A stretch of 64,000 nucleotides of DNA from Antedon mediterranea (taxonomy: Eukaryota; Animalia; Echinodermata). The notes under the pieces were generated by a model. It did no database searches and was not told where the DNA came from. It was given only the letters and a program-made list of their open reading frames with translations. Below, piece by piece: positions 1-64,000 of this stretch. A program made the position numbers and the translations under genes. Every line of letters begins with the position of its first letter. Positions within the stretch are counted from its first letter, which is position 1. The stretch covers positions 15,977,881 to 16,041,880 of the forward strand of contig NC_092678.1 of assembly GCF_964355755.1 (NCBI RefSeq). Direction: 5' to 3'.

Positions 1-1201
1 GCTTAATCATTTCTGAAAAAAAAATTACAGTTTCAGGATGTCAGTTTAAACTTGGCTGGTCCAACATATTTGAGATGAATGCAGTGTGTAGAGGTAGGAG
101 GAGAAACTGTTGGGATTGTTTATTTTCTATAAACGTCCAACCGTACGAGAATCGGGTGTCCAACGCCAGTGGTCTTACGAATACGTGTATTTCTATTAAA
201 ACGTTTTAACATTGTACAGACAATGTCCACAAAAGGCCTACGTAGTGTGTTTATGCAAAATAGAATTAGGTAGACCGATAAATTGTTCAGAGCATACAAA
301 TAACTGCATGTATATTATTAAATTGTTTCACAGTTAAGTATTAACTAAGAAGCAAACGCAGAAAATGCACCTTGCTCTATGGTAGTTATAGCGTTATCAT
401 CTAAATACCTGCAAATAAATCAATATACACACATTTCCAAGAGGTATTGTAAAACTACTATATAACAATACAATAACTAGAATAACAATCAAGTTTTCTG
501 CTATAGTTCATAGTACAGTTATGTAATTTTTCATTCATTTCAGTGGCCGATTTAGACTTTCTCTGAAACACGAATAATTGTCAAAGGCAGGCTAATTTGG
601 CCATAATGAGGTGCAAATCTGAGAGAGGGGAAATTATAAAGTGTAGAAACAGATATCACCTCACAAGCAAGCTATTACTGAACCATACAATGTGAGGGAA
701 GAAATCAAGATTATTTGACTGTGATCACTTTATTTATAAAACTTGAAAGTCAGATAAATGGATAAACTCTGGAAAATGGTATGTTCACATTTCAACTTAA
801 GTTAATCTTACGGACGGATGACGTGAATAATGTACGTAGGCCTACAATCCAAATTAGGTCCGATTTGTTGCACGTGCGAATAAAAAAAAAGTTCTATTCC
901 ACCGTACGGGGGATAAATAACCGAGTCCTCTCATAATTACATTATTTTTCATTTAATAATATTTAAGTGATAATAATAATTTACTGTAAAACTAACGAAT
1001 CAAAACATTACACATAAACATAAACACACACTACAACTACAGGAGGCTATGTTAGAATAACGGATACATCAATCATAATAAAAAAAAAATCCAGTATTGC
1101 AAAGGATTAGCCTAAATATATGAATTAATATAAAAATAAATGTATATTACAACGAAACTATACTATTTTCAAATGTATGATAAACCATAGAAAGCACTCA
1201 C

Positions 1202-1273
1202 AGTTCTGTCAATGATGTCAAACCATCAAACACGTTTGCTGTTAATGTAGTTATTTGATTCTTGAATAAACTC
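1202..1273 (-). CDS. 72-nt single-LRR exon of host multi-LRR gene (SLFKNQITTLTANVFDGLTSLTEL)
   Basis: Reverse strand: ttttcAG acceptor, exactly 72 nt, GTGAGT donor, phase 2-2. Manual translation matches the 24-aa LRR consensus LxxNxIxxLxxxxFxxLxxLxxL. Confidence 0.85.
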
Positions 1274-2768
1274 CTGAAAACCGTAAAAAAATACGATAAA
1301 TAAGTACACTCAGTACCAAGGGATAGTACCTGAAATTGTGAACAATGCGTTAAATAATAATTATTACAGTTCTCAGGTACATTACGATTAAGAATTATTT
1401 TTTGTATTATTCTTGAAAAAAACAGATAGCTGTATTGTGCTAAAAGAAACCAAAGAGCTTCTGTAGCCGATTAGGAATGCCATTACAACAATACGTACAG
1501 TCATTAAACTGTATACACAAGGATATAATAATACTTGTTGATGTTAGTTTGGTCCTTATTACCATATTATTAAATGACGATGAGGCATGAATTCTGCTAT
1601 TTTATTTTTCATTGTGGGATTATTTCAACATAGAAGAACAAATTGAAAGATATTACGCTTGAACGTATTGTAAATGAAACAGATAGAAGTATTAATGTAT
1701 AAATACAATAATTATTATTAGGCTAAGGGTCAAACTGTGCCTGAAAATAAACAAGATTCAAAGCACTACACAGTTGAATGACAACGCATTGTTCACCCTA
1801 TACAATTTTATGCGGAAAAAAAGGACGAATGTACAAAAAGAAATGAAATGTAATTAATTTTATATAAAAAAATTATGAATTATGGCATATTCAATTTTTT
1901 ATAAAGATGTTGATTCTCACATTTGTACCGATGCAATTGATACGTCCTAAGTTCACCTAAATACGGATAATGATTTACGTTTAGGGCACACGTAACAGAT
2001 GCATCTCATGATCGATGACGGTTTCATAAGAGATATATAACATTTGTTCCGAGTGCTCAATAAGCTTATAACTGTAAACACTATTGCAGAATATTTTACG
2101 TAATCGGAAAAATGTCGAGCATTCCTTCTCGTGTGGACAACAGCATAGAGAAACTTGAACATGTGAACGCAAACTTAACCTCATGCATCTGAAAAGCTTG
2201 TTATGTTACCCGGTTCTCTTTTTTTTTTATTCTTTATTCTTTATTAAAACAACCCAATTGGCAGCAAATCTGCTGAATTGCATGGTAAGGAACAATAAAC
2301 ATTCAAAAGACAAGAAAAGTATAGTCATTACAAAACAAAATTATCGCAATTACAAAATATATTTAAATGTAAACATAAAGTTTAAAAAAATAGTCTTCAC
2401 ATGACAATTATTTCCCCAGTATATAAGACAATTTGGTAATGCAGAGCCTCATGTATATCACATGTGGTGCCTGTATCATTAGCTTATGAATTAGGTTATG
2501 GTATATGATAGTAGGTAATACATGTGAAACATGTGATGCTGTATTACCGAATTTCCGTATGATACTAGAGAAATCGAGATACAATTTTTTTTTTTTTTTT
2601 TGAGGGCGCTCTATGGAGTAAGACGTGTTTTTACTAGAGGAGCATCACATATACCTGTAGAATCACAAAAAGGTGGTAAATATTACTAAATACACACAAT
2701 ACTGTAAACCAAACTTGTCTTTATTAATGTTTCCATTGGATGTTGGACGTTAAATCGGAAATTTCATT

Positions 2769-3638
2769 ATGGAAAGTGAAAAACAAGACAAAGAAAAAAT
2801 CACCTACCACCTGAGATCTGTAAGGGCGGATGCCGAGGAAACAATAGAACCGGTCAGCGCGGGAACCGCAGCCCAACTGTCGAATTCCGTACTAGACCAG
2901 AAACTGGACATGATCATTCAAAAACTAGAATCGATGGATAAGCGTGTAAAAAACCTAGAATCCCGGATGAGTAAAGCAGAGGGAAAATCCAAAACACAAA
3001 ATCAGGACATCGCAGAAATTCATCGGTCATTAGAATTCATTGGTAAAAGTGTAGAAGAAAACACAACAAAATGCAAGTCGACAAGTGAAATTACAGGTAA
3101 TTTTGAATATTTACAAAACAAAGTTGAAGACCTGGAAAACAGGTCCAGAAGAAATAACCTTGTAATTCACAACGTACCGGAAGGCTATGAAAAGAAGGAA
3201 AATAAAACATGTGAAGAATTAGTGAAATATATATTAACCTCCCATATGAAATTGGAAGATGGCGAACACATCGAGATCGAACGCGCCCATAGAACACCTG
3301 GCTATTTGCATAATAAAGGATCAACAAAACGCAAACAAACGCCTAGGCTGATTCATGTTAAGTTACTCCGCTTCACTGATCGTCAATTTGTACTGAGGAA
3401 TGCTGCAAAAACGCTGAAGAACAATCCACTGCACACCAATCTTATATATATTAGCGACGATGTTTCAAAGAAGGTGAGAGAGCAGCGGAAAATACTGAGG
3501 CAAAATCACATCGAAAGAATAAGACGGCGATCGGACGTTAAGTTCGCGTTTATCCCGTTCTGTGTGCCTCCAGTTATTAGATACCAGAAGCAAGATGGCC
3601 GCTTTGAATCATTCGTACCTGGACAAAACAGCAAATGA
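2769..3638 (+). CDS. L1-type ORF1p (coiled coil + RRM)
   Basis: Motifs LENRSRRNNLVIHNVPEG, IEIERAHR and IYISDDVS are typical of L1 ORF1; heptad-rich N-terminal half. Confidence 0.9.
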   Translation: MESEKQDKEKITYHLRSVRADAEETIEPVSAGTAAQLSNSVLDQKLDMIIQKLESMDKRVKNLESRMSKAEGKSKTQNQDIAEIHRSLEFIGKSVEENTTKCKSTSEITGNFEYLQNKVEDLENRSRRNNLVIHNVPEGYEKKENKTCEELVKYILTSHMKLEDGEHIEIERAHRTPGYLHNKGSTKRKQTPRLIHVKLLRFTDRQFVLRNAAKTLKNNPLHTNLIYISDDVSKKVREQRKILRQNHIERIRRRSDVKFAFIPFCVPPVIRYQKQDGRFESFVPGQNSK

Positions 3639-3958
3639 ACTACCAGGGTGTAAACAAAAGGTATTTTGATCCCTAGACTGTGAACACTTTTTATAATTTT
3701 CTTTTTTATCTATTACTACGGCATTGCAAATATAGATATGTTTTATATCAATTTACATGTACATGATAGCTACTCGCAGATGGCGATGGTTATCCAATGC
3801 TACGCATATTTGTATTTGATGTTCTCAAGTGTAATTAATGTTAATGTTATCTTTAATTTTATTTTTTTTATTTTGAGTATCGCATTTTATAGACTATTAA
3901 ATGTGTATGTTTTTATACCCACGGTAATGGAAACGGCTATACAAAACCGGACCCCGCT

Positions 3959-6900
3959 CACAGCTGTTTCACCAATGTAAAATAAATAGAAAAAGTCAAG
4001 CGCCCTCAATATTGTCAGACGGCGATATGTGCCTGAGCGTGACGCCGCGCGAGTGGTTGAATCTCGTTCAACTTTCGCGACATTTGCAACTTTTATAACT
4101 ACACTTTAAATTAATTTAATCAATTTCGTCATAAATATTATAAAACCATTTTTATACTATTTGTTAGAAAATAAGATTTTTAATTACCGATTTTTTGGAA
4201 ATAGTAAGTAATTAAGCATAACACCAAGTTTACGAAATTATTTACACCCGGAAGTTTTAAAAATTAACATCGATCGGCCTAGCAAATGTAAACAATGGAA
4301 AGTTTGAAAAAATGCTTGTCAAATTGTACACTTTTTGTTTTTATTCGTAATTTTCATAAATACTTGGAAAATCTAGGTAAAAGTTTGATTATATATGCTT
4401 ACATGAGACATTGAATTGTTAGGAGGTGACGGTGAAAATCTCAAGAAATTTTCATTTAAAAACTCGACTGTTTTGTTAAATGCGAAACAGCGTATTTGGC
4501 GAGAGGTCGATGAACGCGGCTGATAACCGCTCGCTAGGCTGTACGCAACTAGGCCTAGGTTGTAGCTAGGCCTAGTTGGTACGTATAAGTAGTGTAATCA
4601 TGCTATACATCATTTTAATTTACAATAGATTAAATAATAAGCTTAATTATTATCATTGTATTTATTTCAACTGAATATAATTCATCATACATGTACAAAT
4701 TTAGTAAAACTACTAACTACCAGGCCAGGCCTAGCTAGGCCCTTCAAAATTAAAGCCTATACAAAAATACTCAAACTACTGTATGATAAATATAATATAA
4801 AATTAAAGGTTGGTAAAATTAAAATTTCTTTTCATTTTTGTAGGCAACACAGTTTCACGAAAAGGCTTTAAGTTCTACTTGCTTCTGTTGTGGAACAAAA
4901 TTTAAAGAAAAAGATAAAAAATACAATTTAAAAAATATGAAAACCATCACAAATTTGCACTAAATCTAACAAATGTAAAATTACAACCTATATACATTTA
5001 TACAACCTGCCATTCGCGAATTTTCAATGGATACTGTATACTACCACGCTAACATTTAAATTAACAGGGCATGGACCAAATTGCTTGGCATGCTACACTT
5101 CAACAACAACTATGACCTGGGCCAAAACTACATTCACAAGTGAAAGAACACACTGGCGTTTAAGGGAACAGTTTTTTGTCTGGTACAGCTGCTCCATAAT
5201 CTGCTTTTCTTATATCTTCACTCTTTTTGAAAGTTTATACTAACAAATTTAATTAAATGAACATACCTCATAATCAAATAACTGTTTTCTCATCCTAATT
5301 TATATACATAGTTTAAAAAGCGCCAATTTTCAATTAAGACTACATCATACATTGTATATTTCTATTCAACAAAATTGTCAGAACTTTCTATTATTTAAAT
5401 GTCTAAGATAGTCCGATCTCGGGTCCATTCTACAGTCACCACAGATTGACTTTTTCATCACAAAATTTCTGAAATTATAAAATGTATTAATGTGTCAATT
5501 AAGTATTTTTTAATTACATAAAAAATATCATACAAGTATTTTTAGCAGAATACAGGCATATTGCACCAGGTGTAATACAGCCTAAGCTACATATGCTTGA
5601 GCACCATGCTATTGCATTCATGAGAGAATGGAAGGTGGTCTCTGAGCAAGGCGGGGAGACATGCCAAACTCAACCGTCACAAAACAGCAGTGTGGATTAG
5701 AGTCAAACTTAGACTCATCTGACTTTCACATCTCCAATGATACAAAATGAAATAATAAAACCCAACAAATGCAAGAAAGCCAACAAAGAATGATTCATTA
5801 ACATTAATGATCATAAAATATTGTACATTTTTAAATGTTAAAGGAATATTGCATTGTATTGATTTCCTTTTAACAATGCCTAATAATAATGAATATGTAA
5901 AAGTAATACTATAGTATGTCTATATTTCAATTACTAACTAATTACTATTGATTGATAGTACTACTGCTGTACATGTGTTAGTGATTGATTGTTAAAGTTA
6001 CAAATTCATAGCATGGTAAACACAATTTAAAATTTACTAGTTCTTGAACAGTAAAATAAACTTACCTATATGGTAGGTATAGGTATTGGTCCAAATCTGT
6101 TTAAAATGTTTTAGCCATTTTGGGTTGCCGCTATATATGTACCTAAAAAATAGTAATAGTATAACATTATAATAAGAATTAATTAAAATTAACTTATTAA
6201 ATTTACTATGGTTGCATACATACTAATTTGAATATGCAGTGATGAGCAAAAACAAATGTTAAAATTCATTATTTATAATAATTGTAATTATTACATACAG
6301 GGTAGGCATATATGCCTTATGTCATTGCATAGGGTATATATAACCAGGTATCCTCATAATAAACATTATTTGTAATAAATACTGTAAATATATTAAAAAT
6401 AAAAATTAATAATAATTAAATAATAATAATATATAGGCATAGAGCCTCTATGCCTAATTAGGTAGCCTACTAATACCTAGCCTATTGCTCTAGGCTAGGC
6501 TAAATAAGCTGGAAAGCTGCTTCTCTGTAAGCTACTAGTGCAAGAGAGCACAGGTCTAGCTAGTATATTAAAATAAAAATAGGGCCTATAATATAGGCCT
6601 AGCCTACCCAGCCAGTGGTAGTGATTGGTTGTTAATATTGAAAATTAATAGCATGGTAAACACAATTTAAAATTTACTAGTTCTTGAACAGTAAAATAAA
6701 CTTACCTATAATATAGATGGTAGGTATAGGTATAGGTCCAAATCTGTTTAAATGATTTTTCCACTTCCGGTTGCCGCTATGTACCTAAAAAATAGTAAAA
6801 CATTACTATAAGAATTAATTAAAATTAGCTTATTAAATTTAATATGGTTGCATACATACTAATTTGAATATGCAGTGATAAGCAAAAACGAATGTTTAAA

Positions 6901-9184
6901 TTCATTATTTATAATACTGTAATTGTAATTATTACATACAGGGTAGGCATATATGCCTTATGTCATTGCATAGGGTATATATAACCAGGTATTCTCATAA
7001 TAAACATTATTTAAATAAAATACAGTAAATATATTAAAACTAAAAATAATAATAATTAAATAATAATATTTAGGCGTAGAGCCTAGACCTAATTAGGTAG
7101 TCTACTTATACCTAGCCTATTGCTCTAGGCTAGGCTAAATAAGCTGGAAAGCTGCTTCTCTGTAGGCTGCTAGTGTTAGAGAGCACAGGTCTAGCTAGTA
7201 TATTAAAATAAAAATGGGGCCTATAATATAGGCCTAGCCTACCCAGCCAGTGGTAGTGATTGATTGTTAATATTGAAAATTAATAGCATGGTAAACACAA
7301 TTTAAAATTTACTAGTTCTTGAGCAGTAAAATAAACTTACCTACTGTATATAGATGGTAGGCTGCTAGGTATTGGTCCAAATCTGTTTAAAATGTTTTTG
7401 CCACTTCGGGTTGCCGCTATGTACCTAAAAAATAGTAAAACATTATTATAAGAATTACTTAAAATTAGCTTATTAAATTTAATATGGTTGCATACATACT
7501 AATTTGAATATGCAGTGATGAGCAAAAACGAATGTTAAAATTCATTGTTTTTAATAATTGTAATTATTACATACAGGGTAGGCATATATGCCTTATGTCA
7601 TTGCATAGGGTATATATAACCAGGTATTCTCATAAGAAACATTATTTAAATAAATACTGTAAATATATTAAACAAAAATTAATAATAATTAAATAATAAT
7701 AGGCCTATATAGGCGTAGAGCCTAGCCTAATTAGGTAGCCTACTTATACCTAGCCTAATTGCTCTAGGCTAGGCTAAATAAGCTGGAAAGCTGCTTCTCT
7801 GTAGGCTGCTGCTAGTGATAGAGAGCACAGGTCTATCTAGTATATTAAAATAAAAATAGGGCCTATAATATAGGCCTAGCCTACCCAGCCAGTGGTAGTG
7901 ATTGATTGTTAATATTACAAATTAATAGCATGGTACACAATTTAATATTTGCTACTTCTTGAACAGCAAAATAATCTTACCTATATAGATGGTAGGTATG
8001 GTCCAAATCTGCTTAGCCACTTCAGGTTACTGCTCTATATATTATATGTATCTACAATAGTATAACATTAATAATTATTATAACAATTTTATAAAATTAA
8101 CTTAACTTATTAAATTTAGTATGATTGCATACTAATTTGAATATGCAGTGATGAGCAAAACCGAATGTTAATATGATGCTTGTCATTATTTATATTGTAA
8201 TTATTACATACACTTTACAGGGTAGGCCTATAATATTCCCTATTGCATACATGTTACATAGGGTATATATAATCCTCATAATATTAAATTTACAGTTTTT
8301 GTAATGAATACTGTAAATTTAATAAAACTAAAATTAATTATAATGATTAAATAATATTAAAAATATATAGGCCTAGGCGTAGATCCTGGGCCTAATTTTA
8401 ATTAGGTAGCCTACTAATACTAGTATTAGGCTAGTAGGCTAGCCTACTCAAGGCCAGGCTAACTAAGCCGGAAAGCTGCTTCTCTGTAGTAGGCTGCTAG
8501 AGAACACAGGTCTAGCAAGGGCCTAGGCCTAGTATTAAAATAAAAATAGGGCCTATAGTATTGGTATATGCCTAGCCTACCCAGCCAGGCCTAAATAATT
8601 CAAATAATGTAACATTTCCAAACTCATTTGGGTCAGCTGTCACATGAAAGGCAGTGTTGCAACTAGAGTAGACACAAGCCTAAGCCTAAAAATGACACAA
8701 TTTGAAACGGCCATAGCTCAAAAATTCAACCATCACCTCTCGACCATTACTATGTTATAACATTCACAGATAACTAAATTATCATGCAGTACCAAAGAAT
8801 TAGAGTGAAAATTAGATTTTTTAAAGATACGGACAAACAAACATGTACCTAATTTGGAAATGTCACTCACGTGCGTAAATTGGTATATGCTTGTATTTTA
8901 TGGTCCACCCTTCCATTAATTTTCAGCTTTACATTCCTTGTTAAAAACAAAACGACAACGTGCTTGTTTCATCCAGGGACTCTTTAATGAATATTCATAT
9001 TTTTACCGACCCTTTATTTTTTTATCTCATTCTCATTGGCTGTTTAAAACATGTCTTTAAATGACATTTGACTCCACTCTGCACACGTGGATTTGTAAGT
9101 AATTGTTTATGTATTGTTACTCCAGCGATACGACTTGTAACGTTGAGGGCGCATGACTTAATTCGTATGTTTGAAACAGCTGTG
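3959..9184 (+). mobile_element. Internally deleted Chapaev/N-RAG-TP-like (RAG1-related) DNA transposon
   Basis: Perfect 13-bp terminal IR CACAGCTGTTTCA...TGAAACAGCTGTG, 4-bp TSD CGCT. Transposase remnants FHEKALSSTCFCCG (~4855), HGPNCLACY (~5070) and IQPKLHMLEHHAIAFMREWKV (~5575) are homologous to the 27884-40281 element. Confidence 0.88.
5980..8590. repeat. About 4 tandem copies of a ~640-bp unit rich in TAGGCCTA/CTAG motifs, inside the transposon
   Basis: Anchor atagcatggta(a)acacaattta recurs near 6008, 6648, 7283 and 7925. Confidence 0.9.
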
Positions 9185-9344
9185 CGCTAATTATTTGCAT
9201 TCTTAACATATACTATTTATTTCCATCAGATAACGATGTACAGTATCTATAACGACGTTTATGATCTCAATTGTTATTATCTCGCTGATATAACTAAATG
9301 TATAATAATAACGCAGACAGTAATAAAACCACTAAAAAATAAAT

Positions 9345-12300
9345 ATGGGTAGCATAGATATATGTAGTTTAAATGTACGGGGGATTAGAAACCCTTTTAA
9401 ACGCAGCACCGTATTTAATTGGCTAAGGGATCAACCCTTCTCCATATATCTCCTACAAGAAACCCACTGCACACATGAGCTGGAAACTGCGTGGCGTAAT
9501 GACTGGGGTTCTGAGATTAAATTTAGCAATGGAAAGAATAATTCGGCTGGAGTCTGTATTCTCTTAAAATTAAATGTCAGCTACAAAATAGGAAACATAT
9601 ACAATGATCAAAATGGGAAATTTATTATTATGAATATACAAATAGAGGATAAACATATTACAATTGCAAATTTATATGGACCAAATGATGACAACAGTTT
9701 CTTTTTTGAACAATTTAATAATAAAATTGAGGAGTTCGCACAGTACTCTCTAATAATAGGCGGAGATTTTAATACAATTCTTCAACCTGATCTGGATAAG
9801 AAAAATGGAAGAGGTCAAATTCACCCGAGATCTGTAGAACAAATAAATAGTATAAAAGACAATTATAATTTAATTGACATCTGGAGACAGGAAAATCCAA
9901 CTAAAACCCAATTTACATGGCACTCCAATCAATCTCCAAAAGTGTTCTGTAGGTTAGATTATTTTCTTATATCCTATGAACTTTGGTCTCAAGTTGAAAA
10001 AACTTTAATATCACCGGGTTTTAAAAGTGACCATTCATTGATTACGTTATCAATACATGGAATAACAAGTAAACGAGGGTCAGGTTTCTGGAAACTGAAT
10101 ACAAGCCTTTTAAGTGACCCACAATACGTTAAAGAAATTAAAGAAACCATAAAAAACACAAAAGAAGAATGTTTAGAAAATAACCCACATACTGTATGGG
10201 AAATGATAAAATGTAATACAAGGAGAACATCAATGTCGTATTCTGGTAGACTAAATAAAACAATTAAAAAAGACGTGGATCGATTAAACAATGAAATCAA
10301 AACCTTAGAAGAGCAATATTGCGTAAACAGTAATGAAAAAATAACCGAAATGATCCAAATTAAAAGAAACGAACTAGAATCAATCTATGAAATTAGAACA
10401 CGTGGCTCACTGATTCGATCCAAAGCCCGTTGGATAGAAGAAGGAGAAAAAAGCACGAAATATTTTCTTAATTTAGAGAGGAGGAATTATAATAAAAAGC
10501 ATATAACTAAAATTACAACAGATAATGGAGACATAACTAACCCCGACGATATAATAAATGAAGAAAAACGATTCTATGAATCATTATATAGTTTTGAAGG
10601 CGAAAATAACAATGTCAACCCTGCTGATATTTTTGACAAGATACACATAGATAAAATCAATAAAGATGATGAATCTATATGTGACCAGCCCCTTAGAGAT
10701 ACAGAATGTTTAGAAGCATTAAAGGTGATGGATAACAATAAAACCCCTGGGACAGATGGTTTTCCTGCCGAGTTTTATAAACTATTTTGGAATGATATAA
10801 AAGATACGCTAATTAACGCTTACCATTATTCTTTCCAATCCGGGTTTTTAAGTATCTCCCAGAAACGAGGGGTGATATCACTTATACCGAAAAAAGATAA
10901 ATCTCCGCTATTATTGAAAAACTGGCGTCCCATCTCGCTTTTAAATGTGGATTATAAAATTTTAGCAAAAGCCATTGCGACTCGTTTAAAATGTGTGCTG
11001 CCATCAGTAATTAATCCTGATCAAACGGGCTTTCTTAAAGGCAGATATATTGGAGAAAACATAAGATTAGTCTATGATGTAATAGAATATGCATAAATGC
11101 ACAACAAGCCAAACTTACTATTTTTTGTAGATTTCGAAAAGGCTTTCGATAAGGTGAAATGGGACTTCCTTGATATGTCTCTTAAGAGATTTGGCTTTGG
11201 TAAAAATATGATAAATTGGATAAAAATATTATATAAAGACATTGTTAGTTGCGTTATAAATAACGGGGTAACATCAAAATTCTTCAATTTAAAACGAGGC
11301 CTGCGTCAAGGATGTCCCTTATCCCCATATCTTTTTATAATTTGTGCAGAAATACTAGGTAACATGGTACGTCAATCAGACACATTTAAAGGTATAGAGT
11401 ACAATAATGTAGACATAAGAATTAGCCAATTTGCAGATGACACTGTGTTTTTTCTCAAAGACCAAAACTCAATTAAACCGATTATAGATATACTGGATGA
11501 ATTTTCTATATATTCTGGACTCAGAATTAATTATGAAAAAAGTAACATTATGAGAATAGGATCGTTAAGAAACTGCGACTATAAAACGCCATCTGAGAAA
11601 AGTATTTCATGGACCAAAGGCCCAGTAAAATACTTGGGTGTTAATATTTCTTGTAATTTTAATAATATTTTCAGACTCAATTTTCCAGATAAGGCTAAAA
11701 ATGCTGAACAAGTATTAAATATGTGGAAACAACGCTCACTTACTTTGTTTGGAAAAGCAACTATTATTAAGTCACTGTTTCTCCCGATATTCACGTATGT
11801 TTTCTCAAATTTACCAGACCCACCCGATTGTTTCCTTCAAGATATTCAAAGTAAAATTTTTAAATTTATATGGAACGGAAAACCCGATAAAGTCAAAAGA
11901 AAAGTCATGCTTAACAATTTTGACGAAGGAGGGTTAAAAATTCCCAATATTAAGAGTTACTGTACATCTCTCAAATCATGTTGGGTGAAAAGATATCTTG
12001 ATGGAAATCAATCCAAGTGGAAAGTGTTTTTAAAAAGTAAGATTAAAAAGGTTGGAGGAAATATTGTTTTCGAAACCAACTTTTCTAAATCTTCAAAAAT
12101 ATTAAAACAATTTGAAAGGTTCCATAAAGATATACTCTCTGCGTGGAGTGAATACAATGTTGTAGAACCGTATACGATAGAGGACATCTTAAATCAATCT
12201 TTATGGAACAACTCATGTTTTGATAAAAGAGAATTTAAAGTTGAAAAAAATTGGTTGGTTAAAAATGTAAACTATGTAAAAGATATCGTGAACAAAGAAG

Positions 12301-13016
12301 GGAAAATATTAGAACTAGACGAATTTAACCAAAAATATAATTTTAAACCAGACTTCTTATTATATCACCAGATTGTAAATTCAATTCCAAAGCTCTGGAA
12401 ACAGAAATTAATTGAACAAGGTATAAACACAACGAATGAAGTTGAATCCAAATTACAGACATTCATTTCTGTGAAAACGAGAAATTGTCATTATATCTAT
12501 AAACACATTATATTAAAAAATGTTGAAGAGCCAATTGAAATTGAATCCAAATGGGAAAAGGAGTTTGACAACAAACTTAATTGGAAAAACCTTTTCTCAA
12601 ATTTACACGCCTGTACAAATGACACTAAGCTAAAAAATGTTCAATTTAAATTTATTCATCGTATAATTTATACAAATACAATGCTCTTTAAGATGTCAAA
12701 GGTCGATTCACCAATGTGTAGTTTTTGCAAGGAAAAGCAGGAAACACTGCTACATATGTTCTTTGAATGTGATCTGGTAAAGAACATTTGGGAAAATGTA
12801 AAACAATATATGTATCGAAATATCAACAATAACTTAATTATCACCAAAGAAAGTATATGTTTTGGTTTTGGAAAAACACACAGTGATGCAAACATTTTAA
12901 TTTTAATTACAAAGTGGTACATATTTAGTTGCAAAATCAAAAAACAATTACTTAATTATAATCATTTATTTCACATTTACCAAAAATACAAGGCAACCAT
13001 ATTATTAGCAAAATGA
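9345..13016 (+). pseudogene. L1/Tx1 ORF2 (APE endonuclease, RT, CCHC) with one in-frame TAA at 11094-11096
   Basis: Motifs LNVRGI, LQETH, GGDFN, SDH, DFEKAFD, GLRQGCPLSP, QFADD and CSFC..H..C. The two ORF-track ORFs are contiguous in the same frame. Confidence 0.93.
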
Positions 13017-14998
13017 TTATTATTAAGTGTATTTTTGCGATACAATATTTTTTTTTTCTTTAATTTTATTACTCTCTTATTTTTGAGAGAGTATTATATC
13101 GTTTTAATAGTTACGTTGCCTTTATATATTAATTTTGTATTATGTATGTGATGAAATGAAAAAAAAAAAAAAAAAAAAAAAAAAAAGGTGTATGTTAGAC
13201 GTTACTCGGCATGGAATGGAGGTCTGCGGAGTCGTGAAATGTGCATAAAGTCACATTTGTGCAAACAACCACATTTGTGCAAACACTTTACCTTCAAATG
13301 TGCAAATCTGTAAAAATTCATAACCCACAAATGTGCAAACATCTCGCCGTTAAATATAAAAACGATCAGTTTTGACGTTAAATGTGAAAAAGGTATTCTA
13401 CAAATCTGCAAAGCATTTCTTCAACCAAAAACTTCTATTCCATTTTATATTTTTGGTTCGTAGGTCTTTCAGAGTAAAAATAACAATAGGAAAAAGAGTA
13501 TAACAAATTTAAAATGTTCAATATAATAAAAAACACTTATACTATTGTATTTTATTATAGTCAAAGTCTCTAAACCGCCTCGGCTAAATTCAAGTCGGCC
13601 CTAAGTCAACTCGCCCTCAAGTCAACTCGACCTCACGTCAACTGAGCTGCGTCAACTCGGCCACATTAAAGTATGGAACGCAAAAAAATAGTGTTTATAT
13701 TTCAATTATACCACATAGTTACGTTCAGTACTGAAATATTTTAGGATTGAAAAGAATAAAATATCTATGTGACGAAGACGGATATGACGAACCTCAAAAA
13801 TCATGTGACAGAAATGATATGAAGACTTGATTTGAATATGGTTATATTGACCATAGTAACATAGATACACAATGTAATAACGTGATACAGATATACAAAA
13901 CAAAATTTACAACAAAAATGCCCCTGGCAGTAGCAAACAGTCAAATCATCTCCGTCATAAAGATTCATTGGGAAATTTGACGGAGATGAGCGTGACGGAG
14001 ATGATGTATTTAGCATAGGACAGGACAGGATCACCCCGTAGGCATGTCTGACAGCGGAGACGGAGTGCATACTGCTAGACCCATGAATAAATTGTACTTC
14101 CAGTTGAAAAAAACCCAGAAATTATAATTATTTAATGAGTTCTATACCGTTCGGATATGACGTTCAATAAAGGTACGCAACTGTAATTTTTATAAAACCT
14201 TGTTTTATTAGCCTTTTTTTTTAATCTTTTATTGAAAATAATGTGCGGCTATATTTATTTCCATGTCTTCGAATGTTTACAACGCACAATCAATTTTTCC
14301 CTGCCATTCACATTTAAATTATGTGACGGTATGAATGACACAAAACTGTGGGACAAGCTTTTTTCTGAATAAAAACTTTAAAGTTTGCGATTTAATGTAT
14401 GTATGATGTATTTTGAAGAATAAAATCGCACGACATCATGATTAACTAATTTTTGACAAAATGTTATGAACAAAAGTATATACGACGAACATAACATTGA
14501 AGATGTACGATCGGGAAATGGGCTTTTAGGGGGTTGCCTGAAATATATATATTTTTAAATTAACAATATCAAAGCTATTATCTTTGGTTTATGTAATTAA
14601 TTATTCTTACAATAATGTTGATTATGATATAGGCCTAAGTCAAGAATTTGTATTTCTAATAAGGTATGTTTAGTCTCTATCCCACCAAAAAACCAGAACA
14701 CGATTTTAGACACTTACTGAAGAAAAGTTTCTAATAAAAGTCTTCTTATTGGAAATGTACAAGATACAATGAACTGTGTCCATTAGATTTTCTACATTTT
14801 ATGTAAAATTTGTTTGTGTTATGTGAGGTTTGAACAATTTATGAAATTGGAAATTGGGTGTAATTCCTTGTGCAAATTGAATCCAAATACTCGATTAAAA
14901 TTGATCACATTAGAAAATAGTGCAATGTATTTTAGTATTTGATAAAACCAAAGTTAAAATAAACCTGTGACGCATAAATATAAAAATAATGCAAGTCT

Positions 14999-15520
14999 AT
15001 TCAATTCAATTCAATTCAAAGTAACATTTATTTTCTTCAAATTAAAACAGTATACACAATGGTGTAAAAGAAAGGTAATTAAATTGAAGAAGGCATGTTC
15101 AAAAAAAGTAAAAAGCTTGTGACAGACATGCCTAAACAAAGATGGGATTTAAACTACACAGAAAAAGAAAATAAAAAATAAAATAAAGAAATAACAAAAT
15201 ATAAATGTAAATAACATGGGTTAAACTAAATAAGAAAAAAAATAAAAAAAATAATGTTGGTATAAATAAAGAACTATTCGTCTTCTTGTTACTCATCATT
15301 ATAATTATTATCATAAAATGTAATATAATAAAAATTAATACTTGGATGTGATATATTTTTAAATTTTAAATGAAAAACTTTTCTTAGATACAGCATCTTT
15401 AATATTTGAAGGTAGTTTATTCCATAGCTTAGGTCACTAAATCTTTTGTTATATTGAAATGATGTTTTTCTATGAAGAGGGTAACGCATTAAAAGAATAA
15501 TGGTTTATTAAAATTTCGCA
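14999..15520 (-). mobile_element. 5'-truncated CR1-type LINE 3' end
   Basis: (ATTCA)n tail at 14999-15018; degraded ORF2 C-terminus RYPLHRKTSFQY...FHLKFK. Confidence 0.6.
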
Positions 15521-15930
15521 ATTTCAAAATAAACAAGCTTGTGCAGATTCAAATTGCGAATTCTTTGCGCTATTTTGAATTCTGCATATAACATTCACAT
15601 TCATATTAATATTCATCCCTATACATGCGTACTTCGTTTTTATTATTTTTCTTCTGTTCATTAGAAGGATTTTGTCCCATTTATTTGCACTTTTTCCGTT
15701 TCAAACTTTAACATGGCCTACTGTAGTTGACGTGAGGCCGAGTTGACTTGAGGCCGAGTTAATTTGAGGGCGAATTGAATTTAGCCGAGGCGGTTGAGAG
15801 CCTCTGATTATAATAAAATACAACAGTATAATTAGTTTTTATAATATTGAACATTTTAAATTTATTATACTCTTTTTAGGTGATCATTTAGAATAAAATG
15901 ATCACCTATTGTTATTGTATGAAATCTTTA

Positions 15931-17552
15931 TTGGTTATCCGCCTCAAGCGGATAAGCATTTGTTATTGTAGTGTTACTTTTTTATTTTTTTATTATTCTT
16001 CTTTCTTTCTCAGATTTTGTGCACGCGTTTTCTCTTCAACGTGTTAACATAACATGTTGTAACTTGGTCAACATTTAGACATTTAACTGAAGATGTTCAG
16101 CCAAGCTTTTGGACGCTGTCAGATCCGCGTAGCGTAAGTCGCGCCCGATTTTCTGAAAATCTTAAATCGGTCATAACTTCGAAACAGATAAATATTTTTT
16201 AACGAAATTTTCAGCCACGTTTTCCTAACATCAATGGCTAACTTTTGGAATGTCTAACAAATTTTTGGAGATTAGAAAGTTTTCGCGTAAATTGCGTTTG
16301 AAATATTTTACTCTTCTTATTTTGTGCACGCTGTTTCTCTTCAACGTGAAAACATAATATGTTGTAACTTGTTCAGCATTTAGATATTTTACTGAAGTTG
16401 TCCAGCCAAGCTTTTTGACGATGTCAGAGCCGCGTAGCGTAAGTTACGCGTGATTTTTTGAAAATCTTAAATTGGTTATAACTTCGAAACAAATGAATAT
16501 TTTTTAACGTCATTTTCAGCCACGTTTGCTTCACATGAATAGTTAACTTTTTTAACGCTACCGCAATTTGTAACATTAGAAAGTGCGCGCGTAAATGGCG
16601 TTTGAAATTTTAAAATGCTTCAAATCAATATCTGATTAAATTAGAGCACGATTCAGGTCATTTTAAGCGTTTAAAAAATTGCCACTGGTGCGCACATTTT
16701 TACGCGCGCACGGCACAGGGAAGACGTGTGAGCATTAATTTTACACGATTTGTGTTTTTAAATCTTCGGTTAACAATTTTACGTTATTTTATTCACTTTT
16801 CTACTTGAAATGGCGTTCTACGAGCACGTTAAACATGACAGGTTGCGCACGAAAACGTCAACAAATGGTGAAAATGTTCCAAAATATGTCTACTTTTAAA
16901 AATGAAACAGTTCATCAGAATGCAAGGTTACCCCCATTTTTTATTTTATTTTCTTGCAGTGTATTAATCATAGGTCTAATTTATTATAGTCTTGAATGTT
17001 AAAAAGTGTTTGATGGCTGCATTATTTGCATATTAAATGTAATTTTTGAAATAATTATCATCAAACAAACATAAACATATTCAAAGAGTAAAACAATAAA
17101 CATAACGTTTATCTTTTTCTTTACATGTTAATATATACAACTTGAAAGTATGCACTTTCATAATATGTCACTGTTTAAAATTTGTGAAGATTTCATCATA
17201 GTAAAAATTATGATTTAAGTTCGATATGTAATAATCAACTTGCATCGAGGGGGTTCACGACATACCGAATGAACGAGGACTCTTTCTTCGGATTCTCATC
17301 AGCAGGTGCTCATATGGCTCGATGTGTAATGCAACCGACTTTGGTATCGGAGGTACCGGGTTCGAATCTCATCACGGGAAAACAATTAAATAAAAGGATT
17401 TGTTTGGTTATTACACTGAAAGAGCAGTTTTAATTTTGAATAGGCTACATTTTTTGGAAAAGTCATAACTGAAAAGTACTTGAATGCGCAAGATACGTTT
17501 TGTTGCGGGCGGATAACCAAACTCGTCCTCAAGTGACGAGTTTAAGATCTAG
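15931..17552 (+). mobile_element. Helentron-type non-autonomous element, family B
   Basis: Starts TTGGTTATCCGC..GCGGATAA; ends GCGGATAACC + hairpin AAACTCGTC..GACGAGTTT + CTAG. Internal ~310-bp duplication at ~16000-16620. Confidence 0.75.
17306..17378 (+). other. Degenerate tRNA-derived (Pol III A/B box) sequence
   Basis: A-box-like TGGCTCGATGTG and B-box GGTTCGAATC at tRNA-like spacing; the acceptor stem does not pair. Confidence 0.45.
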
Positions 17553-19129
17553 TTGGTTATCCGCAACTTAGTTGCAGGATAACCCATGTGATTGTAAATA
17601 TCTTTTTTTTCATCTTCTTTGTTATTCTTTCTTTCCCGGATTTTGTGACCAGCATATCTCTATTGCTTGTGAACATAACTTTGTATAACTTGGTAAAAAG
17701 ATTGACATTGAAGGGTAGATGTGCAGCCAAGCTTTTGGACGATGTCAGATACGCGTTGCGTAAGTTACGCGCGATTTTATGAATTTATATAACTGATCAT
17801 AACTTTAGAACCAACAAATATTGTTTCATGAAACTTAATAAAATTATAATTCATATCATGAGTCAATTTTCTATGGATTAAAAATGACATGTTTTACAAG
17901 AAGTTACGCGCGCACGCGCATTTAAAGTTTCAAAATGCGCAAAATTAATTTCTAATCAACTTTCTACGCTGATCATGACATTTTGAGCATGTCAAAAATT
18001 CCCGCGCGTGCGAAAAAATTTACGCGTATGGTGCGCACGGTGCATGAAAATCATGTTTTTTTCTCTTGAATTATGATTTTCCATCCTTTCCTAGTCATTT
18101 TAAAACAGATTGACATCATTTCAAATAAAAATGACGTCATACGAACACGTTGATTTAGACAATTTGCGTGCGTTTTAGTTGCAAAAAAGACAAAATATTG
18201 TCAAAATTATGCCTACTTTGAATCTATTATAGCTCCTCAGGATCAACCGTTACCCCCATTTTTTAAAATTTAATATGTAAGCAGATATGTTGTAGATATG
18301 AATTCATGCAGAATCTTTACCCCTCGGATGTTATGACGTCATCGTATGGCCACACAAATGTAAAATATTGGATTTTTTACTGTTTCGTTATTGCTCATTA
18401 CATTAAATAGAGCGCATATCGCTTATACGTATTCCATTTCCTCATATATTTTAATACTGTCTAGGTCAATCAACTATCTCTCGCATGAGTTAAAAATATT
18501 TTAATTTTTATGACGTCATCATGTCTAAAAATGTAAATAACGTGGGTCACTTATTTTTATCTTTACAGTAAATTTCAATCGGTTATAGCTCGTCAGAGTT
18601 ATAAGTGATAATCATTATTAAACGTTTTCTTGAAGCTATTGGATTGTAGATACGAATTCATGTGAATATTTTGTCAATCAGATGTTGTGACGTCATCATA
18701 TGGCCAGTTGAATTCAAAAAGTCATATTTTCACCTCTTGCGTAAAAGTTCATTGCGTTTAAACGAGAGCGCATCTCACTTTTACGTGACCAAAATTCTTT
18801 AAATTTGTATTAACGTAATTAATTAGATAATTATCTTCTAAAATTGTTATTTTTATGTCAATTTGATGATGTCATCGTGTTAATAATTGGATTTAAAAGA
18901 TGGGTCTCGAAATTCCGTCTATGCTACACTGTATATAACATACAGTGTATTCTGTAAATACTGTAACATGATGTATGCTACAAAATAGGTACAATTCAGC
19001 ACTGTAAACATATTTATTTCATGTCATAGGATGGCATAATAATTGTCGAGGTTTATATAGTTTAAAGTATGTGCATGTTGCGTATGCGCGGATAACCCGA
19101 ACTCGTCAAAGTGACGAGTTCAAATCTAG
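17553..19129 (+). mobile_element. Helentron-type non-autonomous element, family C
   Basis: Starts TTGGTTATCCGCAAC..GTTGCAGGATAACC; ends GCGGATAACC + GAACTCGTC-AAAGT-GACGAGTTC + CTAG. Confidence 0.75.
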
Positions 19130-20710
19130 TTAGGTGATCATTTAGAATAAAATGATCACCTATTGTTATTGTATGAAATCTTTATTCTTATTCTTATTAT
19201 TTATTTCTCTCTGTACAGATTTTGTGTAACAAATATCTCAAAAAGTTTAATGTTAATGATTACCAAAATTTCACAATGTCTTTCAAATACGTTAACTTAG
19301 TCCTAATAAGCTTTTCAGCGTGATCACTCATCCGTGACGTCACGTATACGCCATTTTGTGAAATCACATTATCAATCATATCTCCATAATTCATTATCAC
19401 ATATTAATGAAAATCACTACACGTAAACTTGAGGTCAAGATAAAAAATATTAGCAAATAAAAACTCGGGCGTTTCAAGGTCATGCGCGTGAAATCGCGCG
19501 TTGAAATTTTAAAAAGCTCAAAATTTAGTTTTTATCAATTTAGAGCATGAAATAGGCCATTTGCGTGTTTAAAAAATTACTGCGCAAAAACACATTTTTG
19601 CGCACGGGATTTTTAAAAAGGGTAAAAAATAAAATTTAATGTATACATCATATTCTACTCACAATCCTTAGTACATTCTCCGACTTTGAGTCCATTCCGA
19701 CTTAAAATAACGCTATACGAGCACGTTAAAAATGACAAAATGCGCACATTAATTGTACAAAAGTGCTAAAAATGGTAAAAAAATAAGGCCTTTTTAAAAT
19801 GAATATAACTCTTCAGAATGGCAGGTGACCCCCAATTTTTTTAACTTATTATGGAAGCCAATAAGTTGTAGATATAAATATATATACATATTAGACGTAC
19901 AAAATGGTATGACGTCATCAAATGGCCACTTGAATTTAAAAATTAGTAATTATTATCTTTTTGTGTGGGTTATCACATTCAATAGAGCGCATCTCCGTTA
20001 TTTGAGCCCAATTTTTGCACACATTTTAGTATGTGCTTGCTCAATTAATTATCTTTCTCATAAGTTGTCAACATTTTTATTTTGATGACGTCATCACGCG
20101 TAAAAACTTGAATAACCTAGGTCGTGTAATTTCAGCTACACCATACATTTGAATATCTTATAGCTCCTCAGAATTAAAGGTGACCTTGAAGATTATAATT
20201 TATTATGAAAGCTGATGAAATGTAGATATGAATTCATATAAAAATTAAGCCTATCGGATGTTGTGATGTTATCATATGGCCAGTTGAAGTTAAAAAGTAG
20301 TTTTTAAATTTCTTTAGTCGAAGTTATACAAATTTCAAAGAGCGCGCATTGCGCTTCTACGTGTCAAATTCTCTTCCAATCCTTATATTTATTTGCTCAA
20401 TTCATTCTCTTTCGAAATTGTCATCTTCGAGTTTATTTTGATAATTCCATCATACCAAAAAATTTGAACTTGATGTGTGTCCCATAATTTCACCTATGCT
20501 ACACTGTATATAGATAATATACAGTATATACTGTACATTGTATGGCATATAATAGGCATTACTCAGCAATACAAGCGTATAATAGGATGGCATACATCAA
20601 CATTTTCCTATCGTATGTTAACGTACGTACATGTTTAAAAAAAAATTAATTTCATTAAAATGATAAAAATGATCACCTATAATTCGTCAAAGTGACGAAT
20701 TAAATTCTAG
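19130..20710 (+). mobile_element. Helentron-type non-autonomous element, family A, complete inner copy
   Basis: Same termini as the outer copy; body nearly identical to 20711-22247. Confidence 0.78.
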
Positions 20711-22530
20711 TTCTTATTCTTATTATTTATTTCTCTCTGTACAGATTTTGTGTAACAAATATCTCAAAAAGTTTAATGTTAATGATTACCAAAATTTCAC
20801 AATGTCTTTCAAATACGTTAACTTAGTCCTAATAAGCTTTTCAGCGTGATCACTCATCCGTGACGTCATGTATACGCCATTTTGTGAAATCACATTATCA
20901 ATCATATCTCCATAATTCATTATCACATATTAATGAAAATCACTACACGTAAACTTGAGGTCAAGGTAAAAAATATTAGCAAATAAAAACTCGGGCGTTT
21001 CAAGGTCATGCGCGTGAAATCGCGCGTTGAAATTTTAAAAAGCTCAAAATTTAGTTTTTATCAATTTAGAGCATGAAATAGGCCATTTGTGTGTTTAAAA
21101 AAATTACTGCGCAAAAACACATTTTTGCGCACGCGATTTTTAAAAAGGGTAAAAAATAAAATTTGATGTATACATCATATTCTACTCACAATCCTTAGTA
21201 CATTCTCCGACTTTGAGTCCATTCCGACTTAAAATAACGCTATACGAGCACGTTAAAAATGACAAAATGCGCACATTAATTGTACAAAAGTGCTAAAAAT
21301 GGTAAAAAATAAGGACTTTTTAAAATGAATATAACTCTTCAGAATGGCAGGTGACCCCCAATTTTTTTAACTTATTATGGAAGCCAATAAGTTGTAGATA
21401 CAAATGTATATACACATTAGACGTACAAAATGGTATGACGTCATCAAATGGCCACTTGATTTTAGAAATTAGGAATTTTTATCGTTTTGTGTGGGTTATC
21501 ACATTCAATAGAGCGCATCTCGGTTATTTGAGCCCGATTTTCGCACAAATTTTAGTATGTGCTTGCTCAATTAATTATTTTTCTAATGAGTTGTCAACAT
21601 TTTTATTTTGATTACTTCATCACGCGTAAAAACTTGAATAACCTAGGTCGTGTAATTTCAGCTACACCATACATTTGAATATCTTAAAGCTCTTCAGAAT
21701 TAAAGGTGACCTTGAAGATTATAATTTATTATGAAAGCTGATGAAATGTAGATATGAATTCATATAAAAATTAAGCGTATCGGATGTTGTGATGTTATCA
21801 TATGGCCAGTTGAAGTTAAAAAGTAGTTTTTAAATTTCTTTAGTCGAAGTTATACAAATTTCAAAGAGCGCGCATTGCGCTTCTACGTGTCAAATTCTCT
21901 TCCATTCCTTATATTTATTTGCTCAATTCATTATCTTTCGAAATTGTCATCTTCGAGTTTATTTTGATAATTCCATCATACCAAAAAATTAGAACATGAT
22001 GTGGGTCCCGTAATTTCACCTATGCTACACTGTATATAGATATACAGTATATACTGTACATATTGTATACGACACATAATAGGTACAACTCAGCACTATA
22101 AGTATATATGCATCATGTCATAGGATAGCGTACATCAGCTTTTTACGATCATATGTTAACGTACACGCATGTTTAAAAAATGTTAATTTCATTAAAATGA
22201 TAAAAATGATCACCTATAATTCGTCAAAGTGACGAATTAAATTCTAGTTCCTATTGTTATTTCTAATCTGAAAGACCTACAAACCAAAAATATAAAATGT
22301 AATAGGAATTTGACTGAAGAAATGATTTGCACATTTGTAGAATACCTTTTGCACATTTAACGTCAAAACTGATCGTTTTTACTTTTTGCACATGTCACGG
22401 CTCCACAAGGTCTTAGCCAAGATGTAAGATAGATGTAACACCATACTACTGATTTGATACGAATTGTATAATTGTAACATAATGCGAAATGTTCCTAACC
22501 ATGCTAGTAGTGGTGCAGTTATTAAAGAAT

Positions 22531-24456
22531 ATTCATATTCATATTCATATTCATTTATTATCCAGAAAAAATAAAGCAAAAACAATACAAAAAGCATAAA
22601 TTACATAGAACAACAACAAGCAGAGAAAAAGCGCAGAACACTATCCTGGCGGATTGTCAAAAAGCAAAAAATATCGCTATAAAAGACTCTCCTGATAGCA
22701 CTGGTGGCAAAATAACATTAACAAGGATAAACATTTAACAACCCGGTAACATAGAATTTATATAAAACAGAATAAAAATTGCAATCATTATAAATAAACA
22801 TGTCTGTGTTATATACCAAAATCTCATCCCACATCCGTGGAAATGAAATAAAAACAGAATAAAAAAAAGCATTAGTACGAGACTTCTCATGTCTGAAAAC
22901 AAGTTTCTCACTTCTACGTTCAACAGGTTTAGGTAGCAAAGCACCATCAATTAGGAAATCTGTACAGAGGCACTTCACAACAAATTTAACACGGATGAAT
23001 TTAAGTCTATTATAAATCGTGGGTAATTTGAGAGTCCGTAACCTTTGTTCGTATGACGGCCGCATGTCATAATCCATGTGAAAAAAACGTGGGAAGCATG
23101 ATCGTGTAAAGCGTCTCTGAACAGATTCAATCTGATTGATGGTGCTTTGCAGAAATGGAAACCAGACAGGTGAAGCGTATTCAATTACAGGCCTAATGAT
23201 ATACTTAAATAATTTAGGAAAAACGGTCTGATCATTGGTTCTAACACACCTCTTATTAAATCCTACAAGTTTATTGCATTTACCAGTAGTCAGAGAGATG
23301 TGTTTATTCCACTTCAAATCTGAAGACAAGGTAACACCAAGATACTTGTATTCTGTTACACTTTCTAGTACTTTATTATCAATTTTATAATGAAAATACT
23401 GTTTTACTTTCGATCTAGAGATCGACATAACCTTACATTTACTGTTATTTAGAGACATATAATTATCATTGCCCCATAGGGCTATGGCAGTTAGATCGTC
23501 TTGAAGCTTCAAACAATCATCTTGATTATTTATTACTCTGAACAACACAGTATCATCTGCATATAATGCAATATTTGAATTAACTACTGATGGGAGCTCA
23601 CATGTATACAAATTAAAAAGAATAGGTCCCAACACGGAACCTTGAGGTACCCCCGATAATACATCTTTCCAATCAGAAAGTGAACCTTTGAATAACACTG
23701 CTTGGCTACGGTTAATCAGAAAAGATTGTAACCAGCTCATGAGCTTACCGGCAAAGCCATATTTTTGTAGCTTATTAATGAGAAGTGAATGACAAACCTT
23801 GTCAAAAGCCTTGGACCAATCTAAAAACACAGCATCAACTCTTGGTGGTTTGTTTACATCTAAACATTTAGCCCATTGGTGGTAAATTGTGGCAAGCTGT
23901 GTTACACACGATCTTTTGTTACAGAAACCATGTTGTGTGGAAGGCAAAAGGCCAAGTTTATCAGCATGAGAAACCATGTGCTTTCCAATAAAGCACTCAA
24001 GCATTTTCCCGACCAATGACGTCAGGGAGATGGGGCGATAGTTTACAACATTGTCACCAGGGCCTGATTTATGTATTGGTACAACATGGGCTACTTTCCA
24101 GTCAGCTGGAACTTTACCGGTTTTAATTGAGATCTTAAATATCTCAGTCAAAACACCAATGATTGTGAAAGATGACAGTTTAAGCATTTTAGGGGAGATA
24201 CCGTCAGGCCCTGGGGATGTATTCCCATCTAATGAAGTAATCATACATTTAACATCTGCTTCATTGATCAGCAGATCAGAAAGAGGAGGATCAACCAATG
24301 AAGCTATCATCTGGTTATTATTGGGTACATGTTTAGAAAAGTTACTATGAAAAAATGTATTAAATTTATTAGCAATTAAACTAGGATCATCTGTTGTGAT
24401 GTTATCAAACTTAAAACTTGTTGGAAAACATTTATGTCTTTTAGCATTAACGAAAG
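22531..24456 (-). mobile_element. 5'-truncated CR1-group LINE
   Basis: (GAATAT)n tail; 7-bp TSD AAAGAAT at 22524-22530 and 24457-24463; paralogous empty site near 42740. Confidence 0.88.
22718..24310 (-). CDS. Reverse transcriptase (partial ORF2, no endonuclease)
   Basis: Motifs NYRPISLTS, LDWSKAFD, GVPQGSVLGP, LYADD and KYLGV. Confidence 0.9.
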   Translation of the reverse strand: MIASLVDPPLSDLLINEADVKCMITSLDGNTSPGPDGISPKMLKLSSFTIIGVLTEIFKISIKTGKVPADWKVAHVVPIHKSGPGDNVVNYRPISLTSLVGKMLECFIGKHMVSHADKLGLLPSTQHGFCNKRSCVTQLATIYHQWAKCLDVNKPPRVDAVFLDWSKAFDKVCHSLLINKLQKYGFAGKLMSWLQSFLINRSQAVLFKGSLSDWKDVLSGVPQGSVLGPILFNLYTCELPSVVNSNIALYADDTVLFRVINNQDDCLKLQDDLTAIALWGNDNYMSLNNSKCKVMSISRSKVKQYFHYKIDNKVLESVTEYKYLGVTLSSDLKWNKHISLTTGKCNKLVGFNKRCVRTNDQTVFPKLFKYIIRPVIEYASPVWFPFLQSTINQIESVQRRFTRSCFPRFFHMDYDMRPSYEQRLRTLKLPTIYNRLKFIRVKFVVKCLCTDFLIDGALLPKPVERRSEKLVFRHEKSRTNAFFYSVFISFPRMWDEILVYNTDMFIYNDCNFYSVLYKFYVTGLLNVYPC

Positions 24457-24874
24457 AAAGAATTATATGATTTGTAAATTAGTTTTTATTATCACAACGT
24501 GCAACATAGTGTGACGTATTATATTGTCTGTAAACTCTTAAGAATGATTAATTAATAGGCCTATGTATTTTATAATAATTATGTAATTTCTCAATTAATA
24601 AAACATACCAGTTATAATAACAAATTACTGTAAAAAAACAGACAAATCTAAGCAAATTACATTATGGTAAAGTATTACAGTCTTCTTTTATCATTATTAT
24701 GATAATAATAATAAAAAAACAACAAAAAACATCGGGTATTATTATTTTAGATTTGCATGAATATTCTGTAATTGTAAAGCATAACAAGTAAAACGATGAC
24801 TATAATAATTGTGGTTATCTTACAACGAAAATATACTATTTTCAAAAGTATGATAAACAAAAGAAAGCACTCAC

Positions 24875-24946
24875 AGTCTTGTCAATGATTTCAAACCATC
24901 AAACACATTTGCTGGTAATGTTGTTATTTGATTACTGCCCAAATCC
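24875..24946 (-). CDS. 72-nt single-LRR exon (DLGSNQITTLPANVFDGLKSLTRL)
   Basis: ttttcAG acceptor and GTGAGT donor, 72 nt, open frame, LRR consensus. Confidence 0.87.
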
Positions 24947-25419
24947 CTGAAAACCGTGAAAAAGCAATAATAATGATATGTATAGTTTCAAGGTACAGTA
25001 AACAACCATATTATGTTATTATAATGTTATTACTTTTTAAAAACAACACAAAATAGCTACTGCATTCTGCCAAAGGAAGCCAAAATGCTTTTGTCGCCGA
25101 TTAGGAGTGCCAGTGCAATAGTAAATGTATAATAATAGCGAGAAAATAATAGTACTTGTTGATATTACTTCGGCTCTTATATTACCATTGTTTACATTTT
25201 ACAACTATTGTTCATTAACTGCTTTTACATCAATGTAATTACAATATCAATAATATAATTCATGGATATGGATCAACATCTACAATACAATATTACCGTC
25301 AATAGCCCTATTAAAAACACACATATTATTAAATGATGATGATCCATGTATTCTGCTTCTTTATTTTTCATTATGGCATAATTTCACACGTCTGCTGGTT
25401 GTTCTACAGTAACTGAATT

Positions 25420-26790
25420 AAAGAGTAAAATTTACAGCCAGTGTTAGTAGTAACATCTGGTTGAATGACAACATAGTAAACCCTAATACAATTTTCTGCG
25501 GAACAAACGACTTTGACCTAAAATAAAATCTGACGAATAATAACAAAATTACAAATGAAAAGCAATTAATATACCTCAGATTTATGAATAAGAACATCAA
25601 TTTTCGATAATTATAATTGAATAATTAAATCTCAATGTCATAGAAATCAAAAAAGTTGAAATAAAAATTAAAGTGTATAGCATGGTATAAATGTGGACCT
25701 CGACCATCAGTGAAGTAAACGGATAATATGTATTAGTCAATGGTGGACATGTATCTGTAGAAGAAGACGGTTACAGTAACAGTAAGGATGAGTTCTCATA
25801 CAATTCTCTCATTCGTGCCGATGAAAGTGATACGTCCTAAGCCCTCCTTACCACTACTGTAGTAACGAAGGGATAACGCTATATTATAGAGGAAGAAAAT
25901 AGCAGTATTTGATTTGTGACAATGAAATTATTACGTCATAAGTTTTCCTAACTACGAATGGATAAGGCTATATACGTGTAGGGCCTACGTACCACACTAC
26001 TGTAGATTTATTTATTTATTTTATGTTCGATCTTCCTACATAACAAAAAAACAAAACATAGGCCTATAGTATAACAGGATAGTAGCGGAAAAGCAAAAGT
26101 AATATAACTGTCATCTTGTGATGCGCTTGACCAGCCCCTGTCAACTAGAACGATAAAATAAAACCGAAATTATAACAATAAATATAAAAAAATACATAGA
26201 AAAATATGCTATTTATAAAATACTAATTAAAGTGTTAGAATATAAAAATAAAATTGCTATCAGAACATTTTATTTTAGGCCTATAAAAGTTAAAAATTCA
26301 AATGTATATTTGCATAACTTTCGTTTTATAAAATATGAAAAGTTACAAATCTATAAAATGTTACTTTAAACAGTGTTTAAACTTAATAAATCGACTCTCC
26401 AATAAGATCATTTATGATCGTAACAGAGTTTGGGAAACCGTACTATACCTGAGTATTTAAAAGCATCAGTACGGGCTCTACCATAATGAAATGTAAGTAT
26501 ATATTAATGTCGGTTATTAACTAAAAAAAGAACCAACAGAATCAACATAGATAACAGATGCCTCTCGTAGTTTCATTTTCCTTGATTGGCGAACGAAAAA
26601 GCATTCGTAATGTTTATGACGTATGCCGTCATATACTGTAATTTAATTATGATAATATTAGTTTCCTTTTGGTTAACTTTAGATGATGTTCATTTGAACA
26701 ATATCAACAGACAAACTAAACAAATACTTAAGTTGCAATTTGTTTAGGTTCACTCTCATTTTGACTTATTTCTTACTGGTGTTTTGGTGT
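25420..26790. repeat. Duplicated intron block paralogous to ~40510-42070, including a short LINE 3' remnant (~26005-26570)
   Basis: Long collinear similarity; near-identical spurious ORFs at 25418-25600 and 40484-40687. Confidence 0.85.
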
Positions 26791-27265
26791 GAAAGGTAAA
26801 ATCAAGCAACTCCGGAGTTCAAAACAGAGGAGTTGGACAGCTGAACAGTATCTGGATGTGTAGTTACCATATAGTAGTGGTGTAGTTACTTAAAGAATGG
26901 CATGATTTCTAAATTCAACATTGTCTGCTATACTGTATCTTCTGAATACAATTTTGTAATAATTATATAATATCTCATTTAATAAAATCAGTTATAATAA
27001 CAAAAATTACTGTAATAAAAGTGACGAATCCAAACAAACTACACACAGGAGCTTGTGTTAAATTAGTACATGTTTTATTTTATCATTATTAAGATACATT
27101 AATCATAATTTAAAAGTAAACATCGGGTTCGATTATTTTAGATTTAAATGAAAATTCTGCAATTGCAAAGGATCAACAACTAAAACGATCACAATAATAA
27201 TTGTGGTTATCTTACAAAGAAAATATACTATTTCAAAAATATGATAAACAAGAGCAAGCACTCAC

Positions 27266-27337
27266 AGTGTTGTCAATGATGTCAAACCATCAAACACATT
27301 TGCTGGTAATGTAGTTATTTCGTTACCGTACAGCCAC
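27266..27337 (-). CDS. 72-nt single-LRR exon (WLYGNEITTLPANVFDGLTSLTTL)
   Basis: ttttcAG acceptor and GTGAGT donor, 72 nt, open frame, LRR consensus. Confidence 0.87.
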
Positions 27338-29282
27338 CTGAAAACCGTTAAAAATGAAACAAATATTTATATGTATAGTATTGCCCCTTTTACACCGCCA
27401 GTAAAAATGCAATTGATCCGGAATTGTATAACCCGAGTCGTACCCGGGACGCAAAAATGCGGAAATGTAGGACAGTGTAAACGACGTAAAAAGTTACCAG
27501 GGTCGCTGAATTACCCGGGTAATTGATGCGGAATGTATTCAGCGTCAAGTCAACCCGGGACGCACCCAGGATGAACCTGTGTTTGCGGTGTAAAACGCTC
27601 AGTGTATCTTTACCCGTTTGTTTACTATCCTTGCTCACTATAGTATTTAATTTACATAAAATTAGGATAAGATTGATTTTGTTTATTCGCTTATTCAATA
27701 AATTAAACTTATGGTTATTTGTTATTCATTTTTATTTCAAGATAGTATTCTTCCCGAGTAGACTTAATTTGTGTGTGTATTGCCATAAAACAAAATTGTG
27801 GGAGGTATAATGAGCAGACCGTTACTATGGTGTCTCTTCATGCGTGAGAGGGCGATATTTCGATTGATTTAGAACATTTACACCACAGCTGTTTCAACTA
27901 GTGTTAAGATATCAGAAAAAGTAAAGCGCCCTCAGTGTTAGCAGACGACGCTCTCCGATCCGCGCGAACTTATGAATTTTGTACACAAACCATTATTTCG
28001 CGAACGCCAAATTAAATTTTGCTACCGTTAGTTTTTATGTAGAAAACACATTTTATATAAAACCAAACGATTAAAAAAGTTTATGTTCAATTAAAAAATC
28101 AATATTTTATTGTTTCTTTAATATAAATTAATAAATAAACGACGATATTGTCCATTTTACTGATATAATCTCCCACACATAAACCAGGAAGTCGATATAA
28201 ACTGTGTAATGAAATAGTAAACAATCGTAAGTATAAAATATCATTGTATTCTTAACTTATTTTTTTGATATAATTCATTTTTTTAGAAAAAGATCGAACT
28301 AGAATATAGGCCATCATTATTATATAAATAAAATAATACAAGTTATGTTAATATAGCCTGGTTCAGTTTTTAGTAAAACTCGCATATTTTGCAACCCCTT
28401 TATACATTGTTATTGTTATCGGCAAGAAAACGGTTTGGCGACAGGCTTAGAAAGTGCGTTGACGCCGGCGATAAACTTGACAGTAATGTGGGCCTAGGAT
28501 GAAGCTAGGCCCAAACATAGAAAATTCGTAGTAGTAAAACCTTTAATTATCCTAATCCTAAATTTAATCATTATAACTGTTATCAAATAATTAATGGCAT
28601 GTGTTTATAATAATAATTATTGCTTTTCTGGTGCATTTTTAGGCTAGCTGGTGTGACTGAGTGACAGTCATTACTGTAACTATACTACTATTATAGGCCT
28701 TTATAAAAATTACACATACAATTACAAATATATTTCACAGATAAGCTGCGGAGCTATTTTTATTTAAAATTTTTTATATTATATTTTATTTCATATACAG
28801 TAATGGAGTTTCACGAAAGGGCATTGAGTTCCCTTTGCTACTGTTGCGTGAAAAAATTTAAAATAAAAGATGTAAAGTACACTTTTCAATTCAATTCACA
28901 TTTATTTACTCATCGTTTATAAATACAGTTTCATAGCATAAATGATGGCAAGGATCCTGCATAGAGAAGTTTACACTTCTGTTTTTGCAGGACCCTTTTA
29001 CATAAAACAATAAACACAACATAATAGATACAAAATAAAAAAAAAACATTTCCTATATACATTTTAGAGTTGTTCATCATCAAAAAGCGATACTGTTTTT
29101 CTAACATGATTATTTATACATTTTGTATTAAAAAAGAAGATATTCAGTTTATTACTTCCAGTATACATGTGGATTCTTTCTATATATATTATAGCAAAAG
29201 TATGAACACATATAATATAAAACAGTCTATGTGTGTACACTCGCACACACCAACACAAATGCATAATATATGCATCTATATT

Positions 29283-32200
29283 TTATGAGTGAAATCTGTA
29301 ATTCGATAAAATGTCTCTTTTTACATATTTTTTTAGTATTTTATAATTGTTGTTAACAATATCTAAGTGATTTCTACAGAGCTCGTTCCATAGTTTCGGT
29401 CCGTGAATACTGATAAAATGTTGACCAGACGTTAACCTAGAGTATGGTTGTTTTACGCTACAAATATTTCGAAGATTATGGGTAGTATTTTCGTTTCTTT
29501 TGAATATCATTTGGATTCGTCTGGGTAAAACATTGCTTTTAATCTGGGCCATGAAACCTAGGTAACTCTGTTGATATCTTGTATGTTAAGTATATTTAAT
29601 TGCTTAAACAGTGGCTCAGAATGTTGCCATGGCTTTTTAAATAAAATTATTCTAGCAGCCTTTTTCTGGAGTTTAAGAAGGGATTCTAGTGTACTATCAT
29701 ATGTACTGCCCCAAATAATGTTTCCATACTGAAGGTGCGGTAGAATTAATGTATTATACAAATTTGTTAAATTATAATTAGGAAAAAAATGTCTAGTTTT
29801 TATCAATATTCCAATAGACCTAGCGGTTTTTTTGCTAATAAGCCTTATATGATTTTTCCAGCAAAGGTTCTCATTTATTACAACCCCAAGAAATGTTACA
29901 TTTTTTTGTTGTTCTAAAGTAATGTTATTCATTTTCAATTCAATGTTGGTTGTAATAATACGCCTTTGGGCAGTTTTAAAGATTACGTAATTTGTTTTGC
30001 TGGTGTTTAATAAAAGTTTATTAGCTTTGAACCACATATTAATTCTATCTAGTTCCACATTCATAGTGTTTGCCAATGCGTTCAGGTTATTTCCACACTT
30101 GAATCCTGTTGTATCATCGGCAAAGCTAATTAATTCAATTTGTGTACTTGAGTTACATATATCGTTTACATATACAAGAAACAACAAAGGTCCCAAAACG
30201 GACCCTTGTGGAACACCAATACTAGTCTCCTTAATATTAGACGAAGTACCATTTATAAAAACATATTGCTTTCGTGATTTTAAGTAGTTACTGAACCATT
30301 TTAGTGTAACACCTCTTATACCATAGTGGAATAGCTTGTTCAGTAATATACTGTGGTCAATAATATCAAATGCCTTTGACAAATCCATAAATGTGGCAAT
30401 TACGAACTCTTTGTTTTCAAATGCCTTTAGTATTTTGTGGATCAGATCAATTATAGCGTGGGAGGTTGAATGATTGTTTCGGAAGCCGTATTGCCAATCA
30501 TTTAGTATATTGTAAGTTTTAAAGTAATTATACAATCTGGAATGGACTATCTTTTCAAAGATTTTAGAGAAAATTGGTAGTAGTGATATCGGGCGATAAT
30601 TCGAGGCTAAATGACGGTCCCCTTTTTTGTATATGGGAATTACTTTTGCAATTTTTATCTGTTCCGGTATTGAGCCGGAGTGAAGAGATACGTTAAATAT
30701 ATAAGTCAAGGGCTTTACAATAGCATCACCAACTGCCTTGACTACCTTTGGTGAAATATCATCAAAACCAGGTGTTTTGTTTGCATCAAGTGATTGAATC
30801 ACTTTTAACACTTCCTCCTCATTTACATGGTAGAAAAACATAGAGTTACTTTGCCTGTTTAGCAGGTAATCAGAGTATTGTGCCGTTGATGGCTCAATAC
30901 TGTCTCGTACCTTGAGACCAACATTAATAAAATAATCGTTAATGTGGTTTGCAATAGGCTCACAACCCTCTATGAGTTTGTCACCATATGTAAAAGTGGA
31001 TGGAACATTATTTTTGCCTCCACCTGGATTTATAATATCATTTATAATATTCCATGTTTTTTTTTATTTCCTTTAGTATTGTTAAAAACATTTTCATAAT
31101 ATGATTTCTTTGCCTTTTTGCATGTACGCATAAATGACTTATTAAACTCTTTATAAATATCCTTATTTTTAGACGAGGGATGTTTTATAAATTTGTTGTA
31201 CAACACATGTTTTCTTTTGCTAGACTTTAAGAGTCTTGAGTTCATCCATGGTTGTTTGAACTTTTTATACTTTTTGTGATTTTCTTGAACTTTTTTTTTT
31301 TTTCAAGTTTTTATTATATAATTTTTTGAAAGTGTTGATAAAAGCATTGTAAGCATCATCAGCGTTTGTCCTTACATATACATCAGCCCAATCAACAGGT
31401 AATAAGTCATTATATAGTTTATTTATATTTCTTTCGTTTATTGCATATTTATGAGGTTCTATATTACCGGTTTTTACTTTAATATGTTTGTCGGGCACGG
31501 AGTGGATAATTTGGTATACCGGTAAATGATCAGATATGTCTGAGATTAGTATACCAGATAACATTTGTTCAGAAAGTGTGTTGGAGAAAATGTTATCAAT
31601 TACTGAAGATGTGTTGTTTTGTATTCTAGTGGGTCTTGAAATCGATGGGTAGTAGGAATGCGACATCATTACTTCTAGAAAATTATTTACAAAATCAGTC
31701 GATGCATGCTTAAGTAAATTAATGTTAAAATCACCCATAATGTGGCATGATTTTCCCTCGATATCAATAGTATTAAGAATATCGTCTAGTGATCTAATAA
31801 AAAGTTCTATATTCGAATCGGGAGGTCTATATATTATACCAACAATCGTATTGTTACATTTTTTTTCAATTATTTCAATAAAAATACATTCACAAGATTC
31901 AATAAATAGATCTTTTCTTTCTTTTATGTCAATTGTAGCAGAAACAAACATACCAACTCCCCCTCCTTTACGGTTCTTCCTATCTAATGCGAGGAAGTCA
32001 TAGCTCGGTAAATATGGTTTGCACGATGTATTGTTTAACCATGTTTCCGATATACCAATAACTGTAAAGGGGTGGTTGATTAAGTTTAAGTATGTAGTTA
32101 GTTCATCAATGTGTTTATTGATGCTTCGAATATTATAGTGAAGAAATGAGTAGCCAATATTTTTTAATTTCTTCACAGATTCATTCAAGTCATATGGACT

Positions 32201-32362
32201 CATATAAGAACATGTCTCAATAGCATTTAGCTTGTTTCTGAGACTATATTCAATGAATTCGTCATGGTCATTATTACCATTATCAATAGATATTGGATTA
32301 AATAGTATATCCATTGGATTTGATATTTCGTTTTCATCACCGTTATTTTTATTGTTATCCAT
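29283..32362 (-). pseudogene. CR1-group ORF2 (APE + RT), broken by homopolymer frameshifts and one stop
   Basis: Motifs NIRSI, ISETWL, GDFN, SDHLP, DLSKAFD, GVPQGSVLGP and FADD across four ORF pieces; breaks at T runs near 31060 and 31300, stop at 29558. Confidence 0.9.
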
Positions 32363-32491
32363 GCTTTGATTTTGTATGTTTATTGATTGTATTTGTCTAT
32401 AAAAAACTATTTTAATTAATATAATTTATGATACTATGCTTATGTCTACTGCTTAATTTCAGTTACAATAACTTTCTGAATTTGTGTTACC

Positions 32492-34051
32492 TTACAATTG
32501 TTGAAATTTGTGGTAACGTGGTCTACCTCTTCCTGTGTTAGCTTTTCTGCGAGATAGACCTAGAACGTTTTCAACTTTGTATCTGACATTACTGGCCAAT
32601 AGGCTGGTGCCTCCATCTGATAGATGGTATCCATCAGGTGCTAGAAGTTTGTCGACCAGCTCGCCGTTTCGTAAGAAGTTGCTATTGTCGCAGAATGTTA
32701 GGTTTGGTATTTTTTCTGTGCGTATCTTGTGCTTTATACATGAGTTTGCTATTTCAACTCTGAAATTTAGTGGGCCTGCTCGTGGTAAGCCAAGTGATAT
32801 CAAACATTTAGTGTCTGGATGTTTTGTGGCATACTCACTGACTGTGTTGTATAGCGTTTCTGCGCACTTTTCTGGAGCTGATTCCTTTACAGAGTTAGTT
32901 ATTTCGTGGATTACTATACAGTCAAGTGTTTCGTGTATTCCATCGAGTGCATTTCCAATTTGGTCATTAGTGTATGCGTGTGTAATGCTTACATCTGCTT
33001 TTGGTAAAATACGACTTGCTTCGACTTTTTTTAAGTGCAAATTTCCTAATAGTAATACAGATGGTTTCTTGCTTTCGTAGGCTCGATGTGTGTCATTATT
33101 TTTCATTAGACTTTCTGCATACGACAATTTCTGACTGTCTTTTTTTGAGTTAACAGTTTGGAAGTCTGATGCGTCGATGGCTACCTGGGTTCGTTTTGCT
33201 TCGTACGCGTACTCCCTTGCTTTTTCTGTTTCGTGTATTGCTGTCTGTAGTTTGTCCTGGAGATTTGTTATTTGTTTATCTTTCTGCAGGATCATATCGT
33301 TGTTTCGCTTGACATCTATGAAAGAATTAGCTGTTAGTTTGTTTTCTCTTTCTGTTTTATTGATTTTTTCTTTCATTTTTTCCATTTCTACCCTTATTTC
33401 TTGTAGGCCGGTAGCGTTGGGTTGTCTGTTGTTTTCTGTGTACTTTAGCTCCTGTCTTAGGAGTTTTATTTCAGCCTTTAGTTTGGTGTTTTCAATGAGG
33501 ATGTTGTTACTTTCTTTTAGTTCATGTCGCAGACATTCTATTTCTTTTTTCATTGACTCACTGTTTATGAGAAGTTGTTTTTTTTCCTGGGTCTTGGTCA
33601 CTTCATTGGTTGAATCAGGTTTCTTTTTGGTCAGCCTTTCATCAATATATCTTAAACGTTGGTCAAATACTAAGATAGTCTCTGTTAGAGTTGATAGTAT
33701 GCTAGGAATACGTTTGCACACTAAGCATATCCATGGGCCTTTTTTTCCTTTTGCGTCTGCACATGTCCTGTGGTACTGCTTTGAACAAAGAGTACATGCT
33801 ATTGTGTTTTCGTTTTTTCCTGTTGAATCACACCCTGCTATACATTCTATTGTGCCTCTTTCTTCCACAAGATATTGTTCAAGTTTATTTTTAACTGGAT
33901 TTTGTGTGGTAGAGACCGGTGACAGTATCGGAGGCGATTTCGTTGAGTTGTTGTAAACAGGATCTGGAGAAACCGGTGATAATACCGGGGGCGATTTCAT
34001 TGATTGAAATAATTCAATCAAGTCAGCGCTATCATTTGGTGACAATGCCAT
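32492..34051 (-). CDS. CR1-type ORF1: PHD finger + coiled coil + SGNH/GDSL esterase-like domain
   Basis: CIAGC..CTLC..HRTC..WICLVC PHD pattern; long heptad region; VLLLGNLH, ITN and DGYHLS esterase blocks. Confidence 0.85.
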   Translation of the reverse strand: MALSPNDSADLIELFQSMKSPPVLSPVSPDPVYNNSTKSPPILSPVSTTQNPVKNKLEQYLVEERGTIECIAGCDSTGKNENTIACTLCSKQYHRTCADAKGKKGPWICLVCKRIPSILSTLTETILVFDQRLRYIDERLTKKKPDSTNEVTKTQEKKQLLINSESMKKEIECLRHELKESNNILIENTKLKAEIKLLRQELKYTENNRQPNATGLQEIRVEMEKMKEKINKTERENKLTANSFIDVKRNNDMILQKDKQITNLQDKLQTAIHETEKAREYAYEAKRTQVAIDASDFQTVNSKKDSQKLSYAESLMKNNDTHRAYESKKPSVLLLGNLHLKKVEASRILPKADVSITHAYTNDQIGNALDGIHETLDCIVIHEITNSVKESAPEKCAETLYNTVSEYATKHPDTKCLISLGLPRAGPLNFRVEIANSCIKHKIRTEKIPNLTFCDNSNFLRNGELVDKLLAPDGYHLSDGGTSLLASNVRYKVENVLGLSRRKANTGRGRPRYHKFQQL

Positions 34052-37000
34052 TGTTTGTGCTTGCTTAGGTGTGACGACCGCGTTTGGATTTGAACCTTGA
34101 CGATCAAGATTATGTTGTTCAAATTAAGTAAAGCTTTAGAAAAAAACTCAGTTACAGCACTTTTTTGTATATAAAATAGTATTTTAGACGGTCGTATAAC
34201 AATCAGCACTAGTTGAGTTGTAGTTTGCTTTGTAGACGATATAATAAATCGCGAAGTTTAAGCCTATGCAATACGTAGTCCACCGTACAATAGGCCTACT
34301 TGGCTCGTCTTGGTTGGCGTCCCTAGTTACCGGTGGGTTGCAACCAATGTACTTGTGGCGCGAAGGCCTAGCTGATCAAGATTTTGAGAAGAATGGTTTT
34401 GACTTACAAATTATAGATTTTTGTCGTTTTCTTCAATCAATAACGATTTTTTGTTAGTTTATGCGCTGTTTCACGTCAAATATATCCAAAAAAGCCGGAA
34501 ATTAGTCCCTTTTAGAGTCGGTTTGGTGTAGAGAAAAAAAATCGGATCTTTGCTGTGTGACGCCACCCTTATGAATATAATTTGGATCCAAATCTTAAGT
34601 GGCTATGTGGAAGCTGTCACGTTAGCGCACTTGGTGGACACAACATAACACCATTTAATTTCAAAGACCATGGAGACAAATGCTTAGCGTGCTACTTATT
34701 CAGTCAACAATCAAGACCTGGTCGAAGGCTGAAGAAATGCAAGTTTCCCGAAAACAGAAGCAATACTACTGGCAGTTTTATTCCCACTCATGAGCACTTG
34801 CTACTAAATCCTCAATTTAAATTTTTTAAAAATTACGATAATCAAGTGTATGAATGTCAGATATGCAATAATGTGTCAACATTTTTTTTGTACATTTTGC
34901 ATAAACAAATTTTTTAAGGCAGTAGGACGAGAATCAATTGATTGTTTTAACTGCAGCCAAATTATCAGTAACAAAGATCTCAAACCAGTTCCACTTATTG
35001 TAGAACACTCACTTAAATAGTCCCTTTGCAATGCAAACAATGTAAAATTCAATTAGTTTGGTCAGAAACCCCCAATCATGTTTGCAAAACGTTTAAAGAA
35101 CAGGCATTCACCAAAATTTTAAGTGCAGTTGAAGAAATTACATGTACTGCCCAAACAAATGAGGTTTGGCCAAAAGAATTGAAAAGCATGGCACACAACA
35201 TAGTACGGAAAGACTTTATGAATAATAAGAAAGTGTCACTTATGACTCGAGGACGGGTGAGTTTTTTAACCCATTACAATTAATTTAAATTTATCATAAT
35301 GTAAGCCTACACTCTGGATTCACTCATTATACATTATTATTTGATAAAATCATACAAATATTTTATTTGATCAAATTCAGCCAATAAACATTGTTAAACA
35401 ATCAGAGTGCACAACAACTGTTAGTGTTACCAGTACTGAAGAGAAAATGGACCCCCAAAGATGTTTGGAAATCATGAATGCCTGCCGCATAAATTGGAGC
35501 CAGCAACGAGCACTGCGGAGGTAATTTATTTTATTATTGCTTTTCGTGTCGGGTATGTGGACCTCCGTCGGGCCACACAGCCACTGTTTACTATTATTCA
35601 GTCAACAGTTTACTTTTTTTTTAATTGAATTTAGAATACTATAGAAAACTATAAAAACTATAATTAATCAGTACTGTATATATTTTGGCTTCTGAAAGAC
35701 AAATGCGCATTTGCCAAGAACAGATTATCGGTGATCACATAGTAGATTCTATGGAATACATGTTTGTCAAACGAGATGGAGCCACATCTAAAGGAGGTCT
35801 TGTTTTAGAGGAGGTTGCAGTAGTCCGACTAACCAAAATCAAAGAACTAATCTATGACTACCTAAACAAATATGATATGTATGTAACATTTTTTGTTGTT
35901 ATTTTTAAACAAACCTATTTCATACATCAGTACTGTATTATTGGCACAAATTATATATACTATAATATATCGCATGTGGTATAAATATAAGAATAAAATA
36001 ATTACAAATCTAGTCAGGGAAGACTTAAATTATATTTAATTTTGTAACAAGCAATTTTAAATTTTGTAGGTCTGATGAATTGAACTTCTTCAAAGATGGA
36101 GACATATTTCTCAAGTTTGGAGGAGACAAGGGTGGTGATACCACTAAATTTGAAGTTCAAATTTGCAGTTTACCTAAACCCAAGGCACTGCACAATATTA
36201 TTGTCATTTTGGCATTCCAAGCACCAGATTTTATAGTTAATGTCGAAAAAGGCTTGAAACTGGTTCTTGATGAAGTCATGGATTTAGATGGAAACCAGTG
36301 GACCTCACCAAAGACCAAAAAGTAATATTAAATACAGTAGTATAATATTGGAATGAGTAACACTGACTTAAGTATATAGCAGAGCTACATAATTATAATA
36401 TGCAACTTAATTTGAAAATGTTACATAATTTGTATATCTTTAATTATGATTAATGTAATTAATTAGAATTCATGGTAATTGAATGAAAATAACTACTCAT
36501 TTTACAGAACTCACAATATCCGCCTATTTTTTTGGGGGGATTATGATTTTTTATCAAAGGTATATGGACTTGTTGGCCCAAATGGTAAGTACAATTTCCA
36601 GTTTCAATACAATTTTTTTTTATATTTTGGCTATTAGCTCTCATTGTTTGGCATTTGTTACACAAAACTGAAGTACTATATATATTATGTAGATTTAAAA
36701 ATTGATTTTTTTAAAGGAAAGTACAGTTGCATCTATTTTTTTTGTAATCAAGATGACATTAGAACCAACAATGTTCCTCAAGCCTGTAGATGTCTCAAGA
36801 CCTACAATCGTGACTACAAGTCTTTTGTAGACCATGGGAGTGACAAAAAAAAAAGCAAAACAATATCGCACAGCGTTGTTAGGCCATACCTGGTAGACAT
36901 CGAATTAAACAGGGTAGGTAAATAATCATAACAGCACAGGTCCCCAGTGTTTATGTTAGGTTAAATTCAAAATTAATTAAAATCTCAATTTAGAAAGTTT

Positions 37001-38879
37001 AATACACACTCCAAACAATGAAATGTGTGTTTGTACTTCCATATTAAATAACAATGTTAGTATAAAATAACTGTCAAAACAAACAATTGTTACAGTAATT
37101 TATAAATATACCTCTTTATAAATATTTCCTCAACTATTTTTCCAGGTGTCAATACCAGCATTACACATTTCTCTTGGGTTGTTTAAGAAACTCTATGATA
37201 TGCTGGAAAAAGACGTGCACAATCTTGATGTTATAATTTTTAACATGCGACAGGATGGTGACATCTTGACTGGTAACTTCAAATGTTGTTTCAACTTTAC
37301 ATTGACATTAAATAAACTCAATTGGTCAAGTTGCTTTTTAAATATACAATGTCTCTTTCAGCATAGAATTCAGTAAATTTCGAAATTGTTTATCCTGTTT
37401 TTATGCATAATAAACAAACCTTTGGCTGAAACTTATTTTTCTATGAATTATCCATATTATCATTAACATTTTTTAAATATACTAATTTTGATGCTCATTT
37501 TTGATGCAGATTGAAATTTATTTGATTGACCAATATTGTTTAATCTCAGGTGATCATCTAGCAGACTTTTAGAAAAGCATATCAGAAGCTGCAGCGCATC
37601 GAAATGCTACAATGATTAAAATCCAGTCTTTAGAAGAGAATCTTGAGGATTTAAGAAACGAGCTCTCAGTGTCACTTGTGACAAAACAGCATAACAAGAT
37701 TGCAGAGATTGCAGAGACTGGCCACAGAATAAATCTGAAAGAACAAGAGGTCAAAGACTTGGTCAGTACTACAGTATACACCTTTAACATTTAAAATTAT
37801 GTCTAAAATATACAATACTATAAAAATTAATGCTATATTTCTTTTATATTTATATAGCGAAGTACTATGAAACAAGAGATAAAATTTGGAACTGGACCTC
37901 TATGTACAAAAATGGACGAGGTGTTGAGGAAGAATAAAATTCCTCGACAGCAGTACCACGGAAAGAGTTTTGTGGGAAACCATGTATACAGAGCATGCAA
38001 AGTGAGTAACTAAAATTTCTAAAATGTGAAGTTCGTTAATTTTTACACAGCAAAATAAGTAATAAAATTAAGAATTATTTGCGATTGACTCTCGCCATAC
38101 TGTAAATGTATTATTTTAAACTATTCATTTTATTTTTAGTTCAACATCATAGAAAAGCTCATGGATGGTGTCTCAATGACTTTAAAGCAACAGATACATC
38201 ACTGTCCTACAAACTGTAAGCAACTGCTTGAAACAAAATTGCACAAGATACAGGAATCATTTACACCTGTATTCAAAACCTTTACTAATGTCCATGAATG
38301 CATAAACCATACGAGGCGCATCACTGATTCAGAAATAGATCAATATGGTAAGCAAAAACTGATGACCAAATTATGTGAATTTTGTCTGGTTTTATTTATT
38401 CTTAATGTGTGATTAATTTCTTCAAACATCTGTATAATTTAAATTCTCATTTATAAACTTTCTTGTTACATTAAAATTTAATTCATGTTTTTTTGTCATT
38501 TCAAAAGACAATACATCTTTCAAATAAAATGTTAAAATTTTTTTCACAAAACAGAAACCTACATACAACTGTTCTCCAAAGAATACAGACGCATCGCTCC
38601 AAATGTGATTCAACCAAAATTGCACATGTTGGAGCACCACACAATACCGTTCATGAGAGAATGGAGAGTAGGAGTTGGACTCTTAGCTGAGCAAGGCGTC
38701 GAATTAATCCACTCTGAATTTAATCGCCGGAAAAGGGCGGTATATGGATTAAAGAGCAACCTCGACCAGCTTATGTCAATCATGAAGTCACATCTGACTT
38801 TTATTTCACCCGAGATCCAGCATGAGGTGACTAGGCCCAAGTGCAAAAAAGTTGAGGAATAGTTTGCTATTTCTCACTC

Positions 38880-39425
38880 ACTTAATTGTTACAGTATTGT
38901 ACATATTATGAATGGTAGTGGTTTTTTTGTTATTGCCAGAACAATGATTTTGGAAATATTAACAAATGGTATATGAATTGTAATTGAATTTTTTGGAAGT
39001 TATTTTATTTTAATTTGGTTTTAAGAAATTGATTGATAACGGAAATTGATGTTATTTACTGATTCAGATTTTGATTGCATATCAAAATAAGAATAAATAA
39101 ATATACAATACAAATATGAAAGAAATATACATTTGTTGTAATTAATTGTTACAGTATTGTATATTATGTACAGTATACTGTATGACTGGTAGTGTTTTTT
39201 TTTATTGCTAGAACAATGGTTTTGGAAATATTAACAAATGGTATATGAATTGTAATTGAATTTTTTGAATGTTATTTTATATTAATGTGGTTTTAATATA
39301 TTAATTGATTGATAACGGAAATTGATGTTATTTACTGATTCAGATTTTGATTGCATATCAAAATACTGTATTAATAATAAATATACAATACAAATATGAA
39401 AGAAATATACATTTGTTATAATTAA
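38880..39425. repeat. Direct duplication of ~270 bp downstream of the transposase
   Basis: ttaattgttacagtattgt...atacatttgtt occurs at ~38882 and ~39142. Confidence 0.85.
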
Positions 39426-41677
39426 ATATCTAATGTCACAGTACTCTATAGCTTCTTTCTATTAATATATTACACCCCCGAGAACTTATCTTTGACTAAG
39501 GAGGTTTAGGTAGGCTGCTAGGCCTTTAACCTGCTGATGATGTAGCCTATATTTTATATATAGTATAGGCATGTAGCCTGACCTACTGTAGTGTAACTCC
39601 CATCCCAATATGATTTTTTAAATATCTTAGGCCTAGCTAGGTCCTAGGCTAGGCCTCATTATTAATTAGGACCAGGCTAGCCTACTAGAAACAGCTGTAA
39701 ACTGTCACTCAGGCCCCAGAACAGACATGTTTACCTGTTAAAAATACACAGCCATTAGTCTTACACAGCTGGTTTTAACCACGCAAGGGGGCCTGGGCCT
39801 AGCTAGCATAGCAAAACATCCAGCCAGGCAATATGGATACGAACCTTGTTAAAACATTCAAGGATAACTAAAGTATCCAACTAAATCAAAGAATTCAACA
39901 GAAAAAATTATTTTTAAACTGATATGGAAAAAAACATTTATACCTACTTTTTAAATGTATCACTTGAGAAAAAAACTGGCGTTGGGTATACAATGTTGGT
40001 TAACTTTTAGTTAGATTTCCTTTGAAAATCCACGTGATAAACCGACATCAACATCTTTTTCACCTTCATCCAGGGTTGTTCTAATGAATATTCATTATTT
40101 TTCTGGCTTTCGCGGTTTTTATTTGATTTTATTGGCTATTTAAAATACAGTCGTTTTATGCTTGATCGCTTCCGGGTACCTCGTGTGGTTTGTATACAAT
40201 ATGTTTTCGGAATCGCTACTCCATAAAACGATATGAACGTTGGGGGCGCTACACTTAATTTGTATTTCTGGAACAGCTGTGACACGGGTTTGGAATTTTT
40301 CAGTGTAAATACACGCAACCCATGTCATTCCCGTGTTATGAATCGGGTGTGAAAAGGAAATTTATCCGGACACGACACGGGTTTGTTATAAGCTCGGCGG
40401 TGTAAAAGGGGTATATGTCTACTAAGGGACAGTACGATCAAGGATTATTTATTTGTATTCATTTCGGAACAACAATGATGACATCAAAAAACTAATATTG
40501 TGACAAAAAAGGCATACAAGTATAAAGCCAGTGTTAGTAGTAAAATCTGGTTGAATGACAACATAGTTAACCCTAATACAAATTTCTGCGGAACAAACGA
40601 CTTTGACCTAAAATAAAATCTGACGAATAGTAACAAAATGACAAATGAAAAGCAATTAATATACCTCAGATTTATGAATAACAACATCTTTCGATAATTA
40701 TAATTAAATAATTAAATCTCAATGTTATAGAAATCAAAAAAGTTGAAATAAAAAAAAAGTGTATAGCATGGTATAAATGAGGATCTCGACAATCAGTGAA
40801 GTAAACGGATAATATGTATTCGTCAATGATGGACATGTATCTGTAGAAGAAGACGGATACAAGAACAGTAGTAAGGATGAATTCTCATACGATTCTTTCC
40901 TTCGTGCCGATGAAATTGATACGTCCTAAGCCCACCTTACCACTGTAGTAACGAAGGGATAACGCTATAGTATAGAGGAAGATAGTAGCAGTATTTGATT
41001 TTTGCCAATGAAATTAATATATCATAAGTTTGCCTAACTACGAATGGATAACGCTATATACGTGTAGGGCCTATGTACCACACTATTGTAGATTTATTTA
41101 TTTTATTTTCAATCATTCTACATAAAAAAAAAACATAGGCCTATAGTATAGTATAACAGAGGAGTAGCGGAAAAGCAAAAGTAATAAAACTGTCATCTTG
41201 TGATGTGCTTGAATAGCCCCTGAAAACTAAAACGATAAAATAAAACCAAAATTATAACAATAAATATAGAAAAAAAACATAGAAAAATATTCTATTTATA
41301 ACTGCTAATAAAAGTGTTACAATATAAAAATACAATTGCCCTCAGAATATTCTATAAAAGTTAAAAATTCAGAGTAAGGTATAATCTAAAAAAACATGTA
41401 CATTTGCATAACCTTTGGTTTATAAAATATGAAAATTTACAAATCTATAAAATGTTACTTTAAACTGTGTTTAAACTTTAAAAAAACGACTCTCCAATAA
41501 GTTTATTTCTGATCGTAACACAGTTGGAGAAACCGTACTAACCCTGAGTAAAAGTATCAGTACGGGCTCTACCATAATAAAAGGTAAGTATATATTGGTG
41601 TCGGTTATTAACTAAAAAAAGAACAAACAGAATCAACATAGATACCAGATGCCTCTCATAACGACGTTTTCGTAGTC

Positions 41678-41861
41678 TAAAGCCTGTTTTCCCGTCGGCG
41701 TTATTCGACGCTATCGTTAACAATAATCGGCAATCTTCTACTTAAACATTGAAATTTTTACGATTTACAGAAAAAGGTACTCGCTATGTTATCATTTCAA
41801 CTTGATCGTTTTCAAACGATCGTTGTTGAACTGTTAACGATCAACAAGAAAACAGGCTTTA
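41678..41861. mobile_element. Small MITE
   Basis: IR TAAAGCCTGTTTTC...GAAAACAGGCTTTA; absent from the paralogous intron near 26570. Confidence 0.7.
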
Positions 41862-42099
41862 TGTTGTTTGATTGGCGATCGTAAAAGCATTCGTAATGTT
41901 TATGACGTATGACGTCATATACTGTAATTTAATTATGATAATATTAGTTTCCTTTTGGTTAACTTTGGGTGATGTTCATTTGAACAATATCAACAGACAA
42001 ACTAAACAAACACTTAAGTTGCAATTTGTTCTAGGTTCACCTTAATTTTGACTTATTTTTTACTGGATTAAGATTGAATGAACTCATAATAATGTTTTA

Positions 42100-42180
42100 T
42101 ACCCCTTTTACACACTAAATAAGTAAAACTCTGGAAACACTCCGGAGTTGACGCCCCGCTGTTTTGGTGTGAAAGGGGTA
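42100..42180. mobile_element. 81-bp Harbinger-like MITE
   Basis: TACCCCTTTTACAC...GTGTGAAAGGGGTA, TSD TTA; same terminus family as 27382-40413. Confidence 0.7.
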
Positions 42181-43818
42181 TTAGAAACGTCGTTTTTGTG
42201 ACACTGTGTTTCATACGGCGGAATGTCATTTTAAACTAAGCTGGTCTAACGTATTTTAAATGAATACAGTGTGTATAGGTAGGAGGAGAAACTGTTGATG
42301 TTGTTTATCTGACAACTTGGTAATACAGAAAATCATGACATCACATGCCTCTATCATTAGCGTATGAATTAGGTTATGGTATGATAGTAGGTGATACATG
42401 TGAAACATGTGATTTACCGAATGTTCCTATGATACTATAGAAATCGAGATACAATACCAAGAATCAGGTGTATGTTAGACGTTACATCGGCTTGGAATGG
42501 AGGTCTGAGCATTAACCACCTTAATTCTGTAATGTGTCTGTACAATTTTGTGAGGCAAACATTATATCGTGTATACATGGATAGGGTGCCGCATATACTT
42601 ATGCATTGTCTAATTGCTTAATCCTTTCTGAATAATGTTGTACATAGATATAACAAAGTACTGCTGATTTGATACGTATTTATATAATTGTAACATAATG
42701 AGAAATGTTCCTTACTATGCTAGTAGTGGTGCAGTTATTAAAGAATTACATGATTAGTAAATTAGTTTTTATTACCACAGAGTGCAACACAGTGTGACGT
42801 ATTGTCTGCAAACTCTTAAGAATGATGAATTAATAGGCATGTTTTACAACACTATTACTTCTCGTGTGGATAACCACCACATAGAGAAACTTGAAAACGT
42901 GACCAGAAATTTAACGTCATGCATCTGAAAAGCTTGTTATGTTACCCGGTTCTCCGTCTTCATATATGACAATTATTTCCTCAGTATATAGGACAATTTG
43001 GTAATACAGAGCCTCATGTGTATCCCATGTGGTGCCTGTATCATTAGCTTATGAATTAGGTTATGGTCTATGTTAGTAGTTGATATATGTAATGCTGTAT
43101 TACTGAATTTTCCTACGTAACTAGAGAAATCGAGATACAATACCAAGAATCAGGTGTATGTTAGACGTTATTTCGGCTTGGAATCGAGGTCTTAGATTTA
43201 ACCACTTTCTGAAATGTAAGGCAAAAATTATACCTTTTACACATGGATAAGGTGCCGTAGAGACATATGATTAGTCTATTGCTAAATCCTTTCTGAAACT
43301 TGTTTTTTTCTGAAGAATGTTGTCCATATAATTATGTAACACCGTACTACTGGTTTGATATGAATGGTATAATTGTAACATAATGCGAAATGTTCCTTAC
43401 CATGCTAGTAGTGGTGCATTTATTCAATAATTACATGATTTGTAAATTAGTTTTATATTATCACAGCATGCAACACAGTGTGACGTATTGTCTGCAAACT
43501 TTTAAGAATGATGAATTAATATGTATTTTATAATAATTATGTAATTTCCCAATTAATAAAACATACCTGTTAAAATAACAAATTACTTTATTAAAACAGA
43601 CGAATCCAAGCAAACTGCATTGTGGTAAAATGTTACAGTTTTCTTTTATCATTATTATGATAATAATAATAAAACATAACAAAAAACACCGGGTATATTA
43701 TTTTAGATTTGTTTAAATATTCTGTAATTGTAACGGATAACAAGTAAAACGATGACAATAATAATTGTGGATATCTTACAACGAAAATACTATTCGATAA
43801 ACAAAACAAAGCACTCAC

Positions 43819-43890
43819 AGTGCTGTCAATGATGTCAAACCATCAAACACATTTCCTGGTAATGTTGTTATTTCATTACTTTCCAAATCC
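43819..43890 (-). CDS. 72-nt single-LRR exon (DLESNEITTLPGNVFDGLTSLTAL)
   Basis: tttttcAG acceptor and GTGAGT donor, 72 nt, open frame, LRR consensus. Confidence 0.87.
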
Positions 43891-46800
43891 CTGAAAAACG
43901 TGAAAAAGCAATAACAATGATATTATATAGTTTCAAGGTACAGTGCTATCAACAATCATATGTTTCATAATTTCTTAAAAAACAACAAATAGCTACTGCA
44001 TTGTGCCAAAAGAAGCCAAATGCTTCTGTCGCCAATTAGGAGTGCCACTGCAATAGTAAAATGTATAATACTATTTAAAATAATAGTACTTGTTGATATT
44101 ACTTCGGCCCTTATATTATCATTATTTACATACAATGTTAAGAACTATTTTTCATTAACTGCTTTTACATCATTGTAGTTACCATATCAATAATAGGATT
44201 CGTGGATATGGATCAACATCTACAATACAATACAACCAACAATAGCCCTATTATAAACACACTATATTATTAAATGATGACGATGATCCGTGTATTCTGC
44301 TAATTTATATTTCAATATGGGATTATTTTGTCCGCTGGTGCTGCTACAGTAACTTAATTAAAGAGTCTTTTTTGCTTAAACAATGCCAAAATGGAAAACC
44401 TCATTGAAGAGCAAAAAGAAAGATATTACGCCTGAACGTATTAAACATAAAACAGACAGATACCAAAATGTTCATTTTTAAAATGAAGTTATTATTATCC
44501 CTCCTGAGGCATAGAGTTAAAATGTGAATTAAAACAAACCAAGCGTTACACCGTTAACCTTGGCTGAATGACAGCATTTTTCACCCGATACAATTTTCTT
44601 TTCTTTTTGTTCGCATACACACTGCTAAAATTAGAAAAACTCATAGAAGAGCACCACGAAAGATGTTACGCTTGAACGTATTACATATGAAACATACAGA
44701 TACCATACAAGTGTTAATTTATAAAAAAAAAAGTATTTCTCCCGAGGCGTAGGGTCAAAATGTGCCTGAAAATAAACATGATTACTGAATCCTGACAACA
44801 TATTGTTCACCCGGTACAATTATCTGCGAAACAAACGATCTTAATCTAAAAAAAATCTAAAATCCAAATATAAACTTGAAATAATGAAAAGTAATTAATA
44901 TACATCAGAATATGAATAACGACATCAATTTCCGATAATAATAATTAATTAATTAAGTCTCAATTTTAAAGAAATACAAAAGTTAAAATAGAACTAAAAT
45001 TGTATATAGCATGGTATAATGTGGATCTCGGGTAAAGACCAGCAGTGAAGTCAGTTGATACTATGTATTCGTCAATGATGGCCAAGTGTCAGTATTAAGG
45101 ATGCAGCATGGAACCACCGGAAATTGGTAGGTCAGAAGTTATTCTGAAAATAGATGAGGAGGGTCTATTTGTACCAATGAAGCTTTCTGTTATTATTGTT
45201 CCTTGTGATAGGCCTATCCAAAATAAAGATGAATCGGTTCAACATTGCAGTTCTGCCGGACAGTGTAGTTTAAAATGTTAGTGTTGTTTCTGAATGTTCG
45301 GTTTCTGGTAGTTCTAAAAATAAAGTACCGTTTTAATATTCATTATTATTAGTGTTAGTGTTATTATTATTATTATTTATTTCCTTTATTGCATCAAGTA
45401 AGCAGTGATGAAGTTGACATAAATATAATAGAAAATATGTAAACACATAGTATAACACAGTCCAAACAAGTAATACTAAAATATATCATAGTCCACAAAT
45501 CAGTCTTTCAATGGCCATCATAGTACATCCAGTAACACAAACCAATAGAGGTTCACAATTTGCTTATCATAACTCAGTTACTGATCATTCACCAATCATT
45601 GAAAACTCCGTGGAAAGTAATGAAGTTTTTTGTGCGTTGTGTCCGGACTTTGGGAAGGGTGAACGATCTAACGCGTCGGAGAAAAGAAAACTCTGTATGC
45701 TTTTTTCTGGCTGTGAAATACAAAATTGTTAAATGAAAAAGAAAATTTAGGGTGATCATCCCAGTATTTACAGTCTAAATTTGATCTTTATGCAACAATA
45801 GGCATAAATGAATTTTTTAATTAACAGGGATAAAAGCAAATTTAAAGCCCTACATACTCTGTATGTTGGAGGAAATAAGCATAAGTGCAAATAAATCCTT
45901 GACCACAGGATGTAATTCACTATTTGGAATCAGTAGTACACGACTGTGTTGGACCATAATTTGGTCCAGGTTGACGGGTATTGACAAACTGCAAGCCATG
46001 GATTCATTGGAGTCAGTGGAGTCAACGGCCCACGTGACCATGTTAATTGCAATTCAAGTGAGTCAGTACGAAGTGTAACTGCACTATTGTACCAAAAGTG
46101 CGAGGCACCAAAAAAACATATTAAATAATTTAATATAATCTAGTATGTTCATATGAAACATTAGAGAGGAGTAATTATAAAATAAAATCATTATTTTATG
46201 TTATGTTGTTCTAAACATACCCTACTAGTACTAGGCCTACTACTAAAATAAAGTCAAGCCTGCCTGCTGCTCCCTTCTTGTTGGTCTCGCTTGTAGTTAT
46301 TTTTTTTCAAAATGTCCCCCGCCGTTCCACCACACAGCCTAGTAGTCTAGCCCCTCAAAATAGGGCTTCCTACAAGATGATATTTTGTTGAAAAAAATAC
46401 GTTTCACAAGACTCAGATTTAAAATATCTGTAATCTACTGTATTTCGTCCATTGACAGCGTTGATATAGAAGCTACTGCTAGGCCTAGAACGTACTAGGC
46501 ATACAGCGAATAGCCGTCTCTACGGTCTCTACTGTATACTCTATATATAAACTGTATATATTATACATATAAGCAAAATTGAGTTAGCCAAAACCATTGA
46601 CTCTGAAGTGTAACCTTATCACTTTCACTCTCTCTCTTCTCTCTCTTAAAAAAAATTAAAATCAAAAATGAATTTGGTATAAAATTCGCGTAAATCAAAC
46701 ATAAATCAGTTAAAAATAAAAATACAAAACTTTAAAAAAATAGTATGTTACATTGAACATACATCAAATTCGTGCGACAACTTATCGCGTTCGAATGGAC

Positions 46801-47366
46801 TTCAAACATAAATCATCAAATCAAAACATAAAACTCAAGAAAACTGTGGCTGATTAGCCTAAAATCAAATATCAAACTTAATCACTTAAAACTTTAAAGA
46901 AACAAATGTGTGTGTCCCGTTGACACAAACTTATCCACAATATATCATTATCGTCACAACTTTATCGATTTAAGCATTTATATTTACAGGTAATTACGAT
47001 TTCAATCAATCGACAAATTCGACTTTTGTACTCAATTTAAAAAATATTAAAATTAAAAGTACTAAGAAAATCTCCTGTTCTTGTATATCAATTAATTAAT
47101 GCTTGAGATTAACGACTCAAAGGTTCAACAAAATATTTGTTACAAAATGATTGTCGTTCCTTTTAATATCTCAATATATCGATCATTCAAAATTCAAAAT
47201 TAATCATTATCAAACTCGTTACAAAATCAATACTTAAACATAAATTCAATTCTCTTTTAACTGAAATCACATTATTATTTAACAAATCTCATCAAATACG
47301 TACACTATGCTATCATTAATTTAGCAAATGTCGTAATTTAAAAATAATCTTGCAAAAAAAATTAAA

Positions 47367-48920
47367 TCAGTAACTTGTTGCATTATACAAATGTTTTATG
47401 AATCGTTTTGGTGATCCACTTATCGGTATCTGTTTATCATTAATGATCTCTTTAATTAATTTATCTGTATCGTTATATCTGTCAATATTCCACCAAAATT
47501 TGCGATCATTAGATTCGTGTTTTGTTTCATCAGTGTTACGTTTGGCTGAAGTCGGTTTAGAATATGAAACTAAAACTTGGAAATGTCCTGCTTTAAATCT
47601 ACCTCGGTTTAATGTCATATTTAAATCATTAGGTGCTGTCATAATTAGATTAATTTGTTCCTTTATTTGTTCTTCTTTCATTTGGAATGGGGCTGCTAAT
47701 CCCATGTTATTCTCTACACAGTCAATGTAAGGTTGCAAGTTAAGGGGTTCTACTTTAGTTGGATGTGTAAGGGTATCGGATTGCAATTGGGTGGGTGTCC
47801 TATCATGTTCATCTACAAATTCAACATTGGTTTCGTCATTTACTACATTAATGGTGTTTTGGATTTTCTCGTTATTATCACCAGTGGGTTCATTCAACAA
47901 TTGTTTAAGTTTTTGGAGATGTGTAAAGTTTTTGCGTTCTTTGGGTGTTCTCATAAAACAAGGTTTCAGTCTGTTATAATTGAATACGTCGCGAAGTATT
48001 TCTCCTTTAATCGTCGCTAGGATGTAGTGTGTTCTGTCTAGTACTTCATGAATTACTAATGGTCCGACCCATTCTGCGGCGATTTTCTTTGAATTTGCCG
48101 TTAGTGATGATGATGTTGGCTTGTATAAATATACGAGTTGTCCTACTGAGTAAATTGGACTTTTTTGTAAGCGTTGGGAAATCTTTGAGTTTTGGACGTT
48201 TTGTTGTGTTCGCTGTAATTGTAGCATTGTCTGTGAAATGTTTTGAAATTTCTTCTTGAGATGTTCAAAGTATTCTTCATAGGAATGAGACAATCCTGAA
48301 ATAGGGTTAAATGCTAATGAGGTCAAACTTGGAGGTTGGCGGCCAAAAACTAATTCGTAAGGGGAGTGGTTTCCTAGATGTGGGGATGAAAACGAGTTAT
48401 AAGCATAACATGTTGTTGATACAAATCTAACCCAATCTGTTCCGAATTGGTTAAGGTTGACCTTTAACAGGTCCGATACGGTGCGGATATGACGTTCAAC
48501 TTGTAAACTACCGTGATTGTGGACGCTGATGATTTTGCTATCAATATTAAGGGTGTTACATAATAGTGTTAATAATTTTCCTGTAAGGGAGGTTGCTGCA
48601 TCTGAGATAAGACGAGATGGGGGTCCAAAAATACTGATTACCTTTTGAATTAGTGCTTCACAAATTGTTTCGGCATCAATGGATTTCAAAGGTACACAAA
48701 TCAAAAATCTAGTTATCTCATCACATACTACCATAATATGTTTAAAACCTGAAGGTGATGTTGGCATACTCTTAAAATCTAGACTGAGTGTATGAAAGGG
48801 ACGGTAAGTTGCTGGTACGCGATCGTGTAAAGGACGTAATTTATCGGTTTTGGGACGAAATTGTTGACATCTAAGACACGCTTGGGTATAATTGTTGACT
48901 TTCTCAAACATAAGGGGCAT
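47367..48920 (-). CDS. Gypsy-type integrase (5'-truncated pol)
   Basis: CLRC half of the HHCC finger, SLDFK, LISDAA, QVERHIR (DDE), SPYELVFGR, WVGPLVI. Confidence 0.88.
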   Translation of the reverse strand: MPLMFEKVNNYTQACLRCQQFRPKTDKLRPLHDRVPATYRPFHTLSLDFKSMPTSPSGFKHIMVVCDEITRFLICVPLKSIDAETICEALIQKVISIFGPPSRLISDAATSLTGKLLTLLCNTLNIDSKIISVHNHGSLQVERHIRTVSDLLKVNLNQFGTDWVRFVSTTCYAYNSFSSPHLGNHSPYELVFGRQPPSLTSLAFNPISGLSHSYEEYFEHLKKKFQNISQTMLQLQRTQQNVQNSKISQRLQKSPIYSVGQLVYLYKPTSSSLTANSKKIAAEWVGPLVIHEVLDRTHYILATIKGEILRDVFNYNRLKPCFMRTPKERKNFTHLQKLKQLLNEPTGDNNEKIQNTINVVNDETNVEFVDEHDRTPTQLQSDTLTHPTKVEPLNLQPYIDCVENNMGLAAPFQMKEEQIKEQINLIMTAPNDLNMTLNRGRFKAGHFQVLVSYSKPTSAKRNTDETKHESNDRKFWWNIDRYNDTDKLIKEIINDKQIPISGSPKRFIKHLYNATSY

Positions 48921-49157
48921 GTAAAATAATTTCCTAATAGTACCAAATTCATTTTAACTTCATTTTTTAAAGAGAGAGAAGAGAGAGAGTGAAAGTGATA
49001 AGGTTACACTTCAGAGTCAATGGTTTTGGCTAACTCAATTTTGCTTATATGTATAATAATGTTTTTTTTTCTCTTATATAACTTTAAATTTTCATGCCAC
49101 TATTATAACCATTTTTATATTTTAAATAGATTAAAAAAAAAAAGGGAAACAGAGGGA

Positions 49158-49712
49158 TGTAATATAACGATATACTGTTATATTTAAGAAATCGACCTCT
49201 GTATCGGAATTTAAATAGGTTCACAAACTTGACCCAGAAAGTCCAGAGGAGAGTTTGTCCAGAGTCCCTAAAGAAAACACTTAGCTTAATTTTGTGACTT
49301 TCCCATCGTTAAACCAGGAGTGACTGACACTATTTAAGTACAGATTTGACAGTGTCATCCATCACAGAAATACCTTATTATACCGTTAATCACTCCCACT
49401 TAAACACCCCTGGATCAACTTAGGACCAATCGTTACCCTCACAGATGATGTAATGACATTATGCAAATGAACTGAGCCAATATACTCCCAAGTTTCAGAA
49501 GGGCCCAGACACACCTTACAGCCACTTCTCCAGAAGCAGACTAACACACTTCACACCTCACCGACAGCATCATTGATCCTCCGCGTTCCTTATCTATACT
49601 TATAGTTGTATATTGTACTGAAGTATTATACTGAATAAACAATATAGTGTTACGACAGTCAAGCGAGTTAGAGTCTTTCATTAGTACCTCAACAACGCAA
49701 CATTATATTACA
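49158..49712 (+). repeat. LTR (555 bp)
   Basis: TGTAATATA...TATATTACA termini, upstream polypurine tract AAAAAAGGGAAACAGAGGGA, internal AATAAA. Confidence 0.85.
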
Positions 49713-51396
49713 CTACTCCCCAGCGGGCGGGCTACAGTATACTATATAGGGCCTAGGCTAGCTAGCTAGGCTTCTTAGACGGTGACCAGGCACCACCTAA
49801 AACTAACTATAAACATCGAAGTCGCATTTGGATATTCGAAATTGTTAACATAATTACATTAACGGTAAGTGATTCATAAATTTTTATGAATTTTACACAA
49901 ATATTAACGAAAACGAAGGCTTATTATTATTCGAAGGCTCGCTCGCTGTTGGTATTTTTTCTGTTGAATTACCGTCGTGGATTGCATGCATTGCGTGGAT
50001 TGCGTGTAATATGCGTGCATTGCGTGCCTCGTTGACTCGCACTTTGGCAACACTCCCAGATTGACGGGCCAGGAATGATGGTAGTGCCCAGTATACAGTG
50101 TAGTTTAGCCTCAAGGCAATACCATGTAGCTGGATTAGCTTGGAGAAATACACTAGACATTTCATGAGATTTGGTGTGTGATGATTCAGTTTGATAATTA
50201 GCTGTGAAAAAAATTTGTTGAATTATGAAAAAAATATTGCAAAATATAACAAGGAAGTTATACTATAGTATAATTAAGGGGTAACTGTAAAATATATTAT
50301 AATTATAAATGCAATGAGAATTACTATTACTACTAATATTATGTATACAATACAATATTACAGTTAAATTCATAGGTCGATATTATTTTATTATTATAAG
50401 GAAATCTGTTTTAGAATGAGAAAAAACCGTCCCAACCTAGATTTGAACCCAGCTATCAATAAAGCTATAGCTATTGGTACGAGTTGACCAATTATTTGGG
50501 TACGAGTTAGCCAAGTTTGGTACGAGTTGACATGGGTACGTTACGGGTTGACCAGCACCCTAGAATACGGATAAAGATCAACCCGTACCCCCATGCCGAC
50601 TCGTTCCCATCCCATGGTAGAATACTACTTACATGTTAGTTTAGCCTAGCTGGGCTAACCTACCTCACCTCTCACATGCCCTCCTGAAAAAACGCGACCG
50701 AAATTACTGGAACCCTACCCTAGCCTACTAGACCTAGATAGTAGTGATCCGTAGTACCATGGAACTATAATAAATGGTAGACGTATTAGTACTGTGTAGT
50801 ATATGTTAACATGTCTGGCTCTACGAGGCCTTTTTATGCTCATATGATGACTTTTTTGGGCGTCCCAATGTAGGCCTATGCTATGCCTATAGCTAGGACA
50901 GATTTCCCATTCCTGCAGGCCTGTAGCCTATGCTCTAGTAGGGCGGCCGAGTGTACTCTGGTCGATTCACCCCTGGTTGGCTCGTACCCATTTCAACTCG
51001 TACTTAAATTCCTACCCTAAACTTGTATCCAACCAAATAATTGGTTGATTTCCCGCTAGACTAGTAGGCCTAGCCTAGCTACAATATTCATTATGCCCTG
51101 CTAAAAAGGTAGATGAGCTACTAGACTAATTACGTAATTCGTATAATAATAACAATAATTGACTAGAAGGCCTAAAAGCGGCGGAAAATACCTATCCATT
51201 CTTGCAGGGCAGTACGAAAACCTGCCTATGGTTGTACATCATTGTAAATTGTCGACACACACTGTGCTACAGACAGTGTACCGTGTGTTAAAAGTACAGC
51301 ATTTATAGCAGACAGCAACGTGTATAACTTGCTATAGTTTTACAGATAGCACCTGTGGACAGTAGCATAATTGGGTGTTGCGTTGCTAAATGGAGT

Positions 51397-54300
51397 TTAT
51401 TTATTTATTTATTTACCAGATTTCTATAGCGCCCTTTTCATGAAAACTCATGCTCAAAGGCGCTTCACATCATAAAGACAAACATCATAAGCAATAATTA
51501 CAAAAGTAACCTCAAATTATTCGAAATAAGATTTTTTAAACTAAGTTATAAATATTCTTACTGTACATTAATTAAAATCACATAAAATAGAAAAATAAAA
51601 TGAACGATATACAAAATAGGTCGGAATTTCTTAAACTACGATTACAAAAATACAATTTATTTACATATTAATTATTATTTAATTTATTTATTTTATTTAT
51701 TTATTTATTTTTTTTAATTTTAATTTAATTTAATTAAATTGATTAAAAATATTATTGCACAGTAATTGACCAAACAAATTGCAGTAGAAAAATACAAGAT
51801 TACAAAAATAGGCATCAATATACTATATACTATATTCAAATTGAAATCAATCATTGTTGTAGTATGACACAAATAAGTGTGTTTTAAGTTCCCCCTTAAA
51901 AATGTTCAAGGAAGAAGCACTGCGGAGCTGGTATGGAAGAGCATTCCATAGAGTCGGCGCGGCCTTCATGAAACACCTTTCACCATACGATTTGGTTTTA
52001 ACTCTAGGAACACATAAAGTAAAAGAATCCTGTGATCGTAATGGCCTATTTGGTTGATAAACCTTCAGCATATCATTGATGTAAGTCGGCTCCTGATCAT
52101 GCAATGCCTTGAAGGTGTGTACAAGTAACTTATACTTTATGCGTGCCTGCACCGGTAGCCAATGGAGCTCCTTTAAAATAGGTGTAATGTGGTCATATTT
52201 ACAGGTTTTCGTAATTATTCGCGCTGCCGTATTCAGGACTTTTTGTAATTTATCAATAGTTGTAGTCGGCAGACCATAAAGTAAGGCGTTACAATAGTCC
52301 ATACGAGAGATCACCAGCGACTGTATCAATGATTTCATGGCATCATGTTAGATGACGTCGGATATGAGAGATGTTACGTAAGTGCATATAACACTGCCTC
52401 GAGATCGATTGTACATGTGAATCCATAGTAAGATGTTTGTCGAATATTACTCCGAGGTCTCTCACAGTCGACGTTGGTTTTAGAACTATGTTTCCGACAT
52501 TCACGTCCAAATTTATACTGGTCTTAGTGTACCGTGACGAAAAGAGTATCACTTCCGTTTTTCCTTCATTTAATTTCAGTATGTTTTGGGTCATCCATAC
52601 CTTGACATCTGAAACACATTTTTCCATCGAAATTAGAGCAGATTGTATTTCTGACTTGTCATTTGGGCGAAAAGAAACGTACATTTGCGTATCATCCGCA
52701 TACAACTGGTAGCCGAGTCCATGTCGCCGAACGATGTCTCCAATGGGTTTTGTGTACATCGAATAAAACTTTGGTCCAAGGACCGATCCTTGCGGTACTC
52801 CATATTTAAGGGGAAGTGGATTCGAACGCGCATTATTAATGAACACTGATTGATAACGATCCTTCAGATAAGATGAAATCCATGCTAGGGCATTTCCACG
52901 TACTCCAAAATGATGATAAAGCCGTTGAAGTAGTGTCTGATGGTCGATCGTATCAATGGCGGCTGAAAGGTCAAGTAGTATAAGCGCAGAAGCGTAACCC
53001 TTGTCTAGAGACGTGATAATGTCACTTTGGACCTTCAGAAGGGCAGTCTCCGTTGAGTGAAATTTCCTGTATACCGACTGATAGCACTCATGAACGCCAT
53101 TAATTACAATGTGTTCTTCTAGGCTTGCGTCAACAACTTTTTCAAGGATTTTGGACATGAATGGTAAGTTAGATACAGGTCTATAGTTCTTGAGAGTCTC
53201 CGGATCTAGGTTACGTTTCTTTATGAGAGGTTTAAGAAGCCCATGTTTAAAATCACGTGGAACGTAACCCGTCTGTAGTGATACATTGACGATAGCTGTT
53301 ATCAAAGGCAGAAGTTCCTCAAGGCACTCCTTCAGGAGCCATGTCGGTAGAAGATCTAATTCACATGACTTACTCTTTGATTTTAGGATGATTGTTCGCA
53401 CTTCGTCTAGAGAAACCGTCGTATATTCCACTAATGGTGTTGCATCAAACGTGGTCTCTCCAGGATCTCTCTCTTGAGCATTAACTTTGTCAACATTCGC
53501 CGATATATCATGACGAATATCTGCAATTTTAGAATTAAAGAAGGAATTAAAGTCCTCGGAGAGTTCTTTGGCGCATGTGCGTTTCGGTAGAGTCGGGTCA
53601 TCAGTTTCACCGAATAGATGTCTTGACAACAACACAGCTGCCTGTGATTTCGATCACAAGCAGCTATCTTTTCAGAATAGTAATCGATTCTAGATTTATG
53701 TAGTAGTCGATTTACGATTGAGCACTGACCACGATAGTGTTGATGATCGACTGCGAGTTTGGTCTTGCGCCATTTGCGCTCTAATTTCCGTCGAAGATGC
53801 TTGGCTTCGTGGAGATGATCAGTGTACCAAGGACAATTAGGTCTCTGCACGATAACCTTAGTACGTAAAGGTGCATGTTTGTCAATTAATGATCGCAATG
53901 AAATATCTAGACTTGCCCCAAGTCTGTATATCTTTTTTTTTATTTATTTGTTTTTATTTCGACCGCGATTTTTGTCTGAAAATACAGACTTGTGAAACAC
54001 GTATAGAAATCGATTTGCAGACCGCAAACATACGATAAGAATGACGTAGGTTATCATACCGTATTTGGCTATATGGGGCGGGCGGTATGTAAATATGGAT
54101 TTCGAATCAACCAATGATCATTTTGTTTCAAAATGAAAGAGATCGAGTACGTAGGCCTACCAGTGCTTAATGTACGATCGAGACTGTTGAAATATAAAAT
54201 AGTAATGCCAAGTTGTTTTGTTTATTAATTGTTTAGTCCTTGGCCTAGGCCTCTTTCGTAGGTCCTACTCAACTCGCACGTATGACCTGCCAAATAAAAC

Positions 54301-56199
54301 GCCAATGAAGTAGGCCTACATACCACCGGAACACAACAGGGCTACACCACCACACAGAACAGGACAGGGTCTGGGTGGGAATTAAATCAAAATTATCTCC
54401 GCGTAATAAATGATCCATTCAATATTTGATTTGCGGAGAAGGTAGCCTATCATATATCAAGACGAGTTTTCATGTTTCAAAGATCCCATCAAATGTTTAC
54501 CAGACTACTAGGCATATAAAATAATTTCTAGCCTTCAGAACTTTCATCAATGTACCAAGTACACATTGTCTAAACGTAACATAGCGCATGCGCATTATCT
54601 TAGTTGTTGAGTCTTTGAAATTCTTAAATATGAATATTTAAACGGTGTACGAGAGAGTAGCCAATCGCATGCAGCTGAAACTAGTCAACCGGATAATCGT
54701 ATGCACCAAGAATTCTTGGTGTCAAACCACGTGACTTGTGCGTGTTTCCCCAGACGGAGTATCCAAAATCAAGTAGTATACGTATGAAACGCCATATGTG
54801 CCAAAATATTTATCTTTTAACTAATATTAAGACAAAACTCCGTCTGGAACCCAGACTATGAAATATCATATGTGGACAACAGTTCATCGACAGGATTTAA
54901 TAACGATGTCGAAGAGACGAATGACTGGATATCTTTCCGAAACGTATCAACATCGATGGCTCGTAACTTGCGGAAGGTAACCTTCTTATAGATCGGACTA
55001 GGTTTCGCTATAGCTGTTCTAAAATGAACGGCAAGTTGACAAGTCATTTTCCCACTTTCATCAGAAAGGCCTGGATCGGTTACTGAGATATTAGATACCA
55101 TACAGCTTGTATCCCTAACAATAACTACATCCAATGTGTGACCATGGTTGTGTGTCGGGTCCTTCACAAGTTGTTTTAGACCATGCGACTCAAGAATATC
55201 AACAAAACGCTGAGAGTTACGATCTTCCGCGACATCTAAATGGAAATTAAGATCTCCTAGAATTAGAATGTCTTTTGGAATTGTTACATACGAGGAGAGA
55301 AACGTAGACCATTCATCGAAAAAATCACTGATCTTTAGGCCGTTTACAGTAGATGGTGGCGGATGATAAACAGTGGCAACGCGCAATATCACACCATCTA
55401 TATCAACATCACAGTCCATGTATTCAAATTGAGTAAATCCTCTATCTTTGCTGGAACGTACAATTTTGGTTTTTATTGATGTTTTGGTCAATAAAGCTAC
55501 TCCACCGCCATATCGACAGGGACGTGGTATATGCTTAAAATCGTAACCTGATGGAACTAATTCTCTTATAGAGGCTTTATCAATAGACGTTCCCAGCCAA
55601 GTTTCAGTTATAGATAAAATGTCGAGATCATTAGTTGATATAAAATCATTGATAGATAGAGTTTTATTCTTGACTGACCGTGCGTTGAAACAACATACAT
55701 TAAGCTGTTGTTTAATTGGAATGTTCTTATTTACTTGACATTTCACAATGACACGGTTACGTTCATTCATATACGTCGGATAGTGTTTGTTAAAATGTGC
55801 TTTAGTTCTTTTAGTTATTCTCACGGATATCCTTCTTTTCATTTTGCAACCAGCTTTGGTCCCGCGAACTGTAGGGACTGTTCGGCATATACCAAAGGCC
55901 TTCATTGTTCTATACAGTTTACTAGGCACAGGTGTAACCGTAGCTGGCCGGCATAACTGCATGAATGCATGACTAGAATACCTAAGCATAGTTAGTTAGG
56001 CTTACCGTTACTCGAATTAAGATTTTCAAAAGCAAGTAAAATCCACCTTCCTGTTACAAATTAAATAGCGCTACAATATCTTGGTAACAACTATCATCAT
56101 CTGTACAAACTATCTACTTTATTTTGTCGTCTTATGAAATTCTATTACATATTAGTCTAGAGTAGCGAATGTGCAGCCCGTACATCAGCGCAGCCAGTC
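51397..56199 (-). mobile_element. L2-clade LINE (APE-RT ORF only, frameshifted), interrupted by a 951-bp insertion
   Basis: (TAAA)n tail; ORF pieces 54856-55989 (NARSV, ITETWL, GDLN), 53431-53898, 52343-53635 (STETALL, LDLSAA, YADDTQMY) and 51847-52338 (HITPILKELHWLP). Confidence 0.9.
53908..54858. mobile_element. Non-autonomous DNA transposon with TAG...CTA ends and 9-bp TSD (AcademH- or Mutator-like)
   Basis: TSD TGAAATATC at 53899-53907 and 54859-54867; splits the L2 ORF; only short imperfect TIR. Confidence 0.75.
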
Positions 56200-58700
56200 T
56201 ATATTTATTTAGTGATTTAGTGATGTGGTAAACAGAATAATGATCAGAAACATCGGCAATAACAACACCCGATTTTATATAATGAGTAAAAACGTTAGTG
56301 AAAATGTTATCAATTAAGGAAGCTGTTGAAGGGGTAATTCTGGTGGGTCTATCGATAAGAGGAAACATATTATGGTTATAAAAAATAGAGAGGAACTCAT
56401 TAATAATGTGATTGTCATTAGAATGTAGAAGGTCAAGATTAAAATCACCGGATATATAACATTGTTTTTCTTCAGTATTAATTTTTGTGAGACAATTTGT
56501 AAGATCATAAAAAAATGTTTCAATATTGGTACAATGAGCACGATATATATTGCCAACGACAATGTTTTTCCTACCGGGAACTGTTATTTCGATAAAGATA
56601 GATTCAGAATGATCAAAGTGCTCAGACGGTTTGTCAATTAATTTTAAATCATTCCGGATTCGAAATAAGATTGTATTATGAACATAGATAACAACACCAC
56701 CACTTCTTCTTCCACAGCGTGGTGTATTAACCAAGTTATAGTTATCTATGTGGATTAAATTGGAACCATCTTCTTTAAACCAGGTTTCTGATAAAGCTAG
56801 AATCGAAAAGGTATGCCTTAAACTAGTGATGAACGTGCTAATTAGATCAACGTTTTTATTGAAACTTCGTGGATTTATATGTAAGATGGAAAAGTCCTTT
56901 TCACATGTAGCTGAGATGTTATGATCAAAGGTATAAGAACATGAATGTGGTATGTCATAATCAATTTAATTATTAGAGTTATTTATCACATCGTTAAAGA
57001 AAAATGGATTCAATTTCAGATTTAACATTCTATTATATTCAAGGGTATTATTAAGACTGAATAAAGCAAATTTAAATTCAACGTCATCAATGTAATGGTT
57101 GAAAGGAAAGACATTTCCAGTACATTGAAAACAAAACCAGTCTTCATTAGCATTAACATCGGTATAAATACAATGTGTATGGTAAAAAGAGTTACAAATA
57201 TTACAAACAATCGTTGACTGAGACTTCTATGTCTTTTGAACAGCAATTACAATAGTTAGTCATTTACTTGAATAATATAAAATGGAATGTAATAGGTCAT
57301 TAAGTATAACGCATAATGAAATATATATGTAAAAAAAGAGTACCATACCAACATATAACATATTATACACACTTAAACACATATACTTATCTAGGCAAAA
57401 AGTGAAAAACGAAGAGGACAAGAACAATGTGTTACTGGGGAAAGGTCCATATTATGTTTGAATTTAACGTGTGGACAGATAGAAAGATCAATGAAATCTC
57501 ATACTACTTGCATTTTAAAAATTTATGAAATAATTAATTAATGTAAGAATGGAAATACAAACAATTTACAGTTTCTAACTCCATACAGTACTGCTGGCTT
57601 TGCGTAGTTCAACAAATGAAGGAAAATAAACGATTCTCATTCTAAACAGTACGGAGGTTCATTAAACAGTTGGGAAGTTCATGAAATAAACTAAATGTTG
57701 AAAATGGCAAATGAAACGACTACCGTCCGGCGTTTCGAAGTTCAAAAATGAGTTAATGTTGAAATGGAATAGTAAACAATTTACAAATTCTCTTTCCATA
57801 TTACCTTGTCAACGAAGATAGCTACCTTGGTGCCTTGAACTCGTATTTTGGCGTTCTTCAAACTGTCTATCAGCTTGTTTCAAATAGGAATGAGCCTTTT
57901 CCGTTCCTGTTGCATGGCTGTAGTAGGCAGATGTGGAACAGAAACCACCGGTTTTCCAGCGATGTTCAGCTTAGCGCGAGAAATGTAATTCAAAACGGCC
58001 TCGCGATCCTTCATTTTAAGAAATTTTGCTATGATGGGTTTAGTAGTCGTTACAGACTTGATAGGCAGACGGTGGACATTTGCAAACTCGATATCGTCAG
58101 CAGCGGTGTTTACTTTGGTCAGCACCTTCCGTAGGACATTCTCTGTGTCCTCACTTGCACTGGATTGAAAAATGTTAAAGAACAATACATTTACTTTTTT
58201 ACTGTAAAACTCCGACTCTAAGCTGCTAGCATTCAGCTCTTGAATTTTATCCTTAAGTTCTGACTTCAACTTTGGTATGGTTTCCTCCTTAATTTCAAGA
58301 ATATCCTTGTCCATATGCTTCACCCCTGTCTCCAAGTCGGCCATATCAGTTCGAATGCCTTTAATGTCTGCATTAACCTTGCTCATTTGAGACGCTAGCG
58401 CGTCAAACCGGGAGTTCATATCAGCGTCTAATTTGGTTAACAATGCATGCAAAGTATGAATGTTTACATCATTGTCTACAGGTGACTGGTCCGGTTGGCT
58501 ACTGCGGGTTGGTCTACTACTGGCCTCGTTGGTAGTCATGGTTTTAAAATTAGGAAAACCAGTAAAATAGAGCAAAATAAATCACACAATATATAATTTG
58601 TTGAGACTGTGCGTCTATAATTCTCAATTATGGTCGATAACTAGTAATTAAAGTCCAATTTGGTCGGATTTAGGACACTTTCCGCAGCACTATTTTATCC
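56200..58700 (-). mobile_element. 5' half of a CR1/Crack-group LINE (ORF1, degraded PHD-APE start of ORF2); RT portion absent
   Basis: APE motifs ALSETWF, SGGVVIY, GDFNLD and SDHY at 56200-56900; PHD remnant HTHC..WFCFQC near 57120-57245. Confidence 0.8.
57880..58575 (-). CDS. LINE ORF1 (coiled coil + RRM, L1-ORF1-like), C-terminally truncated
   Basis: YSKKVNVLFFNI, ANVHRLP and PIIAKF after a coiled coil. Confidence 0.75.
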   Translation of the reverse strand: MLYFTGFPNFKTMTTNEASSRPTRSSQPDQSPVDNDVNIHTLHALLTKLDADMNSRFDALASQMSKVNADIKGIRTDMADLETGVKHMDKDILEIKEETIPKLKSELKDKIQELNASSLESEFYSKKVNVLFFNIFQSSASEDTENVLRKVLTKVNTAADDIEFANVHRLPIKSVTTTKPIIAKFLKMKDREAVLNYISRAKLNIAGKPVVSVPHLPTTAMQQERKRLIPI

Positions 58701-61049
58701 GTGTCAGTATTAAGGATGCAGTATGGAACCGCTGGAAATTGGTAGGTCAGAAGTTATTCTGAAAATAGAGGAGGAGGGTCTAATATATTTGTACCAATGA
58801 AGCTTTCTGGTATTATTGTTCCTTGTGATAGGCCTGTCCAAAATAAAGATGAATCGGTTCAACATTGCAGTTCTGCCGGACAGTGTAGTTGAAAATGTTA
58901 GTGAATGTTCGGTTCTACTTGTGATACTGTTGATAGTCTTCATGTGGGTGTAGATCTTATTATTAGTCATTTTGACCATGATAAGCACCATACCATTTCT
59001 GATTTAATCAATACACATTCTGATAATGCATCCTCTGCATATACATTTGCTGTAGGCACGTGTGATGTTGTTCCACATATCCACTAACCCTTGCATCATC
59101 TGTTGTTTCCATCTATACAAGTTCCACCTACAAGATAGCTTCATCTTTGCATAAATGTACTTGTATGCCTAACTCACAAGCGGTGAAGTTAAGCAATTTC
59201 CGGTAGACCAAGAAGAGTGCTTTATTACAGTTTTATCCGTTTTAATTCTCTACTTGATTCTCACATCTTTTGAGGAAAAACGAGTATACAAGCGTGGAAG
59301 TTGTCATGGCTCAGTATTTACCTATGAAATTCAATGTTTACTTTATACTGTATATTTTTACCTCTTTAAGGGCAAAGGGGGTAATCAAGCGGGGAAGTTG
59401 TCACGGTCTAGTGGGTTGGTTTGTTTGCGCCGCCAACGAACCAACATACAAACCAAAGAGGAGAGCAATATTATTAATACTCAAACAAGTCCACTGGGCT
59501 ATGACAACCGCAATCCAGATCATATTGCGTATTCCAATTAAAACTGTTAAATCAAAATTATGACTACTTACAATCGACATTTTCCGACAAACTGTTGTAG
59601 TTTGGATGCGGGCTACGTTCTTTCTTTTCCAAGCAGCCCTTAACTTTTTATCGTGAGTAACTAGTCTTCAGTAGACATTAATAAGGTTATAATAAGGTGT
59701 ACTGCGTATTTCAGGAATTTGTAAATTCTACCTCTTTGTTTGAGAGTTTTCTTTCATTCCTTTGAAGGGATTTGCTCGGACTTCTTGCTGAGAAAATAGA
59801 GAGTACATTCATGCCAGGAGGCAACATTCGTGAATATGGACAGTGAATTATTGATCATGACTGCAGTGGAGTTTATAATGTATCTGGGTCTCAAATGTAG
59901 GCCCACGGATTATTCAATTGATGGCTTCTTCCCAATACGTATAGTTAAACGTCATACTGAAAATACATTGATGTACAGTCGGCTATGACAAAATATTTAA
60001 GCTCTGTCTTCACTTTCAAACTTTATGTGACTACAAAAATGTCATGTGCCATATCACTACCATGGTTGGGCACATCACACTTTTGAAGTTAAACTGACAT
60101 TTGTAGAGTCTTTTAAGATTCACCAAAGGTTAATCTTCCAATTTGTGATTTTAATCTTCACGTTTGGTTTAATAAAATAATACAGTATGAGATTTAATAT
60201 CAAATTATGAACATTCTGACCAATCTAACCATTTCCTCAAATATGATTTAATGGGCGTTTTCACACAGTCGACATGTAGATTATATTATTTAAAAAGGAA
60301 ACCGGTAAATGGTACTTGTTGGGAGAACGCTAAAAACCGTTGGTTTTTTCGATCATCCAGACCGTGGTACATGGTGCGTAAAGTTAGAATACACTGCTTC
60401 GGAATTGAGCACGTTTTGAAGTGTACACTGCATGTAAGACGGAAGAAAAGATATCTCGTAAAACGAAAGGGATGCATGGTGTTCTGTCTAACCAGCTATT
60501 TCATTTGCAAGAAACGTAAATATGTAATGATGAGCTTCACCTCTTGAAAACGCTGCATAATGATTTTAACTGTTATGGCACGTCGTCTACTAATACCTCC
60601 GCATCTCGGGACGTCCTCATGAAGGTGTAACTACATTTTTTAGAAAGAGTTTATATAGTTCTGTTAGGTACATTATTCTAACTGACAATATTCATCATTG
60701 AGCTAGGTAGGATAATAATAAACATTGCTTTTCCAAGTCCAATCATGAGTGCACTATTGGTAATAAGAAAGTTAATTGTCTCAGTTCGCCGATGACTTGG
60801 TTCTCATAGCTCCTTCTGCGTTTAGAGTACAGAATCTCATTAATGTTTGTGAACTTTTTGCTACGAATCGAGATATTTTGTACTTAGCTTAACACTATAG
60901 GTATACTTTGTAACTGACGTACATGGGACATAATAACATACACTTGGATTTTGTAGTATTGTAAACTATACTGACCTTGAATTTGTTGACTGTATAACAT
61001 ACTTGGGTCATATGATTTGTAACTCTAGTTCTGTGTATCAAAGCTAATA

Positions 61050-61940
61050 CATTAAGTTGTTGGTTTTCTGGTATTGCTTATAATTGTTATTTTCGTGGTG
61101 AAATTGTTTCTCTTTGTTTTTTGTATGATTTGTATTACATTATGCAGGACATTCTCCAAATGTTCCGTTGAAGTGAAATGTCAGTTATTTAAATCGTATT
61201 GCGTTAATGTATACTGTATGACTCTAGTGAAGGTACTGTGAACTCATTTAGAATTTACTTTAATAACGGGTTGCGTAAGCTACTGAAATTGACTATTTAT
61301 AATAACGCAAGCATGATGTTTGTAACGAATAACGCTCCCTCGAATATTCCCTATGAATATTGGAGGAACTCTATACATAGTTGTAAGAACAGAATTCATG
61401 ACAGTTGCAATAGTCTGATTCAAACCATAGTTAACGCCCTTCCAAAATACAACCTACATCAGCGTTGGTACAAATTGGGATTTTAGGATATTGTAGGTTG
61501 GTTTTGTGGAAGTTGCTTATATTGTTAATTTCCTGGTGAAATTGTTTCTTCTTGTAAATACTTTTAACGAAATATAAGTAAGAGTAAGTATAAACAAAAT
61601 GACGATCTTTATGAAGGATATCTTCTCTGTATTATAAAAAATAGTTACAGTTGCATGCGTCAATGGTTAAAACAGTTACAGTAAATTAATGTATTCTGTA
61701 TTGTAATACGTGTATTACATTATGCAAGACATTCTCCAAATGTTTCGTTCAAGTGAAATGTCAGTTATTCAAAACGTTCATGTATACTGTATGACTCTAT
61801 GGAGTAAATTCAATGAAGGTACTGTAAACTAATTTAGAGATTGCTTTAATAATGGTGCAAATTGGTATTTTAGGATATTGTAGGTTGTTGGTTTTGTGGA
61901 AGTTAATTTATGGTGAAATTGTTTCACTTTTTTTTCTTTT
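61050..61940. repeat. Degenerate ~580-bp tandem duplication
   Basis: tgtattacattatgca.gacattctccaaatg recurs at ~61131 and ~61711. Confidence 0.75.
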
Positions 61941-62288
61941 TTTATGATTTGCATGGATGTACTATCCGAACTAAATAAAATAAATGCAAGAATGAATAGT
62001 GTACCGTCATTTTACAAGTTACATTATTGGCCTAATACAACGTCATGGGATTTAGAAACAGTTAAACCTACCCTTAAATGCATAATTTCACAATTAACCA
62101 GATATACTTCCACAAAACCACAATGGAAATAAGTTAGGACCACAATGGAAATAAGTTTGCCGTCTCGGTACTTTTTTGTGTATTTATCCTATTGATTTTA
62201 TATCAGAATAAAGAAATAAATAAATATTAACAACTGTAAAGCTTTTAAATGTTTACAAGTAAGAAAAAAAATTAGAATAAACAGTTAC

Positions 62289-62360
62289 AGTGTAACCAAT
62301 GATGTCAAACCAACAAATTCAATTTCAGACAATGCAGTAATGCCGTTAATGCTTAACTCC
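62289..62360 (-). CDS. 72-nt single-LRR exon, more diverged (ELSINGITALSEIEFVGLTSLVTL)
   Basis: ttttgaAG acceptor and GTAACT donor, 72 nt, open frame, LRR consensus. Confidence 0.75.
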
Positions 62361-63015
62361 CTTCAAAATAAATACATGAACATTTGGTAAATAACAGTTC
62401 ATGAGTTGAGGTTTTCTTCTCTGGAGAAAATACTTACAGTTTGGTGTGTATGTCAGTGGACAAAATAGTGACCGTAAAATATTTTATCTGTATTGTACTG
62501 GTGTGTATATTGTCACGCCTAGATTGAAGTTAATTATATGGCTACTGAAGAAGGCAATTAAAAGTATACAGATATATAATATTAGCAATTGAATGTCTTT
62601 ATTTCTTTATGTCACTTCTTCGTGGACTTGTTCAATACCAATTACAATCCAATCATACATAAACATTCATGTGTATACTCGACTTGGTTTACTACAAATG
62701 GTGGTCAAACAGTTACGTATTGGTACGAACTTCAGCCTAACGGGCAGCAAATGGTCAATCTGTATAATTGCTGAGGTGTGACACCTCCCTTCTCTACAAG
62801 GTTGATGTGAGGTGTACTTAATACATTCCTCAGCAATTCTTATATACGGTAATACACCTGACTAGTTCTATGCAAATTACCCTTTGCGTTTAACTTTTAC
62901 TACCCGACACTTTTGTCTGTGACATATATTACGTGTCAGTGAAAATTAAAGAGGGTCTATATAACGGTACAAACATTAAAATAAGCCTAGTTGGTCGGAA
63001 CCTGTTCCGTCAGAG

Positions 63016-63480
63016 ATGGATCCTGATCAAGTTCAAACTATCAAACACGTCACAGGAAGCGTGAAAAATGTGGAAGACGCGATCAAACTTCGAAGGAAAA
63101 AATTCCAGTTGTTATTTTTGGTAATGCTCACTAACTCAAAAACACGTTTAGTGAATTGGCTTCAAATACAAGTATACCTATTCGAATACAGGGACAGTTG
63201 CCTCATGGCGCTCACTGAAACTTGACTAAATGAATCTGTTTCGGATCATGGATCACAAAATTGTTCTTATAACCTGGATGTATTAGTATTTGCTCTTCGT
63301 CCCTTTTACTTGCCAAGGGAATTCTAGCAGGTTCTAGTCACCATTATCTGTATACACTCGAAAGCAGGCTTCAAAGTAGCTAGAGTTCAACAAAGGATCC
63401 CATAAAGAGCTTTCAAAGGTATTTACACACCTTAATCATTATGTAAATGTTGCTACGAGAGAAGGCACTATAATTATTAT
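63016..63480 (+). mobile_element. Degraded LINE endonuclease fragment (Rex1/Babar-like)
   Basis: YLFEYRDSCLMALTET*LNE, and downstream RPFYLPREF. Confidence 0.6.
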
Positions 63481-64000
63481 ACTTGATAAGTGCATTTAAT
63501 TATGATATTCATTAGGCCTACTTTAGGCCTGGGTTAACCCACTGTGCAACTGTAGTGCTGTTTTTTTATTCTTCAGTTCGATTCTTCCAGGATAATTATT
63601 GTTGTATTTATTTAACCTATATAGTCGCTGGTCTCTGTAGCAAGGGAAAGGGAAACCGAAAGATACGAAGCGTTTTTTCTATATCAAAATAATACGTATG
63701 TAATGATCAACAACTGTAACAATAACATCGGTGGATTTAAGAACGACACTGAATATCTGTAATACAATACATACAACTTACAACTTAAAATACCCTTTTA
63801 TCCGCTTTGATAATAACAATTAAATCAAATAAGTTGTTATTGTTCAGTCATACCACCAAAACGCTTCACTTTAATTAACAGATTCTAACGTACCTTGATT
63901 TACGATTAAGTAAGATTTAACAGTTAAAACTATATAATTTCACAATTAACATGATTTATTTTCATTTTTGCAATTAAGAAAAAAAAAATGAGAAAAAACA

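What the first reader, a model, noticed from the sequence alone, without database searches (positions are those of the whole stretch)
27884..27935. RSS-like bipartite ends with 23/13 and 22/13 spacer asymmetry in two diverged elements
Left end: CACAGCT, 23 bp, AGAAAAAGT, 3 nt, GCGCCCTCA. Right end (reverse complement ending 40281): CACAGCT, 13 bp, AAATTAAGT, 3 nt, GCGCCCCCA. The element at 3959-9184 shows 22 and 13 bp with the same boxes although the spacer sequences differ. A conserved difference of about one helical turn between an RSS-heptamer-like end (CACAGTG) and an A-rich nonamer-like box parallels the 12/23 rule. That the asymmetry is functional is an inference.
Basis: partly seen in the sequence, partly recalled or inferred. 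Interest (0 to 1): 0.85.

Follow-up and report, generated by a model that had tools for sequence, protein, structure and literature searches.

The report
Long/short transposon ends without RAG's ruler
Two jumping-gene copies, likely from a feather star and distantly related to the antibody-gene cutter RAG1, have one end about one DNA turn longer than the other, as RAG's signals do, yet their enzyme is predicted to lack the domain that measures this difference in RAG, and whether the mismatch is used to pair the ends is untested.

Summary
The elements are Chapaev transposons, not RAG/Transib. They have 4-bp TSDs (confirmed by an empty site), CAC..GTG termini, Chapa-like/RING/DDE motifs and a RAG1 fold at about 15% identity; no RAG2-sized ORF was seen. 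An intact 890-aa enzyme of this family is annotated in Antedon mediterranea. The one-turn offset recurs in both complete distant Chapaevs found (22/12), and 12 of 18 lone ends fall into a short or long class. Such asymmetry is published for Transib and RAGL; I found no Chapaev report in 10 searches, but Repbase Reports was unseen. This scan noted it before in two other genomes. New here: this family's enzyme keeps the GRP motif but lacks the three nonamer-binding helices that enforce the 12/23 rule in RAG1. A strict rule is doubtful: the right 'nonamer' matches the RSS at only 3-4 of 9, and sister families switch the right end between long and short. A soft long+short preference is inferred, not shown.

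The parts
27880..27883 (.). E2 left 4-bp target-site duplication (ACAC)
   Evidence: empty site with a single ACAC in runs X1 and X6 (joint 27883 to 40290)
27884..27935 (+). E2 left (long) end: 12-bp tip 27884-27895, A-rich box 27914-27922, GC box 27926-27934; 23-bp spacer
   Evidence: length fixed in assembled copies
28803..38862 (+). Multi-exon Chapaev transposase gene, broken in this copy: LINE insertion, frameshifting deletion in the RING exon, one stop codon, second Cys of C(2)C replaced
   Evidence: exons match the intact 890-aa Antedon protein P0138; DUF1280
28882..34567 (-). 5686-bp non-LTR retrotransposon inserted in the first transposase exon (ORF1 with weak PHD hit, endonuclease and RT ORFs); secondary, not part of the transposon
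   Evidence: copies without it in 3 of 4 runs (joint 28881 to 34568)
35242..35520 (+). GRP motif across an intron (exon ends 35256, next exon 35381-35520) followed by only about 20 residues before the dimerization/DNA-binding domain: the NBD helices are missing
   Evidence: same short form in RefSeq models P0133 and P0138
40240..40281 (-). E2 right (short) end: tip 40270-40281, A/T box 40253-40261, GC box 40241-40249; 13-bp spacer
40282..40285 (.). E2 right TSD (ACAC)
3955..3958 (.). E1 left TSD (CGCT)
3959..4008 (+). E1 left (long) end; 22-bp spacer; A-rich box 3988-3996; GC box 4000-4008
4850..5781 (+). E1 transposase remnants (N-terminal zinc motif and C-terminal H..H..E part); internally deleted, non-autonomous
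5975..8588 (.). E1 internal tandem duplications of a unit of about 640 bp
9144..9184 (-). E1 right (short) end; 13-bp spacer
9185..9188 (.). E1 right TSD (CGCT)

Best explanation
These are the left and right ends of two Chapaev cut-and-paste transposons whose RAG1-fold enzyme likely grips the 12-bp CAC tip with its catalytic core and likely reads the inner A/T + GC box, placed about one turn in on the right end and two turns in on the left, so that a long and a short end would be favoured in the paired complex. Shown: the ends, the 4-bp duplication, the fixed left spacer length, the same offset in two distant Chapaevs, and the enzyme's motifs. Predicted: the RAG1 fold and the lack of NBD helices. 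Inferred: two enzyme subunits synapse one left and one right end, cut at the CAC tip and insert with a 4-bp stagger. In most Chapaevs an NBD-like three-helix module would read the inner box. In this feather-star family only the GRP motif on a short floppy tether remains to do so, perhaps held in pairs by the upstream RING/zinc-finger dimer. The pairing would be a preference rather than RAG's strict rule.
For: 4 of 4 elements with both ends are long-left/short-right: E1, E2, and L041 and L015 at 22/12. Their enzymes lie on separate branches. The tip and boxes are conserved while the left spacer sequence is not. The left spacer has no common length variant in runs X1, X5 and X6, and differently spelled spacers keep 22 or 23 bp. 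Box offsets among 23 non-redundant ends peak at 0-1 and 10-11 (17.3, 19.7, 18.9, 16.2 against shuffles 6.8, 12.0, 7.4, 7.0) with troughs at 5-6. 12 of 18 lone candidate ends fall at spacer 11-14 or 21-24 (shuffle mean 5.0; 3 of 5000 reach 12). RAG1 fold: Z 23.7, rmsd 3.6, 457 aligned. An NBD-like module is present in typical Chapaevs, including L041 and L015. ProtoRAG prefers its unlike pair of ends (PMC8289069, passages).
Against: No activity data. Four complete elements represent three lineages; if each end were long or short at random, three unlike pairs would arise 1 time in 8. Right ends are long in 7 and short in 5 lone cases. Sister families L027 (23) and L034 (14) differ by a 9-bp indel at the same end, and their left ends are not held. 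All 3 lone left-end candidates fell outside both classes. The spacer windows were chosen, and some test ends are kin of the training ends. The family's enzyme lacks both the NBD helices and the CCGHC tail known to bind distal DNA. RAG1 without RAG2 shows no 12/23 preference (PMC8355894, passage), and no RAG2-sized ORF was seen here. The right end was not examined copy by copy.
Confidence: 0.5

Rival explanations
1. Helical phasing without a pairing rule: each end binds the enzyme independently, the inner box works at one or two turns because both lie on the same face of the DNA, and which end is long is a historical accident copied with the family.
For: Two spacer classes one turn apart. The right end switches class between sister families with 76.5% DNA identity. 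P0138 has no dimer-forming NBD helices to couple the two ends. Some Transibs have symmetric ends (PMC1131882, PMC9435367).
Against: No complete long/long or short/short element was seen (0 of 4). The roughly 10-bp difference recurs in Transib, AanRAGL and PflRAGL-A.
Confidence: 0.3
2. A vestige in this lineage: the asymmetry mattered to an ancestor with a full NBD. The feather-star enzyme now uses only the 12-bp tip, or these ends are moved in trans by another, full-length Chapaev enzyme.
For: The NBD helices are absent in P0133, P0138 and E2. ProtoRAG needs only the first 16-17 bp for cleavage (PMC7204232, passage).
Against: The boxes are far better kept than neighbouring DNA between E1 and E2 (left 20 of 21; right 8 of 9 and 11 of 12, against 6 of 26 just inside), and spacer length holds while its sequence changes. 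No full-NBD enzyme of this lineage was found, but those searches are weak for absence.
Confidence: 0.15
3. A true RAG-like or Transib transposon whose ends are RSS precursors read by an NBD.
For: CAC tip at 5 of 7 to the heptamer, left box at 6 of 9 to the nonamer at 22-23 bp, GRP motif, RAG1 fold.
Against: 4-bp TSD rather than 5. About 15% structural identity to RAG1 and only E=6e-4 by profile to ProtoRAG. DUF1280 and the LH motif, no RAG1 core Pfam hit. No RAG2-sized ORF.
Confidence: 0.04

Closest known systems
Chapaev transposons (CMC/CMCT clade; Kapitonov and Jurka 2007, not seen; described in PMC4079192, PMC4411706, PMC12730594, passages)
   Same: CAC..GTG termini, 4-bp TSD, DDE with C(2)C, LH and H(4)H, N-terminal zinc (Chapa-like) motif and RING, single gene
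   Different: Bipartite long/short ends were not found described for Chapaev in my searches. This family's enzyme lacks the NBD-like helices that 13 of 14 full-length homologs have. One relative (L041) has a 5-bp TSD.
Transib families with asymmetric TIRs (Transib5, Transib2_AG, TransibN1-3_AG, PMC1131882; subgroup I Transibs, PMC9435367)
   Same: CAC heptamer-like tip, A-rich inner box, ends that differ by about one turn, single RAG1-fold enzyme
   Different: 5-bp TSD; no Chapa/RING domains; in the K&J families the 5' end is the short one, here the long one; no GCGCCC box noted there
RAGL transposons: ProtoRAG (27/31; PMC8289069), AanRAGL (4/13; PMC9435367), PflRAGL-A (10-bp offset; PMC10462144)
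   Same: Conserved tip longer than 7 bp, second conserved block, length asymmetry, N-terminal zinc and RING domains
   Different: They encode RAG2L, make 5-bp TSDs and carry an NBD and a CCGHC tail; this enzyme has no NBD helices and no such tail
RAG1/2 and the 12/23 RSS
   Same: Core fold (Z about 24), RING/zinc dimerization domain (1rmd, Z 10.8), GRP motif, one-turn offset
   Different: Offset 9-10 bp rather than 11; right box not nonamer-like; extra GC box; no RAG2; NBD bundle absent; rule untested

Membership tests
Chapaev | 5'-CAC ... GTG-3' termini | tested here: met
   all four ends
Chapaev | 3-4 bp TSD | tested here: met
   CGCT and ACAC; empty site for E2
Chapaev | DDE with C(2)C, LH and H(4)H motifs | tested here: met
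   P0138 motifs at 400, 477, 497, 564, 812, 834; the window copy has the second Cys replaced
Chapaev | N-terminal Chapa zinc domain | tested here: inconclusive
   H-x3-L-x3-C-x2-C at residue 4 fits the pattern in PMC1131882; homologs P0009 and P0012 hit PF12560 but P0138 does not, and this part of its model has low pLDDT
Chapaev | RING finger after the Chapa domain (two subgroups) | tested here: met
   PF00097 E=7e-06, above cut-off; 1rmd Z 10.8, rmsd 2.9, 104 aligned
Chapaev | Groups with named Repbase Chapaev transposases in a tree | not testable with these tools
   no Repbase sequences available; the tree has no named references
Transib / RAGL | 5-bp TSD | tested here: not met
   4 bp in both elements; TSD length is labile in Transib (10.64898/2026.08.26.747230, passages), so not decisive alone
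Transib / RAGL | Core sequence similarity to RAG1 of about 25-35% | tested here: not met
   12-17% over structural alignments; best profile hit 6b40 at E=5.7e-4
RAGL | RAG2L gene inside the element | tested here: not met
   no ORF over 69 aa wholly inside the 1.4 kb 3' of the gene; none of 70 aa or more listed in the 0.8 kb 5' of it before the first exon; a spliced or decayed gene was not searched for by profile
RAG / RSS system | Nonamer-binding domain (GRPR plus three helices) | tested here: not met
   GRP present; 26 residues against 69-80 in 13 of 14 homologs; no helices between 272 and 290
RAG / RSS system | Nonamer consensus at both ends | tested here: not met
   left 6 of 9, right 3-4 of 9
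RAG / RSS system | Cleavage restricted to a long+short pair | not testable with these tools
   needs biochemistry

The most novel reading that the evidence does not exclude
The long/short end design predates the split of Chapaev from Transib/RAG, and this feather-star family still pairs a long with a short end using a RAG2-less enzyme that has lost the nonamer-binding helices. The asymmetry behind the 12/23 rule would then be older than, and separable from, the domain that enforces it in vertebrates.
Probability: 0.22. Interest if true: 0.8.

Novelty: new variant of a known kind. Interest (0 to 1): 0.52.

Why it matters
The origin of the 12/23 rule is debated: Transib 'seed' (PMC8355894) against RAGL-A ends (PMC10462144). 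Finding the same one-turn offset in Chapaev, a more distant branch than either, suggests it is ancestral to the whole group. The intact single-gene enzyme P0138, naturally without NBD helices, CCGHC tail or RAG2, set beside full-NBD Chapaevs with 22/12 ends (L041, L015), gives a ready natural pair for asking what is needed to tell a long end from a short one. If symmetric pairs work equally well, the finding shrinks to a descriptive note on Chapaev ends.

Tried and rejected
No whole genome is held, so the genome-wide tabulation of ends could not be done. A strict end pattern in viral contigs gave 1 hit, inside a GC-rich coding-like stretch, rejected as chance; in genome contigs it gave 0. The transposase alignment found no relative in viral contigs (4 candidates) or genome contigs (28 candidates). 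P0002 had no PDB sequence hit. No RNA holder listed. A plain inverted-repeat scan of 37 of the 76 loci gave mostly chance pairs. An early reading that L014 shows a short left end in a long-right clade rests on the Gibbs run only; the held-out profile placed it elsewhere, so a full polarity flip is not claimed. The Gibbs score (122 against 100-112 in 8 shuffles) used fewer iterations for the shuffles and is not relied on. Read depth (ends far deeper than the core) was not used as copy number. The likeness of the GC box to the AanRAGL CCTCAA box was noted but not tested. The Atlas look-up pointed to DUF1280 and RAG1 clusters and adds only a lead. The absence of NBD rows alone would prove nothing; the claim rests on sequence length.

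Full report
Observation. The four ends are as described. A pattern joining the tip to the GC box matches the window 4 times, exactly at these ends, and never in 100 shuffles. Aligned on GCGCCC, each end has a 12-bp tip, a spacer, a 9-bp A/T box ending in AAGT, 3 free bases and a GC box. Counted from the 7-mer, the spacers are 23/13 (E2, 27884-40281) and 22/13 (E1, 3959-9184). E1 and E2 share only 66-78% identity in the few alignable parts. The boxes are kept (left 20 of 21; right 8 of 9 and 11 of 12), the 26 bases inside the right boxes are not (6 of 26), the left spacers are about half identical, and the right spacers 6 of 8. The RSS likeness is partial: heptamer 5 of 7, left box 6 of 9, right box 3-4 of 9 (consensus from PMC1131882, passages).

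What the elements are. Both are flanked by 4-bp duplications. For E2 an empty site with one ACAC stands as a joint in 2 of 4 runs, and as loose ends in a third. E2 holds a multi-exon gene from 28803 to 38862, interrupted by a 5686-bp LINE that other copies lack in 3 of 4 runs. Its exons match P0138, an intact 890-aa protein annotated in Antedon mediterranea, so the host is likely an Antedon feather star. The window copy is dead (LINE, frameshift in the RING exon, a stop, a lost Cys), and E1 is an internal deletion. P0138 has the DDE, C(2)C, LH and H(4)H motifs that PMC4079192 (passages) lists for Chapaev, together with CAC..GTG ends and 3-4 bp TSDs. It also has a RING finger and DUF1280. Its model matches RAG1 at Z 23.7, rmsd 3.6, 457 aligned, 15% identity, and HzTransib at Z 21.6. 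It is therefore a Chapaev by every feature I could test except the Chapa domain (inconclusive); no named Chapaev reference was available for a tree.

Is the spacer fixed? Contigs laid on the left end of E2 cross the spacer without gaps in runs X1, X5 and X6; X10 covers only the box. The one indel in the spacer is +2 in one contig at depth 157 of 12350. Loose ends show other subfamilies with different spacer sequences whose lengths fit 22 or 23; for one of them only the last 30 of 32 letters were displayed. Contigs drop rare variants. The right end was seen only, where 12 of 268 indels were shown and none lay in an end.

Is it wider than this family? A metagenome scan gave 76 loci with related enzymes out of 290 candidates. 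Both ends were found in 2 of 76. L041 has the tip CACGGCTGTTTC and the box AAACTTAGT at 22 and 12; L015 also has 22 and 12. I picked 27 ends by tip likeness and position and dropped 4 near-duplicates. Among the 23 left, shared boxes are offset by 0-1 or 10-11 bases more often than in 60 shuffles, and less often by 5-6. That set left out the distant candidates in L069, L070 and L074, a second candidate in L035, a duplicate of L025 (L042), and hits in the wrong orientation. A profile trained on the 8 ends of complete elements put 12 of 18 lone candidates (now including L069, L074 and both L035 ends) at spacer 11-14 or 21-24, against a shuffle mean of 5.0 (3 of 5000 reach 12). The windows were chosen after and some ends are kin, so the test is not clean.

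Results against a strict rule. Of those 12, all right ends, 7 are long and 5 short. L027 (23) and L034 (14) are sister families (100/99 support; 76.5% identity over 848 nt running to the end) that differ by a 9-bp indel in the right spacer. All 3 lone left candidates fell outside both classes. Four unlike pairs from three lineages are weak evidence by themselves.

The enzyme. In RAG1 the NBD dimer pivots to fit a 12 and a 23 signal and enforces the rule (PMC10462144, passage). Typical Chapaevs have a matching segment: 69-80 residues from the GRP-equivalent position to the next domain in 13 of 14 full-length homologs, and also in L041 and L015. In the model of P0007 it forms three helices (366-410) that align into the RAG1 NBD in 10 of 31 RAG rows. 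P0138 has 26 residues there and no helix, and aligns from mouse residue 459-461 onward in all 31 RAG rows. The same short form is in P0133 and in the window's own exons, whose intron leaves no room for more, so it is a family trait. The sea-star model P0004 is also short (31), but I could not check its DNA. P0138 has no CCGHC tail. What remains is an RGRP motif, which resembles an AT-hook core (recalled, not tested), on a low-confidence tether.

Mechanism. Most likely (0.5): the core binds the tip, the tethered motif (or the NBD-like module in other Chapaevs) binds the inner box one or two turns away, and a long+short pair is favoured but not strictly required. Cutting and joining are inferred from the fold. 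Rivals: phasing without pairing (0.3), a vestige or movement in trans (0.15), a true RAG/Transib (0.04).

Novelty. One-turn asymmetry is published for some Transibs (PMC1131882, passages and section 11), for subgroup I Transibs and AanRAGL (PMC9435367, whole main text; supplement searched by terms, no 'Chapaev'), and for PflRAGL-A (PMC10462144, passages). ProtoRAG has 27/31 (PMC8289069, passages). I found no description for Chapaev in ten searches, nor in passages of PMC4411706, PMC4079192, PMC3014272, PMC12730594, PMC7204232, PMC8355894, PMC4455052, 10.1101/100735, 10.1101/2021.09.26.461848, 10.64898/2026.08.26.747230 and 10.64898/2026.01.24.700457. The 2007/2008 Repbase Reports, Repbase entries, figures and preprint supplements were not seen and may already show it. 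Two earlier notes of this scan report long/short Chapaev ends in other genomes; they are unchecked and not counted as evidence.

Verdict. A real feature and a new variant of a known kind. The asymmetry extends a known Transib/RAGL trait to Chapaev. The loss of the NBD helices in an intact enzyme is the part a specialist would not expect, and it makes the rule testable. Interest 0.52.

Noticed in passing
window 2754-3638 and 9336-13016 (+): E1 sits between what look by eye like ORF1 and ORF2 (endonuclease + RT, split by one stop) of an L1/Tx1-type LINE (label recalled), which supports its boundaries as a clean insertion.
   Followed up: no
L041 30-34 and 6201-6205: A complete 6166-bp Chapaev-type element with a 5-bp duplication (AGTTG), the Transib/RAG length rather than 3-4 bp. 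L015's flanks match 3 of 5 in that register.
   Followed up: partly
L027 ~800-848 and L034 ~1450-1491: Sister families whose right ends differ by a 9-bp indel, one long and one short.
   Followed up: partly
P0004 (Asterias amurensis): A second Chapaev-type protein with a short NBD segment (31 residues); it could be a parallel loss or a gene-model error.
   Followed up: partly
window 27926-27935, 4000-4009, 9143-9152: The GC box continues CCTCAA/CCTCAG, like the inner CCTCAA[C/T]A[C/T]G element of AanRAGL (PMC9435367); may be chance.
   Followed up: no
window 27784-27883 and 40282-40381: E2's target site is itself a multi-copy repeat in the laid runs.
   Followed up: partly
window 46559-49058: 2.5-kb element with 96-bp, 99% inverted ends around a 528-aa ORF (47367-48953, minus strand) that looks integrase-like by eye.
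   Followed up: no
window 13491-15877: Element with 153-bp inverted arms and inner 16-bp tandem repeats in both arms.
   Followed up: no
window 18200-21850: Tandem units of about 1526 bp with 354-bp sub-repeats.
   Followed up: no
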